IMG/VR virus record: IMGVR_UViG_3300045988_158927
Span: 1-64,000 of that record
Direction: 5' to 3' (one strand)
Source of the DNA: a virus
Length of the DNA: 64,000 nucleotides
In this document: positions 1 through 64,000 of the stretch, piece by piece
Layout of the letters: every line of letters begins with the position of its first letter
Position numbering within the stretch: position 1 is the stretch's first letter
Notes under the pieces: generated by a model
Database searches by the model: none
Told to the model about the DNA's origin: nothing
What the model saw: the letters and a program-made list of their open reading frames with translations, nothing else
Translations under genes and position numbers: made by a program

Positions 1-1
1 A

Positions 2-262
2 CGTATTCAGGCGTTGGAAACGAAGACGGACAAGGATACCGTCTATGACGATTCCGACCTGAAGCGCCGCGTTACCGCGCTGGAAGGCCGTCCCGCTGGA
101 CAACGCTATGACGATACCGCGCTTGCTGGTCGCGTTACTGCGCTTGAAAACAAGACCGACAAAGACACGGTGTACGACGATACCGCGCTGAAAGGGCGTG
201 TCTCTGCACTGGAAACCACGTCTACGGACCTGACCGGCCGCGTGCGTGAGCTGGAAAGTAAG
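2..262 (+). repeat. coding tandem repeat block 1 (18-aa fibre unit, degenerate at DNA level)
   Basis: Successive units DKDTVYDDSDLKRRVTALE / YDDTALAGRVTALENKTDKDTVYDDTALKGRVSALE are read directly from the translation. Confidence 0.8.
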
Positions 263-2677
263 GCGCCTGTCGCGTCTGGCGAGGCGTTTACCGGCGATAT
301 GAAAGGCCGTGCCATCACGCATCTTGCTGCCCCCAGCGAGGACACGGACGGCGCGAACAAGGCATATGTCGATCAGCAGCGCGATGCAGCCGTAGAGACC
401 GCCAAGAGCTACACCGACGGGGTGAAATCCGCGCTTGAGCCGACCATTGCGGAAGCGAAGAAGGCCGGCACGGATGCCATGGAACGCGCCGACGCCGCCC
501 ATACGCAACTGTCCGGTATCTCTGCCAAAGTGACGGCGCTTGAGGGCAAACCGTCCGAAGCCTTCACCGGCGACATGAAAGGCGGCAAGATTTCAAACCT
601 TGCTGACCCGACCGCCGAGAAAGATGCAGCAACGATGAAGTACGTTGATGCCGAGGTGAAAAAGGTCGGCGTGGCGGCTGCGACGGTTTCGAGCAAGCAT
701 GCCAAAGACCTGAAAGACGAGCTGGCACCGCAAATCACGGAAGCCAAGCAAGCGGCTTCTGGGGCGTCCACTAAAGTGGACGGGATCGTTTCTCGTGTTT
801 CCACGCTTGAGACTGATGTTGCTGGCTTGAAAGCCGGTGGCGGTGGCGCTGGCGGTGGTGGTGGGGCTGCGCCGTTCACCGGCAACATGGAAAACCGCAA
901 GATCATCAATCTGGCGGCGCCTGAAACTGAATTCGACGCGACGAATAAAGGCTATGTCGATGGCATTCGGTCTGAGCTGATTGCATCGGTTGCTGACGCG
1001 AAGAAAGCCGGTACGGATGCGCGCACGGAGGCCGACAAGGCCAACACGGCCATTACGGATATCCAATCGACGGTTTCCACGCTGACGGGCAAGGTATCCA
1101 CGCTGGAAGGCAAGCAGATTCCGGAAGCTTTCACCGGCGACCTGAAGAATGCGAAGCTGACGAACGTTGCGCTTCCCGAGAACGCCACCGATGGCGCGAC
1201 TAAGGGTTACGTTGACACTGAAGTGGCGAAGGTTGACGCGAAAATCTCGCAGGCCACCACCAAATCCGGAGAGACTGAAGGGAAGGTCTCCGTCCTCGAA
1301 GGCAAAGTGTCCGATTCCGCCCAGAAGATCGAAGCTGCCGAAGGCAAGATCAGGACTGCAGAGGACCGGCTGGATACTGTGGAAGGCAAGGTCAACGGCC
1401 TTGAAACGAAGGTTTCCGGGTTGGATACTGCCGTTAAAGAGCTGAAGGCCAGCGGCTACGATGACACCGAGATCAAGCGCCGCGTTACCGCGCTGGAAAC
1501 CAAGGAAGACAAGGATACGGTCTACGATGACAGTGGCATCAAGGCCCGTCTTACCACGCTGGAAGCAAAACCCGGCTACGATGATTCGGAGGTTAAGCGC
1601 CGCCTGACCGATGCTGAAACTGCCATCGGCGCTAAAGCGGATAGCACTGCACTGGCATCCACAAACAGCGATGTTACTGCGCTGACGGTCCGCGTTACGA
1701 ATCTGGAAGCCAAGCCGGATAAAGACACGGTATACGATGATTCGGACCTGAAACGTCGTGTGTCTGTTCTGGAGGCGAACGGCGGTGGTGGTGGCGGTGG
1801 CGCCTACAACGATTCGGAACTGCGCAACCGTATCAATGCCCTCGAAAAGAAAGAGGACCGGGATACCGTCTATAACGACGCAGAATTGCGTGGCCGCGTG
1901 CAGGCGCTGGAATCCAAAGAGGACAAGGATACCGTTTACAACGATACCGAACTTAAAGGCCGCGTCGCAGCGGTTGAAAGTGCGGTGGCGACGAAAGCGG
2001 AAGCCTCGGCCCTTCAGACTGAAGCCGAAAAGATTACGGCCCTTACCACGCGGGTTAAAGCGGTCGAAGATCGCCCAGCCGGCGGTGGTGCAGCGCCTGA
2101 TCTTTCGGGGTACATGCAGAAATCTGAATTTGAGCGTTATTTCAGAGATAGCACTACCTCGACGCTTGAGCCTGTCTACGCGAAGAAATCGGACATTAGC
2201 ACTTTCATCAACTCAAGCGCGCTTGATCAAGCAATGCTTGGGATTCCCCGCATGATTGGTTACGTTCGTTACACGAACGTGCAGGCCGGCGCGTGGGAAA
2301 ACGGTGCATCGCTTGTGCCGATTGGAACCTACCAAAGGACGGACGTAGGGTCTCTGGACTTCTCGTGGCCCGCTCTTGATCCAAAGGATAACCTTCTGGT
2401 CATTCTGCCGCGTCAGGGTGCATATCTGTTCCAGATCATCCCTGTCAGCAAGTCGGATACGCTGGTTTATCTGCACGATGGGCAGGGTTCCTTTGATGGA
2501 ATGGTGGGTCCGATCTCTTCGGCTAACGCGGTTGCGATGGGTACCGGGATACAATTTATCGGCGCGGTCAATGGACCGAACAAACTGGCCCGTATCCCCT
2601 TGGCAACCCCGGGTAATACCCGTAAACCCATTGGGGATTTGGTCATCATGATTACATTCCTTGGGGAGCGTAGATAA
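2..2677 (+). CDS. tail fibre protein, N-terminus lies left of the window
   Basis: The frame stays open to nt 2 (RIQALETK... continues the repeat); the track start at 14 is a TTG artefact. It has 18-aa units Y(D/N)D(S/T)xL(K/R)xRVxALExKxDKDTV, four fibre motifs FTGxMxxxKIxNLxxPxxxxDAxNKxYVD, Gly runs and a non-repetitive C-terminal ~190 aa. Confidence 0.85.
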   Translation, partial: RIQALETKTDKDTVYDDSDLKRRVTALEGRPAGQRYDDTALAGRVTALENKTDKDTVYDDTALKGRVSALETTSTDLTGRVRELESKAPVASGEAFTGDMKGRAITHLAAPSEDTDGANKAYVDQQRDAAVETAKSYTDGVKSALEPTIAEAKKAGTDAMERADAAHTQLSGISAKVTALEGKPSEAFTGDMKGGKISNLADPTAEKDAATMKYVDAEVKKVGVAAATVSSKHAKDLKDELAPQITEAKQAASGASTKVDGIVSRVSTLETDVAGLKAGGGGAGGGGGAAPFTGNMENRKIINLAAPETEFDATNKGYVDGIRSELIASVADAKKAGTDARTEADKANTAITDIQSTVSTLTGKVSTLEGKQIPEAFTGDLKNAKLTNVALPENATDGATKGYVDTEVAKVDAKISQATTKSGETEGKVSVLEGKVSDSAQKIEAAEGKIRTAEDRLDTVEGKVNGLETKVSGLDTAVKELKASGYDDTEIKRRVTALETKEDKDTVYDDSGIKARLTTLEAKPGYDDSEVKRRLTDAETAIGAKADSTALASTNSDVTALTVRVTNLEAKPDKDTVYDDSDLKRRVSVLEANGGGGGGGAYNDSELRNRINALEKKEDRDTVYNDAELRGRVQALESKEDKDTVYNDTELKGRVAAVESAVATKAEASALQTEAEKITALTTRVKAVEDRPAGGGAAPDLSGYMQKSEFERYFRDSTTSTLEPVYAKKSDISTFINSSALDQAMLGIPRMIGYVRYTNVQAGAWENGASLVPIGTYQRTDVGSLDFSWPALDPKDNLLVILPRQGAYLFQIIPVSKSDTLVYLHDGQGSFDGMVGPISSANAVAMGTGIQFIGAVNGPNKLARIPLATPGNTRKPIGDLVIMITFLGERR
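281..1240 (+). repeat. four ~95-aa coding modules, each opening with (E)AFTGDMKG...NLA.P....DA.NK.YVD
   Basis: Module starts lie at nt 281, 557, 875 and 1124 (EAFTGDMKGRAI, EAFTGDMKGGKI, FTGNMENRKI, EAFTGDLKNAKL). Each is followed by a helical AKKAGTDA-type segment. Confidence 0.8.
1457..1981 (+). repeat. coding tandem repeat block 2 (about nine copies of the 18-aa fibre unit)
   Basis: YDDTEIKRRVTALETKEDKDTV, YDDSGIKARLTTLEAKPG, YDDSEVKRRL..., YDDSDLKRRVSVLEANG, YNDSELRNRINALEKKEDRDTV, YNDAELRGRVQALESKEDKDTV, YNDTELKGRVAAVES. Confidence 0.8.
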
Positions 2678-2680
2678 AGA

Positions 2681-5600
2681 GTGGCAACGATAACAGCGTC
2701 AGAAATTCGGAAGCGCATGGCTTCCGAAACTGATATCCAATTGGATATCTACGACACTGTTTCCATCGAAGACGATCAACTGGTCATCCCGAATACCGTT
2801 AACAGCATTCGGGGTGGCCATTTCGTATTTTGGGGAAACAGGGCAAGAGCAGGCATGCTTGTGCTTAACCGGCGGGTTGAGCATGAGCTGCTGATTGAAA
2901 ACACGCAGATTACGCTTCACGCGAACGAGCAATCCAATTGCGAAGCGGCTTTGTACATTACGGGTAGCAATAATGTTTCCGTAAAACATTGCCGATTTTA
3001 TGTTAGCCTCGATGCGCATGCTCACTGCCTGAGTATTAAGGCTGCCGTGCCGGGTGTTGATTGTTCTGGTATCAAGGTCATCGGGAATACGTTCCAATTC
3101 CAGAGACACGAAGAATCGATCAAGAGTGGCAAAAACGCCATTTTTGTTCTCGGCCATCTTCCGGGGAATCAGAAAGAAAGCTGGACCAAGTACGGTCGGC
3201 TGCTGACGCCGGATGCGTGGGTCAGAGACATTGAGATCAGCGGAAACATTATCTCTTCCGGTTACTACGGCATCGGGCTTAGTGGCGTCCGTGATTTTGA
3301 AGTGCATGGAAACACGATGTCATACAACATGCGTGGCATGTCCGTTCAGGATGGATGCACTGTTGGGAACGTTCGCGGAAACAAGGTCAACCAAAACGAA
3401 TCGGCAGGATTCCACAATGCTTACGGATCGCATGACATTCGGTATTCGTGGAATGAGGTGAACTCACCTTCTGCTGCGCATGGAGAGGCTTTCTTCCAAG
3501 CTTATGTAGGATGCCGTGACATTACATTCGAGTTTAACGAATCGTTTAGTGCTTTCGGTTCCGACGAAACTGGGCCTAAGTATGTCTATTACGCCGGCAT
3601 CGACGTGGACAACATCCAGTTTTGGAACAATCGACACAATGGCAAGGCTTCCCGCGCCATCGCGTGCATTGACAATCAATGGTCCAACAAGATCACGGAC
3701 CCGCATCATCGTTCATTCAACGCCAAGGATGTCGATAACGACTTCGGTAAAGGCACGCAACCTAACCGGGTTGCCATGCTGCTGAACAAGATCGAGAACG
3801 CCGGCGATAGCGTCATTTACGCATACACTGCCGACCGGAACCTGCCGTTCTTTGGCGTGACGGATTGGGGCAACGAAGGCGAAGGGGTTTTGCGCATCAA
3901 GACGCCTAACGACGTTGCCAATGGCGTTCTGCCCGTTCCTATCGTTTACAGGAATGGGAATGTGGTGCCTCATAGCGAACTGTATGCGACGCCCGGTGGT
4001 GGTCAAACTCAACCGCTGCAACCGCCTGCCAGCCCGACCGATGATGACGTGTTCAAGGCCATCTTGGCAGAGGGCCTCACTGTCAGCAGCAACCGGAATA
4101 AGGTCGAAGTGCCTGAGCCGCCCGTTTTCCCGCTGCGCACTGCCATTCACGCGCCGACCTATAACACGCCTATTGCCCGCGTAACCGACAACGTTGTGGC
4201 ATGGTCCAAGGGCCAGCGTCGCGTGCGTTCGGACTATTCGCGTCGTCAAGCATGGAACTGTGATAACACCATGTTCATCATGACGACGAGCGATGGTTAC
4301 TGGCAGACCTATGACAACAAAACGCTCAAGCTGATTGCAACGATGCCAGCGCAAATGGGCGGCGATGCAGAACCCGTCTGGCATCCGAACAAACCGGACG
4401 TTCTCTTCCATGTGCCGCAAAACGGCGTCGGCATGAAGCTGATCGAGCGTAATGCCCGCACCGGGCAGGAAATCAAGACGACGGAAATCGGCCCGCTGCT
4501 GACGGCTATTTGGCCCGAAGCATTCAACTGCTGGAGCAAGTCTGAGGGCGCGCCGTCGCTGGATTGCCGTTACTGGTGCTGGATCGTCCAGAAAAAGGGC
4601 TTCATCCCGCTGGGCGCCGTGGTCTATGACCGCGTGGAGCACAAGATCATCGGGAAGATCGACATTCCTGAGAACCATATGCCGGACCATTCTTCCATGT
4701 CCCCGTCGGGCAAGTACGCGACTATCTCTTGGGCGTATCAACCCGGATGGGATACCCGCGCATACACGCGGAACATGAAGGATGTTCACCCGGCCAGCAA
4801 GAGCGGCCTGCCCTATATCATCATCAACACGGCATCGGAACATAGCGACCTTGGCCAGCTTGAAGACGGTACGGACGTGTACGTCTCCGGGGATTACACC
4901 GGCAATTCCCGCCTGTTCATGGTCAATCTTGAGACCGGACAAGAGACAAACTTCATGAGTTTGTACGGCCAGAGTACGGCCACCGCATATCACGTTAGTT
5001 GCCGAAACTCCCGCGTGCCCGGATGGTGTGTCGTTTCGTTCTATAACGATTATCTGGACAATCACGATAACGAGCAGCGCAACAAACCGGCCATGCAATG
5101 GTTCCACCGCAAGATTTTTGCCATGGAACTGAAGCAGAATGGCAAGATGATCCCACTTGCTTGGGCTGATTCCGTTCGGCGCACGTTCTGGGGCGATGAT
5201 GCTTACTGGACTGAGCCGCAAGCGACTGTCAACCGCGAGATGACGCGGATCATGTTCCAATCGACGATGAACGTCGTGGACTGGAAAGCGACGGAAACCT
5301 ACATGCTGGCGATGCCTGAAGGTCTCTTTGGCAGAATCGTTCCGGGTGTGACCGCCGAGGAGCCGCATGTCGTTACCCCGCCGACGCCGAACCCGCAGCC
5401 GCCTACACCGCAACCGCAACCTCAACCGCAGCCGCCTGTTGTTGCGCGTGAGTGGAAGGGCTTCGATAAGACCGAGATGGCGAACGTCTGGGGGCCGGGG
5501 CGCTTTGTCATCGAATCCCTTCGGAACCTTACGGTGGGATATCGCACCGGCGCTCACAACTATGCGATGACGTGCCGATTCAAGGCCGAATCGTCTGCCG

Positions 5601-7672
5601 CGCTTGCGCGTATTTGGTACTACGTTCCGTATGGTGATGCAAGCGGATATCACGGCGGGACTGCTGGCATTCTCCGTGCAACCATCTATGACGATGACGG
5701 CAACGGCAACCCGAATCGTGCCGGGGCGCAATACGGATACATCACGCGAGACCTTCGCTCACTCGACCATAGCCGCGATGCCATGTATGAGGACGTTGTG
5801 CGCGATGCCCGCCCGCTGACCGCTGGCAAGATTTATCACGTCACGTTCAGGAACGACGATGCGACGGTAGGAAACTTCTACTCGATCAACTGTGTGCAGG
5901 TTGGTGCTAACGCACGTTTCTCGCCTACGCGCTGGGTTCCGCCTCGGGAATGGGGTACCAAATGGTCTTCCAATAGTGGCGCCACGTGGATCGATTCCAC
6001 GAACCCGGCATCCACTAACGGTGCCGAGATGGTCACAGTCCCGATGATGCGGCTTACTGATACGGCCGGAAAGGAATACGGCTACATGGTGCTGGAATCT
6101 GGGGCTCCTAACTCTCGGGCGATCATCCTTGGTCAATCGAACGCCGGCAGCCAGACGCGGAACATCCGTGAGGCCATGTATATCAGCAAGAAAATGACCC
6201 TCAAGGGCATGTCGCTGGTGGCTGAGAACATCAACGGGAATGACCAACTGACGATTTCCATCAAGCGGCTTATCGGTGACGGTCTGTCGAATGAGGAAAA
6301 CGGCACGCTGTGGACGCATACGCTCACGGCGAACGCGCGCCCGGCATCGCAGCGCATTAGCGGCATCCGGGCGAACTTCGCGGTCATCGAATGGTACGAC
6401 ATTCCGTTTACTTCGGATATCGTTCTGGCGGCCGGGCAATGGATCGCGGTTGACTTCACGGCTCCGCGTGGATCGTGGCGCTTTGCGGGTCAAACTAACG
6501 GCCGGCGACGCGGCACGGAAGGCGGTGGGCGCGGTCTGGAAATGCCGGTGTCCTATATCGATGGCGAGGCGCGGTACACGAACAATTCGGGCAACTGGAT
6601 TCCGCTGAACTATCACGCGCACCAATCGCCTAACGGCAACCGGAACGACGTGAACTGGCGTGGTGTGACGCTGCACTACATTGAGGATGCGAATGCTCAA
6701 GAGACGCCGGCACCGATTCCGAAGCCGCCTGCACCGCCTCCGACACCGCCCGCACCGAATCCGCCCCCGGCACAACCGCCTGCACCGCCGACGCCGACGC
6801 CATCCGGCTACATGTCTGACCGCGAGAAAGAGCGCGTTATCAGGCTTGCAACCGGATACAACGATGCAGCGCCGACTGGCTGGGTGAGAAACGGCACGAA
6901 CGGAGGTGATGGCCAATTCAAATCAGCGGCAATCGTGCAGGGTAATCAGATTACTTGGGAACCTTCTGATGGCTGGTGGAATAACGGCGGCGGTCAACCT
7001 ATCAGAGATCACGGACTTCTTAACGAGAAGAAGTGGACTCCGTTTGATACGTTCCAAAACTGGACGGTCGGCATGGAAGATAGTGGCAACACTGCCAAGC
7101 ACGGTCAGATGTTCATGGACCTGCGCAACATGTGTACGTTCTTCCTGTATGAGGGCAGTAACGATTGGTGGCTGTTCCACAAATCAGACACTGTTGGTTG
7201 GGCCGATAAATTTAACTGGTCGATGGGCGGTGGCGACGGAAGCCAGATTCCTAGACAGGTTGTCGACGGACATAGCCGCGTGCTGATTCCTGTCGGCAAT
7301 ACTGATGCGACTGGTATTTATCACGGTGGTGCCGGCGACATTGACATGAAGCGGGCCTATGCACGCGGGAAGATTCGCGCTGTTCTGGTCACGGCCGAGG
7401 CCCGTATCTCGCCAAACTCGCCTGCTGGTGCGCGTGCATGCTTCCAGATGGGCGGCGACTGGAAGTGGTACAACGATAGCAAGATCCTTGCGTGGTATCC
7501 GGGCTTTGGTTTGTCTGCGACAACCCGACTTAGCCGAGATTGGCAACGGTTCTACCATTGCTCGCTCCGCCTTGACGATGGCTCGCTCAAGCCGGACGTT
7601 TCCCGCGCAAGCCGCGCTATCACGGTTGGCGAATTCCGCAGAACGCGAATCCCGCTGCCTGATATGACCTGA
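2681..7672 (+). CDS. giant multi-domain tail fibre/tailspike, probable glycan depolymerase
   Basis: 1663-aa ORF with a GTG start 4 nt after the previous stop. The N-terminal third shows parallel beta-helix style repeats (IKVIGNTFQF, IEISGNIISSGYYGIGLSG, FEVHGNTMSYN, VRGNKVNQNESAGFHN). The middle region has propeller-like strands. Two Pro-rich linkers lie at nt ~5375-5437 and ~6704-6803. Confidence 0.75.
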   Translation: MATITASEIRKRMASETDIQLDIYDTVSIEDDQLVIPNTVNSIRGGHFVFWGNRARAGMLVLNRRVEHELLIENTQITLHANEQSNCEAALYITGSNNVSVKHCRFYVSLDAHAHCLSIKAAVPGVDCSGIKVIGNTFQFQRHEESIKSGKNAIFVLGHLPGNQKESWTKYGRLLTPDAWVRDIEISGNIISSGYYGIGLSGVRDFEVHGNTMSYNMRGMSVQDGCTVGNVRGNKVNQNESAGFHNAYGSHDIRYSWNEVNSPSAAHGEAFFQAYVGCRDITFEFNESFSAFGSDETGPKYVYYAGIDVDNIQFWNNRHNGKASRAIACIDNQWSNKITDPHHRSFNAKDVDNDFGKGTQPNRVAMLLNKIENAGDSVIYAYTADRNLPFFGVTDWGNEGEGVLRIKTPNDVANGVLPVPIVYRNGNVVPHSELYATPGGGQTQPLQPPASPTDDDVFKAILAEGLTVSSNRNKVEVPEPPVFPLRTAIHAPTYNTPIARVTDNVVAWSKGQRRVRSDYSRRQAWNCDNTMFIMTTSDGYWQTYDNKTLKLIATMPAQMGGDAEPVWHPNKPDVLFHVPQNGVGMKLIERNARTGQEIKTTEIGPLLTAIWPEAFNCWSKSEGAPSLDCRYWCWIVQKKGFIPLGAVVYDRVEHKIIGKIDIPENHMPDHSSMSPSGKYATISWAYQPGWDTRAYTRNMKDVHPASKSGLPYIIINTASEHSDLGQLEDGTDVYVSGDYTGNSRLFMVNLETGQETNFMSLYGQSTATAYHVSCRNSRVPGWCVVSFYNDYLDNHDNEQRNKPAMQWFHRKIFAMELKQNGKMIPLAWADSVRRTFWGDDAYWTEPQATVNREMTRIMFQSTMNVVDWKATETYMLAMPEGLFGRIVPGVTAEEPHVVTPPTPNPQPPTPQPQPQPQPPVVAREWKGFDKTEMANVWGPGRFVIESLRNLTVGYRTGAHNYAMTCRFKAESSAALARIWYYVPYGDASGYHGGTAGILRATIYDDDGNGNPNRAGAQYGYITRDLRSLDHSRDAMYEDVVRDARPLTAGKIYHVTFRNDDATVGNFYSINCVQVGANARFSPTRWVPPREWGTKWSSNSGATWIDSTNPASTNGAEMVTVPMMRLTDTAGKEYGYMVLESGAPNSRAIILGQSNAGSQTRNIREAMYISKKMTLKGMSLVAENINGNDQLTISIKRLIGDGLSNEENGTLWTHTLTANARPASQRISGIRANFAVIEWYDIPFTSDIVLAAGQWIAVDFTAPRGSWRFAGQTNGRRRGTEGGGRGLEMPVSYIDGEARYTNNSGNWIPLNYHAHQSPNGNRNDVNWRGVTLHYIEDANAQETPAPIPKPPAPPPTPPAPNPPPAQPPAPPTPTPSGYMSDREKERVIRLATGYNDAAPTGWVRNGTNGGDGQFKSAAIVQGNQITWEPSDGWWNNGGGQPIRDHGLLNEKKWTPFDTFQNWTVGMEDSGNTAKHGQMFMDLRNMCTFFLYEGSNDWWLFHKSDTVGWADKFNWSMGGGDGSQIPRQVVDGHSRVLIPVGNTDATGIYHGGAGDIDMKRAYARGKIRAVLVTAEARISPNSPAGARACFQMGGDWKWYNDSKILAWYPGFGLSATTRLSRDWQRFYHCSLRLDDGSLKPDVSRASRAITVGEFRRTRIPLPDMT

Positions 7673-7722
7673 GATAATGCACACGCCCCGGGGAAATCCG
7701 GGGCATCCATGGAGAAAACGAA

Positions 7723-8559
7723 ATGAAGCAATTGCAACCTATTCTTAACTCGGCCTGCCTTCTGGGCAGCACCGAGCCGCTGAATGATCGCCTGAAGATC
7801 ATTCAAGACAATTTCAACGAACTGAATGCACGTGCCGGCGGTGGTGGCGGTGGCAGCGGTTTCGTTACTTCGGTCAACGGGCAAACCGGAGACGTGAACC
7901 TGAGCTTTGATAATCGCACGTTCCTGAATCCGACGCTCAATGGCACGGTGACGGCTAACGGTTCTCGCGTCGTTACTGAATCGGCGCTCACGACTGAAAA
8001 GCAGGCCATCACGCAAAGCATTGAGGCACTTAAGGCAGTGGCCACCACGACCACGCCCGGGATGATGTCAGCGGCCGACAAGGTGAAGCTGGACGGTCTT
8101 TCGACCGGCGGTGGTCACTCTGAAGCGGAACCCGCCAAGCCCGAGGCTATCGTTTCGTCCCAGATGTACGGCGCGCTGAATATCGTTGTGGACGGTGGTA
8201 GCGGCGCCTCGATGGATGGCGATGCCGAGCATACGCATGCCACCAAGCGCGTGCAGTTTGCCGCCCAGATGACGATTACCGTTCCGCAAAGTGGCTGGTA
8301 TCGCATCGAGGTCGATGCGTTCGCCAAGAACGACGGGACTACCTTCACCAAGGGGGTGTACCTCAACAATGGCGTGACCAAATTCCCGGCGGTGGTGGGG
8401 GTTTCGACCGTGCGCCAGACCAAGATGAGCGGCAAGAGCGGCTTTCTGTCGTTCCTCGCCAAGTGTGAGGCTGGCACGGCCTACCGCATCAGCCTGAATA
8501 GCACGGAAGCGTTCAGCGCCCAGAACGTGAAACTCACGGTTTCATACGAAGGGGAATGA
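7723..8559 (+). CDS. tail fibre protein
   Basis: RBS GGAGAAAACGAAATG. Fibre hallmarks are present: Gly run, SVNGQTGDVNL, and TPGMMSAADKVKLDGL. Confidence 0.75.
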   Translation: MKQLQPILNSACLLGSTEPLNDRLKIIQDNFNELNARAGGGGGGSGFVTSVNGQTGDVNLSFDNRTFLNPTLNGTVTANGSRVVTESALTTEKQAITQSIEALKAVATTTTPGMMSAADKVKLDGLSTGGGHSEAEPAKPEAIVSSQMYGALNIVVDGGSGASMDGDAEHTHATKRVQFAAQMTITVPQSGWYRIEVDAFAKNDGTTFTKGVYLNNGVTKFPAVVGVSTVRQTKMSGKSGFLSFLAKCEAGTAYRISLNSTEAFSAQNVKLTVSYEGE

Positions 8560-8596
8560 CGTATCATGACGGCCATAGCCGGAATGAGGAAACACT

Positions 8597-9457
8597 ATGG
8601 CCGTCACTCTCAAAACGATTGAAGAAATTCCATCGAATGATCCCTACGCGACGCCTGAACTTTGGAACGCGACCTATCGGGACATCAACTACAATTTCTC
8701 GCAGCTAACCCGGGAAATCAATCAGGGTTTTGTGACAAAAACCGCTGATATCTACGCGAATTCAACCGCGGCGGCGAAGAACGATTACATTCACGCTCAA
8801 GGCTTCTTCTCGATTGTTCACCCCGCAAACTATGACCGAAGCCAGCGCGTCCCTACTACCAAATGGGTTGGCGACCGTGTGGACGAAGCGCGGTCCGGGA
8901 TGCTCTCGCGTATCTCGAATGACATGCAGGCCGTCGTGTCGCCCGTCACTTTTGCCAAGACGATGTTCGCCGGACAGTCTCACTGGGGGACGGACATTGA
9001 TTCGATCCTGCGCAATCTGAAGCTGGAAGGATCGGAGTTTGGACCTACATCGGTGCCAAACTTCTCGATGCTTCGCAGACTGGGATGCGTCCACAACATC
9101 GGGCACGCAAACGGTGGGCTTTCGTTCATTTGCTTCCCGCTGATGAACTTTTTCATCATGATCTTTGGTACCGCATCATTCCCGCGAGGCGGCGGCCATG
9201 CAATCAACGTCCCGCTGCCGATCCACGTGGATGAGCCGTTCGGTGTGATGCCGACACCGGCCGTGTCGAAAAACTTCGGCGCCGTCGCTGGAAGCTTCGC
9301 TAACAACGAGAACATTACGCTGGACTTCCCCGGCGCGGCGGATGAGATCAGGAAGAACGGAACCTATTGCAAGGTTGTGGCTTTCGGCTTCACTTCGTCC
9401 GCAAGCCTGCGCGCTGTCTCGAATAAATACGCGGCATCGAATGCCAAGGATAACTGA
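8597..9457 (+). CDS. tail fibre-associated / receptor-binding protein candidate
   Basis: RBS GAGGAAAC. The N-terminus (DPYATPELWNATYRDINYNFSQL) resembles the N-termini of the next two genes. It sits in the fibre cluster. Confidence 0.55.
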   Translation: MAVTLKTIEEIPSNDPYATPELWNATYRDINYNFSQLTREINQGFVTKTADIYANSTAAAKNDYIHAQGFFSIVHPANYDRSQRVPTTKWVGDRVDEARSGMLSRISNDMQAVVSPVTFAKTMFAGQSHWGTDIDSILRNLKLEGSEFGPTSVPNFSMLRRLGCVHNIGHANGGLSFICFPLMNFFIMIFGTASFPRGGGHAINVPLPIHVDEPFGVMPTPAVSKNFGAVAGSFANNENITLDFPGAADEIRKNGTYCKVVAFGFTSSASLRAVSNKYAASNAKDN

Positions 9458-9459
9458 CC

Positions 9460-10254
9460 ATGGCGATTTTCAACATTCCACACCCTTCGATCTCAAAGCT
9501 TCCGACTACGGAGGTGGATGCCGAGCCGGAACTCTGGAATAAGGGATACCGTCAGATTGACGAGAACATGGACGCCATCAAGCGCCAGCTAGATCTACTG
9601 GACAAGGAATTGCGCGATGCCCGGGGAGCTGACGCTAACGCGGCTGCACGTATTGCGCGCATTCAATCCGAATTTAACGCTCTTAAAACGCGCATCGGAA
9701 GCACTGTCGTTAACTCGATCAACGGCAAGACTGGGAACGTCTACATTACGGCCGGTGACGTGCCGGAATTGCTCACGAACGGCAATCCGTACATGACAGG
9801 CATTCCGCATCTTGTGGGTGTTCAGGATTGGGCCAACGAAGCCGAGACCGAGGTAGACAACAATTCAAATCAGTTTGCCCTAGTCTCGCAAGGTTTCATC
9901 AAGCGCATGATGCGCAAGATTTCCGAACGATTCGTGCAGACGTACTCGGTTGGCGGTCAGCGGTTCATCGTCATGGGGATTCCCGGTGCCCGATTCATCA
10001 TCGGCGTAGGGAAAGCCACGTTCAGCGACCATAACGGGCATGCGTCTTGGGAGATAGGCCCGGGCCTGAACGATATGTACAACAAGTATGACCCTGAATG
10101 GTTCGCCGCGTACATGACGCCGCAGGTGGGTAGTGAAGCTAAATTCCTTGGCGGCGAGGCCATCGGGCGCAACTTCCGCATGCGATGGATTGACGCCCCG
10201 ATCCGTGGTGACAAGATTGCATCTTGGATGGTCATAGGAATTTGCCGGCGATGA
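9460..10254 (+). CDS. tail fibre protein
   Basis: RBS AAGGA. N-terminus AEPELWNKGYRQIDENMDAI, a coiled-coil stretch, and the fibre motif SINGKTGNVYITAGDV. Confidence 0.65.
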   Translation: MAIFNIPHPSISKLPTTEVDAEPELWNKGYRQIDENMDAIKRQLDLLDKELRDARGADANAAARIARIQSEFNALKTRIGSTVVNSINGKTGNVYITAGDVPELLTNGNPYMTGIPHLVGVQDWANEAETEVDNNSNQFALVSQGFIKRMMRKISERFVQTYSVGGQRFIVMGIPGARFIIGVGKATFSDHNGHASWEIGPGLNDMYNKYDPEWFAAYMTPQVGSEAKFLGGEAIGRNFRMRWIDAPIRGDKIASWMVIGICRR

Positions 10255-11315
10255 TTAACGCATCAATACCTACCCCCATTGAGAAGATCGCGTCCGGGAT
10301 GGATTTCACCGGGTACGAATTCAACCGGCGGCTGGAATCAGTCGATATCAATTTCAAGCTGAAATCAGCCGAGATCGAGCGCGCCATTGATGACCTGAAG
10401 GGCATTTCTCCGGTCACGAATCTTCTGTTTGACCTTCAGCAACTGAACCAAAAAACAAACCCTATCGTTAACTCGATTCATATCGGCGTCCCTGTTGCTG
10501 GGCACGCAAACGAAGCGCCGATTGCTTGGCAGAATTTCAACTTCCGAAACCCTGCTGGCGGGGATATCAAGCCGTGGGCCAATGGTGTCGGCCCGTCCGG
10601 GTATGCGACGATCAGTAGCGAGTGGCTTGCGACGATGCTTGTCGGGGCAAGCAAGCAATACGATGGCGACGGATCGAACCTGCCCGAATGGAACAAGAAC
10701 TACGGGTCAACCTATCGTCATCATCCGCTCTTCTACCGTCTGCCAACCCGCCAAGGGACGGTGAACGGTATCGGGTCCAGCGGTTTTGCCGGCTCTCCGC
10801 TTGCGCAGGCACATGGCGAAGACGGCTATCTTGCGACGCGGTGGTGGGCCAGACAGGCGGTCCGGGCCTTCCGTGACGCGATGGGCAGCATCCTCGGGGT
10901 TGTCTTCAATCAGCGCGTAGGCGGTAACGCGCCCTTCCAATACGTTATCCCGCTGGGGCGCGAATGGTGTGCGGTGGTTGGACGTGCCAGCACTGCGCCG
11001 CGCTTTGGTTCATTCAGTGGCGGCACAAATACCCGTCTCGTTTCGATTTGCGGCAGCCAATTGAACATGAATAACTACCCGTTCGCCGGCGAGGTCTATA
11101 CGTTCGTTACTGGATCGTATGGTGACGGGCATAACTACGGTGGTGAGGTTGCCGGTGCGCCTGAATTTGGTGGCAGGCCGGCTCTACGCATCAGGGTTGC
11201 CCCAGAAGGGGCTAACTCGGGGGATTATCGGGTGTTTGATGTGTTCTATCTGCTGATTGGTCAGCGTGACAATTCGAGCAACAAGCCGAGCGCACTAAAC
11301 GTGCTGTTCCGATAA
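10251..11315 (+). CDS. tail fibre-associated / receptor-binding protein candidate
   Basis: The ATG overlaps the previous stop (ATGA); the track start at 10224 is TTG. N-terminus FTGYEFNRRLESVDINFKL is related to its neighbours. It is the last gene before a bidirectional terminator. Confidence 0.55.
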   Translation: MINASIPTPIEKIASGMDFTGYEFNRRLESVDINFKLKSAEIERAIDDLKGISPVTNLLFDLQQLNQKTNPIVNSIHIGVPVAGHANEAPIAWQNFNFRNPAGGDIKPWANGVGPSGYATISSEWLATMLVGASKQYDGDGSNLPEWNKNYGSTYRHHPLFYRLPTRQGTVNGIGSSGFAGSPLAQAHGEDGYLATRWWARQAVRAFRDAMGSILGVVFNQRVGGNAPFQYVIPLGREWCAVVGRASTAPRFGSFSGGTNTRLVSICGSQLNMNNYPFAGEVYTFVTGSYGDGHNYGGEVAGAPEFGGRPALRIRVAPEGANSGDYRVFDVFYLLIGQRDNSSNKPSALNVLFR

Positions 11316-11324
11316 GAGAAAAAG

Positions 11325-11346
11325 AAAGGGGGCTTTCGCCCCCTTT
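11325..11346. terminator. bidirectional rho-independent terminator between convergent genes
   Basis: AAAGGGGGC-tttc-GCCCCCTTT: a 9-bp GC-rich stem flanked by A/T runs on both strands. Confidence 0.8.
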
Positions 11347-11348
11347 GT

Positions 11349-11762
11349 TCATTTGCGCGCTGCCTGTCTTGCGGCCTGTTCGGTGGCCTCGATCCGGCTG
11401 ATCATCTTCACTTGGAAAGTGTCGCGCTTGAATTCGCCCACTGCATCTTCCTTGGGGGCGGCGCTGTCCAGAGTAGGCTTTTCCGGCTTGTCAGGCGATT
11501 CTTTTTTGTCGCCCTTGTCCTCACCTTCCGCCTTCTCTTCGGCGGCCTCGGCGGCCTTTTCTTGCGGCGATTCGGCGGGTTCCTTGTCCTCGGATTCGCC
11601 CTTGTTCATTTCCCGTTCGGTGTCCTCGGCTTTCTCTTCCTCGGAACGCTTGTCAGGCGGGGGAACTTCCCGGGCATCATCGAGGCTGCCATCGGTTTCC
11701 CATTCATCAATTTCCGCCTGAAGGCTGGCGATCAGTTCTTTGATTTTGTCGATTGTTTCCAT
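11349..11762 (-). CDS. highly acidic, low-complexity protein
   Basis: 137 aa, E/D/K/P-rich (SEEEKAEDTEREMNKGESEDKEPAESPQEKAAEAAEEKAEGEDKGDKK). It lies immediately downstream of ssb. Confidence 0.6.
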   Translation of the reverse strand: METIDKIKELIASLQAEIDEWETDGSLDDAREVPPPDKRSEEEKAEDTEREMNKGESEDKEPAESPQEKAAEAAEEKAEGEDKGDKKESPDKPEKPTLDSAAPKEDAVGEFKRDTFQVKMISRIEATEQAARQAARK

Positions 11763-11795
11763 AAAAAAAAGTCCGCTGTTGTTAGCAACGGGCTC
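11763..11795 (-). terminator. possible terminator after ssb (weak, bulged stem + U8)
   Basis: The minus strand reads CCCGUUGcuaaCAACaGCGG followed by UUUUUUUU. The stem is imperfect. Confidence 0.35.
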
Positions 11796-11806
11796 TATTC
11801 TATCGT

Positions 11807-12181
11807 TTAGAACGGGATGTCATCATCATCGTCGAATTTTGGCGTCTTTTTGGGTTTAGGCGGCGCTGATACCCGCTCTTCGCCCTCGCCTTTCTTGCCA
11901 TCGCCAACCGGGAACATCACGCGCTCCGCGATGATGTTTGTATAGGTGGGCGAATCTTCGTCCTTTTTGAAATATTCAATCCGGCCTTGAATGTTGATGC
12001 CCTTGCCTCGACTGAAATGCTTCTGCACAAACTCGCCGGTTTTGCCGAACGCGGTAACCTTGTGCCACTGGGTTTTCTCATCCCCGTTAAAGTATTCGGT
12101 GGTTGCCACTGAGAAGCGCACACCAGCGGAAAACTCTTCAGGGTCTTTGCCAAGACGGCCGTTAAGAATGACGATATTCAT
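11807..12181 (-). CDS. ssb: single-stranded DNA-binding protein
   Basis: OB-fold pattern NIVILNGRLGKDPE...TQWHKVTAFGK...GINIQGRIEY and the canonical acidic tip DDDDDIPF. RBS AGGAAA. Confidence 0.92.
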   Translation of the reverse strand: MNIVILNGRLGKDPEEFSAGVRFSVATTEYFNGDEKTQWHKVTAFGKTGEFVQKHFSRGKGINIQGRIEYFKKDEDSPTYTNIIAERVMFPVGDGKKGEGEERVSAPPKPKKTPKFDDDDDIPF

Positions 12182-12196
12182 GGATGGATTTCCTTT

Positions 12197-12856
12197 TTAA
12201 GAACGCACTGCGACGGATTTTTCTTCAATTTCAGAGCAGCCGACTAACGGATGGCCCGCCTTCCACGCTGCCCGGACGACTGCCATATTAACCGTGATGG
12301 CGTTCTCCGGGGTGTACCCGTCGATGATGGCCTGAAGGAAAGCCTTCATATCCGTAATGGCCACGTCTTTCCGGGTCTTGATGGAAATCTTATCGTCGCC
12401 GATCTTGGGGGCTTCCGCGACGGCCAGTGTCTTGGCCTGGGATTCCATGATCATGGCTTGGACCTGATCTTCCAGAGATTCGGAGGCCTTGAGCTTCTCG
12501 GCTTCGGCGGCGAGCCGGGCCTTTTCTTCCTCTACTTTCTTGGCTGACTCGGCTTGAGCAATGGCGCGCTCTTTCTCTTTCTTCGTCTGGTAGACAAGGA
12601 TGCGGGATTTCAGCAAGTCTTCCGCGTCTTTCAGGTATTGCAGCGGCGGCTTAAACAGGGCGTTGACCTGCTTAATGGCGTCGTTCTGAGGCTTCGTGAT
12701 GGCCACGCGCTTTGCCTCGATTTCCTTATATTTGGTCTTGATGGCCTTGAGGTCTTCGTTGGCCGCGTCAAACGACAGATCGTCGATGATTTCGTAAGCT
12801 TCGGAACGCGCTTTAAACATGAGCGCGGCTTTTTCGATGGGGGCAATATCAATCAT
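12197..12856 (-). CDS. coiled-coil protein, possibly recombination-associated (DUF1351-like, tentative)
   Basis: 219 aa, K/E-rich central helix. The start overlaps the upstream nuclease stop (ATGATTGA). It lies between the nuclease and ssb. Confidence 0.45.
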   Translation of the reverse strand: MIDIAPIEKAALMFKARSEAYEIIDDLSFDAANEDLKAIKTKYKEIEAKRVAITKPQNDAIKQVNALFKPPLQYLKDAEDLLKSRILVYQTKKEKERAIAQAESAKKVEEEKARLAAEAEKLKASESLEDQVQAMIMESQAKTLAVAEAPKIGDDKISIKTRKDVAITDMKAFLQAIIDGYTPENAITVNMAVVRAAWKAGHPLVGCSEIEEKSVAVRS

Positions 12857-13526
12857 GGAATGGGGTTCCTTTGAGGTTGTGTTTCAGGCAAAAATTGCGA
12901 AGCTGAAGGCATGACAGGAATGTGGTCCAGCCTTCGGCTATGTCGTGGGTTTGTAGCATGTACGTCGGTGGTTCATCGGATTTGGGGAGTTTGAGGGACA
13001 GAATTCCGTCAATGCCGTACTCGGCAATGAGGGGTGTTTTCGCATACGCCGCGAGCTGGGCAGATACGGCGGGATTCAGTTTGAACGTTGTCTTAAGGTC
13101 CAGAACGTAAGTCTTGCCGTCGATCTTGCACACACGGTCAACCGTGCCCGCGTACATGAGGGCAGGGTGAAACGTGCGGCACTCGATGGCCAGCCATTCT
13201 GGCGAGTGTTCAAACAGGAACCCCTTGTATGCCTCGATGGCGTTCCGGAACTCATCAGGAAGCGATGCCTCATCCAATTCTGCCCGGTCATATAGTTCCG
13301 TCGCATAGTGGACGGCCGTGCCGTATGCAGCGGCCTTTTCCAGAATGGGACGCGGAACCTTGTCCAGACCGGACAGGGGCTTGAGAATCGTTGTCACTGA
13401 TGGAACGGGAATGCCGTTCAGGCGGTACGTGTGGGAAGGTTCGTCAAATTCGAGTTTGTGGGTCATGTCGCAATTATGGGCGACCTTCGGCCAAAGGTCA
13501 AGCTTTAGAATGGTCTCCGTACCCAT
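12849..13526 (-). CDS. PD-(D/E)XK (RecB/Cas4-like) exonuclease
   Basis: Motifs GTAVHYATE, GTVDRV...YVLDLKT (D..hhDhK) and QLAAYA (QxxxY). The start was chosen at MGTETIL (13526), because the upstream part of the 427-aa track ORF overlaps a better plus-strand gene. Confidence 0.7.
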   Translation of the reverse strand: MGTETILKLDLWPKVAHNCDMTHKLEFDEPSHTYRLNGIPVPSVTTILKPLSGLDKVPRPILEKAAAYGTAVHYATELYDRAELDEASLPDEFRNAIEAYKGFLFEHSPEWLAIECRTFHPALMYAGTVDRVCKIDGKTYVLDLKTTFKLNPAVSAQLAAYAKTPLIAEYGIDGILSLKLPKSDEPPTYMLQTHDIAEGWTTFLSCLQLRNFCLKHNLKGTPFHD

Positions 13527-13562
13527 TGGGGTACATTCTTTTTGCAAAAAGGAACAATTCGT

Positions 13563-14045
13563 ATGACTGTATCTACTGGCGCATACATGAAGACGCTTTA
13601 CCAGAGCGTCGCGGCCATGGGCGAGAAATCCATCAACTCGGACATGGCTTTTGAGATCGACGGGCATGAAAACATGTGGCTGCTGTGCAAACAAGCCCCG
13701 TGGCCCGAGCTGTCCTCGGCGGGCGAGATCGAGATTCCGACTCCCACTGGCGGATCGGCATTCCAACCCCAGCAACTGAAGGTTGCCCTTCAGGGTCAGG
13801 TGACGTTTCTTGAGACGGTGGCTGGGGACGTTGACCGGATGCTTGACGCCATCACGGCACAAGGTGGGAAATTCAATGCCAAGATTTACGAGGGCACCCC
13901 TCAGAAATGGACTAGCCGTAAGCATCTTAAAGATTGCTTCCTCGTGCTGGATGCTACGGACCGAGACTGGGAAAACCGCGCTCAAGTAATGACCATTAGT
14001 GGCACGCTGTTCTACCACTACTTCGGCCAAACCGACCGCATTTAA
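13563..14045 (+). CDS. tail tube / tube-initiator-like structural protein (tentative)
   Basis: RBS AAGGAAC then ATG at 13563 (track start 13542 is TTG). It is the first gene of a tube-hub-spike style module. Confidence 0.45.
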   Translation: MTVSTGAYMKTLYQSVAAMGEKSINSDMAFEIDGHENMWLLCKQAPWPELSSAGEIEIPTPTGGSAFQPQQLKVALQGQVTFLETVAGDVDRMLDAITAQGGKFNAKIYEGTPQKWTSRKHLKDCFLVLDATDRDWENRAQVMTISGTLFYHYFGQTDRI

Positions 14046-14055
14046 GGGGTAGGGG

Positions 14056-14511
14056 ATGCGTATCAGTGACCTTGTTACGCGATGGGCCAGAAACTTCCGG
14101 CCCGTCGGGAACCTTCTGGAAGAGCCGATCATCTTGGGTTGCGCAATCCGTGCGGCAGAAACATACGCATCCCATGCGCCCCTTAAATCGCAAAACTTCC
14201 AAGCGTCGGATCAGTTTCTGAACGAATCGACGGATATCACGCCTTCGGAATGGGGGCTGATTGAGCCGCTCTTCCTTCTCTATATCGAGAAAGAAGAATC
14301 GGTCTATATCGACGCGATGAAACAGTTTGGCGGTGACATTGAGCGCCGTACAAACAGCGAGATTTCCCAAGATATCGAGCGGTATCTCGACGGGCTTCCG
14401 CGCAAGAGCTTCATGCAAGGCCCGATCTCACTGCAAATTCCGGAACCTTACGGCATTGATCGTCATGGGTTCCTTTGCCCGATGCAAATTCAGGTGATTC
14501 CGCGCCCATGA
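14056..14511 (+). CDS. hypothetical structural-module protein
   Basis: G-rich RBS. Translationally coupled to the next gene (ATGA). Confidence 0.5.
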   Translation: MRISDLVTRWARNFRPVGNLLEEPIILGCAIRAAETYASHAPLKSQNFQASDQFLNESTDITPSEWGLIEPLFLLYIEKEESVYIDAMKQFGGDIERRTNSEISQDIERYLDGLPRKSFMQGPISLQIPEPYGIDRHGFLCPMQIQVIPRP

Positions 14512-15362
14512 TCACGATTGAGAACGGAAGAACTCTGCAAAATACTGTCGTTGTGTCTCTGGTTATTCGCAGCGACAGTAGCCCCATTCCGATCACCATG
14601 GAGGCAGACATTCGCGCCTTGGATGGCGTGGAAAAGTGGATGGAAGAAGGGCGCACGGTATCGGTCGGTAAGTACGAATTCGAGATTGTGAAAAGCCGCC
14701 TAGCGTCCGGACTGGTCCAGCAGGGGGACAAGGACACGGGCGGCTTTGCAATCACCTGCCTGATGAAGGGCACAAAGAGCATCGCCCTTCCGATGGTCCG
14801 GAATGTCTTCAAAGAGAAGCCCACGATTCAAGACTGCTATCGGCTTTCTGGTTCGCAAGCTAACGTCTTTGGTAATGTCATGGGGCAGCGTTTTGCATTG
14901 CTTCGCGGCGACCTGCCGACACCGATGATCAACCGGGTATTGCAGGAATCCGGGGCAATCGTTCGCTGGAAGAAGGGCAAGATTCAGGCGCTAACCTATC
15001 CGGAAATCGTCGCCCAAAAGCCGATCCGGTTTCTGCCAGACATTCAGGGGGCAGATGATGAAATGACGTTCGTTGCGCGAAACGAAATGCCGCAATACGT
15101 GTCCATTGATGAGAATCGGAACGTTGTGCAGGTTGCGCGTAGTGTGCCATCCCCGGTCTATTTCATCCCGCACCACGATGCACGTAGCGTGCGCCTGATG
15201 CAGCAGACGATCATCCAGCGACGGGTAGCAAAGATCATGCTGGACATGAACATAGACGCCGGGGATATCGTGGACGTGAACGGGGAGAAGTTGATCGTCG
15301 TTACGGCCGCGCACGTGCCGATTGATGGATACACGAAACTTTGGTTAGGGAGCGTTGAATGA
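14508..15362 (+). CDS. baseplate hub protein (P2 gpD / Mu gp44-like)
   Basis: ATGA-coupled start. The C-terminus DAGDIVDVNGEKLIVVTAAHVPIDGYTKLWLG resembles the conserved end of late-control-D/hub proteins. It directly precedes a spike gene. Confidence 0.55.
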   Translation: MITIENGRTLQNTVVVSLVIRSDSSPIPITMEADIRALDGVEKWMEEGRTVSVGKYEFEIVKSRLASGLVQQGDKDTGGFAITCLMKGTKSIALPMVRNVFKEKPTIQDCYRLSGSQANVFGNVMGQRFALLRGDLPTPMINRVLQESGAIVRWKKGKIQALTYPEIVAQKPIRFLPDIQGADDEMTFVARNEMPQYVSIDENRNVVQVARSVPSPVYFIPHHDARSVRLMQQTIIQRRVAKIMLDMNIDAGDIVDVNGEKLIVVTAAHVPIDGYTKLWLGSVE

Positions 15363-15979
15363 GCGGATTTTTCCCGGGCGTGGTGGCGAGCTATGACAAA
15401 GTCAAGCGGTTAGTTACCGTAACGATTCCGGGGCTTGCTGACACGCCAGTGCCGGCCGAGCTGATGTATTCGCTTGGCGACAGGGCCACCCCGATTGCCT
15501 CGGGGCTGGCCACTGAAATCGAGATCGTCCCCGGGGATCATGTCTGGCTGCAATTCATCGGCGGAGATTCCCGCTATCCGCTTGTGGTGGGGTTCCGAAA
15601 TCCGCAAATAGGAAACAGTGTCGATTGGCGGGCGTGGCACCACAAAAACATCATGCTCAAGGCTGATGAAGAGATCGTCATCGACACGCCGGGTACGGTG
15701 AGGATTACGGGCAGCGAAGCCGTTAGGGTCATTACGAAGGTTGCGCACGTCACAGCTAGCGAGAGTGCCACGATCAAAAGCCAAAGCGTGATGATCGATG
15801 CCCCGGCGACGACGTGCAATGGTGCGTTGTCGGTCTCCGGGGCGTTAACAGTTAACGGTGGCGCGGCGATCTCTGGCGGAAGTGGCGCGGTTGTCTCTGG
15901 CACGATGAACGTCGTTGGCGCTATTGCCGTTCAAGGCACGATCAAGGCGTCCGGTTCCATCCGCGAGAATTCGCCTTAA
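15359..15979 (+). CDS. baseplate central spike (gpV / gp45 / VgrG-OB like)
   Basis: N-terminal OB-fold pattern FFPGVVASYDKVKRLVTVTIPGL...GDHVWLQFIGGDSRYPLVVG, then beta-helical repeats (VRITGSEAVRVITKVAHVTASESATIKSQSVMIDAP...). Confidence 0.75.
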   Translation: MSGFFPGVVASYDKVKRLVTVTIPGLADTPVPAELMYSLGDRATPIASGLATEIEIVPGDHVWLQFIGGDSRYPLVVGFRNPQIGNSVDWRAWHHKNIMLKADEEIVIDTPGTVRITGSEAVRVITKVAHVTASESATIKSQSVMIDAPATTCNGALSVSGALTVNGGAAISGGSGAVVSGTMNVVGAIAVQGTIKASGSIRENSP

Positions 15980-16257
15980 AGGGACGCCGCGTAGTTCTCA
16001 AAACTGGCCGTCAGTGTGGCGGCCTTTCTCGGGCTTCGGTCGGCCTTTCGATTGCGGTACGTTTCTTTGGCGGCCATCACTTCATCCCGCGGCCAATACT
16101 GGGAGCCGTTCTTTAGCAGCGGCGTTTTCAGTACACCCTGTTTAACAAGTTTCGAGAGATTCCCGCGTGTGCAGCCGAGCATTTCCGCGACAAGGGATGC
16201 CGGAACAATGTTTACAGTGTGAACCATTGCCGCTGTTTCATCTTGATTGGTTTCCAT
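15976..16257 (-). CDS. small HTH DNA-binding protein (MerR/excisionase-like)
   Basis: ASLVAEMLGCTRGNLSKLVKQGVL helix-turn-helix. The stop overlaps the convergent spike-gene stop (TTAA). The start is uncertain (16257 or 16227). Confidence 0.55.
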   Translation of the reverse strand: METNQDETAAMVHTVNIVPASLVAEMLGCTRGNLSKLVKQGVLKTPLLKNGSQYWPRDEVMAAKETYRNRKADRSPRKAATLTASFENYAASL

Positions 16258-16805
16258 TCCTTGACGATGATTTGTCGAATGGGGTGATTGTCGATCTCAT
16301 CGCCGGCTTGCTTTCGCTTGGACGCATTCTCGCCGCGCACGATGCCGTACCGCTTGATGCGCGTCTTGATGACGCTAATGGAAAGCCCGGTCTCTTCGGA
16401 AATCTCAACGAGCGTCCGGCCTTCTTCGTTGATCAGGCGTTCCAGCATGTTCCGTTCTTTGGCCTCGGCGGCAGCGCGTTCCGGTGAGATGTTGCGCTTT
16501 CTCTCTCGCGGCTTTTGTTCGATTCCGAGCTTTCGCAGGTATTTGTTGACCTGCCCCCGGGTCACGCCGAGGAATGTGGCGATTTCATCCGTACTCATCC
16601 CCTGCTGGGTGTAGCAATGATCAACGTATTTGAGCTTCTGGATACCTTCCAGTTTGCGCTTTGTTCCCCCGGGATTACGCATCGCCTTGTAGTAGGTATC
16701 ACGATTGACTCCGGTACCCTCAAGCGCCTGATTCAGGGACATTCCAGCATCGCGGCGTTTGTTAATGGTATCGATGATCTCTTGTGCAAAATCAGTAGAT
16801 TCCAT
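16212..16805 (-). CDS. DNA-binding protein with three tandem HTH modules
   Basis: MSLNQALEGTGVNRDTYYKAM, MSTDEIATFLGVTRGQVNKYLRKLG, RTLVEISEETGLSISVIKTRIKRYG. Confidence 0.6.
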   Translation of the reverse strand: MESTDFAQEIIDTINKRRDAGMSLNQALEGTGVNRDTYYKAMRNPGGTKRKLEGIQKLKYVDHCYTQQGMSTDEIATFLGVTRGQVNKYLRKLGIEQKPRERKRNISPERAAAEAKERNMLERLINEEGRTLVEISEETGLSISVIKTRIKRYGIVRGENASKRKQAGDEIDNHPIRQIIVKEWKPIKMKQRQWFTL

Positions 16806-17256
16806 GCTTTGCCATCCGTTCCATGCGGTTGATTCGCTCTTCCAGAGCGGAGATCAATTGTTCCTTGTGCTGGAAGACAGGACTTTGGTGCTGCGACGCC
16901 AGCAGCGTGCCGCTTTTGATGCGTGAAATAATGGCGTTATCGTAGACACCGACCTTTTGAGCCGTTCGCCTGATCGACCATCCCTTGCCCATGAGGTCAA
17001 CGATCATATCTAGCTGATCTTGCGTCATCCGCTTACCAGACGGTCGCGCCTGACGTTTTGTCCCTGTCTCTTCTTCGGCGCGGTTCAGAGATACGTAAAC
17101 CGTGGCCTCACTCATCCCGAACTCTTCAGCCAATTGCTTGATGGACAGGCCGTCGTTATGACGGTCGAGAACCCGGCGAACGAACGCCGAACGGACGCCC
17201 GTAACCTTCTCGCAGATGTTGTTGGATTTGACGTTGGAATCGATGGTGATATTCAT
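16792..17256 (-). CDS. DNA-binding protein with two HTH modules
   Basis: LSIKQLAEEFGMSEATVYVSLNRA and WSIRRTAQKVGVYDNAIISRIKSG. Confidence 0.6.
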   Translation of the reverse strand: MNITIDSNVKSNNICEKVTGVRSAFVRRVLDRHNDGLSIKQLAEEFGMSEATVYVSLNRAEEETGTKRQARPSGKRMTQDQLDMIVDLMGKGWSIRRTAQKVGVYDNAIISRIKSGTLLASQHQSPVFQHKEQLISALEERINRMERMAKHGIY

Positions 17257-17549
17257 TGGTTGTTGTCCATGATGTACTGAAGGAACCCGGCAAAGACGAG
17301 GGATTTGTTGTCGATGTGCAGGGATTGATGAACCGGGGAACTGACGAGCAACCCCCAGAGTTTGCCGTAGCGGATGATCTTTACACCGGGCTTGCTAGAT
17401 GCCACGATGGTTGGATGTTCGGTGAAAACTTCACTCATGAGCCGTCCGAACGCTTGCGATGCTTTGTGTTCGTTCGGAAACTTGCGCTCTTCCTGAATGC
17501 TCTTGCCGTCGAAGATTCGGACAGTTGAATGATGACGCTGGATGTTCAT
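17253..17549 (-). CDS. hypothetical protein
   Basis: 98-aa ORF, RBS GGAAAG, stop/start coupled to the downstream gene. Confidence 0.5.
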   Translation of the reverse strand: MNIQRHHSTVRIFDGKSIQEERKFPNEHKASQAFGRLMSEVFTEHPTIVASSKPGVKIIRYGKLWGLLVSSPVHQSLHIDNKSLVFAGFLQYIMDNNQ

Positions 17550-17597
17550 GTTCTTTCCGTGGGATTGTGGCCCGCCTTCCGACGGGCCGATGGTTGA

Positions 17598-17858
17598 TTA
17601 TTTGGCGTCTTTCATGACGACAAAGTACGTATTGCCTTTGTCCTCGTAGAATCCGCAGTTATTCGCACCATCGATGCATTCGAGATCGCCGGCGAAGCTG
17701 TCCATGATCTCCCGGTCAATCGTCACACGGCCGACACCGATAGCGTGGCCATAGTCGATATGCCGGATTTCTTCTTTGACGATTTGCGCATCCTTGATGC
17801 TGTAGTGATTTTTCATCAGCATCATAGTCAGGCGTACGGTGCGTTGTTGCTTGTTCAT
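17598..17858 (-). CDS. hypothetical protein
   Basis: 86-aa ORF with RBS GGAG, downstream of a sigma70-like promoter. Confidence 0.55.
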   Translation of the reverse strand: MNKQQRTVRLTMMLMKNHYSIKDAQIVKEEIRHIDYGHAIGVGRVTIDREIMDSFAGDLECIDGANNCGFYEDKGNTYFVVMKDAK

Positions 17859-17906
17859 GGTTCTACTCCGTTGGAAGTGTGTAGCGCGTAGTGCGCTGTC
17901 TGTTGA

Positions 17907-17935
17907 TGGAGATGATTACACCACACCTATTTTTA
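17907..17935 (-). promoter_or_regulatory. sigma70-like promoter (leftward)
   Basis: The minus strand reads TTGCAT (17935-17930), a 17-nt spacer, then TGTAAT (17912-17907). It lies ~50 nt upstream of the 17858 start. Confidence 0.55.
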
Positions 17936-17971
17936 GAATGCAACCCCCGCCGACGGACGGTTGTTGTATTG

Positions 17972-18247
17972 CTACACGCCCTCTCCGTTCAGGCGCTTGT
18001 CTACCAGAGCAGCGTAGCCGGCGATGTCGTGCCAGCTATCCGCATAGCGCGGGTCTCCGTTGAGGATACGGGCAATCTTGTGCTGGATCATGTCGAGCGC
18101 CTCGGCCATGTCCGGGTCCAGATTGTTCCAGTTATGGGATTGCCGCATCAGGCCCTTCAGTGTCTGCGAGATGCTGGCCTGCCCGGCGAATGAGCCATAG
18201 CGTGCGCCGCGAGCGTTCAGAGTGCTTGAAACGTCGGTCATTGTCAT
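17972..18247 (-). CDS. conserved phage protein (DUF6378-like, tentative)
   Basis: Pattern RGARYGSF...NL...DMIQHKIARIL.GD....DSWHDIAGYA. RBS GGAG. Confidence 0.45.
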   Translation of the reverse strand: MTMTDVSSTLNARGARYGSFAGQASISQTLKGLMRQSHNWNNLDPDMAEALDMIQHKIARILNGDPRYADSWHDIAGYAALVDKRLNGEGV

Positions 18248-18293
18248 TTCTCCATATATTCACGCCATGAATACATAGCGTAAGTGATTGAAT

Positions 18294-18620
18294 TCAATCG
18301 GGTTTTATTACAAACTCGATATCGTGGATTGCGGCAGGGATGGCCTTGTCAGCCAAGATCGCCGCGTCCATGCCGTGCCACACCTCCCTATTGGCAGCGT
18401 AGACGAGCATGTAGATCGGGGCGAGGTCGCGTGCGCGTAACGGGTACTCGCGCATGAGGAAGGCGGCCATCTTGGCAGATTTTTCGGACCCATTGACACG
18501 GAATTCATCCATGAATTCGCGCCCATCGTCGAGGCGCCAGCGGTACCGGAAGGAACCGTCTGGCGCTTCTTCAATGTTGGCGGCCCGCCCCCTGCAAAGC
18601 AGGTATTGCGCCTTGTCCAT
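18294..18620 (-). CDS. hypothetical protein
   Basis: 108-aa ORF starting 3 nt after the upstream stop. The overlapping 157-aa ORF in another frame is judged spurious. Confidence 0.5.
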   Translation of the reverse strand: MDKAQYLLCRGRAANIEEAPDGSFRYRWRLDDGREFMDEFRVNGSEKSAKMAAFLMREYPLRARDLAPIYMLVYAANREVWHGMDAAILADKAIPAAIHDIEFVIKPD

Positions 18621-18623
18621 GGG

Positions 18624-19553
18624 TCAATCCAGACGGTAGTAACGGTAGACAACCGACGGGGGAACCCACGTTGACGGATCAAGATTGAGCATCGCGCACG
18701 TCTCTTCCCATTTGACCTTAGCCGTTTCGTCGTGGGCGTCAGCCGTATAGAACTCCGGAAAGTCTTTATAGAACGCGACAAGGTGCGGGTCTTTCTCGGA
18801 GAGCTTCATCTTCGCCGGCCGGCCGCGCTTGCGCTTGAATTCTTCTTTCATTTCCTCGCCTTCTTCCTGCCAATGGGCGGGCATACCGTCCATTTGCAAC
18901 TCTTCGACAGACTTCCGATTCGGGGCGGTTCCGGGGCGTGCCAGCGACCATCCGCGACGCGAGTAATAGAGCGTCATGATCCCAGAGACATGCCTTGGCA
19001 ACCCGAACGGGTTGTTTTTGAGGTCAACGTGAACCCGGATGACGTTCTTAGTATCGACAAGCTTGGCAATGGCGTTGTCACGCAGCCAATAGACAAGCTT
19101 GATCAATTCCTCCGTACTCATCTTGTTAACGACACGGAAGCTACCCAACTCCGGGTCATGTTTCTTGCGCGGGGCCTTGTATTCCTGCACTTCGGTGGCG
19201 GTTTCGGTGGTGGTGGTTTCCATTTTCTTTGGTCTACCTCGACGGTTTGGGGTTTGAGTGAGACGCCGGTAAATCTCTGATGCCGGCCCTGTTTTGATCG
19301 TTACTTCTCCGTTTGCACCGTTATAGATCATGGCCATCCCTCGCCCGTCCGGTGTCGTGATGATCTCGACAGCAAGATGGTTTTTATGATCCAAAAATCG
19401 ATCACGCATCGCGCCGGACGATTGCTTGCCCATGACCTCAAATGCCTTGCAGAACGCTTGGTATGGCAGTGAATCCATGGACGAGAACGTAATGGATGTG
19501 ACAGGCGAGGATGACATGGACCGGGTCCCTATAGACGGCAAACGGGTGAGCAT
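18624..19553 (-). CDS. basic protein with two AT-hook motifs
   Basis: PNRRGRPKKM and KRKRGRPAKM (GRP cores flanked by K/R). It is the first gene of the leftward arm next to the iteron module. The start codon is uncertain (19565 GTG, 19553, 19478 or 19430). Confidence 0.5.
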   Translation of the reverse strand: MLTRLPSIGTRSMSSSPVTSITFSSMDSLPYQAFCKAFEVMGKQSSGAMRDRFLDHKNHLAVEIITTPDGRGMAMIYNGANGEVTIKTGPASEIYRRLTQTPNRRGRPKKMETTTTETATEVQEYKAPRKKHDPELGSFRVVNKMSTEELIKLVYWLRDNAIAKLVDTKNVIRVHVDLKNNPFGLPRHVSGIMTLYYSRRGWSLARPGTAPNRKSVEELQMDGMPAHWQEEGEEMKEEFKRKRGRPAKMKLSEKDPHLVAFYKDFPEFYTADAHDETAKVKWEETCAMLNLDPSTWVPPSVVYRYYRLD

Positions 19554-19688
19554 AGTACCGCGCACTACCCCACAGTGTCAAGCCGTAGCGTTTCGTATTG
19601 TTGCGAATGTCGCAAAGTTACCAAAAGATTCACGCCGATAGATAGCGCCGACAGAACGCGCCATGACCGCTTCGAAAATACACACTTC

Positions 19689-20077
19689 AAAATTGGCGGT
19701 AATTTTTCTTACCCCCCTTCCTCCGAGTAGTTAGACCCCTAAGCAATCACGTCGAAAAAATTGGCGGTAAATTTTCAGACATGAGTTCAACATGAGTTGA
19801 ACATTTAACGAACATTTATTCAACATGGTTTCAACGTTGCGTATCGTTTTAGAAAGAACAAGGAAATTGGCGGTAATTTTTCTCTCAACGTACATCAACG
19901 TGATAAACGAGAATTGTTCTCGTGTGTCTCACAAGATTTAAATAATTCTCCAAAAATTACCGCCAATTTTTCTCTCACGTTTCGCAATCTTAAAATTCGA
20001 TTAAGGCCCGAAACGGGGGTTCTTGTCATTTTTCCACACATTGAAATCTTGAGTGAAAAATTACCGCCAATTTTTTC
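19689..20077. repeat. iteron set: GAAAATTGGCGGTAATTTTTC x3 forward, x2 inverted
   Basis: Forward copies at 19689-19708, 19757-19776 and 19863-19882. Inverted copies (GAAAAATTACCGCCAATTTTTC) at 19952-19972 and 20055-20077. Confidence 0.9.
19781..19835 (+). repeat. five tandem 11-bp units, consensus ATGAGTTCAAC
   Basis: ATGAGTTCAAC ATGAGTTGAAC ATTTAACGAAC ATTTATTCAAC ATGGTTTCAAC, with one unit per helical turn. Confidence 0.85.
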
Positions 20078-20638
20078 AACGTGCAATTTCAATTGTTAAA
20101 TCGAGGATTCATGCGGGTTTCCGGGCGGTGCGGCATAGTTTTTGACATTGTTAAATCTCATTAAACGAATTTCTATTTTTTTTCTTCGTGAGGACCAGAT
20201 ATAAAAAAAGGTTTTTTCAAGATACCCCTATATATAGGGGTAGGTGGAAACACATGAAATTGCCGGGAGCCTCGGTCGGTGGTTCGGGTTGTCCGCCGGC
20301 TCACCCCGGGGGGGGGAGGGGGGTGGAAATATTGCCCGCATCCTGCCGACTACGAGCGGTCGAGACCCGGGGTATCTGGTGCGGGGAATTCGGGCGGAAT
20401 TATTTGGGATGCATCCGGGAATTCGGCTCGAATTATTCGGGGTGAGAGCTGCCAGAGATCAGGCGCTCTCATTGGTAGAGAGGACGGGGCTACCAAACGG
20501 ACCTGACGGTCCGGCTCTACTGTCTCGGCTCTCTATAGATAGGCGGTCAGTGCCGGTTGCTGGGAAGCGTCAGCGATCTTGACTAGCCGGCCGGTCTCGT
20601 GGGACCATAGATACATCCACTTCACTTTGGAAGAATCC

Positions 20639-23191
20639 ATGAGCTACGAGAACATCATCAAGGTACTGAACCCTAACGCCCCGGTCTGGGCCGTCACGTC
20701 GGCTACTCGCACGACGACGATGAATCCGAAACAACCCTATGTCATCGACAGGGACGGCAAGCCGTCTTTGGTACGGCCTGGGGACTGGGCGTCGCGACTG
20801 TATGACCTGCTGGACTGGATCGAGACCAAGCCTGCATCACGTCAGAAGAATCTGCGCATCGGCGCGTTCCTGACCAGAGAGGACGGTATCTGCATCCTTG
20901 ACGTGAAACTTGATGCCGACGGCAACCTGCCAGAGGACGTGGCCAAGATGCTGGCCGATGAGCCGACATACGCTGAATACACGACAGACCGCAAGGCCGT
21001 GCATATCTGGGGCTATGAGGCTGTGAAAGGGCTGGATGTGGTCGATCATCCGTCCATCAATTACTACACGTCCGGTTTCGTCGTTGTCACGGGCGACGGG
21101 TACGTTATGGACGGTATCGACTATTCGACGTTCCCGATTGGCATGGGGTCTCTGTCGATGGTCGCAAATTTCCTCGGCGCCAACCCGACGGAACAAGATC
21201 GAATTAACTACGCGCTGCTGGACGCGCCGCAGGATTCGAGCGACGAGGATGTAATCAAGCGGCTGCCAGACTGGACGAACGACATTGCCCTGTTCAATGC
21301 TGATGAAATCGCAGTGTTCTATGGGTCTGTCGGCGCTGCCCGCGCTCACGTCATCCGCGACATTCTGTCGATCAGCGGGAACGTTGCGCAAACCGTGCGT
21401 GTGGCGATGGCCAGATTCCCCCACGTTTTCGATGACCGTGCCAAAACTCTGTTGACGGTCCAGAACATCGGAAACTGCATGACAATCGAGAGCCGGCACT
21501 ACTATGACGAGGTGATGCGGCAGCAGAGCGAGGTATACGAGCCATACGGTGAGCTATTCGTGCCGTCATGGGTTCTTGAGGAAGGGGGTAAGGTGGATGC
21601 CTTGCCGGAAGAAAAAACGCCGCCAGAGCCCGCTATTCAAGCCGCAGAGGCATCGCCTAAAACCGTTGACGCTCTTCCAGCCGTCCCAGACAGTGAAGCC
21701 GAGCAGGAAGAGCTGTTTACCGGGGCTGCGCGGCTTTCCGGCGTGGACCTGTACGCCGACATTGCAGATACCCCCTTCGGACGGGCCATTACGGAAATGT
21801 CCCAGCGGATAACGGCCGACGGCGCGCCTATCCGTCTCTCGTATCTGATCGGCGCCATGCTGGGCGTGGCCTCGGGCCTGCTTGGGCGGCGCTACACGTC
21901 CGGGAAATTGTTCCAGCATCGGCAAGTGGGCAGTCTTTACGTCTCGATTGTCGGCGCGCCGGGCGTGGGGAAATCGTCTTCTTTCTCTCCATACATGCGG
22001 CTTGTCGGTCGCGAGCTGGACAAAGAGATCAAGGGGCAAGTCATCCCGTTTATCAATACGTTCCCTACCACAATGACGCAGTTTTACCCCTTTGCGATTG
22101 CCGCGCCGTCATCGTGCATCTACGTGGAAGACCAGAGCAAATTTTTCACAATGGCCAAGCTTTCCGATAACTACACTACGGAAACATTCCACGACATCAT
22201 GCGGTTTAGATTCGATGCAGCATCGGATAACGTGATGTGTTATAACCCGGTACGAGGCGGGAAGATCATGCAATTCCCGCGCTATTACACGTTCTCGGTT
22301 GTTGCCGATACGCAGATCGGGCCGTTTGTTCAATTCGTCTGCAATCGGGAGGTGTCGAGCAGCGGTCTGCTGTCTCGTATCTTGCCCATCATCGAGCAGC
22401 GCGGGCCGTCGGATAGCGTGTCGGATGATTACGTGGAGCCCGGTACGGTCGAGCGGCATATCTACCATCTTGCCCATGCTTACCTTGCGTCCAATCGCCC
22501 GTCGGAAGCGGAAGATGATGGATTCGAGCCGCCACGCTTCATCGAGCTTCAGTGTGAGCCCGAGGCGCTGGAATTGTTTCGGCATGGATTGAGTGTGTAT
22601 GAAAAAGTGCCGAGCTATAACAGTTTCGATAGTGACGCTCGCACTCGTATCGCCGCCCATAGCGCCAAGATCGCCCATATCGTCGCCGCCTATAATGCAG
22701 TGACCGAAGACGACAAGCCGCTTGTCACGTACCGGCTGATGCGCTGGGCAATGTCGTTTGTTCATGAGATGTTCATGCGCGCTGTCCCGATGTTCAATCT
22801 GGCCATCAACGGGGATGAGACCGCCATCATGAAGCGCGTGCTTTCGATGCTGGAAACGTATCGGAAGGACGGAACGATCAACGGCAAGCACTTCCAGAAC
22901 CGGCTAGGGATGAGGGTGCTTGATGCGTCGCAATGGCAGTTTTCAAACGAGATCATCCAGAAGATTTTTTCATCACTGGGGACCGTCGCAATCGGTCGAC
23001 AGACGTTAACTACGGCCTCGGTGCGAAACCTGTTGTCCCAAGGGAGGGGCGGAAATGGTATGCTTGTCGAATCAAAGCGGCAGGTGGATAGTGTGACGGG
23101 CATCATGTCTTCATGCTGGACCCTGAACCGCGACCTTATCCTGTTCCCGGAATTCCATATGCCCACGCTCTTCGAGGTCATCAACAAATGA
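20639..23191 (+). CDS. replication protein: primase-polymerase-like N-terminus fused to P-loop (DUF3987/D5-type) helicase-like domain
   Basis: RBS GGAAGAAT then ATG at 20639 (track start is TTG). N-terminal strands ICILDVKLD, KAVHIWGY and YYTSGFVVVTGDG. Walker A is VGAPGVGKSS. It sits next to the iteron module. Confidence 0.55.
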   Translation: MSYENIIKVLNPNAPVWAVTSATRTTTMNPKQPYVIDRDGKPSLVRPGDWASRLYDLLDWIETKPASRQKNLRIGAFLTREDGICILDVKLDADGNLPEDVAKMLADEPTYAEYTTDRKAVHIWGYEAVKGLDVVDHPSINYYTSGFVVVTGDGYVMDGIDYSTFPIGMGSLSMVANFLGANPTEQDRINYALLDAPQDSSDEDVIKRLPDWTNDIALFNADEIAVFYGSVGAARAHVIRDILSISGNVAQTVRVAMARFPHVFDDRAKTLLTVQNIGNCMTIESRHYYDEVMRQQSEVYEPYGELFVPSWVLEEGGKVDALPEEKTPPEPAIQAAEASPKTVDALPAVPDSEAEQEELFTGAARLSGVDLYADIADTPFGRAITEMSQRITADGAPIRLSYLIGAMLGVASGLLGRRYTSGKLFQHRQVGSLYVSIVGAPGVGKSSSFSPYMRLVGRELDKEIKGQVIPFINTFPTTMTQFYPFAIAAPSSCIYVEDQSKFFTMAKLSDNYTTETFHDIMRFRFDAASDNVMCYNPVRGGKIMQFPRYYTFSVVADTQIGPFVQFVCNREVSSSGLLSRILPIIEQRGPSDSVSDDYVEPGTVERHIYHLAHAYLASNRPSEAEDDGFEPPRFIELQCEPEALELFRHGLSVYEKVPSYNSFDSDARTRIAAHSAKIAHIVAAYNAVTEDDKPLVTYRLMRWAMSFVHEMFMRAVPMFNLAINGDETAIMKRVLSMLETYRKDGTINGKHFQNRLGMRVLDASQWQFSNEIIQKIFSSLGTVAIGRQTLTTASVRNLLSQGRGGNGMLVESKRQVDSVTGIMSSCWTLNRDLILFPEFHMPTLFEVINK

Positions 23192-25422
23192 CCGTTTCCC
23201 TCCGCTGGTATCAGCAAAACGCGGTTGATGCCGTCCTCAATACGGACCTCAAAAACCCGGTACTCGGCTTGCCGACGGGCTGCCACGCAGCAGGACATCC
23301 TATCCTCATGTTTGACGGCTCTATCAAGCGCGTTGAAGATGTGCGCGTAGGTGACGTTCTCATGGGGAATGATGGGACGCCGCGCAATGTTCTGATGTTG
23401 CGTGGTGGCCGGTCTCGTATGGTTCGTATCGAGGGCGACGGCTTGTCGTTCGTCGTGAACGAAGAGCATAAGCTTCCGGCCGTGTTTCGTGGGCGAGATT
23501 CCGTCTTCAAGGCAAAGAAACTGATCGGGCATCCGTTCCAGTTTTTTCGTAGCGTATCCGGCTCGATTGTTCGCATTGAGGGACGTGCTACGAGTGCACC
23601 CAAAGATTTCTTCTTCGGTTTCACTGTAGACGGCAATAACCGTTACCTCGATGGGAGTGGCGTCCATCATCGAAACAGTGGGAAAAGCCATACCGCTGCT
23701 GCCATCATCCGGAACATGCTCGATTCTGGCCGGATCAACCGGGCCGTCATCGCTACGCATACCGGCGTTCTGGTGGACCAAAACCATCAGGACTACGTGA
23801 CCCACTGGAAGAAGAGCGAGAGTGTTGGCGTCGTGTCGGCGTCCGTGTCCAGTAAGAAGGACTGGGCCGCTGACGTTGTGTTCGGTTCCGTCGGCACACT
23901 CATGCGCAACCCGGGGAAACTCGGGCCGCGTGACGTGCTGCTGATCGATGAATGCCATAGGGTGTCCTCGGACCCGAAAAGCGGTTACGCCACGCTGATC
24001 AATGCACTGCGCTACCATCGCCCGGAAATGCCCGTCATCGGCATGACCGCAACCTACTGGCGACTGGGCGAGGGGCTGCTATGGGAGGTCGAGAATCCGA
24101 TCTTCGACGGCATCGCCTACGATCTCTGCACTGGCCCGGATTTCACGCGCCTTGTCGATGAGGGATACCTCGCGCCGCTTGTCACGCAGGAAACGTCATC
24201 GCATGTTGACCTTTCCGGCGTTCGCACGCAGGCCGGGGATTTCAACCAAGCAGACCTGTCGGAAGCGGTTGAGCGTTCCGTGGCCGATGCCGTGCCCGAA
24301 TTCTTGGAACTGGCCAAGGACCGCAAACACGGTATGGTGTTTGTCGCCGGGACGGAAAATTGCGAGCGCGTATGCGAGGCCATCAACGAGAACGGAGAGA
24401 AAGCGATCTATGTTCACTCGAAGCTTTCGACCACCGAGAATCAGCGGCGCATCGCAGACTTCAAGGCCGGGGCGTACCGTTGGATTGTGTCCGATGCCTC
24501 ACTGACGACAGGCTTTAACTGCCCGGACGTTGACGTAATCGTGCTGCTGAAACCCACGAAATCATCGGCATCACACGTTCAGATGCTGGGCCGTGGCACG
24601 CGACCTTTCCCGGGCAAGATCAATTGCCTTGTGCTGGACTTTGCCGGGAACATCGGCCGCAATGGGCCAATCAACATGCCCGTCATCCCCAAAGGCGCGA
24701 AGGCCAGAGAGCGCGAGATCAAAGCGAACCTGCCGAAGGTAAAGACGTGCCCATCGTGCGGCCTCGATAACGACATTGATGCGGACGTGTGTGCGAACGT
24801 TGCGTGTGGCTTCCGCTTCCCGCCCGTCGATGAAAAAGAACTGCTGGTAGCTGCCAAGGCATCGAACTTGAAAGCCATGGTTGTCCAGCGCCACCGCTAC
24901 ATCAATCCTTCCAAACTTTGGTTATGGCACGGCCGCACGCATGATGCCGGCGTGCTGATGAACAAAACCGGAATGCGCTTCCTGAAGATCGGGTTGGCCG
25001 GGAAATTTGGCTACACGCTGAATGCCAAGGCCGTGAACGATTTGGGCTATCCGTCGATTGATGAGGCAGTGACCCGCATCACGGAAGAAGGGTTCAATGT
25101 CGGCGCCGTTGCTTGGGATACTGACGTGGAAAAGTACCCGAAGAAGGCCCGGAATGCCGGCGAGGTGAACCCGCGTGACCTGTATTGGTTCCCGCTGATC
25201 AACGGGGAATGCCGTACCGCCTTCATCGCGTCCGTGTGCAGTGAGAAACCGATCAGTATCGACCTGATCAAGCGTGGCGCCGAAATTGTCGGGGTGAAGC
25301 ACGTGCATCATTCCTATATCCAAGAGCAGGCCCGCCTAGTGCGCGTTGCTATGCAAAAGCGTCATATCCCGGTAACATCCGATTCCGTCGCCAAGTACAT
25401 CGATTCCATCAACCAAGACTGA
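23188..25422 (+). CDS. SF2 (DEAH-type) DNA helicase, interrupted by a mini-intein
   Basis: ATGA-coupled start. Motif I is split (GLPTG | intein | SGKSHTAA). Motif II is LLIDECH, motif III GMTAT, motif VI QMLGRGTR. A C-terminal Zn-ribbon reads CPSCG...CANVAC. Confidence 0.85.
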   Translation: MTVSLRWYQQNAVDAVLNTDLKNPVLGLPTGCHAAGHPILMFDGSIKRVEDVRVGDVLMGNDGTPRNVLMLRGGRSRMVRIEGDGLSFVVNEEHKLPAVFRGRDSVFKAKKLIGHPFQFFRSVSGSIVRIEGRATSAPKDFFFGFTVDGNNRYLDGSGVHHRNSGKSHTAAAIIRNMLDSGRINRAVIATHTGVLVDQNHQDYVTHWKKSESVGVVSASVSSKKDWAADVVFGSVGTLMRNPGKLGPRDVLLIDECHRVSSDPKSGYATLINALRYHRPEMPVIGMTATYWRLGEGLLWEVENPIFDGIAYDLCTGPDFTRLVDEGYLAPLVTQETSSHVDLSGVRTQAGDFNQADLSEAVERSVADAVPEFLELAKDRKHGMVFVAGTENCERVCEAINENGEKAIYVHSKLSTTENQRRIADFKAGAYRWIVSDASLTTGFNCPDVDVIVLLKPTKSSASHVQMLGRGTRPFPGKINCLVLDFAGNIGRNGPINMPVIPKGAKAREREIKANLPKVKTCPSCGLDNDIDADVCANVACGFRFPPVDEKELLVAAKASNLKAMVVQRHRYINPSKLWLWHGRTHDAGVLMNKTGMRFLKIGLAGKFGYTLNAKAVNDLGYPSIDEAVTRITEEGFNVGAVAWDTDVEKYPKKARNAGEVNPRDLYWFPLINGECRTAFIASVCSEKPISIDLIKRGAEIVGVKHVHHSYIQEQARLVRVAMQKRHIPVTSDSVAKYIDSINQD
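23281..23676 (+). mobile_element. 132-aa mini-intein (Hint domain only) in the helicase P-loop
   Basis: It starts with Cys (CHAAGHPILMFDG, block A). The block B-like segment is VVNEEHKLPAV. The block F/G-like segment is FFFGFTVDGNNRYLDGSGVHHRN, followed by the +1 Ser of SGKS. Removal restores PTGSGKS. Confidence 0.8.
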
Positions 25423-25426
25423 TTCC

Positions 25427-26407
25427 ATGGAAGACCGTTCCCTAGACCCCCAGCGCATCCTTTCCGCTCTCTCATTCATCCCGGCTGACCTTCCGCGTGA
25501 CGAATGGGTAAGGATCGGCATGGCCCTTCACTCGGCAGGCATGCCGTTCGATGCGTTCGACAATTGGTCGGCAAGCGGTGGCACGTACAACAAGCGCGGC
25601 ACGCTTTCGGTCTGGCGTTCGTTCAAGCGCGGGTCGATCAGCATCAGCAGTTTGTATCGCATGGCGATGGACAACGGCTGGCGCGGCGACACGGATACGG
25701 AGATCAAGCCACCGCCTAAGCGCGAGCTGCCGCCTGAGCCGAAACGGCGCACGATTGACGTGCATAAACTGGCGGGCACGTTAGTTCCGGCCACCGCGAA
25801 TCACCCCTACGCGCTGGCCAAGGGCGCGGAACCCCGGTTCATGTCCGGCCTGTTTGAAGTGCCGTCCGGTCACTCGATGCGGATCATGGGTGAGCGCATC
25901 GGGGGATTCCTCGCGGTCCCAGCGTATGAGGGCGAGACGCTGAAAACGTTCCAGATGATCGCGCCCCCGGACCGCGCCCGCGAGATGAAAGCCAAGGGCA
26001 AACCGTCGAAACTCAACCTGCCCGGTGGGTTCGGAAGCGCCTACCTGATGCTGGGGCATCCTGAGCCGGAGATCATCTATCTGGCCGAGGGCATCGGGCA
26101 GGTATGGGCTATCCTGTCGTGTTTCGCAGCGGTTGCCCATATTGCCGCGCCTCGTGTCGCGGCTATTGTCACGTTCGGTTGTGGGCGCACAGAAACAGTC
26201 CTACGCGAGGCGATGATGCGCCACCTTGACGCAATTTTCCGCATCGTTCCGGACCGTGGGCAAGAGGAAAAGATGCGCCAGATTGCCGCAAACTATTGTA
26301 ATGTCAGCGTTTTTTCTCTTCCCGAGAGCAAGCCGGCGAACTATGACGCGAACGACTACGCGCAAGAACATGGGATGTTTGCGTTGCTGGATTGCATCAT
26401 GCCTTGA
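25427..26407 (+). CDS. primase-associated protein (PriCT-2-like N-terminus, Toprim-like C-terminus)
   Basis: LSFIPADLPRDEWVRIGMALHSAG...WSASGGTYN...WRSF (PriCT-2 pattern). Later IIYLAEGIGQVWAI and NYDANDYAQEHG. Confidence 0.55.
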   Translation: MEDRSLDPQRILSALSFIPADLPRDEWVRIGMALHSAGMPFDAFDNWSASGGTYNKRGTLSVWRSFKRGSISISSLYRMAMDNGWRGDTDTEIKPPPKRELPPEPKRRTIDVHKLAGTLVPATANHPYALAKGAEPRFMSGLFEVPSGHSMRIMGERIGGFLAVPAYEGETLKTFQMIAPPDRAREMKAKGKPSKLNLPGGFGSAYLMLGHPEPEIIYLAEGIGQVWAILSCFAAVAHIAAPRVAAIVTFGCGRTETVLREAMMRHLDAIFRIVPDRGQEEKMRQIAANYCNVSVFSLPESKPANYDANDYAQEHGMFALLDCIMP

Positions 26408-26434
26408 TCAAAAACACACGTTCAAAAATTTTTC

Positions 26435-26463
26435 TTGCATCTTCGGAACGTTGTCTGTATAGT
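26435..26463 (+). promoter_or_regulatory. sigma70-like promoter
   Basis: TTGCAT (26435-26440), 17-nt spacer, TATAGT (26458-26463). Confidence 0.65.
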
Positions 26464-26511
26464 TCTATCCATCGACACGGCGGACACGCCACCTTCCAAC
26501 GAGGAAACATC

Positions 26512-27150
26512 ATGCAAGCCACTTCCCCCCGCATCATCGTCGTTTCGTCCCTGAATGCCCGGAACGCCCGTAACATCCAATCCGTTCTGTTTGCCGAGAA
26601 TGAGGCCGCCGAAGAGCACGCCATGCAGATTTCCGGCCTCAAATCCCCGGCCATCGTTGAGCGCCTCGCCATCGTTAAAGGTCTGACCGAGAAGATCGAG
26701 GAGATCGCCCCGGAACAAAGCGCCCACACTTTCATGCTGACCATTCTGAAAGTGCGCGAGATCAACGAGAATGAAGCCTTCTCGATGATGAAAACGTGGG
26801 CATGGAACCAAGAGTGTTACGTCGAAGCGATTCACCTTGCTTACGACTTCGCCAAAGCGTCGCATCTTGAGAACGCGGAATCAATCTGGTCTGAGTATCT
26901 GGATCGGTCGGTTGACATGCGCGAATTCCATGTAGCGCCGGTTACATACTCGATTGATCGATTCGGGAATTATGGCGTTCAGCATGAATCGTTCGTGTCG
27001 TGGCTGAATTCCATTCCGGGCGTGACGGCGCGTCTCGGCGACAAAGACGAGATTGTCGGCAACCGTAAGTCGGAGTGCCCAGTGAGTGACGATGATTATA
27101 TCGGCGAACTCTGGTATTCCTACGCTGATTGGGATATTGAGGCAGAGTAA
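26512..27150 (+). CDS. hypothetical protein
   Basis: RBS GAGGAAAC then ATG at 26512, downstream of the promoter. The track ORF start at 26392 lies upstream of the promoter. Confidence 0.6.
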   Translation: MQATSPRIIVVSSLNARNARNIQSVLFAENEAAEEHAMQISGLKSPAIVERLAIVKGLTEKIEEIAPEQSAHTFMLTILKVREINENEAFSMMKTWAWNQECYVEAIHLAYDFAKASHLENAESIWSEYLDRSVDMREFHVAPVTYSIDRFGNYGVQHESFVSWLNSIPGVTARLGDKDEIVGNRKSECPVSDDDYIGELWYSYADWDIEAE

Positions 27151-27204
27151 TCGACCGTCCGGCGGCTGAAAGTCGCCGGGCATGTTGCTTCATCACAAAA
27201 AGCG

Positions 27205-27233
27205 TTGACACTGACCGGCCGAAGCTTTAAAGT
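27205..27233 (+). promoter_or_regulatory. sigma70-like promoter
   Basis: TTGACA (27205-27210), 17-nt spacer, TAAAGT (27228-27233). Confidence 0.55.
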
Positions 27234-27267
27234 TTCCCCATCGATTCACCAAACATCCCACGACATC

Positions 27268-27795
27268 ATGAAACGCACAATCCTCGTTCTCTCGATCCTG
27301 TCCACCCTTGCCGCTTGTGGCGGTGGCAGCGCCCCGGCCGGCCAACCCGTCAACCCGCTTGCCGTAGAATTCTCCGGCGAGATCATCGAACAAAAACAAA
27401 CGGACGTTGCCAAGATCGAATCCACCGAACGACTGGATATCGACGGCCTTGTGAGCGCCTACATGACGATGGCCCGTTTTGTCAGCGAGCCGGCAGACCG
27501 TGCGATGACGGACGGTGAGGCACGCGCTTTGGCCGGTCTGGAAATGTGGTATCTGGCGTCCAATACCGTTGTGTTTCGCACTGGCCCGGACGGAAAATCG
27601 ACGCATGAAAGCCCGGCCGCCATCCGTGCGCAAATGGCGGCCATGAAACGGTCATTTGGTCCTCGGGACTATGCCGGCCGGATCATGGCTGAGGTCAAGC
27701 GCGGCATGATCACTCGCCCGGATTCTTGGCGCGAAGCAGTGCAGGATTACTACAAAAACTTTGACCGTATGGACGCTGAAGAAAAAAACTCTTGA
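27268..27795 (+). CDS. lipoprotein (moron-like)
   Basis: MKRTILVLSILSTLAAC GGGS: signal peptide plus lipobox LAAC. The track start at 27205 is the TTG of the -35 box. Confidence 0.75.
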   Translation: MKRTILVLSILSTLAACGGGSAPAGQPVNPLAVEFSGEIIEQKQTDVAKIESTERLDIDGLVSAYMTMARFVSEPADRAMTDGEARALAGLEMWYLASNTVVFRTGPDGKSTHESPAAIRAQMAAMKRSFGPRDYAGRIMAEVKRGMITRPDSWREAVQDYYKNFDRMDAEEKNS

Positions 27796-27859
27796 CAGTT
27801 TCCGCACGTTTATTCATGCTTCCATACGCTGATTCACACAACCCACGATAGGAACAACC

Positions 27860-28513
27860 ATGAAACATACGATTCTGGCCGTTTCCCTTGCTGCAATCCT
27901 CGCCGCGTGCGGTGGCGGGTCCGATTCCACTGTCTCGACCGTGAACGCCCCTGACCGGACGGAAGCCCCGAAGCTGGAATCCCAGCGTGTCGAGGCGCCG
28001 AAGGTAGAAGCGCCTAGCAAAGAGGATGAGCCGCGCCGCGCCCGTGATGAAGCCCCGGTCAAGGCGCAAGAGGTTGAGCCGCAAATGATCGTCGGTCATA
28101 TCCGCACGACACCGGATGAGAAATTTGAATCGTCGTGGTTCTCGATGCAGGACGCCCCGACGGCACGGCAAATCAGTGACGCCTACTTCACGGTTTTCCG
28201 CTGGCTGGCCACTGACCGCGAGGAACCGAACGATGCCGAGCAGGATGCGGTCGGACACTTGATGTACTGGTATATGACCCGTAAGGCCGTGCTGGAATCG
28301 GAAATCCGACACACTTACGCATCGTGTGCCATTCTGAAGCAGATCGAGGACGAAACGTTCCAAACGATGCTGAGTAGTTCGCCGCGCCAGTTTGCAACCT
28401 ACATGCGTAACGCGGCCGAAACATCGCGGGACATCATCAGCAACCCGCAAAACCATGAAGACGAAGTGTCTTCTTACGTTAACTACTGCGTCGCTTGCGC
28501 CAAGAAGCAGTAA
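27860..28513 (+). CDS. lipoprotein, paralogue of the preceding gene
   Basis: MKHTILAVSLAAILAAC GGGS. It shares LAACGGGS and an L.(M/Y)WY segment with the 27268 product. RBS AGGAAC. A TTGACA lies at 27792, but the -10 is weak. Confidence 0.75.
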   Translation: MKHTILAVSLAAILAACGGGSDSTVSTVNAPDRTEAPKLESQRVEAPKVEAPSKEDEPRRARDEAPVKAQEVEPQMIVGHIRTTPDEKFESSWFSMQDAPTARQISDAYFTVFRWLATDREEPNDAEQDAVGHLMYWYMTRKAVLESEIRHTYASCAILKQIEDETFQTMLSSSPRQFATYMRNAAETSRDIISNPQNHEDEVSSYVNYCVACAKKQ

Positions 28514-28544
28514 CCATCAACCCCCATCACAAGGAACCATCATC

Positions 28545-29342
28545 ATGAAAAAGACCATCATCGCCATTTCCCTGTTCGCCGCTGCCAGCCTCGCCCATGC
28601 AACCAACACGCCCGGCGCCGATTGTGTCGGCGTGAATGCCTGCAAAACCAACAGCGACAATGTGACCATGCAGCCGCACGCAACCGGCGGTAACGCTAAC
28701 GCTTCTGGCGGCAGCCAATGGCAGCAACAGCAGCAAAACCAAAACGCCAGCGCAACCGGCGGCAATGTCGGCGGCGTTAATGTCGCCCCGCAAACGTCCC
28801 TGTCCACTGGCGGCTACGTCTACAACAATCGGTCTCTGTCCATTCGTCCGGTGCAGGCCATCGCCCCGGCCGTCGCTGCCCCGTCGGCTTTCGTGTCCCG
28901 AATGGTTGACGCAACGTGCGGTCCTCGGCAGGTGGTGGTCGCGGAAGACGTGCAAGGTCGGATTATTGGCGTGTTCAAGGACACGCAGCAGGTTATCGGC
29001 GAGGATCATTACCTGAAGCCTGCCGAGCTTGCCTATCGCCGCGTCGAGGTCATGCCGGGGCTGATTCAACTGATCGGCCACCGCGTCCACGAAACTACGT
29101 CTGTCGTTACAACGTCTACCAGTGGCGCGCTTGCCTTCGGGGCGAATGGGTCCAATTTTGGCGGCGGCAGCATCGGGGCGGCATCCGGTGGCGCGCTGCA
29201 ACGTATGGTTACGACGATTCGCCTGCAAGAGTGTGTCGCGTATGAGCTGACGCCCGCGCCGCAACCCGTCGCAAAGCCGAAGCCTGCCCCGGTGAAGCGT
29301 AAAGCCGTGCGTCGCAAGCCGGTCGCTGACAAGAACTGCTGA
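28545..29342 (+). CDS. secreted protein with Q/N/G-rich region and basic Pro-rich tail
   Basis: Signal peptide MKKTIIAISLFAAASLAHA/TN, QWQQQQQNQNASATGG, and C-terminus PAPQPVAKPKPAPVKRKAVRRKP. RBS AAGGAAC. Confidence 0.7.
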   Translation: MKKTIIAISLFAAASLAHATNTPGADCVGVNACKTNSDNVTMQPHATGGNANASGGSQWQQQQQNQNASATGGNVGGVNVAPQTSLSTGGYVYNNRSLSIRPVQAIAPAVAAPSAFVSRMVDATCGPRQVVVAEDVQGRIIGVFKDTQQVIGEDHYLKPAELAYRRVEVMPGLIQLIGHRVHETTSVVTTSTSGALAFGANGSNFGGGSIGAASGGALQRMVTTIRLQECVAYELTPAPQPVAKPKPAPVKRKAVRRKPVADKNC

Positions 29343-29385
29343 TCAGACTTGAGAGATCGCCCGGGGTAACTCGGGCGGTTTGAGC

Positions 29386-29664
29386 ATGAACAAACAGCAG
29401 GAATTGCCGCGTCAGTTTAGAGTGGCAGATTACCAAAGCCGTGACGTTCGCTTTTTCTGCATAGAATTGGCGGGTAGCAAAATCCGCGATGATTGGAAGT
29501 TTTATGGTTTCGTTCATCGCGGAACCTTCAGAAGCTGCATGGATTATTTGCGTAGAGAGCAAAGGCAGTCTGGCGGCATCATTGAAGCAGGACGCAATAG
29601 CGCAAAACTCACGGCGCCGGGCTGGCAGGTTTGCCTAACCAAGAGTGCATCAAGGGGTGATTGA
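29386..29664 (+). CDS. hypothetical protein (tandem paralogue A)
   Basis: NKQQELPRQFRV...GGIIEAGRNSAKLT matches DKQQEVFKQYRL...GGIIEHERGGITKLT of the next gene. Confidence 0.55.
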   Translation: MNKQQELPRQFRVADYQSRDVRFFCIELAGSKIRDDWKFYGFVHRGTFRSCMDYLRREQRQSGGIIEAGRNSAKLTAPGWQVCLTKSASRGD

Positions 29665-29916
29665 ATGAATGGCATCGACAAACAGCAGGAAGTGTTCAAA
29701 CAGTATCGTTTGACGCTTTACCGTGCATATGGGGTTGACCTTTACCGTGTCGAGCCTGAAGACGGTGAAGTCATCGAAGGTTACACGCTGGCCAAGATAA
29801 TCTGCCGTGGCGATTACGGGGAATGTTTCTATCAACTGGCGCACGTTAAGGCCCGACACGGAGGAATCATTGAGCATGAGAGAGGCGGCATCACAAAATT
29901 AACGATTGTTTGTTGA
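29665..29916 (+). CDS. hypothetical protein (tandem paralogue B)
   Basis: It starts directly after the previous stop (TGAATG) and shares end motifs with the 29386 product. Confidence 0.55.
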   Translation: MNGIDKQQEVFKQYRLTLYRAYGVDLYRVEPEDGEVIEGYTLAKIICRGDYGECFYQLAHVKARHGGIIEHERGGITKLTIVC

Positions 29917-30149
29917 AACTACCGCGTCAATCATCGCTTGGTTATTGACGGCTACTGAAGAATGACGGAAGATTGATGCAAGGGCGCTTGATCAGCGTGA
30001 ACGCCATAGAATGATGCGGATGAAAAAGGCCGCATAGAACGTGGCAATAGATCGGTTTACTGGCGAAACCATCGAGCGTACTACGGTCCCCCACCCGTAG
30101 ATTTACAGACGCAGAAAAAGGCCAGACCATTCCTACAATCCCACATCCA

Positions 30150-30617
30150 ATGAACAACGAAAAAGCGACCGTCAGCCGCATTACGGCCATCATGAAAACG
30201 CTTGAGGACATGAAACTTTCGGCGTGCGCTGAAGGTCAATGCCGCATCGGAAACCGTCGGTACTTTTCCGACGGAGTTACCCGGTTTGTCGCTACGCGAA
30301 TGGCAAAACAGCCGGAAACGTACCCGTTCACGTCTAGCAGGCGAGACAGTGAAGAAAGCAGGTTCCTGCTTCTGCCGTTCACGTCTCTAGCATCGCTGGA
30401 AAAAGTGATGCACGAACTTCGGGAATTCATCCTGCAATTTGGCACGGATGTTGTCGTGTTCAAGGACGCGCTGAATGAGCGATGCTATCCGGTGCTGATC
30501 TTGCGCGATTCTGGTATTCGGTCGGATACGTGGAAGATCGTCTACGGCATCGGGAACGTTAAATCTCGCATCCATCGCACGATCATGATGATCGAACTGG
30601 GGGCGGCCTGCAAATGA
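30150..30617 (+). CDS. hypothetical protein
   Basis: 155-aa ORF with no clear RBS. It is followed by coupled genes. Confidence 0.5.
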   Translation: MNNEKATVSRITAIMKTLEDMKLSACAEGQCRIGNRRYFSDGVTRFVATRMAKQPETYPFTSSRRDSEESRFLLLPFTSLASLEKVMHELREFILQFGTDVVVFKDALNERCYPVLILRDSGIRSDTWKIVYGIGNVKSRIHRTIMMIELGAACK

Positions 30618-30760
30618 CGGAAAAGCAATTCGCCCGGGTCATGGTCGGAATGGTTGTCGGTTTTGTGGCGGCTTTCGCGCTGCTGATCGGAGTCTCTTCC
30701 ACGTTCCACGCTGACAAGCCAATCAAGCAACCCGGAAATGTGGTCTACGTAACGGAGTAA
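30614..30760 (+). CDS. small single-pass membrane protein (48 aa, below the track cutoff)
   Basis: ATGA overlap with the previous stop. MTEKQFARVMVGMVVGFVAAFALLIGVSSTFHADKPIKQPGNVVYVTE. The next gene's RBS lies in its last codons. Confidence 0.6.
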   Translation: MTEKQFARVMVGMVVGFVAAFALLIGVSSTFHADKPIKQPGNVVYVTE

Positions 30761-30763
30761 ACA

Positions 30764-31081
30764 ATGTCATTCAAATTCACACAAAGCGGCGTTGAATTCG
30801 ATGGCGGCAAGCTGACGTTGGCGTACCTGCCGGAGTTTCAGACGATCATGGATGAACTGGTATTCATCATCAATGACCCGTCCATCAATGGCGTGCCCGT
30901 CGATCTCTCGCAGCGCCTGAACGGTATCGAATCCAAGCATGGCGAAGATATCGACGTTGTTGGAACTAGCGGCGATTACTTCACGTTTCGTCGCGCTGGC
31001 GATTCGGTGGCGGTCTGGTATACGTATCTGGACGAGGAAGACAACCCGCAACCCCCGATCTATATGGCGCGCATTGTCTGA
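30764..31081 (+). CDS. hypothetical protein
   Basis: RBS ACGGAG, 105 aa. Confidence 0.55.
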   Translation: MSFKFTQSGVEFDGGKLTLAYLPEFQTIMDELVFIINDPSINGVPVDLSQRLNGIESKHGEDIDVVGTSGDYFTFRRAGDSVAVWYTYLDEEDNPQPPIYMARIV

Positions 31082-31428
31082 TGGCTGAAATCAAGGTAGA
31101 CCCGTTTCATGTGCTGGCTGACAGAGAAGGATTCTTCCTGCCGAGAAAGAACGGCATCGCTTTCTTCATCGACGGCAAATACCGATACCGTTCGTACTCC
31201 GATGAGTTTCGGGGATGGCTGGATGAGCAAGACGGAGACGTGCGTAACGTCTTTGGAAACGAGCACTACGCGGAGGTGCATTCAATCGAAACGTTCATGT
31301 TCGCAATCGGGCAATGCGTCTTTCTCCCGGCTTTGGTAGACGGTGATTTCTCGATCCTTTGTCGCCTTCCGGATCAGCAACTAATCGATGTTCTCAAGCA
31401 ACCCACGAAAGAGGAAAACCATGGATAA
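31081..31428 (+). CDS. hypothetical protein
   Basis: TGATG coupling, 115 aa. Confidence 0.55.
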   Translation: MAEIKVDPFHVLADREGFFLPRKNGIAFFIDGKYRYRSYSDEFRGWLDEQDGDVRNVFGNEHYAEVHSIETFMFAIGQCVFLPALVDGDFSILCRLPDQQLIDVLKQPTKEENHG

Positions 31429-32089
31429 CAAAATGATCATTGATGCAGCGTTCAAATTCATCAAGAAACTTCCTTGGGGCGCATATCTTGTATGCGACCG
31501 AATTTTGGAAGCGGTTGATGAAATGAACTGGAAGCTTGCATCTGTTCCTGCATACATGGAAGAGCGTGCATCTATCGATTACCTGACTGTTTTCGGGTAT
31601 ATCGAGGCGCGCAATGGCGGCAAAGAAATTGGCCTGTCCCATATATTCTGGCAAGACGTAGAGGAATCCATGTTTATCTGCCAGAGTGACGTATTCGACA
31701 TGCCGAAACCTGCCACCGACGGCGCGGCTTGCTTCGACATTCAATCGGCAACTGAGGCGGTGATTCCTGCTGGCGGCACGGCTATTCTGGATACCGGACT
31801 GCGATTCCATATCCCCGTCGGTCATGCACTCATGGTCTACTCGCGTAGCGGGCACGGCTTCAAACATGACGTTAGCCTGTCCAATGGCACCGGCGTTATC
31901 GACAGTGATTATCGTGGCGAAATGAAGGTCAAGCTTCGCAACGATGGCGCGGAGCCGTTTACCGTCAAGCATGGCGACCGGATTGCGCAAGCCATGCTGA
32001 TTAAATTGCCTAACCTGCATATGATTTCCGGAACTGTCGAAAATGACACGGCACGCGGATCAGGTGGTTTTGGTTCTACTGGAGTTTGA
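31421..32089 (+). CDS. dut: dUTP diphosphatase with ~80-aa N-terminal extension
   Basis: Motifs AACFDI, YSRSG, GVIDSDYRGEMKV, GDRIAQ and RGSGGFGSTG. RBS AGGAAAACC then ATG at 31421. Confidence 0.88.
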   Translation: MDNKMIIDAAFKFIKKLPWGAYLVCDRILEAVDEMNWKLASVPAYMEERASIDYLTVFGYIEARNGGKEIGLSHIFWQDVEESMFICQSDVFDMPKPATDGAACFDIQSATEAVIPAGGTAILDTGLRFHIPVGHALMVYSRSGHGFKHDVSLSNGTGVIDSDYRGEMKVKLRNDGAEPFTVKHGDRIAQAMLIKLPNLHMISGTVENDTARGSGGFGSTGV

Positions 32090-32090
32090 T

Positions 32091-32582
32091 ATGCGAATCT
32101 TGGTTACGGGAAATCCCGGCGTGGGTAAAACTTCTGTCATGTATGACGTACTCGACGCGCTTTATGAGAAAAGCGATTGGATGTGCGTAATCCGTTATAT
32201 GGACACTTTTCTATCCGAAGGTGAAGAATCAGGGGTGATTAGTCACGTTAGTGCTGAAAGTACGTTGAAAGATGAGTTCAACGCAGTCAATGATGGATTC
32301 GCGTATAGTCGTGATTTGATCTATGCAGGTCTTAAATCAGATTCGGACTATATCTGCGAGTACCCGTTTGGCGAGAACCCGGCGCCTGAACATGCCGTGT
32401 TCTTTGATGTGATTCTCAAAGTATCAGCTAAAGATAACTGTGGAATGTCAAATGTGGAAGTTTTGAAAGACAGGCGTGGCACAAAACGTGGACAAAAATT
32501 TTATTTTGAATTCATAGACGGTGAACCGGAAGACAGGATCAAGTTACAATTTCGTCCCGTAAGGTTTGACCTTGGCGCTTAA
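32091..32582 (+). CDS. P-loop NTPase (possibly nucleotide kinase)
   Basis: MRILVTGNPGVGKTS Walker A at the extreme N-terminus. It lies between dut and the thyX block. Confidence 0.5.
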   Translation: MRILVTGNPGVGKTSVMYDVLDALYEKSDWMCVIRYMDTFLSEGEESGVISHVSAESTLKDEFNAVNDGFAYSRDLIYAGLKSDSDYICEYPFGENPAPEHAVFFDVILKVSAKDNCGMSNVEVLKDRRGTKRGQKFYFEFIDGEPEDRIKLQFRPVRFDLGA

Positions 32583-32613
32583 TGGAAAATGCTCTAGTCG
32601 TTTGCACCAATGG

Positions 32614-32642
32614 TTGACACCGAAAAATTTTTGAGGATAATA
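32614..32642 (+). promoter_or_regulatory. sigma70-like promoter
   Basis: TTGACA (32614-32619), 16-nt spacer, GATAAT (32636-32641). Confidence 0.55.
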
Positions 32643-32696
32643 ATGGGTGCGTGCAGGGTTTCTTGTACGTCTCATTGATTGCCTCCAAAGCACTTT

Positions 32697-32723
32697 AATC
32701 CCGGGGCAACCCGGGATTTTTTT
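32697..32723 (+). terminator. rho-independent terminator
   Basis: AATCCCGG-ggcaac-CCGGGATT followed by a T run. It lies only ~55 nt downstream of the promoter above. Confidence 0.7.
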
Positions 32724-32733
32724 CCTTTACCCT

Positions 32734-32961
32734 ATGCGTTACTTCGCTCTCTCCACTGAAGAAACCCGTCTGGCAACGTTTCGTTGCGTGAATGAATTCC
32801 TGACGAAACAGGACAGGGACGCCTTCATGGCGCTAAGTAAAGACGCCAAAGCAATCACTGAAACGGAAGCCGTCGCCATGACAGGCGGCGCTAATTTCTT
32901 TGAATTCAGGCGCGAAAACATCCAATACATGCGCGCTACCATTTCACACAAGGCAAAATGA
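32734..32961 (+). CDS. hypothetical protein
   Basis: 75 aa from the ATG at 32734. The track ORF start at 32647 runs through the terminator hairpin. No clear RBS. Confidence 0.45.
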   Translation: MRYFALSTEETRLATFRCVNEFLTKQDRDAFMALSKDAKAITETEAVAMTGGANFFEFRRENIQYMRATISHKAK

Positions 32962-33533
32962 ATCGACAAATCATCACTACCCAAATTGACGCCATGACGT
33001 GCCGCCTGTTTGCGCGTGACACGTATGTAGTCGTTCCCACTGTATCCCGCGAATTCCGTAACCGCATCGAGCGACGCGATATCTTCGCGTCATTCCGTAA
33101 GGTAGATACCCCGGTGGGTTCCGTGGTTCTGATCAATGATCAAGACCAAACAGTAACGCCTGTCGCAAGCGAATACTCAATGAGTACGGGTACCCGCGTA
33201 TGGGACGGCTACGAAGAGACCGAGAGCGTGACCTACGATGAGCTGGCCGAGGTCATCAACAATCAGGCGGATATCATCGATATCGATCTAGCGGACTGTT
33301 ACCTGACCGTCGCAACCGATCTAGATGGCGAGACCTACTATATCGAGATGATTGCAGGCGCTAAAAAGTCGCTGATCAAGGTTAAAGGCGGTTCCGTCGC
33401 CCTTGCTTTGGCAGAAGACTTCCTGCGCGGCGTTGCATCCATCGAGGAAGCCGCAAAACATATCGAGAAGCTGATCGATTTCATCGACGTTGACCCTGAA
33501 GACTTTACCGAAGAGGCTGAATACAATGTTTGA
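32958..33533 (+). CDS. hypothetical acidic protein
   Basis: ATGA coupling, 191 aa. Confidence 0.55.
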   Translation: MNRQIITTQIDAMTCRLFARDTYVVVPTVSREFRNRIERRDIFASFRKVDTPVGSVVLINDQDQTVTPVASEYSMSTGTRVWDGYEETESVTYDELAEVINNQADIIDIDLADCYLTVATDLDGETYYIEMIAGAKKSLIKVKGGSVALALAEDFLRGVASIEEAAKHIEKLIDFIDVDPEDFTEEAEYNV

Positions 33534-33771
33534 GTTTCGCCAGTTTTCCAATGAGGCCAGCGAGCTTGCCAACCTGCAAGCGCATTCCCTGCTGGCCGAG
33601 AGCGTTGCCACGGGCGGCTTTTTCGTGCGCGAGCTTGAGACTACGGACGGCACGCTTTGTGTCCACTACCACGGCCCTGATGGCGATTGTCTGGCCCGGT
33701 TTGGCAACAATGCCGCCGAGAACCGTGCGTTCTATAACGAGCGCGTGACGCGCCTTCAGGCCATTGCATGA
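33526..33771 (+). CDS. hypothetical protein
   Basis: RBS GAGG then ATG at 33526, overlapping the previous stop. Confidence 0.5.
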   Translation: MFEFRQFSNEASELANLQAHSLLAESVATGGFFVRELETTDGTLCVHYHGPDGDCLARFGNNAAENRAFYNERVTRLQAIA

Positions 33772-34163
33772 ACCTGCTACGGAAACTGTCGCTCTCGTTC
33801 ACGCTGGCTACCACGATGACGCCCCGTCATTTTGTGCTGGCGTGGAATGGCCGTTATGTGGCTGGCGTCGAATTCAAGGATGAGCGCGAGGCCGGGCGAC
33901 AGTATCGGAAGTACGCCGACGAACGAACGCACAATAGCCCGCTAATATGGGCTATCAGCATGGCAGGCGGAAGCATCCTGATCTCTTGGCATCACGCAGA
34001 CGTGTATGACATCGAGATCACGAAGCCCGAAAGCCACTGTCTGAAATCTTGCCCGCGCATTGAGCTGGAAGCGTCTGTCATCAATGCGCTAAAGCAGATT
34101 GGATGCGCGAATCTTCCCGGCGCCGTTTTCGATTTTAAGCAGGCTATGAAAAAGCATGCGTAA
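33768..34163 (+). CDS. hypothetical protein
   Basis: ATGA coupling, 131 aa. Confidence 0.5.
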   Translation: MNLLRKLSLSFTLATTMTPRHFVLAWNGRYVAGVEFKDEREAGRQYRKYADERTHNSPLIWAISMAGGSILISWHHADVYDIEITKPESHCLKSCPRIELEASVINALKQIGCANLPGAVFDFKQAMKKHA

Positions 34164-34533
34164 AGTCTTCGCAAAAGGCCGGATGCGTCACGTAACCGGT
34201 CAGATGAACAAGACCGAGGCGGCCTATCACGCCCATCTACAGGCCCAAGGGCATGCGTGGATCGAGTTTGAGGCAATCACCCTCAAGCTTGCCGACGGAT
34301 GCCGCTACACCCCGGATTTTGCGGTGATGCAGCAGGATGGCGTGATAGAACTGCATGAGGTCAAAGGGTCCAAAGCGATCTTTCAGGATGACGCCAAGGT
34401 CAAGATCAAGTTAGCAGCCAAACTTTTTCCCTTCGTCTTCAAACTCGCTTTTCCCATTCCCATTAAACACGGTGGCGGCTGGACCGTCGAAGAGGTGAAC
34501 GATTCCCATGGAACTGAAACAAGCAACCCCTAA
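34156..34533 (+). CDS. DUF1064-like PD-(D/E)XK nuclease
   Basis: NKTEAAYHAHLQ...YTPDFAV...IELHEVKG...KIKLAAKLFP matches the DUF1064 layout (D...E.K core). Confidence 0.55.
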   Translation: MRKVFAKGRMRHVTGQMNKTEAAYHAHLQAQGHAWIEFEAITLKLADGCRYTPDFAVMQQDGVIELHEVKGSKAIFQDDAKVKIKLAAKLFPFVFKLAFPIPIKHGGGWTVEEVNDSHGTETSNP

Positions 34534-35290
34534 AGCGCGCATCGTCGCGTGGACTCACTACGATCAATCCGGCGTTGATGAAGCCCTTGCCGATTGCGGC
34601 ATCTATGAATGGGCGCCGTCCGGGCCTGATGACGCTTGCAACCTGATCGAGCTGGCCGGCAAAAGCTGCTATATGTCGTTCGATCTCGCGGCCAACAAGA
34701 ACCTGACGATGGTTAACGGCCGAAGCAATCACGATTACATTCAGCAGGGAATCATTGCGAACGGTCACACTAGCTGCCTTGAGCATGCAACCGTGTCCGT
34801 GATGTTCACGAACGTTTCCCGCATCGTTACGCATGAGCTTGTGCGTCATCGGGCCGGTACCGCGTTTTCCCAGACTTCCGGGCGGTATGTCCGAAACGAG
34901 ATTGACACGTTCTATGTCCCGGACGCCATCGAGGCCAACCCGAAAGCCAAAGCCGCCTATCTGAAGGCCGTTGAGGGAATGAATGAAGCCCTCCGGGCCA
35001 TGGAAGAGGCCACCGGCGTCGATTCCCTGCCGTTCGCTGAGAAGAAAGCCCTTACGTCAGCGTTCCGTCGCGTCGTCGGCAATGGCCAGCCTAACAACCT
35101 GCTGATGACGGCCAACCATCGGACGTGGCGTCACGTCATCGAGCTGCGAACGAGTGTCCATGCAGAAGAAGAGGTCCGGAAGGTTGTCCGTGACCTTGCC
35201 ATCCAACTGAAGCACCGATTCCCGACGATCTACGATGACATGAGCATCAACGATGCCGGGGAGTGTGTGTTTAAGCATTCCAAAGTGTAA
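34508..35290 (+). CDS. thyX: flavin-dependent thymidylate synthase
   Basis: ThyX signature THELVRHRAGTAFSQTSGRY. RBS GAGGTGA. Confidence 0.88.
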   Translation: MELKQATPKARIVAWTHYDQSGVDEALADCGIYEWAPSGPDDACNLIELAGKSCYMSFDLAANKNLTMVNGRSNHDYIQQGIIANGHTSCLEHATVSVMFTNVSRIVTHELVRHRAGTAFSQTSGRYVRNEIDTFYVPDAIEANPKAKAAYLKAVEGMNEALRAMEEATGVDSLPFAEKKALTSAFRRVVGNGQPNNLLMTANHRTWRHVIELRTSVHAEEEVRKVVRDLAIQLKHRFPTIYDDMSINDAGECVFKHSKV

Positions 35291-35309
35291 AGTGATGTAA
35301 CTTTGCAAC

Positions 35310-35335
35310 AAGGCGGCTTGACGGCCGCCTTTTTT
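35310..35335 (+). terminator. rho-independent terminator
   Basis: AAGGCGGC-ttgacg-GCCGCCTT followed by TTTT. Confidence 0.8.
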
Positions 35336-35378
35336 GCGTTCATACTTTCCGCACACTTTCCCACACAAGGACAACGAA

Positions 35379-36080
35379 ATGTCTGCACACTTCACATTCC
35401 TGAATCGTGACAAAGCCGCCGAGCTGCTGACCTTCGGCATGTTTGCTGAGGCCGCCGATATGCTGCTGCCGGGGGCGTCCGGCATGATCACTCTGTCCAA
35501 AGATATCGATGAGCTGGAGCGGAGAATTGAATTCGCGCTGCTGCACGATAACCTGACGTATGACGAAGAGTATGTTATTTCTAAATTCATGACGTGCCCG
35601 ACGGTCTACAAGCCCGAGAACTGGACCGATAAATTCATTGTCGTGGTTTCGTATTGCGACCTTGACAAGGCCGACCGAGATCACGTTCCCCTGAAAGTGA
35701 ATGATGACGTGCAGCCTCGCGGCATGTTCGCCTATTCAAACGCTGGTGATGCCAACCGGCTGGCGCTGATGTATTCCAGTTCTGCCATGATGTGCTGTTC
35801 TGATGATATTCTCTTGGATAACGTCGAATTCATCGCCCCGGAGAACTGGCAGGATGTTCTCACGTCTACGAAGGCATTCCAAATCGTGACCGGCGTTCTG
35901 TTGCCGGATCAGCGCGCCGAGCTTGACGAGACTTTCGCTACGTTGAGTCTGCATGCGTTTTTCAATTCTCCGGAAACCTATCGTCTTATCGTGGCATCCC
36001 CATATTACCGGGACGCCAAGGAATGCTATCTGCACTCCCTGAGCAACCGTGTCTCTAAAATCAAGGCAAATCGCAAATGA
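35379..36080 (+). CDS. hypothetical protein
   Basis: RBS AAGGAC then ATG at 35379, 233 aa. Confidence 0.55.
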   Translation: MSAHFTFLNRDKAAELLTFGMFAEAADMLLPGASGMITLSKDIDELERRIEFALLHDNLTYDEEYVISKFMTCPTVYKPENWTDKFIVVVSYCDLDKADRDHVPLKVNDDVQPRGMFAYSNAGDANRLALMYSSSAMMCCSDDILLDNVEFIAPENWQDVLTSTKAFQIVTGVLLPDQRAELDETFATLSLHAFFNSPETYRLIVASPYYRDAKECYLHSLSNRVSKIKANRK

Positions 36081-36301
36081 AAACTACACTCAAAGGGCAG
36101 GTTGTCGAGTATGGCGGCCAAAAATACACGTTCCACACGATCAACGATGCCCATCGTCATTTCATGTCGTGGTGTGAACGGACGGCCGGTTCTCCGGTGA
36201 AGCGTCCCTATGTCCTCGGGGATTCCTTCACCGTCATCACGTATGCAAAGCATATGATCCGTTTCTCTGATCCGGTCACGGCCGAGCTGGTGGAAGAGTG
36301 A
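36077..36301 (+). CDS. hypothetical protein
   Basis: ATGA coupling, 74 aa. Confidence 0.5.
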   Translation: MKTTLKGQVVEYGGQKYTFHTINDAHRHFMSWCERTAGSPVKRPYVLGDSFTVITYAKHMIRFSDPVTAELVEE

Positions 36302-36627
36302 TGAACCTGAATCGTTACGGGTATGTGTGGCGATTCGAGAACGAAAGCGGCGTTGTGCTGGAGCTGCCGCTTTCGGAATGCGATGAAGTGCGCCGGAACC
36401 TTCGGAAATTCGGCGCGCAATGCACGGCTTTCTATCTCTGGAAGAGAATGGGTGAGCCTGTGCCGCGTGAAATTCCGGACTGCGAGAACTGTAAATCATA
36501 TTGGATTCAGGGGCTTACGTTCAAGCCGAATACGTGCGCCACTGACGATATTTTGTGTGATATCGTTAACGCAATTGATTCGGCTTCCTTTGGCACGGAG
36601 TTTGCAAAGCATGATCAGCGAATTTGA
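36301..36627 (+). CDS. hypothetical Cys-containing protein
   Basis: TGATG coupling, 108 aa. Confidence 0.5.
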   Translation: MNLNRYGYVWRFENESGVVLELPLSECDEVRRNLRKFGAQCTAFYLWKRMGEPVPREIPDCENCKSYWIQGLTFKPNTCATDDILCDIVNAIDSASFGTEFAKHDQRI

Positions 36628-36787
36628 CATTATGTACATTGCCGCAAAGCAAGGTAATTACCCGTTAGTGGACATCGAAGCAGCGCGCTATGCCGAGCGA
36701 AGGAAGCGATGCGAGCTGAAAAAATGCCTTATCGGGATGACACTTTGGCTTGTCGCTCTCTTCGCTCTGTGTTTGGCATGTAATTAA
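36611..36787 (+). CDS. small C-terminally anchored membrane protein (holin/antiholin candidate)
   Basis: 58 aa ending KKCLIGMTLWLVALFALCLACN. It lies upstream of the spanin genes. Confidence 0.4.
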   Translation: MISEFDIMYIAAKQGNYPLVDIEAARYAERRKRCELKKCLIGMTLWLVALFALCLACN

Positions 36788-36846
36788 ATTCATTCCACTG
36801 TTACACTTTTATATTGCGTCATGGTGGCGCATGTTGAGGTGTGGCG

Positions 36847-37257
36847 ATGGAAAATGAAGTGATGGCGGCTGCAAGTTCGATTATGGAAGAGGTGAGCGCG
36901 TTGCCATCAGGCATGAAACTCACCGGCGTGAGCGCGCTTGTGGTAGTGGCGTTCTATATCGGCAAGATGTTTCGTGCAAGCGCGAACGCTTTTACCGAAA
37001 ACGCCGAGGCTTACCGTGAAACGATTCACAATCTGCGCGAGGATAACCGCCTGATTCGTGAATCCAATCGTGGCGAGCGTGAGGAATCCAAGGCTGAACT
37101 GGCAGGCATGAAAGACATGATTACGAAACTCTCGGATCAGATTTCCAGTCTGCAAGATGAAAACCGGGAACTTCGGCGCCAAGTCAAGGACTTGGCTAAA
37201 GAAAATGCCGGTTTGCATGATCAGATTCGGATTCTGAGCGACAAACTCGGGGCTTGA
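36847..37257 (+). CDS. single-pass membrane protein with coiled-coil (lysis-cassette member, holin-like or regulator)
   Basis: RBS GAGG then ATG at 36847. TM segment VSALVVVAFYIGKMF, then heptad-rich LQDENRELRRQVKDLAKENAGL. Confidence 0.45.
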   Translation: MENEVMAAASSIMEEVSALPSGMKLTGVSALVVVAFYIGKMFRASANAFTENAEAYRETIHNLREDNRLIRESNRGEREESKAELAGMKDMITKLSDQISSLQDENRELRRQVKDLAKENAGLHDQIRILSDKLGA

Positions 37258-37259
37258 TC

Positions 37260-37664
37260 ATGTGGCAGCTACTGATGAATCGTTACCTGTCCGGCTTTGC
37301 GCTTGTCGTTGCGGCAGTCTCTTCGGCGTATCTTTTCGGGGTCTATCGTGGCGCCGAAAGTGCGCGCTTGGATTGCGAGCGGCGAGAACAAAAACGGCTG
37401 ATCGATGAATCGGCGGCTGCCCATGACCGGGCCATGGAAGAAGCAGCGCGTGTCATGGCGCTGCAAGCCAAAATCACGGAACAAGAACGTAACTATGTCA
37501 CTGAATCGGCGCGTATTCGGAAAGAGGCGGCAGCGGCACGCGAAACTCTACGTCAGTACGTGGAAACTCGTGGCTTTGATGGCCGCTGTTCTCTTGATGC
37601 TGATGGGCTGCGCATCTGGAATGGTCAAGGAAGCCCCGAAACCGCCAAAGCCCCAAATCAGTGA
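37260..37664 (+). CDS. i-spanin (Rz-like)
   Basis: N-terminal TM GFALVVAAVSSAYLFGV, a coiled-coil periplasmic domain, and C-terminal CSLDADGLRIWN. The o-spanin gene is overlapped in the +1 frame. Confidence 0.75.
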   Translation: MWQLLMNRYLSGFALVVAAVSSAYLFGVYRGAESARLDCERREQKRLIDESAAAHDRAMEEAARVMALQAKITEQERNYVTESARIRKEAAAARETLRQYVETRGFDGRCSLDADGLRIWNGQGSPETAKAPNQ

Positions 37665-37818
37665 AGCCCTTTTGCAGGATTGCCCGGAGCCGATTGCCCT
37701 TGAGCGCGGCGACATGGATGCAATGATTGGGAACCATATCGACAATATGGCAGCGTTTTCAGAGTGCCGTAGATTGCACCGATCATTGACCGATGCCGTG
37801 CGTCTGATGTTAGAATAG
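37579..37818 (+). CDS. o-spanin (Rz1-like lipoprotein), overlapped architecture
   Basis: MAAVLLMLMGC lipobox, then Pro-rich KEAPKPPKPQ...CPEP. It starts inside the i-spanin gene and extends 154 nt beyond it. Confidence 0.7.
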   Translation: MAAVLLMLMGCASGMVKEAPKPPKPQISEALLQDCPEPIALERGDMDAMIGNHIDNMAAFSECRRLHRSLTDAVRLMLE

Positions 37819-37864
37819 TTCCGCTATCTCATGATAGTTTCCTTTCTGTCTCTCCTGAGACTTA

Positions 37865-37893
37865 GGAGGGGTAACTCAACCCCTCCCTTTTTT
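37865..37893 (+). terminator. rho-independent terminator
   Basis: GGAGGGG-taactcaa-CCCCTCC followed by TTTTTT. Confidence 0.8.
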
Positions 37894-37906
37894 CCAACCA
37901 AACCAA

Positions 37907-38200
37907 ATGATCATCGCCTACAGAACGTTCAGAATCGCAAACTTGGACGTATTCCCTTCGCAAAGCGCGGCCATCGTCTCGTATGCAAAGCGCGTCACCC
38001 CGCATCTTGCCGGGGCGCGTATCTGGCACCGACAGACGACGAAATTCGGGACGGCCTCGCTCTACCAGAAAGCGGACGGGGAATGGCTTTGCATCATCTT
38101 CGATCATGCTGCCGATGAAGAAATGGCTTCCGTTCACCGGCAATATGTAAACGCGGCTAAAATGCACCGGAACAACCTGATGAGCATATGCGCCCGTTGA
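37907..38200 (+). CDS. hypothetical protein
   Basis: 97-aa ORF after the terminator. The alternative ORF 37831-38118 crosses the terminator. Confidence 0.45.
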   Translation: MIIAYRTFRIANLDVFPSQSAAIVSYAKRVTPHLAGARIWHRQTTKFGTASLYQKADGEWLCIIFDHAADEEMASVHRQYVNAAKMHRNNLMSICAR

Positions 38201-38235
38201 TTTCTTTCATCCGTAAAACTCTCTTTGGAGATCAA

Positions 38236-39069
38236 ATGAAACCCACCGTCATCGTTCAAAACCCCACGTTCGGGCTTGTGGCGCACGGCTACAAGACTGC
38301 TGGCTATGATGTTCTCGGCTACCTGCCGGGCAAGCATACGCACGTCACGGCCGTGAAGGCTAACTGCAACCTGAAGGACGTTTCCGGCGAGAAGGCGCGT
38401 CCCAACCTTGTGCATATCACGATTGATTGGAGCAGCCCGACCGTTGAGGAACTGGCCGCCGAGATTGACCGTGCGCTGTCGTTCAAGCCGAAACTGATCG
38501 TCATTGACGCCCGTTACGATCTCGTTCTGCCGTACCTGAAAGGGATGTTTGTTGCCAAAGCGGCGCTTAACGAGCGCGATAAGGTCGGCGTGAACGCTTC
38601 CCGTCATCGCGTGCTGACCTTCATTGGCAAGCGCCTGAATGACGTGCAGCAAGCCACCAAGAACGTGCAGCAGCGCACACGCGCCAGCCTTGAAACGGTC
38701 AAGGACGTGATGCAGCCGGGGTACCGCTGGAAGAACATTGCGTCCATGAAGAGCGCACGCAACCGCAAGCACGTTGCTGAGGCTGCAAACCGCCTCGGAG
38801 CTGGCGTCGTGTCCATGAATGGGCGCCTCACCAAAGCGCGTGGGGCTAATGCAGTCTATCCGGAACTGTCGCCTAACCGTTCTCACCTGTTCTTTGACGG
38901 CATCAAGTACCGTATCGTTGAGATCGAGGACTACCGGAACGCGCTGGACGTGCCCGAATGGTTCGCCCTCGGATCATTCAAGAAGGATTCGATGCGCGGC
39001 CTTGCGCGTGGCACCGATCATAAGCTTGCAAAGCATATCGGCTTCAAGATCAAGGGCCTTGTTAAGTGA
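38236..39069 (+). CDS. degenerate DNA C5-methyltransferase-like protein (catalytic motifs lost)
   Basis: RBS GGAG. Layout resembles Dcm: motif I-like NPTFGLVAHGYKTAGYDVL, PC position reads IDWSSP, ENV position reads PKLIVIDARYDL, motif IX/X-like RIVEIEDYRNALDVPEWF ... ARGTDHKLAKHIG. Confidence 0.45.
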   Translation: MKPTVIVQNPTFGLVAHGYKTAGYDVLGYLPGKHTHVTAVKANCNLKDVSGEKARPNLVHITIDWSSPTVEELAAEIDRALSFKPKLIVIDARYDLVLPYLKGMFVAKAALNERDKVGVNASRHRVLTFIGKRLNDVQQATKNVQQRTRASLETVKDVMQPGYRWKNIASMKSARNRKHVAEAANRLGAGVVSMNGRLTKARGANAVYPELSPNRSHLFFDGIKYRIVEIEDYRNALDVPEWFALGSFKKDSMRGLARGTDHKLAKHIGFKIKGLVK

Positions 39070-39290
39070 GGTTCCGCTACATTTCCCCGGGATTGATTCG
39101 CGTCACTCTCGGGGAACATTCGGCCAATCTCGTCCACGATGAGGAAATAGCCAAGCTGTCCGGCAGGGAAGAGAGCGTAAAGGCCGTGCGCGCCCATTTG
39201 GTTGTCACGTGCCCGAACATTGTCGATTCCCTGCTAATCATTCTCGATGCAATGAGCGAGGATAACCCTGTCATGGAGTTTTCAGCGTGA
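39066..39290 (+). CDS. hypothetical protein
   Basis: GTG start overlapping the previous stop (GTGA), 74 aa. Confidence 0.45.
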   Translation: MRFRYISPGLIRVTLGEHSANLVHDEEIAKLSGREESVKAVRAHLVVTCPNIVDSLLIILDAMSEDNPVMEFSA

Positions 39291-39721
39291 TTAACGCTAA
39301 TCTGCAATCGTTCAAGGATTTGGTCCAGAAATGCGCATCTAAGGAAGATTCGCAAGCCTGCGACATGTTCCGTTCTGCCGTCGGCGTGGATTGCGCCGAC
39401 GATGAGATCGGCCCGGCGCTCAAGGCCGACGATATCGGCTTTGTCGTGGACGCGGTGGCCGAGCATCAGCCCATCGTGGAAGGTGAGAACATCCATACGC
39501 CGAAAGGGACCGTCCGTGTGGATGAGTTTTTGGCTATCCTTGACGCTCTGATGCTGAGTGAGGCCGATGCCGAGGAAAAGGCCGTCATTGAGACCGGCCT
39601 GACGTTCTCGCCGGAGGACTGGGAGGCTATGCGCGTGGCCGTCTGGCGGCATCTTGGCCCGGTTGCAACCGCTGCCGCTGAAGCATTGTGGCGCGCTGAC
39701 GAAGCGTGGAGTGAAGAGTGA
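39287..39721 (+). CDS. hypothetical acidic protein
   Basis: GTGA-coupled start, 144 aa, followed by a terminator. Confidence 0.5.
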   Translation: MINANLQSFKDLVQKCASKEDSQACDMFRSAVGVDCADDEIGPALKADDIGFVVDAVAEHQPIVEGENIHTPKGTVRVDEFLAILDALMLSEADAEEKAVIETGLTFSPEDWEAMRVAVWRHLGPVATAAAEALWRADEAWSEE

Positions 39722-39733
39722 CGTAAAAAACAC

Positions 39734-39761
39734 AAGGGGGTTGCAAGCCCCCTTCTTTTTT
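39734..39761 (+). terminator. rho-independent terminator
   Basis: AAGGGGG-ttgcaag-CCCCCTT followed by CTTTTTT. Confidence 0.8.
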
Positions 39762-39812
39762 GGCATACTGTCTTCCATCGCAACACGGCATCCGCCGACA
39801 CTTCCCACGATC

Positions 39813-39968
39813 ATGAAACAAGCTACCTTCTTCCAAGGTTCACAAGAACCCATCGCCAAGAAAAACAAGGATTTGCGCGAGTATCTGCGCGTCAATCGTG
39901 AGCGCCATAAGCGCAAGCTTGAGCGCGCTTTCATGAAAGCCACGCTTGCCGAATATGCGTCGGCGTAA
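39813..39968 (+). CDS. small basic protein (51 aa)
   Basis: MKQATFFQGSQEPIAKKNKDLREYLRVNRERHKRKLERAF... No RBS, so weakly supported. Confidence 0.35.
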   Translation: MKQATFFQGSQEPIAKKNKDLREYLRVNRERHKRKLERAFMKATLAEYASA

Positions 39969-40058
39969 GTCTTGGTTCCGCATCTTCCTTGTGGCCCGCA
40001 TCACTCTCTTCCGTAGCGGGCCACTGAAAACCTTCCTTTCCCTCGTATGGAGGCTCAA

Positions 40059-40247
40059 ATGAGCAGCGAGAAAGTAACCCACGAAATCAAAGAATACGCG
40101 GATATCTGCCGGGGTATTGTGGTCAGCATTTATAACCGCAATATCGCTACCGGAGATTACGATGAAAAAAAGGCGCAAAACATGGAGCATGCACTTTCGC
40201 AATATTGGCTTTCTCTTGAGATCATGAAGCTTGAAAAAGAACTATGA
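40059..40247 (+). CDS. hypothetical protein
   Basis: RBS GGAGG 6 nt before the ATG at 40059. Confidence 0.5.
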   Translation: MSSEKVTHEIKEYADICRGIVVSIYNRNIATGDYDEKKAQNMEHALSQYWLSLEIMKLEKEL

Positions 40248-40603
40248 TGTACGTTGAGTTTTTGACACAAGAAACGGCAAAGAAAATCCGCGAGATGACA
40301 GTTTCTTTTGACGCCTACACTCTTCTGCATCCGATGAGATATGGCGACTATTGTGCCGTCTATCGTTCCTATTTGCGCGAAGTGCTGGCGCTGATTCGGA
40401 AGAACATCAAGGCATACGTTAACGGCGAAGCTGTCGAAACCTTTTATGCACAAATCATCGTCGATTCTGAAACCGTTTCAAAAATGCAAGACCGTGCCGA
40501 ATACTTCATCAGGGTGAAGCTATTCAAGCCTGTCGAGTATCTGGGCGAGATCGCTGCCGCTTTGGCGCATGAACTGGGCGAGAAACAAGAGGAAACCAAA
40601 TGA
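40244..40603 (+). CDS. hypothetical protein
   Basis: ATGA coupling, 119 aa. Confidence 0.5.
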   Translation: MMYVEFLTQETAKKIREMTVSFDAYTLLHPMRYGDYCAVYRSYLREVLALIRKNIKAYVNGEAVETFYAQIIVDSETVSKMQDRAEYFIRVKLFKPVEYLGEIAAALAHELGEKQEETK

Positions 40604-40818
40604 GATACGAAAACATCAGCAACCCGCAACAAAAGATGCTTGCCGCGCTTGGCGACATTGCTGCACGCAAGAAGCAAATCCGCGATGCAGTGGCCATCAT
40701 TGACAACCTTGTGCAGCACGAATGGCATGTTGAGGGCGCGGAGCTGCTGAAACTCTTCTCGGCCTCGGCCGCCCTTGTGACCATCGTTGAGATTCTGGAC
40801 GAGGCATTGCCGGAGTGA
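40600..40818 (+). CDS. small helical protein, distant member of tandem family
   Basis: ATGA coupling, 72 aa, with the same two-helix-block layout as the following genes. Confidence 0.5.
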   Translation: MRYENISNPQQKMLAALGDIAARKKQIRDAVAIIDNLVQHEWHVEGAELLKLFSASAALVTIVEILDEALPE

Positions 40819-40822
40819 CGGA

Positions 40823-41062
40823 ATGAAGATCGAAGAGTACGAAGCCGTCATGAATGGCATTTTTGTCCATGATACGGATGCAGCAAAAGAGATTGTCCAG
40901 TTTGCAAGCAATGTGCTAGAGGCGCTTCTCGATAATGACGAAGCGGAAGCGTATCGAATCGACGTTACAAGAGCAGCAAATATGCTTTACATGCTGAATT
41001 CAGAGATAAAGAACGGTCATCTTGACCTTGTTAAGGCGGCCGACGGAGTGAAACCGGAGTAA
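40823..41062 (+). CDS. small helical protein, tandem family member
   Basis: RBS GGAG. MKIEEYEAVMNGIFVHDTDAAKEIVQFASNVLEALL...AANMLYMLNSEIKNG. Confidence 0.6.
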   Translation: MKIEEYEAVMNGIFVHDTDAAKEIVQFASNVLEALLDNDEAEAYRIDVTRAANMLYMLNSEIKNGHLDLVKAADGVKPE

Positions 41063-41067
41063 GCGAC

Positions 41068-41292
41068 ATGAAAGACAACGAATACGATGCTCTTTGCGAT
41101 GGAATCGTGAGGGGAAGGTGTGACGCCGCAAACAAAGTGCTTCAGTTTGTGGAGGACTTGCTGACTGTCATTCTCTAAGATGGATCGGCCGGTAAGCACG
41201 AAGTCAACGTGGATCAAGCGGCAAACTTGCTCTTTCTCTTGAATCAAGAAATCAAGATCGAGAGTCTCTGGTTTGAATCGGCAGCAGACTGA
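41068..41292 (+). pseudogene. tandem family member interrupted by an in-frame TAA (41176-41178)
   Basis: MKDNEYDALCDGIVRGRCDAANKVLQFVEDLLTVIL * DGSAGKHEVNVDQAANLLFLLNQEIKIESL... Both halves align with the 40823 paralogue across the stop. Confidence 0.6.
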
Positions 41293-41323
41293 ATTAAATC
41301 GGCGTAAGAGAAGAGAGGAAAGC

Positions 41324-41755
41324 ATGGGCATCAATTTTGAATCGATCAAGATCGAAACCGATTTTACGAAGGAACTGCAAGAGCTTGAGAAGGTATATGC
41401 CGAAAAAGAGACAATTGAGCTTGCCAAAAAGAAAGCGGCTTGCTTTGACGCTTTGATTGTCTATCTGGACGATTTGCGGCGCATCCGAGAGCAATACACG
41501 GCATTCCGCATGTATTACTTCGATGATTACCCGGAAGGCGATGATGAGCCGCGAGTGAACAAGGATGAAATCATCTTGGATTCCATGATCAGGATCATGG
41601 ACGCATCTAAGAGCGCGTTGCATAACCAAATTCTGGGGCGCGGGTATCGCAAGAATAACCCCAAATTTGAAGAGGAAATGAAGCGCATTCATAAAGCGAT
41701 TGAAGCTAGATTTGGAGGTGAAAATTTTCGGCCTCAAAAAGATGAGCGATTTTGA
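41324..41755 (+). CDS. hypothetical coiled-coil protein
   Basis: RBS AGAGGAAAGC then ATG at 41324. The segment KKKAACFDALIVYLDDL resembles RKAAAFDEIAGEIVGL in the 42459 product. Confidence 0.55.
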   Translation: MGINFESIKIETDFTKELQELEKVYAEKETIELAKKKAACFDALIVYLDDLRRIREQYTAFRMYYFDDYPEGDDEPRVNKDEIILDSMIRIMDASKSALHNQILGRGYRKNNPKFEEEMKRIHKAIEARFGGENFRPQKDERF

Positions 41756-41990
41756 CGCGGTTTTGGCCGGCGTGAAGAACGGAGACCGTGATTCAATGCA
41801 GAAGGCCATCGCTCACGTCATTGATATTTTGGCGGAATTTCTGCCGAAAGATCGGGACTTTCTGATAGAAGGAGAAGGAGCGGTTTTCGAGACGGTTTAC
41901 CTCATGGCTGAGCTGAAAGAATTGCTCAAAGGAAACCGGATTCAAATCGTTTCCGAAGGTGGCGCGGGGAAGGATAATGAACCAAAGTGA
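41742..41990 (+). CDS. small helical protein, tandem family member
   Basis: MSDFDAVLAGVKNGDRDSMQKAIAHVIDILAEFL...VYLMAELKELLKGNRIQIV. Confidence 0.55.
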   Translation: MSDFDAVLAGVKNGDRDSMQKAIAHVIDILAEFLPKDRDFLIEGEGAVFETVYLMAELKELLKGNRIQIVSEGGAGKDNEPK

Positions 41991-42201
41991 ATTTGAGGCG
42001 CTCTTCGACGGAATGTTGTCCGGTGACACTGAGTGCATCAAAGAGATCATACAGAACGGCGCGAACATGTTGCTCGCACTCACTCAATGCATGTCCCCTG
42101 ATCTTGTCCGCCAAGAACAACGAGACGTTGCGAGTCTGATGCTTGAGCTTTCGTCTTTGATCGAGATGGGCGGACTTCAAATCGTCGATGGCGAGAAATA
42201 A
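41977..42201 (+). CDS. small helical protein, tandem family member
   Basis: RBS GGGGAAGGA. MNQSEFEALFDGMLSGDTECIKEIIQNGANMLLAL...ASLMLELSSLIEMGGLQIV. Confidence 0.6.
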   Translation: MNQSEFEALFDGMLSGDTECIKEIIQNGANMLLALTQCMSPDLVRQEQRDVASLMLELSSLIEMGGLQIVDGEK

Positions 42202-42203
42202 TC

Positions 42204-42455
42204 ATGGATGAATACGAAAGAATTGCAAGAAAAATCGATGCTTGGGACGAAAGCGCGGTTAAGGAAACTCTTCAGTTTGTGTATAAGACTTTGCAAAGCG
42301 TTCAAACCGAGATGCTCGATCTAGGCAAGTATAGTGATGATGTAGAAACAGCGAGCTGTCTTTCAATGATCTTGCTTGATGCTTTGGATTTTGGAAGTAT
42401 CTTGGTCTCTTCCAAGCGCAAGCAACCCAAAAGCAAGAATCTCAAAACGGAGTGA
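42204..42455 (+). CDS. small helical protein, tandem family member
   Basis: MDEYERIARKIDAWDESAVKETLQFVYKTLQSV... Confidence 0.55.
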   Translation: MDEYERIARKIDAWDESAVKETLQFVYKTLQSVQTEMLDLGKYSDDVETASCLSMILLDALDFGSILVSSKRKQPKSKNLKTE

Positions 42456-42458
42456 ACA

Positions 42459-43073
42459 ATGAAAATTGAAGAATACACTGCGCTTACAGAATCCATCGAT
42501 AAAGGTGAGGTAAGGGCGGTCTATAACGCGCTCAAATTCTCTGCCGGTGTCTTGGAAAACATTGGCAAGCAATTGCCGCCAGATGTCCGCCGAGAAGAGG
42601 TAGAGCAGGCTCTTTACCTTACATGGAGATTGTGTGACGTGGTTATGTTCCATACCATGCCTGCGAGCTACTGGCGCGGTCCGGAAAAGCAGGAACAACG
42701 TCCGCCAGTAGCAGACGATGACGATTTCATCACGCGGTCGAGTTATGAAGATCACTGGCAGAACAAGGGCCGGCAATTCTTTGAGGATTTAGCAAAGAAC
42801 ATCCGCGAACGTGAAGCCGGCGACAAAGTGAAGGGGGTAGAAGAAGACACCCAGAAGGCCAAGCAAGAGCGAGCCATTCTTGAGCGGAAGGCGGCCGCGT
42901 TCGATGAGATCGCCGGGGAAATTGTCGGCCTTTACCGTGCAGTTAATACGGTACGTGCATGCGTGGATGGCGACTGCGACCAGTATAAAGTTCATCTTGC
43001 GATGATTGACGCTATGTTTTCGCTTGGCGTCGTTGCGCAAATCATCGTAAAAACCAAAGAGGACGCGGCATGA
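42459..43073 (+). CDS. tandem family N-terminal module fused to a ~140-aa extension
   Basis: RBS GGAG. MKIEEYTALTESIDKGEVRAVYNALKFSAGVLENI..., then a coiled-coil extension. Confidence 0.6.
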   Translation: MKIEEYTALTESIDKGEVRAVYNALKFSAGVLENIGKQLPPDVRREEVEQALYLTWRLCDVVMFHTMPASYWRGPEKQEQRPPVADDDDFITRSSYEDHWQNKGRQFFEDLAKNIREREAGDKVKGVEEDTQKAKQERAILERKAAAFDEIAGEIVGLYRAVNTVRACVDGDCDQYKVHLAMIDAMFSLGVVAQIIVKTKEDAA

Positions 43074-43312
43074 TGGTAAAGATTCCTTACGACACTGAAG
43101 AATTGGCTTATGGAATTGCCACCGACGACAAGAATTCCATGAAAGTAGCAATAAACATTGTTACTAGTGTGTTATTCCATGCCTCGAATAACAGTAGCTT
43201 GAGCGAAGAGGACAAAGATTCAATCAAAAAGGCATTCCGGATTGCTTCTGTGTTTCAGTGGTGGATAGATAACGAAATGGTTCAGGTTCAAATGAAATGG
43301 GAGGATCAATAA
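43070..43312 (+). CDS. small helical protein, tandem family member
   Basis: ATGATG coupling. ...EELAYGIATDDKNSMKVAINIVTSVL... Confidence 0.5.
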   Translation: MMVKIPYDTEELAYGIATDDKNSMKVAINIVTSVLFHASNNSSLSEEDKDSIKKAFRIASVFQWWIDNEMVQVQMKWEDQ

Positions 43313-43467
43313 TGCTCAACAAAGACGAACTTGAAAAGCTCTACTCGCAACTGATCGAGGTCCGGCGTCATGGCGACATTGCGAAACTGAATGCAGCCAT
43401 TCAGCTAGTGGCCATGGCCCTTGGCGAATCAATTTCTACGAGCGACGAATGGGCGAGCGAGAGTTAA
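43312..43467 (+). CDS. 51-aa N-terminal-half-only family member (below the track cutoff)
   Basis: TAATG coupling. MLNKDELEKLYSQLIEVRRHGDIAKLNAAIQLVAMALGES... It ends 19 nt inside the next ORF. Confidence 0.45.
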   Translation: MLNKDELEKLYSQLIEVRRHGDIAKLNAAIQLVAMALGESISTSDEWASES

Positions 43468-43760
43468 TCACGCAGCACGCTATCTACGTCATCGCCCGGG
43501 CCGTGAACATCATGCAATCACGGCCACGCGATGAATGGAAAAGCGCCATGGCGGCAGATATCAGCGATAACGAAGGGCTGCCGTTCCAGCCCGTCACGTT
43601 CACGGAAGGGATGGCCGATGCGATGATCTCTTGGCTTCGGTCAGCCGACACCAAATGGTTTGACCTTCTTTCTGAAACAACAAAATTCCTGAAGCAATCC
43701 TATGCAAACACGTCCCCATCAGTATCTGGAAGCAACCCCGGAGATTCTGGCGGCGCTTGA
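43449..43760 (+). CDS. hypothetical protein
   Basis: 103-aa ORF overlapping the previous small ORF by 19 nt in another frame. Confidence 0.45.
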   Translation: MGERELITQHAIYVIARAVNIMQSRPRDEWKSAMAADISDNEGLPFQPVTFTEGMADAMISWLRSADTKWFDLLSETTKFLKQSYANTSPSVSGSNPGDSGGA

Positions 43761-44190
43761 TGAATCAGCCCGCGTCTATCGTGGCGTCCCCCCGGCATTC
43801 GCCCTTTGGATTGAGCGCCTCGACGATGACGCGATGATGGATGCCGTCGATTGCGTCTATGTCACGCGGGCATGTGCGCGTGAGCTGGCCGTCGATCCGC
43901 TGAACGTCGCGTCCGTCATGAATCAATCAGACCGCTACGGCGCGCTGGATCAGTGGATCAACCGGCAGGGGATGGCGCTAGTGGCCATGGCTGCGCTGGC
44001 AGACGGGCATGAGTACGCGCTACGATGGGTCCATCCGGACGATGTGGCTGGGGTGAAACGCCAGATTGACAAACTCAAGGGCAACCCGTACCATACATAC
44101 ACTTTCCAAGACGCCATAGAGGCAACATCCCACCATGAAACGTATTCTTCCCCTGATCCTGATCCTGCCCGCGCTGGCCTCGGCCGGTGA
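43702..44190 (+). CDS. hypothetical protein
   Basis: 162-aa ORF. It overlaps both neighbours by more than 50 nt, so the start is uncertain. Confidence 0.4.
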   Translation: MQTRPHQYLEATPEILAALDESARVYRGVPPAFALWIERLDDDAMMDAVDCVYVTRACARELAVDPLNVASVMNQSDRYGALDQWINRQGMALVAMAALADGHEYALRWVHPDDVAGVKRQIDKLKGNPYHTYTFQDAIEATSHHETYSSPDPDPARAGLGR

Positions 44191-44380
44191 ATACGAGAAA
44201 CTGACCGCCAGCGAGCAACAAGAGGCCGCACTGATGTGCCGTCTCTATCAGCCGGACACGGCTGATATGTCAGACTGCCTCGAATCCCGCGCATCGATGC
44301 TGTTGCTTGTGCGCGAGGTTGCCGAGGCATACGAGCAATGCCTGAAGTCCGGCTACGCAGACTGCGAGCGCCGTATCTGA
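44135..44380 (+). CDS. small secreted Cys-containing protein
   Basis: Signal peptide MKRILPLILILPALASA/GE. The mature part has four Cys. Confidence 0.55.
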   Translation: MKRILPLILILPALASAGEYEKLTASEQQEAALMCRLYQPDTADMSDCLESRASMLLLVREVAEAYEQCLKSGYADCERRI

Positions 44381-44405
44381 TCAATCCCACGAACAAGGAA
44401 CAATC

Positions 44406-45125
44406 ATGCTCTCCTTCAAACCCAAATTCAACTATTTCATTCAGGACATTATCATTTCTGACGTGACGCTTGAAAAAATCCGCGTCGGCAGCATCAAAGT
44501 GCCCGGACTGAACCATAAGCAGTTTATGGGCATGTCTCTCTCTTCCATTGGAAACACGGTTGCAGATCATTACGGAGAATTGATGAAAACCTATAGTCAA
44601 GACGAGCCGTCGTGGATGTCCGTTATCTACGATACGGACGCCATTCCCTACGTTTCGATGGATAACGCATGGCGTGCAGCCGGATGGCATGATTACGTAT
44701 TGACCGCTGGGGAGATCGCGTCAGATTCGCGGATCGGGCAAGCCGAGATGATCGGAAAAACCAATCTCGGGAAAACGAATGTCTACCTCGTAACCGAGTT
44801 TTCCAGCATCGATGCCCCGATGGTGGCCCGCGCAATCAATCACGCTTGCAACGTCATCCCCGGCTTTGAGCCGATTGCGCAGGGATATCGTGTGTCAATG
44901 GCAAGCACGCTTGTCGATGCACTGGAAACTCTGAACGAACGTCACTATGTCGGTGTCGCGCTACGAGACCCAAGCGACGAAGACCGGCGGATGATGAAGG
45001 CGGCGCGTGTGCGATTTTTCGATACCACAGACATACACGGTGAATCCGTCGTCATCATTGGATACAACACAATCCCGAATCCGTTCATTAAGCACGATCT
45101 TCAGGCCGTGGCGAAATACTTCTGA
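44406..45125 (+). CDS. hypothetical protein
   Basis: RBS AAGGAAC, 239 aa. Confidence 0.6.
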   Translation: MLSFKPKFNYFIQDIIISDVTLEKIRVGSIKVPGLNHKQFMGMSLSSIGNTVADHYGELMKTYSQDEPSWMSVIYDTDAIPYVSMDNAWRAAGWHDYVLTAGEIASDSRIGQAEMIGKTNLGKTNVYLVTEFSSIDAPMVARAINHACNVIPGFEPIAQGYRVSMASTLVDALETLNERHYVGVALRDPSDEDRRMMKAARVRFFDTTDIHGESVVIIGYNTIPNPFIKHDLQAVAKYF

Positions 45126-45135
45126 GGAAACAACA

Positions 45136-45306
45136 ATGAACATCCTTCTCTTCTTCGCATTCTGGGCCGTCTGCACTGTGTGGGTTGTCGGATTCTGCAC
45201 GGAAAAATTGGTCAACCTGCCGAAGGACTGGGCGACGATCACGGCTTCGGCTCTTCTCGCACTCTGCTTGGCTTTCTGCCTGTTTGTCATCGCGGAGATT
45301 TTCTGA
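45136..45306 (+). CDS. small two-TM membrane protein (56 aa)
   Basis: RBS GAGGAAAC. MNILLFFAFWAVCTVWVVGFC...ASALLALCLAFCLFVIAEIF. Confidence 0.6.
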   Translation: MNILLFFAFWAVCTVWVVGFCTEKLVNLPKDWATITASALLALCLAFCLFVIAEIF

Positions 45307-45307
45307 T

Positions 45308-45490
45308 ATGGACTTGATCATCTTCCTGTTCGTTGGCGTCACGGTCTTCTTTTTCGCCAATGTCAACGTGACGCTGCAACCCGGTGAAAGCCCGAGGGAT
45401 GCCGTGCGGTACGAGATCGCGGGGAAAGTCATTGTTGCCGTCATCGCGGCGTTCGCAGCGGTCGGCTTCTTCTCGATCATCAATCTGTAA
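45308..45490 (+). CDS. small two-TM membrane protein (60 aa)
   Basis: MDLIIFLFVGVTVFFFANV...KVIVAVIAAFAAVGFFSIINL. It starts 2 nt after the previous stop. Confidence 0.55.
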   Translation: MDLIIFLFVGVTVFFFANVNVTLQPGESPRDAVRYEIAGKVIVAVIAAFAAVGFFSIINL

Positions 45491-45498
45491 TCGGCCAA

Positions 45499-45523
45499 GG
45501 GCGCGCAATTGCGCGCCTGTTTT
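45499..45523 (+). terminator. GC-palindrome hairpin, possible terminator
   Basis: GGCGCGC-aatt-GCGCGCC followed by TGTTTT. The U-tract is short. Confidence 0.4.
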
Positions 45524-45535
45524 GGAGGAATCGTG

Positions 45536-45733
45536 ATGATTTACATCTACGCGGCTTGCGTTCTGTCATTGATCGGCGCGTTTACGGCGCGGCAGGTTAA
45601 GCGTGCCTTGAGCTATGAGAAAGGCGCATCGTGGCAGTATTACCTTCTTTGCCTTGTGAAAGACGCGGCTGAAGTGGCGCTGTTCTCGTTCGCTATCGTT
45701 GAGCTGCTGGACTACGTAAAAGTAGCGGCATGA
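45536..45733 (+). CDS. small membrane protein (65 aa)
   Basis: RBS GGAGG then ATG at 45536. MIYIYAACVLSLIGAF...AEVALFSFAIVELL. Confidence 0.55.
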   Translation: MIYIYAACVLSLIGAFTARQVKRALSYEKGASWQYYLLCLVKDAAEVALFSFAIVELLDYVKVAA

Positions 45734-45746
45734 TGGATGGTCAGCG

Positions 45747-45974
45747 ATGAAAACAAGCGATCTTCGTGAATTTTGGGATGCCTTTGGTCCGGTAATCATA
45801 GTTTTCGGGCCAACTCTTGTCTTTTATTTGTTTTTGGCATGGGTAGCAGTAACAAAGACGCCTAATGAAACTCATGTTTCAAAATCACACAATGCCACAG
45901 ATCGCCATGTGACGTCATGTGCGACGATACGGGTAAATGTCGAGAATGGGCGAATTGTTGAGGGGCGGCAATGA
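45747..45974 (+). CDS. small membrane protein (75 aa)
   Basis: TM FGPVIIVFGPTLVFYLFLAWVAV. Confidence 0.5.
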   Translation: MKTSDLREFWDAFGPVIIVFGPTLVFYLFLAWVAVTKTPNETHVSKSHNATDRHVTSCATIRVNVENGRIVEGRQ

Positions 45975-46204
45975 ATATGCCGCCACGTTGGAAGATAGAA
46001 GATGCAATACTGAATTGCGTGTCCTATGCGTTCGTTGTTGCATTTTTCTCTCTTCCGATCATCGTGTTACTTTTCGTAAGTGACGCACCAAAACCGCCCG
46101 AATGTCTGGTCCAAACAACCGAACGCGGAAACCGCTTGCATATCGTGCTGGATTGCCCTATGATTCCTTCATCCGCTCTCGAAGCACCCACCGATGAGAA
46201 GTGA
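45971..46204 (+). CDS. small membrane protein (77 aa)
   Basis: ATGA coupling. TM VSYAFVVAFFSLPIIVLLFV. Confidence 0.5.
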   Translation: MNMPPRWKIEDAILNCVSYAFVVAFFSLPIIVLLFVSDAPKPPECLVQTTERGNRLHIVLDCPMIPSSALEAPTDEK

Positions 46205-46276
46205 CACGGCTTTTGCGGCCTTCGCTCTGGCCGCCACACTCATCTTTCAATCCCTCATCCTTTGCGAGTTACTCAA

Positions 46277-46369
46277 ATGATCATCAGCGAAATTCCCACG
46301 ATTGGCGAGATCGTCCTCGGCCTTGTCGGCATCTTTGTCCTTTTCTTTTGGTTTGGGGAGGAATTGTGA
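46277..46369 (+). CDS. 30-aa membrane peptide (below the track cutoff)
   Basis: MIISEIPTIGEIVLGLVGIFVLFFWFGEEL. Its TGA overlaps the next ATG (TGATG), and the next gene's RBS GGGGAGG lies in its last codons. Confidence 0.45.
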   Translation: MIISEIPTIGEIVLGLVGIFVLFFWFGEEL

Positions 46370-46986
46370 TGCTGGCTGATTCGATGAGATGGGCCGTTTC
46401 TAACGAAGAATCCCCTTATTTGGAGGGGAAAGGGCTTGGCGGCATTCTTCGGTTTAATGCCGATTCTGAACTTTCGTTTCTTGACATTGATTTGCGTGGC
46501 GTCAATCTGTCTTTTAGGCAAGAGGAAGATATTTTCCGCCTGATAGACCGTGCGCGCAATGTCTTCGTGATTACGTCGAATCAGATATACAGATTCAACG
46601 GGTTAAAGCGAATCGATTTTCTGCACAGATGCTCAAGCACGAAGAAAGGCACAAGAGTTACGCAAGTTTGGTTTGATGGAGATTGCATCGATGAAATCTG
46701 GAAGCGCGTCGTCCGGATCATGGATGCAAACAGTACGGCAGTCCGGGATATTGTGGACGTAATGGGGTATACGCAAGGAATCAACGTCTATACCACGCAC
46801 ATCAAATCGCAAGCGGATGTTACAAACATCCGTGTCCCTGACGGCGAGCGAGTGTACCTGCACGATGTCCAGATCAAGGAAGACGGCACCGCAAGCGGGT
46901 CCATTGTCCATGCCGACAAGGATTTTTATATTCCATCATCAACCGTAGAGATGTTCAAAGCAATCGGGGAAATCAATGCAAAATAA
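46369..46986 (+). CDS. hypothetical protein
   Basis: RBS GGGGAGG then ATG at 46369. The upstream part of the track ORF (from 46201) has no coding look. Confidence 0.55.
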   Translation: MLADSMRWAVSNEESPYLEGKGLGGILRFNADSELSFLDIDLRGVNLSFRQEEDIFRLIDRARNVFVITSNQIYRFNGLKRIDFLHRCSSTKKGTRVTQVWFDGDCIDEIWKRVVRIMDANSTAVRDIVDVMGYTQGINVYTTHIKSQADVTNIRVPDGERVYLHDVQIKEDGTASGSIVHADKDFYIPSSTVEMFKAIGEINAK

Positions 46987-47701
46987 ACCACAATACATGG
47001 ACCGATACTTCATCAGTCCTTTTGCAATCCGTTTCAATTTCCAACCGCCTGAAGGCTTCCTGACCGATAAGGACGTTTTCAATTCCTACGGCCTCGAAGT
47101 CTTGGGGGGATACTGGAAGGCTGGTGCCGATCCTGATGTGGGTGCTTTCAAAAATCGCGTGTATGAGCGCATTGCCTATAACGAACGGCTGACCATGGAC
47201 ATCGGCGTCAATGCACCGATTGTGGCAGCCGTTATGACCGTCAGCAGTAATCGCACAGTGCCTCAATGGATGAAGCGAGGTATTGTTTTCTTCAACGATA
47301 TCGACGATTTGCCGAAGGCATGGCAGAAGAACGTTGCCAGCACGACAGGCTGCGATGCTGGCGGAATCGCATGGAAGGGCGGCAAGCTTGGTGAGCTGCT
47401 GAATGATGCGAATGATTTGCTTCGTTCGGATGAATTCTACGGAATCGAAGATATCACCATGAGCCCCGAGGATGTCAAAGCGACCGGGATTAAGGCAAAA
47501 TTCGGCTGGCTGAGTGACGCCAAAGAGGCCAAGAAGGCAATGTCTCTACGCAAGGGATGGTCAATGCGCCTCAAGGTTGCTGCCAGCGACGGCCATTTTG
47601 GCGGCGAGTTTCTGAAGGCAAAAGGCGTCCAGATCACGGACAATAACGAGGCGCTGATTCAAGCGTTTGCATCCCAATATGGAGAATTCGATGAGCAATG
47701 A
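46976..47701 (+). CDS. hypothetical protein upstream of bet
   Basis: RBS GGGGAA, 241 aa, overlaps the bet start. Confidence 0.55.
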   Translation: MQNKPQYMDRYFISPFAIRFNFQPPEGFLTDKDVFNSYGLEVLGGYWKAGADPDVGAFKNRVYERIAYNERLTMDIGVNAPIVAAVMTVSSNRTVPQWMKRGIVFFNDIDDLPKAWQKNVASTTGCDAGGIAWKGGKLGELLNDANDLLRSDEFYGIEDITMSPEDVKATGIKAKFGWLSDAKEAKKAMSLRKGWSMRLKVAASDGHFGGEFLKAKGVQITDNNEALIQAFASQYGEFDEQ

Positions 47702-48716
47702 ACTTGCGGTCCAGCAGTCCGAATATGCTGTTCTGAACATGCCGCAAAGCACGGCAATCGCCACACTGAAGGCGTCGCTCTACCCCGGCGCCAGTGACGA
47801 AAGCGTTATCAACGTGCTGGAATACTGCCGCGCCGCGAAGCTGGACCCGATGCAGCGGCCTGTCCATATCGTGCCCATGTGGGACGCCAAGACAGGAAAA
47901 ACCCGGGACACAATCATGCCCGGGGTGAACTTCCACCTAACAGCAGCCGAGCGTAACGGCTGCGCGGGCATCGGTGAGCCGGAGTATGGTCCGGATGTTA
48001 CGGAGGTTCTGGGCGAAGAGAGGATTACCTATCCTGCATGGTGCAAGGTCAAAGTTTTGCGTCTGATCGATGGCGGCCGCATCGCTGAGTTTGTCGGATA
48101 TGAGCGGTTCACTGAATGCGTCAGCACTAATAAAAAGGGCACGCCTAACGCCATGTGGAAGAAGCGCCCTTATGGGATGCTGGCCAAATGCGCTATGTCG
48201 CAAGCCCTTCGCAAGGGGTTTCCGTCTGTCGCTGGCGCGTACACGGCCGAGGAAATGGTGGGCAAGACGATTGGTGAAGACGACTATGACGGCTTCGTGG
48301 TCGATGAATCGGAAGCTGCCAAGCCTTCTCCTACGGCCGGAATCAAGACGAAATCCGAGGCTGCCGCCGAGAAAAAACGCGCCACGAAGGCTAAGGAAAT
48401 CGTCGAGGCCGCACGTACCGGCGAGGCCGTGTCTGATGTCATCGAGGACGTGGAGTTTGTCGAAGCCGTTGCGGAGGCTTCAGCCGAAGCGGCGCCACCA
48501 CCTGAACCCGCGAAGACCGAGAAGAAGCGGGAATACCTTCCCCAAGCAGTCCGGCCGTTCGGGGAGTCGCTCTACAACCAGCACGTCAAGCCGATTCTGG
48601 GCAAATGGACAGACCGCACGCTTCTCGATCACTTCGGTCTGAACTATGAAAAGATCATGGATATCCCGCTGGAAGAAGCCCGCAACATCATGCGATTCCT
48701 GTGCGATGAACAATGA
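47691..48716 (+). CDS. bet: single-strand annealing protein, lambda Bet / RecT superfamily
   Basis: RBS GGAGAA. SDESVINVLEYCRAAKLDPMQRPVHIVP and MWKKRPYGMLAKCAMSQALRKGFP parallel the lambda Beta segments SDAQFIALL..YGLNPWTKEIYAFP and PWQSHPKRMLRHKAMIQCARLAFG. Confidence 0.8.
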   Translation: MSNELAVQQSEYAVLNMPQSTAIATLKASLYPGASDESVINVLEYCRAAKLDPMQRPVHIVPMWDAKTGKTRDTIMPGVNFHLTAAERNGCAGIGEPEYGPDVTEVLGEERITYPAWCKVKVLRLIDGGRIAEFVGYERFTECVSTNKKGTPNAMWKKRPYGMLAKCAMSQALRKGFPSVAGAYTAEEMVGKTIGEDDYDGFVVDESEAAKPSPTAGIKTKSEAAAEKKRATKAKEIVEAARTGEAVSDVIEDVEFVEAVAEASAEAAPPPEPAKTEKKREYLPQAVRPFGESLYNQHVKPILGKWTDRTLLDHFGLNYEKIMDIPLEEARNIMRFLCDEQ

Positions 48717-48737
48717 GCATCAGCATGCGCTAACTCA

Positions 48738-48799
48738 TTGACATAATAGGCGGAAACCATTACATTGATACGGTCTCATATCATTTGTTAATGGTTTCC
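48738..48799 (+). promoter_or_regulatory. sigma70-like promoter with overlapping 11-bp inverted-repeat operator
   Basis: TTGACA (48738-43), 17 nt, TACATT (48761-66). Inverted repeat GGAAACCATTA (48752-62) ... TAATGGTTTCC (48789-99), ending 2 nt before the XRE start codon. Confidence 0.65.
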
Positions 48800-48801
48800 G
48801 T

Positions 48802-49377
48802 ATGGACCTTGTTTCAATCGGCAAGCGGTTTTCTGAAGCGCGCAAGATGTGCGACCTCACTACAACCGCTGCCGCCAAACTGATCGGCGCAAAGAATTCT
48901 GTCCACCTGATGCGGATCGAAGCCGGGGAGATTGCGCCTTCTCTTGAGTACGTCATTCTTTGCTCACGCGCCTATAGCGTGACAACCGATTTCCTTCTCT
49001 GTCAATCGTCCGACTTCGAGTTTGACCAGAATTTCCGCGAAGACCGGGACGTTAGCGCCTGTCTGTTTGAGTACTGGGAGAGAACCAGAAAGCGCGACCT
49101 TTGCGCCATTCGGTCCGTGAGCGACCAAATCCACAAGATCAAGGAGAGCACCGAGGAACTGGCATCGGTGGTCGATAGCATTGCGCTTGCATTCCAGCAA
49201 TTCGCGTCCGATAACCCCGAGTTTGAAGACATGCGCAACGGCGCGAAACTTCAAGCCCGTATCTATGGCGGCCGTGAAAAGGTCTCGAATGTGCGCCTAA
49301 AAATCCGACGGTTTGAGTACGCCGGCGAGAAGGCCACCGAGTATCTCAATGACGAATTGGGCCGCAATTCGCCTTGA
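48802..49377 (+). CDS. XRE-family HTH transcriptional regulator
   Basis: IGKRFSEARKMCDLTTTAAAKLIGAKNSVHLMRIEAGEIAPSLEYVILCSRAYSVTTDFLL (HTH_3 pattern), plus a ~120-aa C-terminal domain. Confidence 0.8.
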   Translation: MDLVSIGKRFSEARKMCDLTTTAAAKLIGAKNSVHLMRIEAGEIAPSLEYVILCSRAYSVTTDFLLCQSSDFEFDQNFREDRDVSACLFEYWERTRKRDLCAIRSVSDQIHKIKESTEELASVVDSIALAFQQFASDNPEFEDMRNGAKLQARIYGGREKVSNVRLKIRRFEYAGEKATEYLNDELGRNSP

Positions 49378-50110
49378 ATGGGAACTGTCCCCCAGATATG
49401 GAAGCCGGTGGATTGCAGAGAAATACGGTCTACGCCGCTCTGATGTCCACCGGCATTACGTTTCTGAGGGCTGGAAGAAGTTCAAGGAACGCTTTACGCA
49501 GGCACTACCTGAAGAGGTTATAGATTCGATCATGGCCAAGCGCGACGACGAGGAACCGGACGAGATCAACACTTTTCCCGATGACGTTCTGTCAGTGGGA
49601 GGGAAATACGTGCCCGGCATGCACAAGGTCGCCTATAAGATCGGCCTGTTAGGTGGCACGCTCAAGGATTTGGCCGACGCTTTCGACGTGGCCGAAGGTA
49701 CTGTGGTCCGGTGGTGCAAGGAACATCAGGAATTCGGGGAGGCTGTCAAGCGCGCCCGGATGCTGGCTGATGCAAACGTGGCGCATTCCCTGTTCAAACG
49801 GGCGATGGGCTACCAGATAACAGAAATGAAAGTGGTGAATACGCAGAACGGGCCGGAAGTTTTCCCCATTGAAAAGGACGTGCTACCGGACGTGGCCGCT
49901 ATCAAATTCTGGCTGACAAACAGGCAGCCCCATCTTTGGAAAGATAAGGTTGAGGTAAGGGAGGAAGTAACCTTCAACGCCGCCAACCTTGAGAGGCAGC
50001 TAGAGGGCGTGTACGAGCGCGTTACCGAAGAGATCGAAGAGAAGCAGCGCGCCATTGAAGGACGGGCAGCGCGCCTTGGCTTTGACGTTGAAGATATCGA
50101 GGTGAAGTGA
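49349..50110 (+). CDS. terS: terminase small subunit (probable)
   Basis: HTH-like LKDLADAFDVAEGTVVRWCKEH, then KRAMGY...PDVAAIKFWLTNRQPHLWKDK. It lies immediately upstream of, and coupled to, terL. The start is uncertain. Confidence 0.55.
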   Translation: MTNWAAIRLEWELSPRYGSRWIAEKYGLRRSDVHRHYVSEGWKKFKERFTQALPEEVIDSIMAKRDDEEPDEINTFPDDVLSVGGKYVPGMHKVAYKIGLLGGTLKDLADAFDVAEGTVVRWCKEHQEFGEAVKRARMLADANVAHSLFKRAMGYQITEMKVVNTQNGPEVFPIEKDVLPDVAAIKFWLTNRQPHLWKDKVEVREEVTFNAANLERQLEGVYERVTEEIEEKQRAIEGRAARLGFDVEDIEVK

Positions 50111-51618
50111 TGGCGTTCATCCCGCTGCCAGAAGACCCGCGATGGCTGCCGTTTGTTGAGCGGTACGCCGGAAGCTGCTTCCGTTTTGCGGTCGAAGTGC
50201 TGAAGCTGAAGCCGTCCCTTCAACAGAAGGAATTGATGGATGCCGTCAGTGCCCCGGGTTGTCGTGTCAGCGTGGCGTCGGGGCACGGAACTGGGAAGTC
50301 GTTCAGTCTTTCTATCATCATCCCTTGGCTTCTCTTCACGCACTACAAGGCGTGGGTTCTCGTTACCGCCAACGATATCGACCAGATCAAGGCATCCACA
50401 CTGAAAGAGATTGCGTCACAAATCGGGCGCCTCAAAGAAGGCCCGTATGCGTGGCTGGCAGACAAGATCGAGCTGATGGCGTCCGGGGATTTGCGCGTCA
50501 GAGGGTATGAACAAAACTGGCTGATGGAGCTGAAGACCGCTAACGCCAAGAACGCCAACAAGATGGCCGGCCGTCACGCTAAATTCCTGACCATCATTGC
50601 CGATGAAGGTTCATCCATCCCGGATACCGTCATGATGACTCTGAACGGCGCGCTGACCGAAGCGGCTAACAGGTTCATCATCACTTCCCAGCCCACGAAG
50701 AATAGCGGCTTCTTCTACGATACCTTTAACCGCCTGAGCGAGCGTAACGGGGGGCATTGGCACAACATCACAATGTCATCCATCGATTCCCCGCACGTAT
50801 CGGATGAATCGTTGAAAACGCTATGGGCCATGTACGACGACGATGAGCGGCGCGTGCGCATTCTAGGGTTGTTCCCGCAGGATTCGGCCCGTTTCTTTGT
50901 TGGCAGAAAGGCCGTCGAGAACGCATACAAGCGCGGCAGGATCATCAACGCGAACGAGCACTACGGATACTTCATTTGCTGCGACATTGCATCCGGTGAG
51001 GGCTTGCGAGACAAGAGCGCGGTGTCGGTGTGTAGGGTGTATGGATACGGGGATGAGCGCCGTGTAGAGGTGGTGGACATTCCATTGTTCACGAACAACA
51101 TTCGGTCCAATCAGTTTGCCCATTACATTATCGAGGCGGCAGCGCCCTACCCTAACGTTACGTTCGTGGTGGACAGTGGCGGCCTCGGTATCAACGTCTG
51201 CCAAGACCTAGAGGACGCGGGGAAAATGGTCCAGCGCGTGAACTGGGGCAATCCGTGTTTCCGGAACGTGAACAAGGATCGGTACCTGAATTTGCGCGCT
51301 CAAGCCACGCATCAACTTGCCCGAGCAATCAAGGAAGGGCGATTTAGTGTGCTGACAAACGATCATCGGGCGGTGGGCCTTGATCAGGTATCGCGTATCC
51401 CGAAGACGTTCACCGATAAGGGGCGCTTGAGGGTTCCCCCAAAGCACGGCCCGGAATGGGAAGGGATGGGATCGCCTGACCTTGCCGATACGTGGGCATT
51501 CGCGTTCCTTGAGACTTCCACGTACACGGCCAGCGGCGAAAGTGTGAGCGACAAGACGATGATTTCAGCCGCCGAGGCAGCAACCGAAGAGGCCGCTAAT
51601 CTGTTCTCTGACCTTTAG
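50110..51618 (+). CDS. terL: terminase large subunit
   Basis: Walker A ASGHGTGKS, Walker B LTIIADEGS, C-terminal nuclease-like CCDIASGEG...VVDSGGLG. TGATG coupling to terS. Confidence 0.8.
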   Translation: MAFIPLPEDPRWLPFVERYAGSCFRFAVEVLKLKPSLQQKELMDAVSAPGCRVSVASGHGTGKSFSLSIIIPWLLFTHYKAWVLVTANDIDQIKASTLKEIASQIGRLKEGPYAWLADKIELMASGDLRVRGYEQNWLMELKTANAKNANKMAGRHAKFLTIIADEGSSIPDTVMMTLNGALTEAANRFIITSQPTKNSGFFYDTFNRLSERNGGHWHNITMSSIDSPHVSDESLKTLWAMYDDDERRVRILGLFPQDSARFFVGRKAVENAYKRGRIINANEHYGYFICCDIASGEGLRDKSAVSVCRVYGYGDERRVEVVDIPLFTNNIRSNQFAHYIIEAAAPYPNVTFVVDSGGLGINVCQDLEDAGKMVQRVNWGNPCFRNVNKDRYLNLRAQATHQLARAIKEGRFSVLTNDHRAVGLDQVSRIPKTFTDKGRLRVPPKHGPEWEGMGSPDLADTWAFAFLETSTYTASGESVSDKTMISAAEAATEEAANLFSDL

Positions 51619-51638
51619 AATGACGGGGTGTACACACA

Positions 51639-52130
51639 ATGGGGCACCCCATGAAGAACGTTCTATTCAAGTTTGAAACGCTGTCGGAGAATGATCCGGC
51701 GGCCAAGAAAATCAAAAGCGCCTTTCTGAAGCTCGGCTGCAACGTCGTGGAAATGGCAGTGGGCAAGCCTAAGCGTAGTGCTGGCGTGAGTTACAAGGAA
51801 TTCGACTTCACTTTTGCCGATTCCCAGCGCGTGACGGCCCGTATCAAGCCCACCGGAGACGTGTATCAAGTGCTGCTGAATGGCAGCGTTTTGCCGCTGA
51901 AGAATCAGGATGAGCACCAAAAGGCCATCGAGGAAATTGCGTCGAAGCTGGACGGTGGGCGCGCTGCATTCCAGAAGAAGCTGGCACGTACCAAAGTAAC
52001 TATCCCTGCTGGCATCCGTAACACGGTCAAGGAAACGGAGAAATCCCTGACCGAGAAGCGCGACGCTCTGAAAGAGGTTATTGCCGATCTCGATAAGAAG
52101 ATCGAGGAAGCCACCGAGGCGCTGAAATGA
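51639..52130 (+). CDS. hypothetical protein sharing a module with the next gene product
   Basis: VGKPKRSAGVSYKEFDFTFADSQRVTARI resembles VSKPFKKNGTAQVAVVYELADGQTIGIYF in the 776-aa protein. C-terminal coiled coil. The start could be 51639 or 51651. Confidence 0.5.
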   Translation: MGHPMKNVLFKFETLSENDPAAKKIKSAFLKLGCNVVEMAVGKPKRSAGVSYKEFDFTFADSQRVTARIKPTGDVYQVLLNGSVLPLKNQDEHQKAIEEIASKLDGGRAAFQKKLARTKVTIPAGIRNTVKETEKSLTEKRDALKEVIADLDKKIEEATEALK

Positions 52131-54457
52131 TTCACGGCCTAAAGATGCTGACCGAGGCGCAACGCAAGGCGCGCAACGGCAAGGTCCAGCGCACTACGTT
52201 CGGCCCGCTCTCGTTATGCGTGGAAATCCCGGCAGGCTGGAGGAAAGGGGCGTCGTTCCTGACGGCTCACTACGGCTACATTTCCGGCACGAAAGCCCCG
52301 GATGGCGCGGCTATCGATATGTTCCTGTCGCCGCAAGCAAGCGTGACGGCTGACGTGTTTGTCATCGACCATATGAAGGGCGGCAAATTCGACGAACCTA
52401 AAGTGTTCCTCGGGTTCACTTCCAAAGTGGATGCCGAGGAAACCTATCGGAATGTATACGCGCAACGTGCGCCAGCAACCAAAATGACGATGACGCAGTT
52501 TCAACAATGGATGAAGGAAGGGGGCGCAATGCAACCGACGATCAAGGAAGAACCTAAGCTTCAAAAAGTCTACTGGGACAGTAACGGAGACCCGGATGTC
52601 CCGATGACGGAAATTCTCTACCAAATCCGCAAGACCGACCCTACTAGCCTTGCGCTTGAGCCGCTGACGCTTGACGACATCTACGGCGACGCTGACGAAA
52701 TCGTGGAGCTTGATGCTCTGGTAGTGCCCATGATGCGCCTTGAGCGCGTGGCCGGCATCATGCAAAACCAGATGAAGCGGTACGGGTCCGAGGCGCTTAA
52801 CTTCCAAGTGAGCAAGCCATTCAAGAAGAACGGCACGGCTCAAGTGGCGGTTGTCTATGAGCTTGCCGACGGCCAGACGATCGGCATCTACTTCCACAAT
52901 CCGGACGTGACACCGGCCAAGATCGCGCCGCAAGATGAGCTGATTTCTTGGAAATGGATGCTCAACAAGAAGGACATTACGATCCTTGTGGCGCCGGAAA
53001 AAGGGCAGGATTTGGACCCGCGTGAAGTGATGCGCCGCGTGGCCAAGATCGCCATCAAAAATCGTCCGACGTTCGAGCGGAACAACGCTGCCCGCGTCGA
53101 GCGTGTGGCGCGTGTGGAGGCGCTTAAGGCTGAAATTGTCGTTCTTGAAAAGGAAGTGGACGACAAGACGCATGAGCTGGAAATTCTCCGCATGAAACTC
53201 GAAGAGAAGCGGAACATGCCGGCACCTGAACCTGAGCCCGCGCCTGAAGTGATGCCTGAACCTGAAGTTGCGAGCGGCTCGAATGATGCGCCTATTCAAG
53301 AAGTCAAGAAAGGTAGGATGAGTAAGTATGATCCGGCGGTGGCAGCAGCCCTAGAGGAAAAGATTGCTAACCTTAATAGATTTTCTGATGTCAGAGACCT
53401 TCAGACTGCTATCCGTGACGCTGAACTTTCGCGCAATGATAAAAAGCGAATCAAGGAGATGTTGGAGCAGCGTGTAAGCGATATGAACCATGAGCGGTAT
53501 CTGAAAAAACAGGAAATGCTTAAAGAATTTGGCGAGCAATTGAAAGCCGCTGAATTTGAAGAGGAATTGTCTTTGGTTGAGGCGTTCATTCACAAAATCC
53601 CGGGTATTGATGAAGAGCATATGTCGCATCTTTATACGAGTATTAGTGACAAGCGCAGAGAACTTCAAATAAAGAAGAAAGCGGAAGAACGCAAAGCCGC
53701 CGAACAAGCCAAGCAAGCCGAGCCCACGCCCGAAGATCCGAAGGAAGAAACCCGGGAAGAGCGCGTGACCCGTCTGCATGACGCGGTTATGGTCCTGATC
53801 AATTCGGCCACGTCCATCGAAGACATTCGGAAGCTGAAGAAATCCGCGACGTTCAATGAATTCCGCTATGTCACCGAGGACACTTCAAGGGCAGCCGATT
53901 TCAATCAGCAGCGCGAGAGCATCCGCACGGCTCTCTACACCAAGAGCGCGGAACTGAACATGCCGCTCTACAACGAGATCATGCGCGAGATTCAGGCGGC
54001 TACTAGTGAGGCTGGTGTTTTGACGGCGCTTGAGAAGGTCGAAATGGTCCGGAACGACTTCCCGCCAGCCCAGCGTAACGAGATCACGCAGGCCGCCGAG
54101 GCACGCATTGAGGCACTGAATGCCGTTCCTGAGCCGCAAGCTACGCCGCTGCCTGAAGTGCAGTCGCCTATGCCAGAGGAACCCGCGCCAGAACCCGTCC
54201 ATGAGCCGGCGCCAGAACCCGTCGCGGAACAACCAGCCGAGGCAGTGAATGCTACGCCGCTGAATGCCCTGGTTAACCCGCAAGAAGCCGCCGACCGGGC
54301 CTATCTCGAAACGTTCGACCCGGCCACCGCTGACGATGCGCGCTTGGAAGAGATTGCTGCCCGCTACACGTCCGGCGAGATGTTGGAACTGCTGGAAAAG
54401 GCTTTGGCCAAATACGAGGAATACATGGTGGCTGCTGCCGAGGAATCGATGAAGTGA
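52127..54457 (+). CDS. 776-aa multi-domain protein: pyrophosphatase-fold-like N-terminus, central module, long acidic helical C-terminus
   Basis: ATGA coupling. LCVEIPAG...AHYGYISGTKAPDGAAIDMFL...DEPKVFLGF echoes family I PPase VIEIPA...NYGYI...DGDPVDVLV, but the loop is shortened and one Asp is lost. E/K/P-rich tail. Confidence 0.5.
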   Translation: MIHGLKMLTEAQRKARNGKVQRTTFGPLSLCVEIPAGWRKGASFLTAHYGYISGTKAPDGAAIDMFLSPQASVTADVFVIDHMKGGKFDEPKVFLGFTSKVDAEETYRNVYAQRAPATKMTMTQFQQWMKEGGAMQPTIKEEPKLQKVYWDSNGDPDVPMTEILYQIRKTDPTSLALEPLTLDDIYGDADEIVELDALVVPMMRLERVAGIMQNQMKRYGSEALNFQVSKPFKKNGTAQVAVVYELADGQTIGIYFHNPDVTPAKIAPQDELISWKWMLNKKDITILVAPEKGQDLDPREVMRRVAKIAIKNRPTFERNNAARVERVARVEALKAEIVVLEKEVDDKTHELEILRMKLEEKRNMPAPEPEPAPEVMPEPEVASGSNDAPIQEVKKGRMSKYDPAVAAALEEKIANLNRFSDVRDLQTAIRDAELSRNDKKRIKEMLEQRVSDMNHERYLKKQEMLKEFGEQLKAAEFEEELSLVEAFIHKIPGIDEEHMSHLYTSISDKRRELQIKKKAEERKAAEQAKQAEPTPEDPKEETREERVTRLHDAVMVLINSATSIEDIRKLKKSATFNEFRYVTEDTSRAADFNQQRESIRTALYTKSAELNMPLYNEIMREIQAATSEAGVLTALEKVEMVRNDFPPAQRNEITQAAEARIEALNAVPEPQATPLPEVQSPMPEEPAPEPVHEPAPEPVAEQPAEAVNATPLNALVNPQEAADRAYLETFDPATADDARLEEIAARYTSGEMLELLEKALAKYEEYMVAAAEESMK

Positions 54458-54480
54458 TAGGGTGATGGCCTAAAATCAGA

Positions 54481-54512
54481 ACGGTCGGAAGAGATTCCGG
54501 CCGTTTTTTTTT
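54481..54512 (+). terminator. rho-independent terminator
   Basis: ACGGTCGGAA-gaga-TTCCGGCCGT followed by T9. Confidence 0.8.
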
Positions 54513-54533
54513 GCGCAAAAAAAGGAACATCCA

Positions 54534-57500
54534 ATGACAGTTATTGAGAAGCTGAAGCTGATCAAAAACCTGAAAGCTGCACAAGCCCTTCCCCGCGACA
54601 CGATCCCTCAACGCCTCGCACGAATCAAGGCCATCAAGGCCGCGCTTGATGCGCTCAAAGGGGCAAAGGCTGAGGAACGTACCGCCGAGAAGGAATCCGT
54701 AGAAGCAGCGTTCAAGTTTGATGCAGAACGCAAGACCGCCGAACGCAAGAAGGCCAATGATGCGGCCTATGCGCTGCTGCAAAGCCTCGATGAGGGCAAG
54801 ACACTCACCGAAGAAGAAAAGGCCGTGCTGGCAGCGTATAGCGGTTGCGGCGGCGGTCTGATCAACCCGCTTACCGGAAAGACGGGCAGCGCGACGGAAT
54901 ACTACACGCCGAAGCCTATCGTCTCGGGCATGTGGGACATGCTGGGCGAATCGTTCGGGTTCAAAGGCGGTAAAGTGCTGGACCCGAGTAGCGGTACCGG
55001 CATTTTTGGGGCGACGGCGCCAAAGGGTGTCGTTATGCAAAGCGTGGAAATCAGCGAGGTTTCCGGCAAGATCAACAAGGCGCTTAACTCGAAAACCGGC
55101 AATAACGTTGCCATCGAGCCGTTCGAGGGCTTCGCAGCGCGCACGCCTGACGGCACGTTCGATGCTCTGGTAACTAACGTTCCGTTCGGTGATTCCGGTA
55201 TCCGGACTGCCAAAGGAATGGACCAGAAATATCAGGATCAAAGCCTGCAAGGCTACTTCCTGCTGCGCGGCCTCGATAAGCTGAAGCCGGGCGGCCTGAT
55301 GGCCGTGATTCTGCCGGGTAGTGTCGTTGCCAATCGTGGGGCACGTGAAACCAAAGTGCGGACCATGATCAGCCTGAAGGCCGAATTTTGCGGCGCCATC
55401 CGCTTGCCTAACAGTGTCTTTGAGACAACCGGCGCTGACGTGATTACGGACGTTGCCGTATTCAAGAAACACGGGACTGACGCGGCTGAAAAGATTGATG
55501 CTCTTTTCCGTGCGGGAAAATCCGATGAACTGCGAGAAATGGGCGTTCTCTATGAGGAATTCATCGACGGCAATTGGTTCAAGGGCGAAGGACGCAAGTA
55601 CCTGCACGGCGAGGAAGTGACCGTTAACGGGCGCTGGGGCGAGACGCAGAAAGTCGTTTCAACCAAAAGCGTTACGGAAATCGGCCCCCTGCTGCGAGAG
55701 CTTCGCTTCAAATCGCGCATCAACTGGGATGCTCTGGGGGCGGCTGATGTAAGCCTTGCCTATGACGTGGGCGACGAGATTACGGCACCAGATGGCACAC
55801 TGATGCGCTGGGACGGTGAAACGTTCGTGGAGGTCCAGCGCGCCGAAGCGAAGGTCAACCCGTTTGCCAAGGTCATCGAGGCAATGGACCTGACCGCGCT
55901 TCAGTTCTACTACGCAGACTTCAGTGACGATGAGGTGGCCGGCGCGCTGCAATACGTTGCAGACAATAACGTATCCGTCAAACCATGGGTCAATACGCTG
56001 AACCTTGGCAAGCGCATTGATGTTCTCGTTTGCGCGGCCGTCGAAGCGTTCGATGAGAAAGCCCCGACCGATAACCTTGGTGAAGAGCATCCGCGCCTGA
56101 CCGAGGACGTGCAAGCTTCCATCAAGGCAGCACGCAACGTCACGCCGAAAGAGAGCGCGAAAGGCGTCTACAACCGATTCAAGGCGTTTACCGATAGTGG
56201 CGTTCTGTCGCCCGTTTGGTTCGGGCAGGTGGCCGAGCTGAAGACTATCGAGAGCAATGCAGCCAAATTCGAGGTCGCAAAAGGCAGTCAGAAATGGGTC
56301 GGCATCAATGAGATGCGCAAAGCCGGCATTGACGTTGACGGTGAAGAATTCGTCCACAACGGCGACAAGGTTGCGCTGATGGATGAGGTCTGCACTGGCA
56401 AGGCCGCTGAAGTTATCGAGGCACTGAAGAACGCTGACGTACCGCCTGAGCGCAAAGCCCGTCAGATCGCGCTTGCGATGGAACGTATCGAGAAAATCGA
56501 CGTTTCCAAGATGATCTTTACGCTTACGACGAAGTACGTGTCAGCGGATGCTAAGGCGGAATTCCTGACCCTGTACGTGAGCAAATCGAACTATTCAGGC
56601 TTCCAAGCGCATGATGACATTGTTGTGCTGCCGGCGTCTGAGGTAAAGTATGTAGCGTTCGGGAACGTTGACAAACTGTTCGTGCGCGCACTTGTCGGCT
56701 ACGTGAACGATGGTCGCGTGTCGTTCGGGAACCTGAAGATTGACGGCGTTTCTGATGATGAGCAAAAGCAGGCGAAGCGCGACCTTCTCGACGACTATCG
56801 TAAGTACCTGAACAAGCTTGATACGCAATTCAACCTGTGGGTTCACTCGAATCGTGCGCTGAAAACCGCGCTGGATATCCGCCTGAATTCGGCTGAGAAC
56901 GCCTTCTTCAAAACGCAAGCCAGCGACGGCCCGCTGACGATTCCCGGCCTGTCCGGTGATATCCAACTGCACGGCTATCAGCGCGCTTTCGTGCGCAAGA
57001 TCGCAGCGCGATTCAATGGCATCAACTCGTTCGATGTGGGCCTCGGCAAGAGTTTCACGGCACTGGCCAGCGTGCAGTATGCGCAAGCCATCGGCGCGAA
57101 GAAAAAGACCGTTTTCGTCGTGCCAAAGTCCGTCATCACAAACTGGGTGAAGGAAGCCAACCGCCTGTTTTCCGCTGACGTTGCCAATGACATTCTGGTA
57201 GTCGGTGCCGTCGAGAAGAAAGGAAAGCTTGACGTTGATTCCAAGCGATTCGACGCAGATTTGCAGCGCATCGCGGATAACGTTCACTCGAAGATTTTCA
57301 TGACGGCCGAAGCATTCCAGCGTATCCGCATCCGGGAAGAGGATGTTAAGGAATATCTGGACGCCATGCGCCTGAACGACCGCGATGCTTACGGGGACAA
57401 AATTTCTGACGCTGATAGCAATCGTGTAGAAAGCCGTCTGTATGCCATCGAGAAGATTCTCACGGAAGACGGCAAGAGCGAAGGCGCGCCGTTTTGGCAT

Positions 57501-60500
57501 ACGCTGGGCATTGATTCTGTCGTGTTCGATGAGATGCACGTGAACAAGAATGCCGTGATTGCCATCGGTGTGCGCGGCGCCAAATTCCTGTCGCTGCCGC
57601 CTGCATCCAAGAAATCCGTGGACGTGATGTGCAAGACTTGGCTGATCCGTCGTGACCATGGTTCCGGTGTGCTGGGCCTGACCGCTACGCCTATCACTAA
57701 CTCGCCGCTGGAAATCTACGGGATGATGTCCATCGTGGAAGGCATGGACGCAGTGAATGATGCGTGCGGCGTCGCTGGACCGGGCGATTTCATCAAGGAA
57801 TCTGTCATCGTCGAAAACCGTGCAGAACTCGGCGTGGACGGCGAAGAGCGGATGATGGATGTTTTCGTCGGCTTGAAAAACACGCAGATTCTGGCGCGTC
57901 TCGTTCGTGGCGTGTGCGATATCAAGACGGCCGCCGACGCCGGGAACATTGTCCAGCCTGACAGTGAAGAGGTGGTGCAAGGCGTGCCGCTGGATAACGA
58001 CACGGACCGGCAATTGCGTCGGATGATCCTTGCCTACCAGATCATGCAGGGGGCGGTTGACGCAGGCCCGGAAATCCCCGAGCGCGTGGCAGAGGTTTAT
58101 GGGTCCAAAGTCAAGACGCTGATGTCCCCGCTCAACCTTCTGTCGAATATGTCGAAACTGATGGTTGATGAGGACGCGGCCAAGAAACGCACGGTCTATA
58201 TCGGTGGTTCCGAAGAGCTTACGGAGAAATTCAACGGCCTGAAGATCAAGGAGAAACGCGCCTATGGCCCGCGCCTTGATGCAAGCGAGACGGTCAAAGT
58301 GACGGTCAATCCTGAAGACGAGGAAGACGTTGAATTCATCGTCCAGATTGGGGCAGTCTTCGATGGTGGAAAGACGATCATCGATACAACGTCATGGGAG
58401 ACTCAAGACAAATTCGAGGCACTTGCCGCGAAGCTTGACGTACCCTTGGACGTGAAGCCGTCGGAGAAATTCAAGGCCCTTATCGAGAACATGAAGGCCG
58501 AGGCTGCTAACGTGCGCGGCATCAAGAATGGCGAGCGCATCGAGCATGCCAAGCAGATCGTCTTCTGCGACATGCTGGCAACCCATAACAAACTGAAGCG
58601 GTTCATTTGCTCACGTATGGGCATCCCCGCCTCGGAGGTCATCATCGTTACGGGTCAGCGTAACGGTTCGCCTGAAGAAATTCAGGACGTGCAAGACGGG
58701 TTCAATGACGGACGCTATCGCATCATCATTGCCAACGAAAAGGCCGAGGTCGGCATCAACCTGCAAAAAGGCACGCAAGCTATCCATCACCTGACGATTG
58801 GATGGACTCCGGACAGTTTGCAGCAGCGTAACGGACGTGGCGTTCGGCAAGGTAACGAGACCGCGAAAGTGAACGTCTATTACTACGATGCCGAAGGTAC
58901 TTTCGACCAGATGAAGCGGTCAATGGTCAACAAGAAGGCCGACTGGATCGAGAAGGTAATGACGGGCGAAGGCCGCACGGTGGCCGTGAATGCCGGCCTG
59001 ACACGCGAGCAAATGGACGCGCTGATCGATGGTATGGGCGACGCCGAGAGCATTGCCAAAGCGCAAGCCCAAGCGGAAGAGAAAGCCAAGAAGGAAGCGC
59101 GTAACCGTGCCGTCACTCAACAGATGATCATGATTGAGGTTGCGCAAAAGAGCGAGGAAGAGCTGAAAAAGGCGGCCGATATGGCAAGCTGGGCCACGTC
59201 GATGATCAACAAGCTTATTACGCCGATCAATCAGCAACTGGAAGTCTCGCGCAAGCAATTGGCACTGTCTCGCAGTGATAAGACCAAGGAACGGCTTACG
59301 CAGACCATTGCCGAGCTTGAGAAGCGGCAGGGTGAAATCAGGACGCGCTATCGGAACTATTCTGATCCGTCCGTGCGTGAGGAATGGCAAAACGACATTG
59401 AGGCGCTGCAAGATAGCGTCAAGAGCGCCAATGAGCAGGTGGAGAACCTGTCTGGCGATGGCGGCCTGAATGAACGTGAAATCCAGCACGTCAAGGACGG
59501 AGAGTTCTTCAGGGTTGGCGATGAACTTGCTTTCCCGGGTCAGTTTGTCATGACCAAAAACGACGGTATCGGGGTTGTCGTGAAGAACATCAGGAAATCC
59601 CTTTGCCTCGCAACTCTTCGCAAGGATGATAGCCGGCGTTCCGCTGCCTTGGATACCTCCCCGGTCGGCATGGAGCGACTGATCGATGAGGATAAGGTTC
59701 CTCACGACATTCTGAAAGAGTTTGCCAAGATCGATACGTATCAGGCGATGCAGGAAGAGGAAAGAACGTTCGAGACCGTTAAGGCGATCACGCAATACAC
59801 GCAGGTTGTCGCCAAATGGAAGGGCGACCTTGCTAACGTTCTGTGGAAAGAGGGCGTACCCGTTCTGATGATGGGTTCCTACGGTTATCCGCTGTTCGGG
59901 ATTAGCCGTGATGCGCATCGGGATTCCGTCATCAATTACGATCCGTATAGCGTCGCCACGCTCAAAGATGATGGCACATGGACCGAGGTTGACATTGAAA
60001 CGACGGCTGCTGCTGCCGCGCAATATCTGATCTCGATTGATGCTGTTATGAGCGATTTGATGGTGGTACGGAACGAGAAATTCCGGAAGCTTCTGTCCCA
60101 GAACATCGAGAACCATTACCTCAAAGACCCGGCCATCGTTGAGCAGGCAATCGAACTGGCCAAGCAGGAATACTCGTCATACCGTTACGGTAGCTACGAC
60201 ATTCCAAAAGTGGCGCGGATGCTTTCAATCCTTGGCCTTCGACGTGCGGCAAAACTGCACTACAACCTCTATTCGGCAGAGGATTTCCCGGGCGTGGAAT
60301 CGATGCAGGGTCAGATGGAAGTGTTCGTCAAACAGGCCCGCGAAGAGGAGGAGCGCGTTAATCAGGAATGGGAGGAGAAGAAACGGCGAGAGCGCGAAGA
60401 GGCGGAAGCCAAGGCAGCACAAGATGCGGCGAACATGGAGAAATGGGTGTCCGAGGGCTTCCCGGCTGATCAGGAATTCGGCATCACTGGATTCCGCACG

Positions 60501-60674
60501 TTCGGCTTTAAGGATCGGATCAAGCAGGCTGAACAAGAGGCAGGCGGTAAAGCCCGCTGGCACGGTGACAGCAAGCAATGGATCATTCACGGGAAGGCGC
60601 TGGACAAACTGTTCAAGGATGAATCGTTTGCCGATGCCGTCAAGGAAAAAGAGCTGATCATCAAGCCCGTCTGA
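54534..60674 (+). CDS. polyvalent protein: N6-adenine DNA methyltransferase + SNF2/SF2 helicase + ~600-aa C-terminal region (P1 DarB-like)
   Basis: MTase motif X EYYTPKPIV, motif I VLDPSSGTGIFG (nt ~54975), motif IV LVTNVPFG (nt ~55176). Helicase motifs: LHGYQRAF...DVGLGKSF, FDEMH (57528), LTATPITNSP, QQRNGRGVRQG (~58821). Confidence 0.8.
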   Translation: MTVIEKLKLIKNLKAAQALPRDTIPQRLARIKAIKAALDALKGAKAEERTAEKESVEAAFKFDAERKTAERKKANDAAYALLQSLDEGKTLTEEEKAVLAAYSGCGGGLINPLTGKTGSATEYYTPKPIVSGMWDMLGESFGFKGGKVLDPSSGTGIFGATAPKGVVMQSVEISEVSGKINKALNSKTGNNVAIEPFEGFAARTPDGTFDALVTNVPFGDSGIRTAKGMDQKYQDQSLQGYFLLRGLDKLKPGGLMAVILPGSVVANRGARETKVRTMISLKAEFCGAIRLPNSVFETTGADVITDVAVFKKHGTDAAEKIDALFRAGKSDELREMGVLYEEFIDGNWFKGEGRKYLHGEEVTVNGRWGETQKVVSTKSVTEIGPLLRELRFKSRINWDALGAADVSLAYDVGDEITAPDGTLMRWDGETFVEVQRAEAKVNPFAKVIEAMDLTALQFYYADFSDDEVAGALQYVADNNVSVKPWVNTLNLGKRIDVLVCAAVEAFDEKAPTDNLGEEHPRLTEDVQASIKAARNVTPKESAKGVYNRFKAFTDSGVLSPVWFGQVAELKTIESNAAKFEVAKGSQKWVGINEMRKAGIDVDGEEFVHNGDKVALMDEVCTGKAAEVIEALKNADVPPERKARQIALAMERIEKIDVSKMIFTLTTKYVSADAKAEFLTLYVSKSNYSGFQAHDDIVVLPASEVKYVAFGNVDKLFVRALVGYVNDGRVSFGNLKIDGVSDDEQKQAKRDLLDDYRKYLNKLDTQFNLWVHSNRALKTALDIRLNSAENAFFKTQASDGPLTIPGLSGDIQLHGYQRAFVRKIAARFNGINSFDVGLGKSFTALASVQYAQAIGAKKKTVFVVPKSVITNWVKEANRLFSADVANDILVVGAVEKKGKLDVDSKRFDADLQRIADNVHSKIFMTAEAFQRIRIREEDVKEYLDAMRLNDRDAYGDKISDADSNRVESRLYAIEKILTEDGKSEGAPFWHTLGIDSVVFDEMHVNKNAVIAIGVRGAKFLSLPPASKKSVDVMCKTWLIRRDHGSGVLGLTATPITNSPLEIYGMMSIVEGMDAVNDACGVAGPGDFIKESVIVENRAELGVDGEERMMDVFVGLKNTQILARLVRGVCDIKTAADAGNIVQPDSEEVVQGVPLDNDTDRQLRRMILAYQIMQGAVDAGPEIPERVAEVYGSKVKTLMSPLNLLSNMSKLMVDEDAAKKRTVYIGGSEELTEKFNGLKIKEKRAYGPRLDASETVKVTVNPEDEEDVEFIVQIGAVFDGGKTIIDTTSWETQDKFEALAAKLDVPLDVKPSEKFKALIENMKAEAANVRGIKNGERIEHAKQIVFCDMLATHNKLKRFICSRMGIPASEVIIVTGQRNGSPEEIQDVQDGFNDGRYRIIIANEKAEVGINLQKGTQAIHHLTIGWTPDSLQQRNGRGVRQGNETAKVNVYYYDAEGTFDQMKRSMVNKKADWIEKVMTGEGRTVAVNAGLTREQMDALIDGMGDAESIAKAQAQAEEKAKKEARNRAVTQQMIMIEVAQKSEEELKKAADMASWATSMINKLITPINQQLEVSRKQLALSRSDKTKERLTQTIAELEKRQGEIRTRYRNYSDPSVREEWQNDIEALQDSVKSANEQVENLSGDGGLNEREIQHVKDGEFFRVGDELAFPGQFVMTKNDGIGVVVKNIRKSLCLATLRKDDSRRSAALDTSPVGMERLIDEDKVPHDILKEFAKIDTYQAMQEEERTFETVKAITQYTQVVAKWKGDLANVLWKEGVPVLMMGSYGYPLFGISRDAHRDSVINYDPYSVATLKDDGTWTEVDIETTAAAAAQYLISIDAVMSDLMVVRNEKFRKLLSQNIENHYLKDPAIVEQAIELAKQEYSSYRYGSYDIPKVARMLSILGLRRAAKLHYNLYSAEDFPGVESMQGQMEVFVKQAREEEERVNQEWEEKKRREREEAEAKAAQDAANMEKWVSEGFPADQEFGITGFRTFGFKDRIKQAEQEAGGKARWHGDSKQWIIHGKALDKLFKDESFADAVKEKELIIKPV

Positions 60675-60732
60675 TTGACGTAACGAGGGGGCGCCGATAT
60701 GATGAAGCGTCCCCTTTGCGGAGATTGAAACC

Positions 60733-61101
60733 ATGGATATCGAAGAGATCAAAGAGAACTTTGCGTACACCGAAGACGTTGCGAAGGGCTGGCGTGATTA
60801 CTACCAGATGGACGACGCAGACACCGAGCGCGTGGCCAAAGTGATTGCAGGCCGCATCAGCGACAAGAAGACGGATTACCGTAACTACGGCCCTTGGTGG
60901 TGGCCCGTCAAGCGTGCATTGATCGCGCAAGGGCTGGCGGCGGGATACGTGGATGAGGAAGTAGCCGATGCTCTGTCGTTCGGGAATGGACTGGACGACA
61001 TGCTTTGCGGCGACGCCTACAGAACGTCGTTCCTCGGGTCCAGCATCGCGGAGACGAAACAGCACGGCCAATACGTCATCCATGATCCGGACATGGAATA
61101 G
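60733..61101 (+). CDS. hypothetical protein
   Basis: RBS GCGGAG, 122 aa, followed by a terminator. Confidence 0.55.
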   Translation: MDIEEIKENFAYTEDVAKGWRDYYQMDDADTERVAKVIAGRISDKKTDYRNYGPWWWPVKRALIAQGLAAGYVDEEVADALSFGNGLDDMLCGDAYRTSFLGSSIAETKQHGQYVIHDPDME

Positions 61102-61125
61102 TAAGCAGCCGAAGGGTTAGAATCT

Positions 61126-61151
61126 AAGCGCCTGTAGTTTGGGCGCTTTTT
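61126..61151 (+). terminator. rho-independent terminator
   Basis: AAGCGCC-9 nt loop-GGCGCTT followed by TTT. Confidence 0.6.
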
Positions 61152-61174
61152 CATTTGCAAATGAGGAAAAGACA

Positions 61175-61894
61175 ATGGATTTGACTAGCTATCTGCGCCA
61201 AGATCGGCGCGTGAAATTCGATTCGGCCAAAGCAGAAAAGGCCGTCGTGGCCCGGGCTGAGCAAGAGAATGAAGACCTGAACCCTGCCGACAAGAATTCC
61301 ATTCTGGACGCTGCCGCCGACTACGCTACCCGAGATATCGGGCTGGCTGCCGTCAATGCCGTGCGCGAATGGGCAGAGACCGATGATCTCGATGCCGGCG
61401 AAACTGCTGCCGACCGCCTGATTGCTCTGTTCATCGGCATCGCTGACGAAGATAAGGATGGCGAAATCACGCCGGAGGAACAGGACCTGCTGGAGATCGC
61501 GCTGGAAGCGGCCTATGACTATCTGCTGAATCTGGGTGTGCCTGAAGACGATGTTTCGGCACTGCTGAATGACTTTGAGCCGGAAGTAGCAGACCGAGTT
61601 CTGGAGCTTGTTATCTCTTCGCTGCCTGAAGGCGATGCCGCCGACGCTGACGTGGATTCCTACGTGTTCGGTGAAGACGAGGATGAAGGCGCGGCGCTGG
61701 ATGCCGTCTACAAGAAAAAACTGGTGGTGCGTAACGGCAAGAAAGTGCGCATCAACAAGCGCGTGAGCGGTACCGTGCGCCTGTCTGCCAAGCAGAAAGT
61801 GGCCATCAAAAAGGCGCGCCTGAAGTCGCACAATGCGCGTGCTATGCTTAAGCGTGCCAAGAGCATGCGCAAGCGCAAGCAAATGGGTTTGTGA
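61175..61894 (+). CDS. protein with acidic body and strongly basic tail (scaffold/internal-protein-like, speculative)
   Basis: RBS AGGAAAAG then ATG at 61175. D/E-rich for 190 aa, then KKKLVVRNGKKVRINKR...KKARLKSHNARAMLKRAKSMRKRKQ. Confidence 0.5.
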   Translation: MDLTSYLRQDRRVKFDSAKAEKAVVARAEQENEDLNPADKNSILDAAADYATRDIGLAAVNAVREWAETDDLDAGETAADRLIALFIGIADEDKDGEITPEEQDLLEIALEAAYDYLLNLGVPEDDVSALLNDFEPEVADRVLELVISSLPEGDAADADVDSYVFGEDEDEGAALDAVYKKKLVVRNGKKVRINKRVSGTVRLSAKQKVAIKKARLKSHNARAMLKRAKSMRKRKQMGL

Positions 61895-61916
61895 TAGCGT
61901 TCTGACCTAGGACGCC

Positions 61917-61944
61917 GGGGAGGCTTGTGCCTCCCCTTTTTTTT
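61917..61944 (+). terminator. rho-independent terminator
   Basis: GGGGAGGC-ttgt-GCCTCCCC followed by T8. Confidence 0.85.
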
Positions 61945-61952
61945 ACCCGTAC

Positions 61953-61979
61953 CGATTGTTTCGATAATCGAGACAATCG
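61953..61979. promoter_or_regulatory. 27-bp near-perfect palindrome (operator-like)
   Basis: CGATTGTTTCGAT A ATCGAGACAATCG, 12 of 13 positions symmetric. It lies between a terminator and the next RBS. Confidence 0.5.
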
Positions 61980-62011
61980 ATTGTTACGCAAAACGGAACA
62001 ATGAGGAAGAA

Positions 62012-62824
62012 ATGGCAATTACTGTCTCTCACTCGGCCGTCAAAGAAAAGCGCGACGTGCCGAAACGCGAACGCCTCGGCAGCCAATGGGACGGCCTGAA
62101 TACAAACCTGCTGGCGACGTTCTTTGAAGTCGAGAAGGTGGGCAGCGAGTACAAGCGCAAAGAGGGCCTGTATGTAGTTGCGCCGCTCACGGATGCGAGC
62201 TGCGAACTCACCCAAAACTGGACATCGCCCTTTGAGCAATCCGGCGTAGACCAAAGCGCCCCCTACCTGACCGCCATGCTTCAGACTGGCGGGCTTTCGC
62301 AAGTGGTGGACGCGGTGGGATCGGCCCTTGGATTCGAGGGAGACGGCGGGATGGCGAACGAGGCGCTCAAGCAGGCGCAAGGCCGGTCAAGCGTGACGAA
62401 GCTTAACAGCACGCAAATTTTCAGCGGGATGCCACCGGTCAAATTCAGCGTAACGGCCCTTTTCCGGGCGTGGTCGAATGCCCGGGATGAGGTCGAGCGC
62501 CCCATGGAAAAACTCGTGGAATGGTCCCTGCCGAAGGCCATCGTCAACGAAGGAACCCTGATCGAACGGGGGGTTCAAATCCAGAAAGGCAGCGCCGATT
62601 GGTGGTCGGCCATCATGCCCAGCAAGGCCCCTTGTCTGGTAGGAATGACGTACAAGGGGCGCACTTGGATGCCCATGGTCATCGAATCAATCAGCATCCC
62701 GATTGCGTCCAACGTGACGGGTTCCGGGGAGTTTGTAGAGCTGGCAATCCCGATGACGCTGGCCACGCTGACGGCTATTGACGCGAAAGACTGGACGGCT
62801 ACGAGCGTCAATCATGGCCGATAG
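62012..62824 (+). CDS. probable virion structural protein
   Basis: RBS GAGGAAG then ATG at 62012; the track start at 61925 lies inside the terminator. 270 aa, beta-rich. Function unassigned. Confidence 0.5.
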   Translation: MAITVSHSAVKEKRDVPKRERLGSQWDGLNTNLLATFFEVEKVGSEYKRKEGLYVVAPLTDASCELTQNWTSPFEQSGVDQSAPYLTAMLQTGGLSQVVDAVGSALGFEGDGGMANEALKQAQGRSSVTKLNSTQIFSGMPPVKFSVTALFRAWSNARDEVERPMEKLVEWSLPKAIVNEGTLIERGVQIQKGSADWWSAIMPSKAPCLVGMTYKGRTWMPMVIESISIPIASNVTGSGEFVELAIPMTLATLTAIDAKDWTATSVNHGR

Positions 62825-62847
62825 ACTGCACAAAACATAGGCAATTC

Positions 62848-62871
62848 AGCCCGCCGAGTGCGGGCTTTTTT
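62848..62871 (+). terminator. rho-independent terminator
   Basis: AGCCCGC-cgagt-GCGGGCT followed by TTTTT. Confidence 0.85.
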
Positions 62872-62946
62872 GTGCCCGTCGCCGGCATCATCCGCAACGA
62901 TTGGCGACGATTGGCTATGAGTGGGCAATCACGATAAGCAATGTTA

Positions 62947-63315
62947 GAAAATTGGCGGTAATTTTTCCTACCCCCCTCCCCCGGGGTGCATTTAACAGGT
63001 GTAACAATTGGCGGTAAATTTTCAGTCGTGAGTTCAACATGAGTTCAACGTATACTCAATATGAGTTCAACGTTAGTTCATCGTTGCGTAACATGTCCAA
63101 AAGAACAAGAAAATTGGCGGTAAATTTCCGCTCAACGTGGTAAATGAGAACGATTCTCGTGTGTCTCACAAGATTTAAATAATTCTTGAAAAATTACCGC
63201 CAATTTTTCTCTCATGTTTGGGAACGTTCGTTATACGATTAAGCCGAAAAACGGGGGTTTTTCTCATCTTTCGCAACGTTGAACTCTTTCCTGAAAAATT
63301 ACCGCCAATTTTTAC
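62947..63315. repeat. iteron set, copy 2: three forward and two inverted 20-mers
   Basis: Forward at 62947-62967, 63005-63023 and 63109-63129. Inverted at 63188-63209 and 63293-63315. Confidence 0.9.
63028..63082 (+). repeat. five tandem 11-bp units, consensus (A/G)TGAGTTCAAC
   Basis: GTGAGTTCAAC ATGAGTTCAAC GTATACTCAAT ATGAGTTCAAC GTTAGTTCATC. Confidence 0.85.
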
Positions 63316-63842
63316 ATATGTTAAATCGAATTGTTAAACGAGTGTTTATGCGGTTCTTCAGGCGTCGGACACAAAATTTAACGTTGTTAAAAAGTATTTT
63401 CCGAATTTCTATTTTTTTCTGTCGTGAGGGTCAGATATGAAAAAAGGTTTTTTTGAATAGACCCCTATATATATAAGGGGGAGAAATTAGGGAAATTGCC
63501 CCGAGCCCCCCCCCGGAAGCGCGCACGGATGGGGCGTCTCTCACCCCGGGGGGAGGGGGGGGGAATATTGCCGGCGAATTACGGAGGGGGTAGGAAAAAT
63601 TCGGGGAAATTAGAGCAGGAATTTCCGGGCCGTGCGATGGCCTCGGGGAGGTCTGCCAGAGGAACGGGCGATGGGGCGGAAGCCCCTACTCTGGAAGAGA
63701 CCGCCGACGCATCGATGCCGGACCTGCTGGCGCGTGTCTGTCCACGTCATCCGTCTGTAGCTTGTGAGGCACGTTGGGTTGACGGCAGGCCGGGTACTAG
63801 AGAGAATGCAGCCATCCCACACACAAGCCGATGAGGCCAACC

Positions 63843-64000
63843 ATGAACAAGCCGTCCCTTTCCTACCTGCCCGCCTGTATGTCTTTCCGGACCCTTCGCG
63901 CCAAGAGCGACGCCTACCTGATCGGATTCCTTGGGGGCTTCGATGACGTGGACGCCATCCGTGCGGCGCTGGCGAAGTTTCGCGGCGCTTCCTATGTCCA
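63843..64000 (+). CDS. hypothetical protein, C-terminus outside the window
   Basis: RBS GAGG 6 nt before the ATG. MNKPSLSYLPACMSFRTLRAKSDAYLIGFLGGFDDVDAIRAALAKFRGASYV..., open to the window end. Confidence 0.5.
   Translation, partial: MNKPSLSYLPACMSFRTLRAKSDAYLIGFLGGFDDVDAIRAALAKFRGASYV

Follow-up and report, generated by a model that had tools for sequence, protein, structure and literature searches.

The O protein of phage lambda binds its iterons through its N-terminal half, and natural origin-specificity variants exist among lambda relatives. In lambdoid phages, a single protein, CI, acts at two clusters of sites, OL and OR, and operators and repressors swap together among immunity regions, such that sites and DNA-binding domain switch jointly between related phages. 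Dispersed arrays of repeated sites bound by one protein also occur in P1 (incC/incA) and N15 (the dispersed centromeres). Phage P4 needs two separate cis regions, ori and crr, with repeated short sites, and Ziegelin and colleagues reportedly found in 1993 that the P4 primase-helicase itself recognizes the origin. This D5/DUF3987-type alpha primase-helicase drives P4 replication (PMC8628076). For phage SPP1, a published account describes two distant origin regions, oriL and oriR, of like organization (repeats plus AT-rich DNA) and both bound by gp38; one lies in the early replication region and the other in a late-region intergenic gap bracketed by transcription signals (PMC3485210). It proposes a role for oriR in the theta-to-sigma switch and describes the use of SPP1's own helicase, the host polymerase, and an annealase plus exonuclease (PMC3485210).

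We analyzed a 64-kb window (the whole 64,000-nt stretch of DNA examined here) from an uncultured gut phage of ~88 kb. The window contains two related modules of ~630-650 bp per copy, separated by 43.3 kb, and each carries five copies of a short site whose probable binder is encoded beside module 1. Domain searches bore out the gene neighborhood given in the initial annotation, which placed an AT-hook protein gene of a leftward operon to the left of module 1 and a primase-helicase gene (20639-23191) to its right. Module 1 and its flanks contain the following features.

18624 to 19517, minus strand: gene for the 297-aa AT-hook protein, first gene of the early leftward operon; candidate binder
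19552 to 19581, minus strand: conserved sigma70-like promoter TTGACA-18-TACTAT of the leftward operon, ~110 bp outside site 1
19689 to 19708, plus strand: site 1, AAAATT-GGCGGTAA-TTTTTC, core 19695-19702
19757 to 19776, plus strand: site 2, core 19763-19770
19779 to 19838, plus strand: 11-bp phased repeat array between sites 2 and 3, five to six copies of the ACATGAGTTCA type
19863 to 19882, plus strand: site 3, core 19869-19876
19917 to 19949: nearly invariant block TTCTCGTGTGTCTCACAAGATTTAAATAATTCT in the spacer separating sites 3 and 4, which converge; contains TGTG-TCT-CACA and an AT-rich stretch
19952 to 19973, minus strand: site 4, core inverted (TTACCGCC), 19957-19964
19998 to 20021: conserved block CGATTAAGGCCCGAAACGGGGGTT, a small hairpin with a T-run after it, between sites 4 and 5
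20055 to 20077, minus strand: site 5, core inverted, 20061-20068
20080 to 20224: AT-rich right arm, up to 77% A+T per 40-bp window, with two ATTGTTAAATC repeats (20092 and 20147), T8, and A7-GG-T6
20225 to 20240: perfect palindrome CCCCTATATATAGGGG, with a module 2 equivalent at 63462-63481
20304 to 20336, plus strand: CCCC-G9-A-G6 tract followed by GGAAATATTGCC, the right limit of the sequence shared with module 2
20340 to 20638, plus strand: GC-rich spacer private to module 1 and absent from module 2, with two 28-nt direct repeats and a sigma70-like promoter
20579 to 20608, plus strand: sigma70-like promoter TTGACT (20579-20584) -18- GACCAT (20603-20608), just before the primase ATG
20639 to 23191, plus strand: primase plus DUF3987/D5-type helicase, not linked to core type

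Five copies of AAATT-GGCGGTAA-TTTTT, three forward and two inverted, span 19689-20077, with exact matches to ATTGGCGGTAA at 19692, 19760, and 19866 (plus strand) and at 19957 and 20061 (minus strand). When up to one mismatch was allowed, ATTGGCGGTAA had 11 matches in the 64-kb window compared to 0.86 expected, and 11 was reached in 0 of 100 shuffles. The sites are non-random and restricted to two clusters of the window. The count and orientations in the initial description of five 20-mers held, but the unit quoted there is 21 nt long, and all five copies have in common only AAATTGGCGGTAA and a T-run. The unit is best described as AAATT-N8-TTTTT, in which a nearly palindromic A/T frame surrounds an asymmetric 8-bp core that can lie in either orientation. 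Five sites of 18-20 bp are kept in every related module copy examined, and the 3+2 arrangement holds in every complete copy from related contigs. Only relative L062, which has just two copies of the 11-bp repeat, shows a shorter spacing between sites 2 and 3 (54 bp, still in helical phase).

The remaining elements that had been annotated from the letters alone were also recovered: a repeat search placed the phased 11-mers at 19779-19838, the palindrome is present, the long G-tracts correspond to G9-A-G6 at 20308-20323, and the direct-repeat pair near 20384-20441 consists of two 28-nt units (20384-20411 and 20417-20444, 82% identity). Windows of 40 bp reach 70-77% A+T at 19910-19950, at 20130-20210, and at matching places in module 2, and the right arm is a candidate DNA-unwinding region. 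The region had been said to hold no credible ORF. Mechanical ORFs of 55-65 aa do occur within 19731-20099, but they are broken into 33-39-aa pieces in module 2, and indels between the modules are not multiples of three; the region is non-coding. ORFs of 112 aa follow each module (20244-20582 and 63496-63834), but their translations are unrelated low-complexity sequence. We also discarded a structured RNA in 20335-20640, which folds but gains no support from its covariation term (+1.59), and a sigma54-type promoter near GAAATTGCC, whose spacing, judged by eye, does not fit. Rfam at gathering score and tRNA/tmRNA scans of the window gave no match.

A search for further copies of the repeat, which the initial annotation had suggested, revealed the second five-site cluster (62951-63309). 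Module 2 lies amid late genes, between a terminator and a promoter.

62848 to 62866, plus strand: intrinsic terminator directly left of module 2, closing the operon that ends in a PmgG-like gene
62948 to 63572, plus strand: module 2, paralogue of 19687-20336, inside the late region
63779 to 63807, plus strand: sigma70-like promoter TTGACG-17-GAGAAT for the operon starting at ATG 63843, outside the shared module

The module 2 cores lie at 62951, 63007, and 63113 (plus strand) and at 63194 and 63299 (minus strand). All five are identical to those of module 1, compared to ~72-76% identity in the scaffold, and the two modules share the 3+2 order and the ~10-turn spacings (106 and 104-105 bp). An array of 11-mers, a TATA palindrome, and a G6-A-G9 tract are likewise present in module 2. 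An 88-kb relative has two exact matches to the 17-mer site pattern, and a half-genome contig of 45.9 kb has such matches nowhere but at its ends. As these matches fall at the two module positions only, there are two modules per ~88-kb genome, nearly antipodal on the circle (43 versus ~45 kb). Module 2 of the window shares 92-95% identity with the module 1 copies found in other genomes, indicating exchange between the two positions. Among assemblies, many half contigs of 42-43 kb or 45-46 kb end in the modules, and in one contig (L057) the sequence flanking module 1 on the left is fused to that flanking module 2 on the right; full contigs of 88-90 kb, which run through one module and stop at the other, are equally common. 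Breakage into 43-kb and 45-kb halves is what a two-copy repeat in a circular genome gives.

Comparison of related contigs revealed two core types. Type A cores read GGCGGTAA, while some relatives carry type B cores, (A/G)(G/A)TCATCT. In type B relatives, all five cores have changed together and the scaffold between sites is unchanged. Within one genome (about five genomes), the core type of module 2 follows that of module 1, and both types co-occur in one sample. Across 14 aligned module copies, 40 columns separate A from B; the five cores account for ~30 of these, and there are none to the right of 20085. Both kinds of natural chimera occur: in module 1 of the window, a B-like scaffold surrounds A cores, and in L072, B cores are joined to an A-like right arm. 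The L072 pairing led us to reject the right arm (the block TCGTGAGG..CAGATAT and the palindrome length) as type-linked.

Core type matched the type of the N-terminal domain of the 297-aa protein in 17 of 17 contigs. Site type forecast from the protein N terminus before the DNA was seen was correct for L063-L068 and L070-L072; in one tally, three of the 17 matching contigs are counted as predicted in advance. The segment that tracks type is the first ~75 residues, the sole such segment among the protein segments that could be compared. When ten proteins were compared (at least four genomes per type), type-separating columns were found only in the 297-aa protein, which has 36, all in aa 20-90 of the 313-aa ORF; its C-terminal variants are shuffled relative to N-terminal type. 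Because core type tracks this N-terminal segment, the sites are very probably the binding sites of the 297-aa AT-hook protein. Since the stretch encoding its N terminus is only ~170 bp away from module 1, part of the association with that module is due to physical linkage. Another type-linked protein could be encoded in the ~24 kb of genome beyond the window.

Other candidates for the binder did not survive larger comparisons. The initial annotation had taken the gene at 20639, the primase-helicase, as the initiator gene beside the iterons; the covariation points instead to the product of the gene at 18624. In two type A versus three type B genomes, the primase-helicase showed 62 separating columns at aa 426-577, but these vanished at four versus four, and the cluster was a mosaic segment. 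The eight other proteins likewise had zero type-separating columns with at least four genomes per type. The recognition helices of a helix-turn-helix protein (HTH-154, 16792-17256) seemed type-linked in four genomes, but L059 combines type A sites with a copy only 44% identical, and no column of this protein separated the types in the larger genome set.

The candidate binder, whose real start is the ATG at 19517, has at its N terminus an alpha/beta domain that is type-specific (about aa 4-88); the rest of the protein is highly conserved, and there are two AT-hooks with RGRP motifs (RRGRPKKM and KRGRPAKM). We infer that the variable domain reads the 8-bp core, with the AT-hooks sitting in the A/T frame. 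Searches of Pfam, PHROGs, and NCBIfam gave no match and no helix-turn-helix or other known regulator domain. The full-length structure model was poor (pLDDT 57); the N-terminal domain was modeled at pLDDT of about 85, with a predicted beta-alpha-beta4-alpha order. Foldseek searches of the binder models against PDB and BFVD gave nothing at E<1e-3, the best weak matches being RnlA/LsoA N-terminal domains. An exhaustive HMMER search of 1.84 billion representative proteins recovered only the protein's own family and one remote homologue (P0025). In an integrated P4-like element, the P0025 gene and a DUF3987 primase gene diverge from a spacer of 1.25 kb. That spacer has no iteron array like that of the modules; three copies of CGGTAATG were seen by eye. 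Searches for homologues of P0025 found none, and a reference-genome search with it was also empty.

A reading that accommodates these data is that the module is the cis part of a phage replication-initiation system resembling SPP1 oriL/oriR with gp38, and we give it about even chances. It is supported by the cognate binder that natural covariation points to, the recognizable sigma70-like promoters lying outside the module, the position of the remote homologue opposite a DUF3987 primase, and the SPP1-like two-module layout. The initial iteron-origin proposal carries over in part, in that a factor encoded by the phage very probably binds the repeats and the layout (repeats, AT-rich DNA, a primase-helicase neighbor) fits; the association with replication genes is not unique, since the second copy lies in the late region. 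Module 1 adjoins the genes for the primase-helicase, a helicase, and a PriCT protein, and RecT-like annealase and exonuclease genes are present. GC skew was positive throughout the 64-kb window with no switch at either module, which excludes the signature of a bidirectional origin in long-term use, although replication in a unidirectional or rolling-circle mode would leave no such trace. There was no enrichment of DnaA boxes, with TTATCCACA at one mismatch matching once in the modules versus seven times elsewhere in the window.

On the origin reading, the 297-aa protein, made early, would bind the five sites of each module, and a protein-DNA complex would assemble there. Module 1, beside the primase/D5-helicase gene, would be the likely firing origin. 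The bound protein may bend and melt the adjacent AT-rich DNA, and its conserved C-terminal two-thirds may recruit the primase-helicase, the likely partner loaded at the module. We propose that the host polymerase would then copy the DNA, as no polymerase gene was seen in the 64-kb window. Module 2 would be a second origin-like site for the same protein, serving either as an alternative origin or to block forks and so trigger a theta to rolling-circle switch, the needs of which the RecT-like annealase and the exonucleases could supply. Core types A and B would then represent replication-specificity groups among co-occurring relatives.

A bolder version, which we consider doubtful, is that the 297-aa protein is the first member of a new class of origin-binding proteins, in which a small alpha/beta domain (possibly TBP-like) is combined with AT-hooks, and that it acts on a start-and-stall pair of modules. 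Replication would fire at the module beside the primase-helicase gene and be halted by the 297-aa protein half a genome away, at the second module, forcing rolling-circle replication. The A and B specificity groups would keep co-infecting relatives from titrating each other's initiator.

The main rival, which we consider less likely, is a role in transcription, with the arrays as operators or enhancers of a 297-aa transcription factor that acts at a distance or via an unrecognized promoter in the AT-rich/TATATA part. It would switch on or off two very long rightward operons, one at 20.6-62.8 kb and one from 63.8 kb on, and perhaps also the leftward operon to which its gene belongs, and A and B would be regulatory "immunity" types. 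A long rightward operon does follow directly on each module, module 2 being preceded by a terminator, and the first gene of an early operon with a host-type promoter could equally well encode a regulator. Concerted switching of sites and protein is also a hallmark of repressor-operator pairs, and in-phase ~10-turn spacings would suit cooperative binding or looping. A weak leftward match, TTAACA-18-AAAAAT, overlaps site 5 in both modules. The shared module, however, lacks a conserved rightward sigma70-like promoter. All three recognizable sigma70-like promoters of the flanking operons lie outside it in module-specific sequence, at least 110 bp (leftward, ~110 bp) and ~500 bp (rightward) from the nearest site. 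A ~650-bp scaffold that contains near-invariant blocks, with one stretch of 33 bp the same in nearly all copies, exceeds typical operator needs. The lack of a helix-turn-helix or known regulator domain in the binder, and the pairing of its only distant homologue with a primase-helicase gene, also argue against a transcription factor.

Persistence as a P1-like plasmid prophage, in which the modules would be partition sites or copy-number ("handcuffing") iteron arrays bound by the 297-aa protein, is unlikely. Genes resembling those of P1 are present (for a DarB-like protein of 2046 aa and a PmgG-like protein), no integrase was seen in the 64-kb window, and the contigs of the phage, at 88-90 kb, always stand alone and in no case form part of a bacterial contig; two dispersed arrays for one protein also recall P1 incC/incA or the N15 centromeres. 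Against this, the ~45 window ORFs scanned (64 kb of ~88 kb) include no ParA/ParB-type or plasmid Rep-type protein, there is no sign of lysogeny, and a primase query found no relative in 185,579 reference genomes. Phage GenBank records searched by DNA and by primase protein also yielded nothing, and the PmgG-like gene of the nearest cultured relative, Xanthomonas phage Rb1, has no such module next to it. Finally, directly repeated modules acting as resolution sites that split and rejoin the 88-kb circle (~43 + ~45 kb), or as terminase recognition sites, would account for the half contigs, the L057 junction, and the exchange between module positions, but this is very unlikely, as assemblers are expected to give half contigs at a two-copy repeat and full contigs are just as common, ordinary gene conversion explains the exchange, no recombinase gene adjoins either module, and distances of 13 kb (module 2) and 29 kb (module 1) separate the modules from the terminase genes.

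Whatever the role of the modules, the two protein types that pair with two 8-bp cores constitute a natural specificity swap. Since the other module parts and neighboring genes examined are shuffled between types, the recognition code of an uncharacterized protein family is open to direct testing through exchange of 75 residues or 8 bp, and core type provides a simple marker for sorting such phages into specificity groups. If the modules are origins, they offer a first handle on replication of a widespread ~88-kb phage of the human microbiome that lacks cultured relatives. They would also be a second dual-origin case, unrelated to SPP1 (the only dual-origin phage we identified), and would help test whether an initiator-bound second origin triggers the theta to rolling-circle switch.

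Compared to known systems, the locus resembles the lambdoid CI/OL/OR arrangement in having two clusters of repeated 17-20-bp sites for one phage protein, with sites and DNA-binding domain switching together. However, CI operators overlap promoters and lie 2-3 kb apart, whereas the sites here are at least 110-500 bp from recognizable promoters, the clusters are 43 kb apart, and the candidate binder has no helix-turn-helix domain. With P4, the phage shares a D5/DUF3987-type primase-helicase, and the binder's remote homologue is encoded in a P4-like element beside such a primase; unlike in P4, specificity here seems to reside in a separate protein, with no type-linked change in the primase-helicase. 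The lambda origin and O protein offer a parallel in their several ~19-bp repeated sites beside an AT-rich stretch, and the layout of O is matched by a variable N-terminal part that putatively binds DNA and a conserved remainder that would be free for helicase recruitment. Lambda differs in having a single origin, which lies within the O gene and holds four direct iterons, each an inverted repeat, whereas here there are two modules, each with five sites that have asymmetric cores and occur in two orientations, and an AT-hook binder unlike O.

The SPP1 dual origin differs in several respects: the candidate binder has no similarity to gp38 detectable with Pfam, PHROGs, or NCBIfam, so the two systems do not group by homology; oriL lies inside gene 38, whereas the module here is intergenic; SPP1 has direct repeats rather than a convergent 3+2 array, and a DnaB-like helicase with a loader rather than a D5/DUF3987 primase-helicase; and its origins are 13 kb apart, whereas the modules here are nearly antipodal (43 versus ~45 kb). 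Nonetheless, SPP1 shares with this phage two distant modules, one early beside replication genes and one in a late intergenic gap, together with a helicase of its own, a probable reliance on the host polymerase, and an annealase and an exonuclease. As in the SPP1-type dual origin, the two distant regions appear to be served by one protein.

The DNA belongs to an uncultured tailed phage that matched no GenBank phage by DNA or by primase protein, and none of the reference bacterial genomes carried the primase. As the initial annotation had proposed, a leftward operon that opens with the AT-hook gene and a rightward primase-helicase gene flank the candidate origin (module 1, 19687-20336). The leftward, early operon also encodes two HTH proteins and exonucleases. 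Rightward, a primase fused to a DUF3987/D5-type helicase is followed by an SNF2-like helicase with a Hint insertion, a PriCT-2 protein, a dUTPase, a thymidylate-synthase-like protein, a RecT-like annealase, small and large terminases, a DarB-like 2046-aa protein and a PmgG-like protein. Tail-fibre genes occupy 1-11 kb of the window. Beyond a second module (module 2, 62948-63572), a relative has small unknown genes for about 8 kb, followed by genes for baseplate and tail. The DarB-like methyltransferase/helicase (54534-60674) and the PmgG-like protein (61925-62824) recall phage P1; the window showed no genes for plasmid maintenance. Two + strand genes, at 14475-15979 in the otherwise leftward early region, encode a tail-protein-like product (phrog_1390) and a 206-aa protein with weak Phage_spike/DUF6484 matches. 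The SNF2/DEAD-like helicase (23113-25422) has its Hint (intein-type) segment at about aa 57-122. Since relatives matched over the full length (L051) or only from residue 189 (L053 and L052), and the annotated helicase is 612 aa in L070-L072, this insertion appears polymorphic within the phage group.

Module 1 had been described as holding a repeat in three forward and two inverted copies, phased 11-mers, a palindrome, a G-tract and two direct repeats, with no credible ORF. We recovered each feature:

19692, 19760, 19866 (+) and 19957, 20061 (-): exact copies of ATTGGCGGTAA
19779-19838: 11-bp phased repeats
20225-20240: palindrome
20308-20323: G9-A-G6 tract
20384-20444: two 28-nt direct repeats, right of module 1

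Allowing at most one mismatch, ATTGGCGGTAA had 11 matches in the whole window versus 0.86 expected, and 0 of 100 shuffles reached 11. Because the A/T flanks (AAATT...ATTTTTCT) were nearly alike in forward and inverted copies and the central bases alone were inverted (repeat finder, family D1), the site unit is AAATT-N8-TTTTT with the asymmetric 8-bp core GGCGGTAA. G+C falls to 36-40% at module 1, versus about 55% in its surroundings. ORFs of 55-65 aa within it lack conservation in the paralogous module 2, and the region is non-coding. The spacer before the primase gene (20340-20638; GC-rich, 300 bp) contains the direct repeats (GGGAATTCGG..GAATTATT.GGG) and several conserved hairpins, and is conserved among relatives to the same degree as coding DNA; covariation gave no support for RNA structure there.

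The initial annotation had suggested searching for further copies of the repeat, and the same scan revealed a second cluster at 62951-63309, with five exact cores at 62951, 63007, 63113 (+), 63194 and 63299 (-). Alignment showed that the modules are homologous from site 1 through GGAAATATTGCC past the G-tract (19687-20336 versus 62948-63572) and diverge outside this part. Both have the 3+2 site order, spacings of 106 bp between sites 2 and 3 and 104-105 bp between sites 4 and 5, the 11-mer array, several near-invariant blocks, the TATA palindrome and the G-tract. The G-tracts are mirror variants (G9-A-G6 at 20308-20323 and G6-A-G9 at 63548-63563), both on the non-template strand relative to rightward transcription; G-tract composition of this sort may promote R-loops or G-quadruplexes, as at origins that are primed by transcription. 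To the left of module 2, an intrinsic terminator (62848-62866) lies behind the PmgG-like gene, and to the right, after a GC-rich spacer similar in length to that of module 1 and different in sequence, a new rightward operon starts at 63843.

Within the window, module motifs (ATTGTTAAA, CCCCTATATA, AATATTGCC, CGATTAAG and others) were confined to the two modules. The exact 17-mer site pattern matched only at the two module positions in an 88-kb relative and only at the contig ends in a 45.9-kb half contig. Each genome thus carries two modules, almost opposite each other. Related contigs, drawn from human-associated and other metagenomes, were 88-90 kb or "halves" of 41-43 kb or 45-46 kb ending in modules. 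Full-length contigs break inside module 1 or module 2, which is how a genome that is circular or circularly permuted and contains a two-copy repeat would be expected to assemble. Half contigs occurred among the related contigs L057, L059-L061, L064, L067, L078, L079 and L081, and L074; one contig was 131 kb, and L057 has the left flank of module 1 on one side of its module and the right flank of module 2 on the other. The half contigs likely reflect assembly-graph behaviour at the repeat, though they could be real sub-genomic circles or concatemers.

In some relatives, all five cores read (A/G)(G/A)TCATCT (type B) in place of GGCGGTAA (type A), with positions and orientations unchanged. The scaffold is kept, including a 33-bp block (TTCTCGTGTGTCTCACAAGATTTAAATAATT..) that is identical in nearly all copies. 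Core type was concordant wherever both modules of one genome were visible: A/A in the window, in 3300011936_000004 and at both ends of the 45.9-kb half contig, and B/B in 3300019477_000118. The single hybrid module of L057 has five B cores. Across 14 module copies (9 A, 5 B), 40 columns separated the types, about 30 of them in the five cores and none right of 20085. The scaffold of window module 1 was 75-82% identical to type-B modules and 71-79% to type-A modules; its right arm is clearly B-like and its cores are 100% type A, while L072 has a type-A-like right arm and type-B cores. These are natural chimeras in both directions: recombination has uncoupled all but the cores from type. Such a pattern would be expected for binding sites of a trans-acting factor with two specificities. 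Further, module 1 of other type-A genomes was 92-95% identical to window module 2 and only 72-74% to window module 1; the two positions therefore exchange sequence (concerted evolution), and window module 1 is an unusual mosaic. Phages of both types occur together in one metagenome (IMG sample 3300045988; contigs 169252, 155630 and 164202), consistent with separate specificity groups able to coexist.

For genes to either side of module 1, we aligned the encoded proteins of type-A and type-B genomes and compared them column by column, using at least four genomes per type except for one protein with only two type-B copies. The ten proteins compared are all encoded in the window, beyond which the genome extends for about 24 kb. 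No type-separating columns were present in eight leftward-operon proteins (15359-18620) or in the primase-helicase (20639-23191, +). The 297-aa AT-hook protein (18624-19517, -) had 36, all at residues 20-90 of the 313-aa ORF (approximately aa 4-74 of the real protein). Its remainder is 90-100% conserved, including both RGRP AT-hooks and a nearly invariant block of about 90 residues, and the few variants in its C-terminal part are reshuffled with respect to N-terminal type. Two early leads, the 154-aa double-HTH protein (16792-17256) as the binder and a type-linked cluster in the primase, failed once more genomes were added. The double-HTH protein is hypervariable (44-93% identity where neighbouring genes have 85-98%), its variants do not track site type, and it may recognise a separate, likewise variable set of DNA targets.

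As a forward test, we sorted homologues of the AT-hook protein by N-terminal type and fetched their contigs afterwards. All those predicted to be B (P0016, P0017, P0018 and P0019) had type-B sites, and all those predicted to be A (P0006, P0008 and P0011) had type-A sites. Overall, N-terminal and site types agreed in 17/17 contigs, an association to which linkage contributes, as the N-terminal coding region is only about 170 bp from module 1; long-range concordance through module 2 comes from about five genomes. On these comparative grounds, the sites are very probably bound by the AT-hook protein, and it is established, or nearly so, that two modules are conserved and that each offers a phage protein five sites.

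The AT-hook protein matched nothing in Pfam, PHROG or NCBIfam. In a word-indexed search of 5.8 billion proteins, matches were limited to 23 clusters of this phage group, with identities of 75% or more. Exhaustive HMMER searching of 1.84 billion representatives yielded a single further, remote relative, P0025 (E = 1e-4, middle domain). The gene for P0025 belongs to a P4-like element integrated in bacterial DNA (771-kb contig L069, ERZ28642588 scaffold_3). It adjoins integrase and AlpA genes, and a 1.25-kb spacer separates it from a divergent DUF3987 primase-helicase gene. Three copies of CGGTAATG can be made out by eye on one strand of this spacer (L069 6752-8000), near 6999, 7237 and 7376. Both known contexts of the family (n = 2) thus pair it with a D5-type primase-helicase. 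The N-terminal domain is predicted to be beta-alpha-beta4-alpha (pLDDT about 85). Foldseek found nothing for it at E<1e-3; the weak best matches were RnlA/LsoA N-terminal domains, which we take to have a TBP-like fold with the same strand order, a hint only.

What would the protein-DNA complex do? We infer that a role in replication is favoured, and give about even chances that the modules are the origin system of the phage. Module 1 adjoins the replication genes, and the recognisable host-type promoters all fall outside the shared module:

19581-19552 (-): TTGACA-18-TACTAT, leftward operon; conserved in relatives
20579-20608: TTGACT-18-GACCAT, before the primase gene
63779-63807: TTGACG-17-GAGAAT, before the operon following module 2

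Also favouring replication are the variable N-terminal part and conserved remainder of the binder, a layout shared with lambda O; the position of P0025 opposite a primase-helicase gene; the helically phased sites, 11-bp array, AT-rich arms (70-77% A+T) and palindrome, which are usual at origins; and the close functional precedent of SPP1. The main rival, an array controlling transcription from a distance, is possible though less probable: each module heads a very long rightward operon and the binder, encoded at the start of the early operon, is an immediate-early product, but sites and promoters are separated by 110 to 500 bp, so the sites are not ordinary operators. Readings of the modules as sites for partition or copy control in a plasmid prophage, or for recombination or packaging, rank lower still in likelihood.

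Two results count against a role in replication. GC skew of the + strand was positive along the window (almost everywhere in 1-64000), including the leftward operon (11.3-19.5 kb), where AT skew flips. This suggests a strand bias independent of transcription direction, such as forks moving one way. The skew did not turn at either module, excluding a lasting bidirectional-origin signature; unidirectional or rolling-circle replication would give this result. DnaA boxes were not enriched in the modules.

The closest systems in function are SPP1 oriL/oriR with gp38, lambda ori with O, and P4 with its alpha primase-helicase, although homology places the binder in none of them. The N-terminal half of lambda O binds iterons, as is predicted for the variable N-terminal part here. 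In SPP1, gp38 binds two regions of like organization, oriL in the early replication region and oriR in a late-gene intergenic gap between transcription signals. Replication begins at oriL and is unidirectional; the proposal is that gp38 at oriR halts the fork and so causes a rolling-circle switch, helped by an exonuclease and an annealase, both kinds of which this phage encodes. New here are a binder family without known relatives that joins AT-hooks to a small alpha/beta domain, a 3+2 arrangement of five sites that is present twice at a distance of half a genome, and what appears to be a clean natural two-state specificity swap limited to 8 bp per site and about 75 protein residues. What draws attention is not so much that a phage has an origin as the protein-DNA recognition pair, ready for experiments, and the possible second example of a dual-origin phage.

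Follow-up and report, generated by a model that had tools for sequence, protein, structure and literature searches.

Six tandem paralogues of a predicted three-helix domain in a mosaic island of an uncultured phage clade

The window analysed here, a 64,000-nucleotide stretch of viral DNA, carries an island of ~3 kb in which six tandem coding units specify diverged copies of an acidic domain of ~75 amino acids (aa), confidently predicted by structural modelling to be a three-helix bundle (Table 1). The family is an orphan, and every relative that we traced lies within one clade of uncultured phages of ~90 kb. The diversity of the locus is the product of old paralogy together with the gain, loss and swapping of cassettes. 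Its members may act as small protein binders in anti-defence or host takeover, a reading that we put forward tentatively.

Table 1 Island genes and the hairpin upstream of them (numbered from the first position of the window)
Feature	Position	Strand	Description	Remarks
Hairpin	39734..39754	+	Intrinsic-terminator-like, strong	9-bp GC-rich stem then T run
First gene	40047..40247	+	66-aa, non-family; first gene of the island	41-56% aa identity with relatives
up	40244..40603	+	119-aa hypervariable helical protein	28-58% identity among genomes
m1	40600..40818	+	72-aa acidic protein; no demonstrable family membership	In 9/9 genomes compared
m2	40823..41062	+	79-aa core member; modelled as three-helix bundle	
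m3	41068..41292	+	Core member with in-frame TAA	TAA at 41176-41178
c	41324..41755	+	143-aa helical protein, non-family, inside the array	Clade-restricted
m4	41742..41990	+	82-aa core member	In all genomes compared
m5	41977..42201	+	74-aa core member	Missing from some genomes
m6	42204..42455	+	83-aa core member	Two allelic types, ~50% identical
m7 N-domain	42459..42713	+	Core member; first ~85 aa of 42459-43073	
m7 C-domain	42714..43073	+	~120 aa, constant yet internally mosaic	In all genomes compared
m8	43070..43312	+	80-aa acidic protein	Present or absent between genomes
m9	43312..43467	+	51-aa acidic protein	In all genomes compared, 90-100% conserved

The first-pass annotation, whose gene coordinates were correct and all on the plus strand, had counted about nine tandem paralogues. 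This observation is partly confirmed: six stand, namely the genes starting at 40823, 41068, 41742, 41977 and 42204 and the N-terminal domain of the gene at 42459 (m7N), which is indeed fused to an extension; the gene at 43070 is borderline, and those at 40600 and 43312 drop out. A candidate counted as a family member if a profile built without it recovered it from the full set of window segments with E < 1e-3. Leave-one-out profiles, each built from the other five core members, were scored against the window's 842 stop-to-stop segments. Each of m2 to m7N ranked first among the non-training segments in its own profile, with E-values of 5.9e-18 (m2), 1.7e-7 (m3), 7.8e-5 (m4), 1.4e-10 (m5), 5.4e-6 (m6) and 1.4e-8 (m7). 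Similarity also exceeded that of shuffled controls (200 shuffles), with Smith-Waterman z-scores of up to 21.6 and at least one partner at z ≥ 6.3 for every core member. Direct repeats longer than 28 nt are absent from the DNA of the array, indicating that the paralogues are old rather than recent duplicates.

m8 was the next-best segment in five of the six core profiles (E 0.014-0.67), with a pairwise z of 4.3 to m4 only and an hhalign probability of 5.8% against the core; it is a borderline case, possibly a very distant family member. Membership of m1 and m9 is not supported by the same comparisons, with HMM E-values of 56 and 43, hhalign probabilities of 3.4% and 5.3%, respectively, and pairwise z ≤ 2.4 to any core member. 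The family of the 119-aa protein up, with an hhalign probability of 0.2% against the three-helix core, is unrelated to it; relatives L001 and L008 each have two copies of up, one of them joined to m1. A KKAAxFD-like motif had suggested homology between c and the m7 C-domain (m7C), which is not supported (z = 1.7, hhalign 0.6%).

The AlphaFold2 model of m2 (pLDDT 86.4, pTM 0.73) places helices at residues 3-14, 18-37 and 41-63, so that the layout first proposed from sequence, an N-terminal block and a second amphipathic helix, gives way to a predicted bundle of three. The N-terminal helix is integral to this bundle, with a pLDDT of 93 for residues 1-10. In the model of full-length m7 (pLDDT 60, too low for a fold search) the N-domain again shows these three helices, and the C-domain, in which the motifs SSYExHWxxKG and E+KAxAFDEI are invariant, is predicted at low confidence as three long helices. 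Every member is acidic, with a pI of 4.05-5.0 and a net charge of -3.5 to -9.5, and the positions conserved in the family are E5, Y6, G12, G16-D17, Q26, L32, L54, L58, I62, G65 and V70. Sequence variability is near-even across the three helices (entropy 2.1-2.3 bits), and its profile over the helices reveals no obvious specificity patch.

The initial failure to recognise a known family was borne out by library, structure, phage and plasmid searches. Neither the nine candidates nor c had a significant match in Pfam, PHROGs or NCBIfam, and the members had no Pfam match at E ≤ 1. Foldseek with the m2 model found no match at E < 1 in the PDB or BFVD and none below 2.7 in the PDB, while a PDB profile search matched nothing but bundles designed de novo (E ≥ 0.06). 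By tblastn, the family had no match in 50,697 GenBank phages or 72,556 PLSDB plasmids. Searched exhaustively, 1.84 billion representatives (1.84e9) yielded about 14 genuine clusters at 50% identity. A set of 82 hits consists entirely of unnamed metagenomic proteins on contigs of up to ~91 kb, many of the long contigs being near 88-91 or ~42 kb. All traced relatives lie on contigs of a single clade, ~90-kb metagenomic phages with a PacB terminase, DarA/DarB and PmgG. Near-identical DNA was absent from GenBank phages, PLSDB plasmids and E. coli genomes, and neither m4 nor the terminase had a match in 185,579 GTDB species genomes. A literature search for a directly comparable locus yielded nothing specific.

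The phage encodes a PacB-like terminase, DarA_N (match at 52127-54457), a DarB-like methylase-helicase (match at 54534-60674) and PmgG, which identifies it as P1-like, with a known anti-restriction system carried in the capsid; the DarA and DarB proteins are packaged in the capsid of P1. The island sits downstream of a strong terminator, between nucleotide-metabolism genes and RecT/terminase. The hairpin, ~290 nt from the gene at 40047, is the likely upstream border of the transcription unit carrying the island. Start/stop coupling, proposed from the outset, holds, with gaps of 2-5 nt or overlaps of 1-14 nt, and most genes have GGAG-type Shine-Dalgarno sites. Position suggests that the array may be expressed early. 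No tRNA genes were found, and Pfam and PHROG searches of the island genes and their immediate neighbours revealed no known anti-defence gene or Aca-type regulator in the island; the closest gene resembling a regulator lies 5 kb off, at 48802.

Gene content of the island was compared across nine genomes. The island, whose array the first-pass annotation described as diversified, is a hypervariable mosaic with aa identities that range from 28 to 100%, against mostly 86-100% for the flanking genes. Arrays hold four to seven domains, and their order and content vary between genomes. The m7 N-domain is swapped in relatives for at least five other family-type N-domains, and at least six N-domain types occur on the same 120-aa C-domain; an m6-type head is fused to m7C in L008, and P0097 (m3N::m7C) and P0212 (m4N::m7C) are deletion fusions. 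L007 has two copies of m5, in L005 a frameshift joins m5 to m6, and c is present, absent or relocated among relatives. Disrupted alleles were seen on several contigs. The in-frame TAA codon of m3 is Gln in relatives, and a 36-aa truncated product of m3 is recorded from three contigs. In the window, a 7-nt junction deletion removed both the stop codon of c and the ATG of m4. The loss of this stop codon explains the length of c, 15 aa over the usual 128-129 aa. The m4 start of relatives lies 14 codons upstream (MNLDLEVK...), and its loss leaves TTG at 41700 or ATG at 41742.

dN/dS was 0.11-0.33 for every member tested (4-7 genomes) and 0.03-0.29 for the flanks. Orthologues are therefore under purifying selection, only modestly relaxed relative to the flanks, and carry no direct codon-level signature of an arms race. 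The arms-race selection originally invoked is not borne out as pervasive positive selection. A mosaic island between conserved flanks fits an accessory, conflict-driven locus.

We tentatively favour a model in which the products are soluble and non-enzymatic, bind other proteins stoichiometrically and are expressed jointly from a single operon that would start after the 39734 terminator. The conserved positions, including the GD turn and a short G-x-L-x-I-V tail, would form a scaffold, and the remaining surface would vary among paralogues; this difference in non-scaffold surface suggests that each paralogue recognises a different partner. Host defence or other host proteins would be the most likely targets, making the array an anti-defence or host-takeover accessory module that gains breadth from carrying several paralogues and exchanging them through recombination and deletion. 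The first-pass interpretation as a whole is partly supported: regarding the link to anti-defence or host takeover, we found no homology to any target or defence system and no known anti-defence neighbour in the island. Should the array encode inhibitors, it would supply at least 15 natural variants of one minimal, confidently modelled scaffold, and the differences between near-isogenic phages would provide a handy system for mapping target acquisition by small phage proteins. In that case, a human-associated phage clade from which nothing has been cultured would also yield new anti-defence or host-modulating activities. Without a function, the family is one more orphan in a phage accessory island, a common thing.

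Several known systems invite comparison with the array. Anti-CRISPR loci, the SPO1 host-takeover module and leading-region anti-defence clusters are likewise operons of tiny orphans with high turnover at the head of a transcription unit. Typical anti-defence islands, however, mix unrelated genes, whereas the array members are paralogues of one predicted fold, and the Pfam, PHROGs and NCBIfam searches showed no Aca-like HTH regulator or known Acr or anti-defence family in the island. Colicin and pyocin DNase immunity proteins of the Im7/Im9 type (PF01320) are acidic, all-helical proteins of ~85 aa that act as non-enzymatic, high-affinity inhibitors; their specificity varies from paralogue to paralogue, and they are sometimes arranged in tandem. 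They have four helices rather than the three predicted here, no toxin gene is adjacent in the phage, and the Pfam (E ≤ 1) and PDB Foldseek (E < 2.7) searches described above returned neither PF01320 nor the Im fold.

A phage-intrinsic role is the less probable though still serious alternative: the proteins could be adaptors, chaperones or regulators of the phage's own replication, recombination or morphogenesis, or tools of superinfection exclusion in phage-phage competition, with m7C and c as partners. Consistent with this are the location of the array between nucleotide-metabolism/replication genes and RecT/terminase, the presence of m4, m7C, m1 and m9 in nine of nine genomes compared, the purifying selection, and a conserved tail motif (G65, V70) and H1-GD-H2 region that could bind one common partner. 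Partners of core machinery, however, would not be expected to tolerate alleles of 28-60% identity, presence/absence variation, disruption by nonsense and frameshift mutations and the swapping of N-domains among genomes with replication genes that are more than 90% identical.

The island might instead be a cassette system that switches the specificity of one effector, which we regard as improbable. m7 would then combine a constant C-terminal 'business' or oligomerisation domain with an exchangeable three-helix recognition head, and the free-standing paralogues upstream would serve in addition as a stock of replacement heads, brought in through recombination or deletion. Such a system would parallel, inside the cell, the cassette switching of tail fibres or pilins. 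This possibility is raised by the variety of head types on one C-domain, by the L008 fusion and by P0097 and P0212.

Equally doubtful is that the products are internal proteins packaged in the capsid and ejected, in which the conserved N-terminus would direct the protein to the capsid or mark it for processing, and the variable rest would be injected to act against restriction beside Dar. The T-even IP locus (IPI*, IPII, IPIII and variants) resembles the array as a cluster of small, diversified proteins that share a conserved N-terminal portion at a locus that varies between close relatives, and the array locus shows this hyperplasticity. The role of the IP locus is anti-restriction, for example by IPI* against GmrSD (PMC3012670). 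The T4 capsid-targeting signal, MKTYQEFIAE (PMC8442874), is superficially like the MKIEEYEAV and MNQSEFEAL of members, and the phage encodes DarA_N and DarB-like proteins. IP proteins, however, have a cleavable 10-residue N-terminal signal, whereas in the array proteins conservation spans the whole domain, continuing beyond the first ~10 residues into helices 2 and 3 and the tail, and the modelled N-terminal helix belongs to the bundle. IPI* has an alpha/beta fold and no sequence similarity to the three-helix proteins, and the array has non-structural genes around it, with the terminase ~7 kb further downstream and the Dar genes ~9 kb further downstream. Nor do the members show similarity to P1 Hdf, DdrA, DdrB or Ulx in Pfam and PHROGs. 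That the ORFs are spurious or decaying filler, their similarity a relic of old duplications, is highly improbable, since the nonsense allele of m3, the junction deletion in the window, the m5 frameshift in L005 and the truncated products on record are set against dN/dS values that largely refute this reading, frames intact in most genomes, a confident predicted fold and conserved start/stop coupling, which together with the Shine-Dalgarno sites show that the genes are real.

The exhaustive search also returned long repeat proteins, several of them with weak profile matches over multiple stretches (P0091, P0093, P0095, P0096 and P0099). These were rejected as relatives, being ankyrin or other repeats that share a generic hairpin. 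Ankyrin/TPR-like hairpins have the motif F/Y-x-A-L-x-x-G-x-x-x-G-D-x-x-A-x-x-x-L in common with the array domain, which has no Pfam repeat match and is modelled as one hairpin plus a third helix closing a single domain, whereas the repeat proteins form solenoids; the two seem to have arrived at a common hairpin pattern by convergence.

The first-pass annotation had read nine small genes (m1–m9, numbered by start position) as one tandem paralogous array. They belong to an island of closely packed short genes, separated by 2–5 nt or overlapping by 1–14 nt, most of which have GGAG-type ribosome-binding sites. We compared the nine candidates pairwise, with neighbouring genes as controls and 200 shuffles per pair. 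Alignments were better than shuffled controls for six core members, m2–m6 and the N-terminal domain of m7, each scoring z ≥ 6.3 with one or more partners (maximum 21.6, m2–m3 pair). A profile built from any five of these recovered the sixth with E-values of 8e-5 to 6e-18, ranking it first each time among the non-training segments of the 842 stop-to-stop segments of the window. Judged by sequence, the six core genes are unambiguously paralogues. The m8 gene was the runner-up in five of the six profiles, and its membership is borderline because E reached only 0.014–0.67 and the hhalign probability only 5.8%. Neither pairwise z-scores, HMMs nor hhalign supported m1 and m9. The array thus stands in part: the family is real but smaller than claimed, with six, perhaps seven, members.

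Features of the array and of other regions of the window
Feature	Position	Strand	Description
Intein-bearing helicase	23113-25422		769 aa, Hom_end-associated Hint (intein) domain
Hairpin	39734-39754		strong, terminator-like
51-aa ORF	39813-39968		basic (MKQATFFQGSQEPIAKKNKDLREYLRVNRERHKRK...)
Island	40047-43467	+	short genes
up	40244-40603		119-aa helical protein
m1	from 40600		membership not supported
m2	40823-41062	+	core member
m3	41068-41292	+	core member
m3 stop	41176-41178		in-frame TAA
c	41324-41755	+	143-aa helical gene inside array, unrelated to family
Deletion	~41695-41705		7 nt (AATGAAT) missing
m4	41742-41990	+	core member
m5	41977-42201	+	core member
m6	42204-42455	+	core member
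m7	42459-43073	+	first ~85 residues core member
m8	from 43070		borderline
m9	from 43312		membership not supported
81-aa protein	44135-44380		signal-peptide-like N-terminus (MKRILPLILILPALASAGEYE...)
Hot spot	44406-45125		divergent between genomes
Hot spot	45536-46204		divergent between genomes
InPase-DarA_N protein	52127-54457		776 aa, inorganic-pyrophosphatase-like domain joined to DarA_N
DarB-like protein	54534-60674		2046-aa N6-methylase/SNF2-helicase

The AlphaFold2 model of m2, based on a 17-sequence alignment, is a three-helix bundle (residues 3–14, 18–37 and 41–63; mean pLDDT 86.4, pTM 0.73). The m7 model (pLDDT 60) shows the same three helices, followed for the C-domain by three long ones predicted at low confidence. 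All members are acidic (pI 4.05–5.0, net charge −3.5 to −9.5). Columns E5, Y6, G12, G16, D17, Q26, L32, L54, L58, I62, G65 and V70 are conserved over 15 sequence types, and variability is near-even across the helices.

As first annotated, the proteins match no recognised family: Pfam, PHROGs and NCBIfam returned none, and Foldseek against PDB and BFVD gave no match with E < 1. The top PDB sequence matches were de novo designed bundles. A word-indexed search of 5.8 billion proteins yielded 82 matches, all unnamed metagenomic proteins on contigs of up to ~91 kb, and only ~14 genuine clusters came from searching 1.84 billion representatives exhaustively by HMM. A few long proteins in the latter search, ankyrin or other repeat proteins, had a generic helix-GD-helix hairpin in common with the family and were rejected. 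By tblastn, m2 and m7 had no match in 50,697 GenBank phage records, nor m7 in 72,556 plasmids. The few source-database labels read ‘hypothetical protein’, ‘MAG TPA: hypothetical protein [Bacteriophage sp.]’ or similar, and all relatives whose contig was traced belong to a single phage clade. Since family libraries, structure and sequence searches gave no known relatives, the family is an orphan. Among the longer contigs bearing these genes, one measures 131 kb and many fall near 88–91 kb or ~42 kb; a recurrent assembly break or a genome repeat might explain the ~42-kb class.

Comparison of nine syntenic genomes (the window, L001, L002 and L004–L009) revealed a mosaic. Most flanking proteins are 86–100% identical, and those of genes 40047–43073 28–100%. 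Three-helix domains number four to seven per genome in variable order: the window has m2 m3ψ c m4 m5 m6 m7 m8 m9 and L007 m3 m4 c′ m5 m5′ m6′ m7; L006 lacks c, m2, m5 and m8; in L005 a frameshifted m5 is fused to m6; and L004 has an unrelated 75-aa gene in place of m2 and m3. The genes m1, m4 and m9 and the m7 C-domain occur in all nine. In two database relatives (P0097, P0212) a deletion has fused the m3 or m4 N-half with the end of m7. No DNA-level repeats are left between paralogues, so the duplications are old. Diversity stems from ancient paralogy and from cassette gain, loss, replacement and fusion.

Other genes also vary. The ‘up’ protein is hypervariable (28–58% identity between genomes) and is tandemly duplicated in L001 (9104–9996) and L008 (2970–3862), the second copy forming an in-frame fusion with m1 (178 aa). 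The unrelated 75-aa helical protein found in the m2 or m3 slot of some genomes has two alleles (L004, 9398–9625; L006, 7009–7236) that are 33% identical. The hot spots downstream of the island include a 239-aa protein only 60–69% identical between genomes and several 65–77-aa genes with 29–89% identity or missing. The 81-aa protein overlaps the end of a 162-aa gene and is 85–94% conserved in all relatives.

The window itself carries two lesions. An in-frame TAA splits m3, both halves of which match the family profile; the relatives P0011, P0015 and L001 have Gln (CAA) there. Since a shortened 36-aa product (P0094) is recorded from three contigs, the longest of 89.7 kb, this is probably a real nonsense allele in circulation and not a sequencing error. 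Relative to other genomes (reference L004), seven nucleotides are missing where the stop of c overlaps the start of m4, so that c gains 15 residues (128 to 143 aa) and m4 loses its usual ATG.

Family members have dN/dS values of 0.11–0.33, and flanking genes 0.03–0.29 (Nei–Gojobori, 4–7 genomes). By the former values the ORFs are translated and under purifying selection, which settles the initial reservation that most of them might not be translated; positive selection at the codon level is not evident, so the arms-race selection proposed initially has no direct signature there. The island probably heads a transcription unit, because the ~290 nt between the terminator-like hairpin and gene 40047 contain no ORF other than the 51-aa one. 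That ORF is 90–100% identical where found and is missing from two genomes. Homologues of dUTPase and ThyX (annotated on syntenic genes of L001 and L002) lie upstream, and RecT and terminase downstream; we infer early expression only from island position.

Tentatively, we favour an accessory module whose products would be small, acidic binding proteins without enzymatic activity. Each paralogue would bind a different partner, most likely a host defence or other host protein, with breadth kept by several copies per genome and their exchange. The proteins may instead serve the phage itself as adaptors or regulators, or act in inter-phage competition, though we think this rather less probable. Capsid-packaged internal proteins, as at the T4 IP locus, seem unlikely. 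T-even internal proteins form a diverse anti-restriction set with just a capsid-targeting sequence in common (PMC3012670), and the T4 signal MKTYQEFIAE (PMC8442874) superficially resembles MKIEEYEAV here, but in the present family conservation covers the domain from end to end and the N-terminal helix belongs to the predicted fold. Equally doubtful is a cassette system exchanging recognition heads on a constant m7 C-domain; this ~120-aa domain has invariant motifs (SSYExHWxxKG and E+KAxAFDEI) and carries at least six distinct family-type N-domains across genomes, one with an m6-type N-half. Decaying ORFs are largely refuted by dN/dS and highly improbable. What is new is the protein family itself; arrays of orphan paralogues in hyperplastic accessory islands of phages are an ordinary kind of locus.

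The window comes from an uncultured ~90-kb phage that resembles P1 in several hallmarks. Its large terminase is of the PacB type, with 32% identity to P1-group PacB and 39% to Acinetobacter phage ABMM1; the others listed are a DarA_N-domain protein, a DarB-like methylase-helicase, a PmgG-like head protein, RecT, a primase-helicase with DUF3987 and the intein-bearing helicase. A search of 185,579 GTDB species genomes yielded no relative. The InPase-DarA_N protein and the adjacent protein resembling P1 DarB form a predicted Dar-like anti-restriction module. Intein presence seems to differ between genomes and genes, because the terminase-position gene contains Hint in L001 (19015–20240) and L006 (15690–16624), at 639 aa, and its window counterpart has 503 aa without Hint.

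What the first reader, a model, noticed from the sequence alone, without database searches (positions are those of the whole stretch)
54534..60674. 2046-aa methyltransferase + SNF2 helicase polyvalent protein placed just after the terminase genes
One ORF combines a gamma-class N6-adenine MTase (EYYTPKPIV, VLDPSSGTGIFG, NVPF) with a complete SF2/SNF2 helicase core (GLGKS, DEMH, TATP, QQRNGRGVRQG). About 600 further residues have unknown function. This is the architecture of phage P1 DarB, a capsid-packaged protein injected with the DNA to block type I restriction. It is also the architecture of polyvalent proteins of conjugative elements. Here the gene has its own terminator-bounded unit in the packaging and structural arm. 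That placement suggests a virion-delivered anti-defence effector.
Basis: partly seen in the sequence, partly recalled or inferred. Interest (0 to 1): 0.7.

Follow-up and report, generated by a model that had tools for sequence, protein, structure and literature searches.

The report
DarB-like anti-restriction protein in phage
This giant gene is a distant relative of phage P1's DarB, a protein carried inside the virus head to protect incoming DNA from host restriction enzymes, and it sits with three partner genes of the same system, so it is a new example of a known thing, not a new kind.

Summary
The protein has a gamma-class N6-adenine methyltransferase (residues 117-321) and a complete SNF2-type SF2 helicase (about 801-1500).

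It belongs to the P1 DarB family. It matches P1 DarB at E about 1e-69 and 1e-67 and has the same Pfam domain order. Its catalytic motifs are invariant or nearly so in 122 aligned family members, P1 DarB included.

The gene sits in a collinear Dar cassette: TerS, TerL, Hdf-like, DarA-like (InPase + DarA_N), DarB-like, Ulx-like, then P1 gp21-like and PmgG-like genes. The same cassette occurs in Xanthomonas phage Rb1 and in prophages of Vreelandella, Burkholderia and Tolumonas. At least 654 homologues exist.

Three corrections:
- Two Dar genes lie between the terminase and this gene.
- A canonical terminator lies upstream. Downstream there is only a hairpin without a U-run, and the next terminator follows the ulx-like gene.
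- About 1000 residues, not 600, lack an assigned function.

The one unusual feature is an orphan C-terminal segment (about 1640-1968). It replaces the family's usual C-terminal module but keeps the conserved 65-residue tail. Verdict: new member of a known kind, modest interest.

The parts
49313..50110 (+). Small terminase subunit. The metagenome gene call starts at 49349.
   Evidence: phrog_309 terminase small subunit, E 6.7e-36; gene call in L005.
50107..51618 (+). Large terminase subunit, homologue of P1 PacB.
   Evidence: P1 PacB tblastn 31% identity, E 1e-61; phrog_2.
51639..52130 (+). Hdf-like protein, 163 aa, with DarA_N as its only domain.
   Evidence: Pfam DarA_N 1.5e-11; phrog_1620 Hdf-like 1.5e-39; P1 Hdf tblastn E 4e-5; alignment with P1 Hdf and three prophage homologues.
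52127..54457 (+). DarA-like internal head protein, 776 aa: InPase domain (10-130), DarA_N (194-313), then about 460 unassigned residues. No DarA_C domain.
   Evidence: Pfam InPase 6.6e-22 and DarA_N 1e-37; P1 DarA tblastn E 7e-15. P1 DarA has DarA_N plus DarA_C and no InPase.
54478..54516 (+). Intrinsic terminator between darA-like and darB-like: 13-bp stem, 4-nt loop, T9.
   Evidence: fold of the 51-nt stretch 54470-54520: -20.2 kcal/mol, z -4.5.
54534..60674 (+). DarB-family polyvalent protein, 2046 aa (the finding).
54534..54881 (+). Residues 1-116. Two poorly conserved N-terminal helices occupy the position of P1 DarB's capsid-targeting signal. They are followed by an LPD36-like region with the GxGU motif (YSGCGGGL, 102-109).
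   Evidence: G104, G106 and G107 invariant in 122 sequences; helices H3-17 and H21-43 in the model; residues 1-50 show 17% identity to the family; LPD36 as defined in PMC5512222.
54882..55496 (+). Residues 117-321: gamma-class (EcoKI/TaqI-like) N6-adenine DNA methyltransferase. TP motif at 122-130, motif I at 148-159, motif IV NVPF at 215-218.
   Evidence: Pfam N6_Mtase 4.8e-13; PDB sequence hits to type I M subunits; Foldseek hits to M.TaqI, HsdM and M.BseCI; NVPF in 122 of 122 sequences.
55497..56933 (+). Residues 322-800: family-conserved middle region with no assigned function.
   Evidence: Hits all 121 family proteins at about 27% identity; invariant W485, W562, G564, G610, G622, R756, W769; well folded in the model; no solved-structure match beyond the methyltransferase; aligns to other phage polyvalent proteins in BFVD.
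56934..59033 (+). Residues 801-1500: SNF2-type SF2 helicase/translocase with helical inserts. Motif I GLGKS 836-840, II DEMH 999-1002, III TATP 1050-1053, V 1398-1411, VI 1431-1440.
   Evidence: Pfam SNF2-rel_dom, ResIII and Helicase_C; motifs conserved in 122 sequences including P1 DarB.
59034..60437 (+). Residues 1501-1968: charged helical linker followed by an orphan segment (about 1640-1968) that replaces the family's usual C-terminal module.
   Evidence: No homologue outside its own 86-97% identical cluster among 1.84 billion representatives (query 1700-2046); 116 of 120 relatives share a different C-terminal region of about 480 aa; AlphaFold2 pLDDT below 50; no fold match.
60438..60644 (+). 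Residues 1969-2037: conserved C-terminal tail domain (G-I-T-G...KDRIK...G-x-A-x-W...K-x-W).
   Evidence: A profile built from 119 family tails without the query scores 35 bits, E 5e-13; pLDDT about 82. The family consensus resembles DUF5710 only below threshold (E 0.03).
60685..60716 (+). GC-rich hairpin directly after the darB-like stop codon, followed by only UUU. Possibly a weak terminator or an RNA-stabilising element. It overlaps a promoter-like match at 60675-60703.
   Evidence: 61-nt stretch 60672-60732: -24.7 kcal/mol, z -4.7.
60733..61101 (+). Ulx-like protein, 122 aa.
   Evidence: phrog_1629 Ulx-like 7.3e-13; P1 Ulx tblastn E 4e-4; alignment with P1 Ulx and four homologues that follow DarB-like genes, sharing YRxYGPxW and a D-x-D-x-E C-terminal end.
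61126..61156 (+). Terminator-like hairpin with a T-run after the ulx-like gene. Probable end of the darB-ulx unit.
   Evidence: The fold is only weakly better than shuffles (z -1.9).
61139..61894 (+). P1 gp21-like structural protein. The metagenome gene call starts at 61175.
   Evidence: P1 gp21 tblastn 36% identity, E 1.4e-15; phrog_1053.
61925..62824 (+). PmgG-like morphogenesis protein. The metagenome gene call starts at 62012.
   Evidence: phrog_1114 PmgG-like, E 8.9e-48.

Best explanation
The ORF encodes a DarB-family polyvalent protein. It is the large enzymatic component of a P1-type 'defence against restriction' (Dar) system in an uncultivated phage of about 90 kb that is distantly related to P1.

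Proposed mechanism:

1. The cassette hdf-like, darA-like, darB-like, ulx-like lies in the morphogenesis region next to the terminase genes and is presumably expressed with them (inferred from position).

2. The Hdf-like and DarA-like proteins, both carrying DarA_N domains, line the inside of the capsid and recruit the others. The Ulx-like protein helps load the DarB-like protein, which enters the prohead through its N-terminal region (inferred from P1).

3. On infection the protein is ejected with the DNA and acts only in cis on that DNA. Its SNF2-type motor translocates along the entering duplex. The fused N6-adenine methyltransferase methylates it, or the complex occludes it or displaces host enzymes. 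Either way type I (and possibly BREX) systems cannot restrict it. This mechanism is unresolved even for P1. The invariance of both catalytic motif sets across the family argues that both activities are used.

Shown here: homology, domain integrity, cassette synteny. Inferred: packaging, ejection, target systems, biochemical mode.
For: - Homology to P1 DarB in two blocks: P1 residues 47-391 at 40% identity (E 2.5e-67) and 777-1610 at 28% (E 1.8e-69).
- Identical Pfam order and spacing in the two proteins.
- phrog_11801 matches over residues 8-1588 at 1155 bits, and phrog_10089 'DarB-like antirestriction' at 264 bits.
- EYYTP, NVPF, the GLGK of helicase motif I, and the D, E and H of motif II are invariant in all 122 aligned family members including P1 DarB; TATP and QRNGRG are invariant or nearly so.
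- The neighbours are Hdf-, DarA- and Ulx-like, and ulx follows darB exactly as in P1.
- The same order, DarA_N protein, InPase+DarA_N protein, DarB-like, Ulx-like, is found in Xanthomonas phage Rb1 and in Vreelandella, Burkholderia and Tolumonas prophages.
- Literature: P1 Dar proteins are head-internal and co-ejected; DarB is present at about 40-45 copies with an N-terminal capsid-targeting sequence (PMC9024508, PMC12810830). Dar acts in cis against type I systems and BREX (PMC12707154). The DarB-like gp69 of podovirus JC1 was detected in purified virions (PMC9144972). The methylase-helicase dyad is described as a class of injected polyvalent proteins (PMC5512222).
Against: - No DdrA or DdrB homologue was found in the window or in the 6.7 kb beyond it, and P1 needs DdrB for full DarB function. 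About 19 kb of the contig was not available.
- The N-terminal 50 residues show no similarity to P1 DarB's capsid-targeting sequence.
- The C-terminal 450 residues are unrelated to those of P1 DarB or of most relatives.
- The DarA-like protein lacks DarA_C.
- Overall identity to P1 DarB is only 28-40% over about 45-55% of the length.
- There are no experimental data for this phage, and its host is unknown.
Confidence: 0.8

Rival explanations
1. It is a cytoplasmic phage methyltransferase-translocase that is not packaged. It would methylate replicating or progeny phage DNA late in infection, giving self-protection like an orphan Dam or P1 Dmt, with the helicase providing processivity.
For: Both catalytic motif sets are intact. 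The methyltransferase fold matches true DNA adenine methyltransferases. No packaging signal can be recognised by sequence.
Against: The gene lies between head-internal Dar homologues and directly upstream of the ulx-like gene. Experimentally studied family members (P1 DarB, JC1 gp69) are virion proteins (PMC9024508, PMC9144972). P1 Dar protection works only in cis (PMC12707154), which pre-methylation of progeny would not explain.
Confidence: 0.1
2. It is part of a phage-borne defence or exclusion system (DISARM-, BREX- or type I/III-like) that targets competing phages, not an anti-defence effector.
For: PADLOC gives partial matches to DrmD (3.7e-15), BrxHII, ZorD, DpdE and type I methyltransferase models. 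Pairing of a methyltransferase with an SNF2 helicase also occurs in DISARM.
Against: The hits are weak (about 50 bits) and cover only single domains, against 1155 bits for the DarB-type PHROG. No nuclease, PLD, DUF1998, PglZ or specificity-subunit partner is present; the neighbours have no PADLOC hits and are Dar proteins. The gene sits in the morphogenesis region.
Confidence: 0.04
3. It is a polyvalent protein of a conjugative or integrative element, not of a phage, and is delivered through a type IV secretion system.
For: The same methyltransferase-helicase dyad occurs in conjugative-element polyvalent proteins (PMC5512222).
Against: The surrounding genes are terminase subunits, P1 gp21- and PmgG-like proteins and tail-fibre-like proteins, and the contig is about 90 kb. 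[quoted passage not shown] No relaxase or T4SS gene was recognised among the window ORFs screened.
Confidence: 0.02

Closest known systems
Phage P1/P7 DarB (2255 aa) and the P1 Dar system (Hdf, DarA, DdrA, DdrB, DarB, Ulx)
   Same: Same LPD36-like region, TP motif, NVPF methyltransferase, about 480-aa middle region and SNF2 helicase, in the same order and spacing. EYYTPKPI and NVPFG are identical, and all helicase motifs are shared. An ulx homologue follows immediately downstream. Hdf and DarA homologues are present. The terminase is PacB-like.
   Different: Identity is only 28-40%. The C-terminal region is unrelated to P1's 640-aa C-terminus, and the N-terminal 50 residues are unrelated to the P1 capsid-targeting sequence. 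The four Dar genes form one cassette right after the terminase, whereas P1 splits them into a darB-ulx unit and a separate hdf-darA-ddrA-ddrB unit. The DarA-like protein has an N-terminal InPase domain and no DarA_C. No DdrA or DdrB was found in the sequence examined.
DarB-like proteins of proteobacterial P1-like prophages and Xanthomonas phage Rb1 (about 2100-2250 aa; P0002-P0120, phrog_11801)
   Same: These are the closest relatives: 36-40% identity over residues about 60-1600. They share the cassette of Hdf-like, InPase+DarA_N, DarB-like and Ulx-like genes and the C-terminal tail domain.
   Different: 116 of 120 share a conserved C-terminal module of about 480 aa that this protein lacks. 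In them a P1 Prt-like portal gene follows ulx and a PAAR gene sits inside the cassette. Here the cassette follows TerL, and gp21- and PmgG-like genes come next. This protein is about 100 aa shorter.
Giant DarB-like polyvalent proteins of Bcep22-like podoviruses (for example JC1 gp69, 4515 aa; phrog_10089)
   Same: They share the methyltransferase-helicase dyad (phrog_10089, E 2.5e-78), are encoded in the morphogenesis module and are virion-associated by proteomics (PMC9144972).
   Different: Those proteins are twice as long and carry many more domains. They belong to podoviruses with no Hdf, DarA or Ulx partners described.
Type I R-M HsdM and M.TaqI gamma-class adenine methyltransferases; DISARM DrmD and other SNF2 defence helicases
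   Same: The catalytic folds and motifs are shared.
   Different: There is no specificity subunit, nuclease or other defence partner. The two activities are fused in one virion-type polypeptide.

Membership tests
DarB family (adenine methylase-SNF2 helicase dyad of phage polyvalent proteins, as defined in PMC5512222) | N-terminal LPD36 region with a GxGU motif upstream of the methyltransferase | tested here: met
   YSGCGGGL at 102-109. Y102, G104, G106 and G107 are invariant or nearly so in 122 family sequences, and P1 DarB has YTGEGG. No LPD36 profile was available, so the test is by motif and alignment only.
DarB family (adenine methylase-SNF2 helicase dyad of phage polyvalent proteins, as defined in PMC5512222) | EcoKI/TaqI-like gamma-class N6-adenine methyltransferase with a TP-motif helix, motif I and an N-x-P-(F/Y) motif IV | tested here: met
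   Pfam N6_Mtase 4.8e-13. EYYTP at 122-126, DPSSGTG at 150-156, NVPF at 215-218, the last in 122 of 122 sequences. Structural matches to M.TaqI, HsdM and M.BseCI.
DarB family (adenine methylase-SNF2 helicase dyad of phage polyvalent proteins, as defined in PMC5512222) | SWI2/SNF2-clade SF2 helicase fused C-terminally, with intact motifs I-VI | tested here: met
   SNF2-rel_dom 1.2e-6, ResIII 5e-5, Helicase_C 4e-7. Motifs I, Ia, II, III, V and VI are conserved with P1 DarB and the family. Assignment to the SNF2 clade specifically rests on a modest Pfam score and on the family description in PMC5512222.
DarB family (adenine methylase-SNF2 helicase dyad of phage polyvalent proteins, as defined in PMC5512222) | Significant sequence homology to P1 DarB itself | tested here: met
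   tblastn E 1.8e-69 and 2.5e-67, covering P1 residues 47-391 and 777-1610.
DarB family (adenine methylase-SNF2 helicase dyad of phage polyvalent proteins, as defined in PMC5512222) | C-terminal region homologous to that of P1 DarB or of the main prophage clade | tested here: not met
   There is no similarity to the P1 C-terminus or to the 480-aa module shared by 116 of 120 relatives; only the last 65 residues or so are shared. This region varies within the family, so it does not define membership.
P1-type Dar system (virion-internal multiprotein anti-restriction system) | Hdf homologue (single DarA_N domain) | tested here: met
   51639-52130: DarA_N 1.5e-11, phrog_1620 1.5e-39, P1 Hdf E 4e-5.
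P1-type Dar system (virion-internal multiprotein anti-restriction system) | DarA homologue (DarA_N plus DarA_C) | tested here: inconclusive
   52127-54457 has DarA_N (1e-37) and matches P1 DarA at E 7e-15. It has no DarA_C and carries an extra N-terminal InPase domain. The same InPase+DarA_N layout is found in relatives.
P1-type Dar system (virion-internal multiprotein anti-restriction system) | Ulx homologue immediately downstream of darB | tested here: met
   60733-61101: phrog_1629 7.3e-13, P1 Ulx E 4e-4, shared YRxYGPxW motif.
P1-type Dar system (virion-internal multiprotein anti-restriction system) | DdrA and DdrB homologues | tested here: not met
   tblastn with P1 DdrA and DdrB found nothing in the 64-kb window or in L005, which reaches 6.7 kb beyond it. 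No ddrB-ParB domain was seen in the ORFs scanned. About 19 kb of the 89.7-kb contig could not be examined.
P1-type Dar system (virion-internal multiprotein anti-restriction system) | N-terminal capsid-targeting sequence on DarB | tested here: inconclusive
   The N-terminal 50 residues are helical but unrelated in sequence to P1's first 30 residues. P1 Dar proteins themselves share no consensus (PMC9024508), so sequence cannot decide this.
P1-type Dar system (virion-internal multiprotein anti-restriction system) | Incorporation into virions, co-ejection with the DNA, and cis-acting protection from type I R-M | not testable with these tools
   Needs virion proteomics and plating assays. Known for P1 (PMC9024508, PMC12810830, PMC12707154).
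Defence systems with a methyltransferase and an SNF2 helicase (DISARM, BREX, type I/III R-M) | Full-length match to a system component, plus the system's other genes nearby | tested here: not met
   Only single-domain matches of about 50 bits to DrmD, BrxHII and MTase_I. The neighbours have no PADLOC hits.
Conjugative-element polyvalent proteins | Context of relaxase, T4SS or conjugative transfer genes | tested here: not met
   The context is terminase, Dar head proteins and tail or baseplate homologues.

The most novel reading that the evidence does not exclude
The family has a conserved chassis (residues 1 to about 1600) and a conserved 65-residue tail. Between them lies a replaceable module, and here it is filled by an orphan segment of about 330 residues (about 1640-1968) with no detectable homologue outside its own cluster among 1.84 billion representative proteins. 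The most novel reading not excluded is that this slot is a swappable 'warhead' or specificity module. It could retarget the injected DarB machine to a different host defence, or to a different partner in place of the missing DdrB. The segment would then be a new anti-defence domain.
Probability: 0.2. Interest if true: 0.5.

Novelty: new member of a known kind. Interest (0 to 1): 0.3.

Why it matters
The mechanism of DarB is still unknown nearly 40 years after its discovery. It is unclear whether DarB methylates, translocates or merely shields the entering DNA.

This locus adds a compact, single-cassette version of the Dar system (hdf, darA, darB, ulx, apparently without DdrA or DdrB) from a phage far from P1. 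With its more than 650 relatives it shows that both catalytic motif sets are invariant or nearly so across the family, which argues for an enzymatic mechanism. It also shows that the C-terminal region is exchangeable between a fixed core and a fixed tail, which marks where specificity may reside.

In practice it flags this uncultivated phage as carrying a capsid-delivered anti-restriction system. It could also offer a second N-terminal capsid-targeting system for protein delivery. None of this is surprising to a specialist: the architecture, the DarA_N and InPase partners and the virion association were all described by 2017-2022.

Tried and rejected
- Near-identical DNA: megablast of 48000-64000 against phages and of 40000-64000 against plasmids found nothing.
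- A pattern scan of 185,579 species genomes found no close relative, so the host stays unknown.
- Profile searches of the unassigned parts: Pfam on residues 1-116, 322-800, 941-1336 and 1591-2046 gave only sub-threshold noise (UBQLN1, RNase_H_2, Urease_beta, PT-VENN). I rejected these.
- phmmer of residues 1700-2046 against 1.84 billion representatives found only an 86%-identical fragment.
- AlphaFold2 of residues 1630-2046 with a two-sequence alignment gave pLDDT 49. Its Foldseek search gave nothing with E below 0.06, so I drew no conclusion from it.
- Foldseek of the good 1-810 model matched only the methyltransferase domain in the PDB. The long BsaXI alignment has an rmsd of 25 A and was disregarded.
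- The tail domain: the family consensus hits DUF5710 at E 0.03 (14.5 bits against a cut-off of 26.5). I treat this as a lead only. A resemblance to the P1 DarB tail is visible by eye but not supported by the profile.
- PF28555, listed for many homologues, is labelled 'Helicase_dom' in the gene tables, not an effector domain; it is not in the local Pfam copy.
- The defence-system reading was tested with PADLOC and rejected.
- P1 DdrA, DdrB, Prt, gp23, ParA/B and RepA have no tblastn match in the window.
- Piya et al. 2017 (PMC6011833) is not held. One paper search failed because a term was too short.

Full report
**Observation**

The window contains one uninterrupted ORF at 54534-60674(+). It has 2046 codons, an ATG start and an AGGA ribosome-binding site 8 nt upstream. 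Stop codons are expected at 4.2% of codons given the window's base composition. An open frame of this length therefore has a chance probability of about 1e-38.

- EYYTPKPIV at residue 122
- VLDPSSGTGIFG at 148
- NVPF at 215-218
- GLGKS at 836-840
- DEMH at 999-1002
- TATP at 1050-1053
- QQRNGRGVRQG at 1430

Pfam places N6_Mtase at 117-321 (4.8e-13), SNF2-rel_dom/ResIII at 810-941 and Helicase_C at 1337-1440. The closest solved sequences are type I M subunits. An AlphaFold2 model of residues 1-810, built with 48 homologues, has mean pLDDT 81. It superposes on M.TaqI, HsdM, M.BseCI, CamA and PacII over the methyltransferase domain only.

**What it is**

PHROGs places residues 8-1588 in phrog_11801 (1155 bits) and also hits phrog_10089, 'DarB-like antirestriction'. 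tblastn against 50,697 phage records finds Xanthomonas phage Rb1 best (39% identity over 73% of the query). P1, P7, D6, SJ46 and RCS47 DarB follow at about 34%.

A local tblastn of 74 P1 proteins against the window gives two DarB blocks. P1 residues 47-391 match at 40% identity (E 2.5e-67). P1 residues 777-1610 match at 28% (E 1.8e-69). P1 DarB has the same Pfam order and spacing.

I aligned 122 family members: the query, 120 database homologues and P1 DarB. EYYTP, NVPF, the GLGK of helicase motif I, and the D, E and H of motif II are invariant. TATP and QRNGRG are invariant or nearly so. So is the GxGG motif of the N-terminal region that PMC5512222 calls LPD36. NVPF, rather than the canonical NPPF, is therefore a family signature and not a defect of this protein.

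The family is large. At least 654 proteins match at E <= 1e-10, most of them 2100-2250 aa. They come from Halomonas/Vreelandella, Burkholderia, Tolumonas, Nitrosomonas, Pseudomonas-group and Pusillimonas genomes and from many metagenomes.

The genes on either side are the partners of DarB in the P1 Dar system. The order is as follows.

| Coordinates | Product | Key evidence |
|---|---|---|
| 49313-50110 | TerS | phrog_309, 6.7e-36 |
| 50107-51618 | TerL | P1 PacB, E 1e-61 |
| 51639-52130 | Hdf-like, 163 aa | Pfam DarA_N 1.5e-11; phrog_1620 1.5e-39; P1 Hdf E 4e-5 |
| 52127-54457 | DarA-like, 776 aa | InPase at 10-130; DarA_N at 194-313 (1e-37); P1 DarA E 7e-15; no DarA_C |
| 54534-60674 | DarB-like, 2046 aa | see above |
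| 60733-61101 | Ulx-like, 122 aa | phrog_1629 7.3e-13; P1 Ulx E 4e-4; shared YRxYGPxW motif |
| 61139-61894 | P1 gp21-like | E 1.4e-15 |
| 61925-62824 | PmgG-like | phrog_1114 |

In P1, ulx also follows darB directly, but hdf-darA-ddrA-ddrB form a separate unit elsewhere. No DdrA or DdrB homologue was detected in the window or in the 6.7 kb beyond it. About 19 kb of the 89.7-kb contig could not be read.

The same cassette occurs in the isolated Xanthomonas phage Rb1 and in prophages of Vreelandella aquamarina, Burkholderia anthina and Tolumonas. In each, a small DarA_N protein and a large InPase+DarA_N protein precede a DarB-like gene, which is followed by an Ulx-like gene of about 137-141 aa. 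In one of them (the Vreelandella prophage, L007) the large protein is fused to a DdrB-ParB domain, and in the three prophages a PAAR gene is interposed. In the three prophages a P1 Prt-like portal gene follows ulx.

The exact protein sequence is found on metagenome contigs of up to 89.7 kb, ENA ERZ27263189 and Logan ERR589669. No near-identical DNA exists in the phage or plasmid collections. No close relative was found among species-representative genomes.

**Transcription-unit claim**

A canonical intrinsic terminator lies at 54478-54516, between the darA-like and darB-like genes. It has a 13-bp stem followed by T9, and the 51-nt stretch around it folds at -20.2 kcal/mol with z -4.5.

Directly after the darB-like stop codon there is a strong hairpin at 60685-60716. 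The 61-nt stretch containing it folds at -24.7 kcal/mol (z -4.7, 0 of 200 shuffles as stable). It is followed by only UUU and overlaps a promoter-like match.

The next canonical terminator-like site (61126-61148) follows the ulx-like gene. The likely unit is therefore darB plus ulx. The 'own terminator-bounded unit' claim is only partly right.

**Anatomy of the unassigned residues**

- Residues 1-50 are two poorly conserved helices. They occupy the position where P1 DarB carries its 30-residue capsid-targeting sequence, but they are unrelated to it in sequence (PMC9024508).
- Residues 322-800 are conserved across the whole family at about 27% identity, with invariant Trp, Gly and Arg positions. 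They are confidently folded. They match no solved structure, but they align to other phage polyvalent proteins in BFVD.
- Residues from about 1500 onward diverge. The relatives share a C-terminal module of about 480 aa (116 of 120). P1 DarB has its own unrelated 640 aa. This protein has neither.
- phmmer of residues 1700-2046 against 1.84 billion representatives finds only an 86%-identical fragment. AlphaFold2 cannot fold the segment (pLDDT below 50), and Foldseek finds nothing.
- The last 65 residues or so (1969-2037) are conserved. A profile built from 119 family tails without the query scores 35 bits (E 5e-13), and this is the only confident part of the C-terminal model. The family consensus of this tail resembles DUF5710 only below threshold.

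The protein is therefore a conserved 1600-residue chassis plus a conserved tail, with a replaced module between them. About 1000 residues lack an assigned function, not 600.

**Mechanism**

By homology with P1, the DarA_N proteins (Hdf and DarA) line the inner capsid at the pentons and are needed to load the other Dar proteins. Ulx aids DarB loading. DarB is present at about 40-45 copies and is ejected with the DNA. Protection against type I systems and BREX works only in cis (PMC9024508, PMC12810830, PMC12707154). A DarB-like protein was also found by proteomics in virions of podovirus JC1 (PMC9144972).

I therefore infer that this protein is packaged and ejected. I also infer that it acts on the entering genome through SNF2-type translocation coupled to N6-adenine methylation or to occlusion or displacement of host enzymes, as proposed in PMC5512222. 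The near-complete invariance of both catalytic motif sets across 122 sequences supports an enzymatic role. The exact mode is unresolved even for P1.

**Rivals**

- A non-packaged, Dam-like self-methylase is possible but fits poorly with the Dar context and with cis-only protection.
- A defence-system reading was tested with PADLOC. It gave only single-domain matches of about 50 bits to DrmD, BrxHII and MTase_I, with no partner genes.
- A conjugative-element origin is excluded by the phage context.

**Verdict**

This is a new, divergent member of the DarB family within a recognisable Dar cassette, a kind already described in the literature. The modestly unusual points are:
- the single-cassette arrangement right after the terminase
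- the apparent lack of DdrA and DdrB
- the orphan C-terminal segment

Noticed in passing
window 52127-54457 (+): The DarA-like protein carries an N-terminal type I inorganic-pyrophosphatase-like (InPase) domain ahead of DarA_N, lacks DarA_C, and has about 460 unassigned C-terminal residues. The same InPase+DarA_N layout recurs in Rb1 ('internal head protein') and in three prophages. It suggests an enzymatic cargo on the capsid-lining Dar protein.
   Followed up: partly
window 60685-60716 (+): A very stable GC-rich hairpin lies between the darB-like stop codon and the ulx-like start codon (the 61-nt stretch 60672-60732 folds at -24.7 kcal/mol, z -4.7, 0 of 200 shuffles as stable). It lacks a U-run and overlaps a sigma-70-like promoter match at 60675-60703. 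Its role (attenuator, RNA stabiliser or processing site) is unknown.
   Followed up: partly
window 31388-32089 (+) and 34508-35290 (+): A dUTPase-like gene (phrog_135, 2.2e-54) and a thymidylate-synthase-like gene (phrog_85, 1.9e-36) lie in the early or replication region. Such pairs sometimes mark phages that make modified pyrimidines, which would be a second anti-restriction layer.
   Followed up: no
window 2681-7672 (+) and 14-2677 (+): A 1663-aa protein has no PHROG match and only a weak right-handed beta-helix hit. It follows an 887-aa coiled-coil protein with tail-fibre-like matches. These are probably tail spike or fibre genes of an unusual kind.
   Followed up: partly
proteins P0030, P0056, P0075, P0079, P0093-P0095, P0116, P0118: Several DarB-family homologues are about 2500-2600 aa long and carry intein or homing-endonuclease Pfam domains (PF14890, PF14528, PF07591). 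Inteins have evidently invaded this gene family.
   Followed up: no
L007 5978-9988; L008 4068-4355; L009 7052-7342: In related prophages a PAAR-motif gene sits inside the Dar cassette. In L007 the DarA-like protein is also fused to a P1 DdrB-like N-terminal (ddrB-ParB) region at 43% identity. The Dar components appear to be shuffled and fused differently in each lineage.
   Followed up: partly
proteins P0041, P0072, P0097: Three other family members among the top 120 also lack the common 480-aa C-terminal module. Replacement of this module therefore recurs in the family, though rarely.
   Followed up: partly
window 47667-48716 (+), 12849-14132 (-), 20579-25422 (+): The window also holds a RecT-like single-strand annealing protein, an exonuclease, a primase-like protein (870 aa) and an SF2 helicase (769 aa) whose ORFs overlap by about 80 nt. 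No tRNA genes are present in the window.
   Followed up: no
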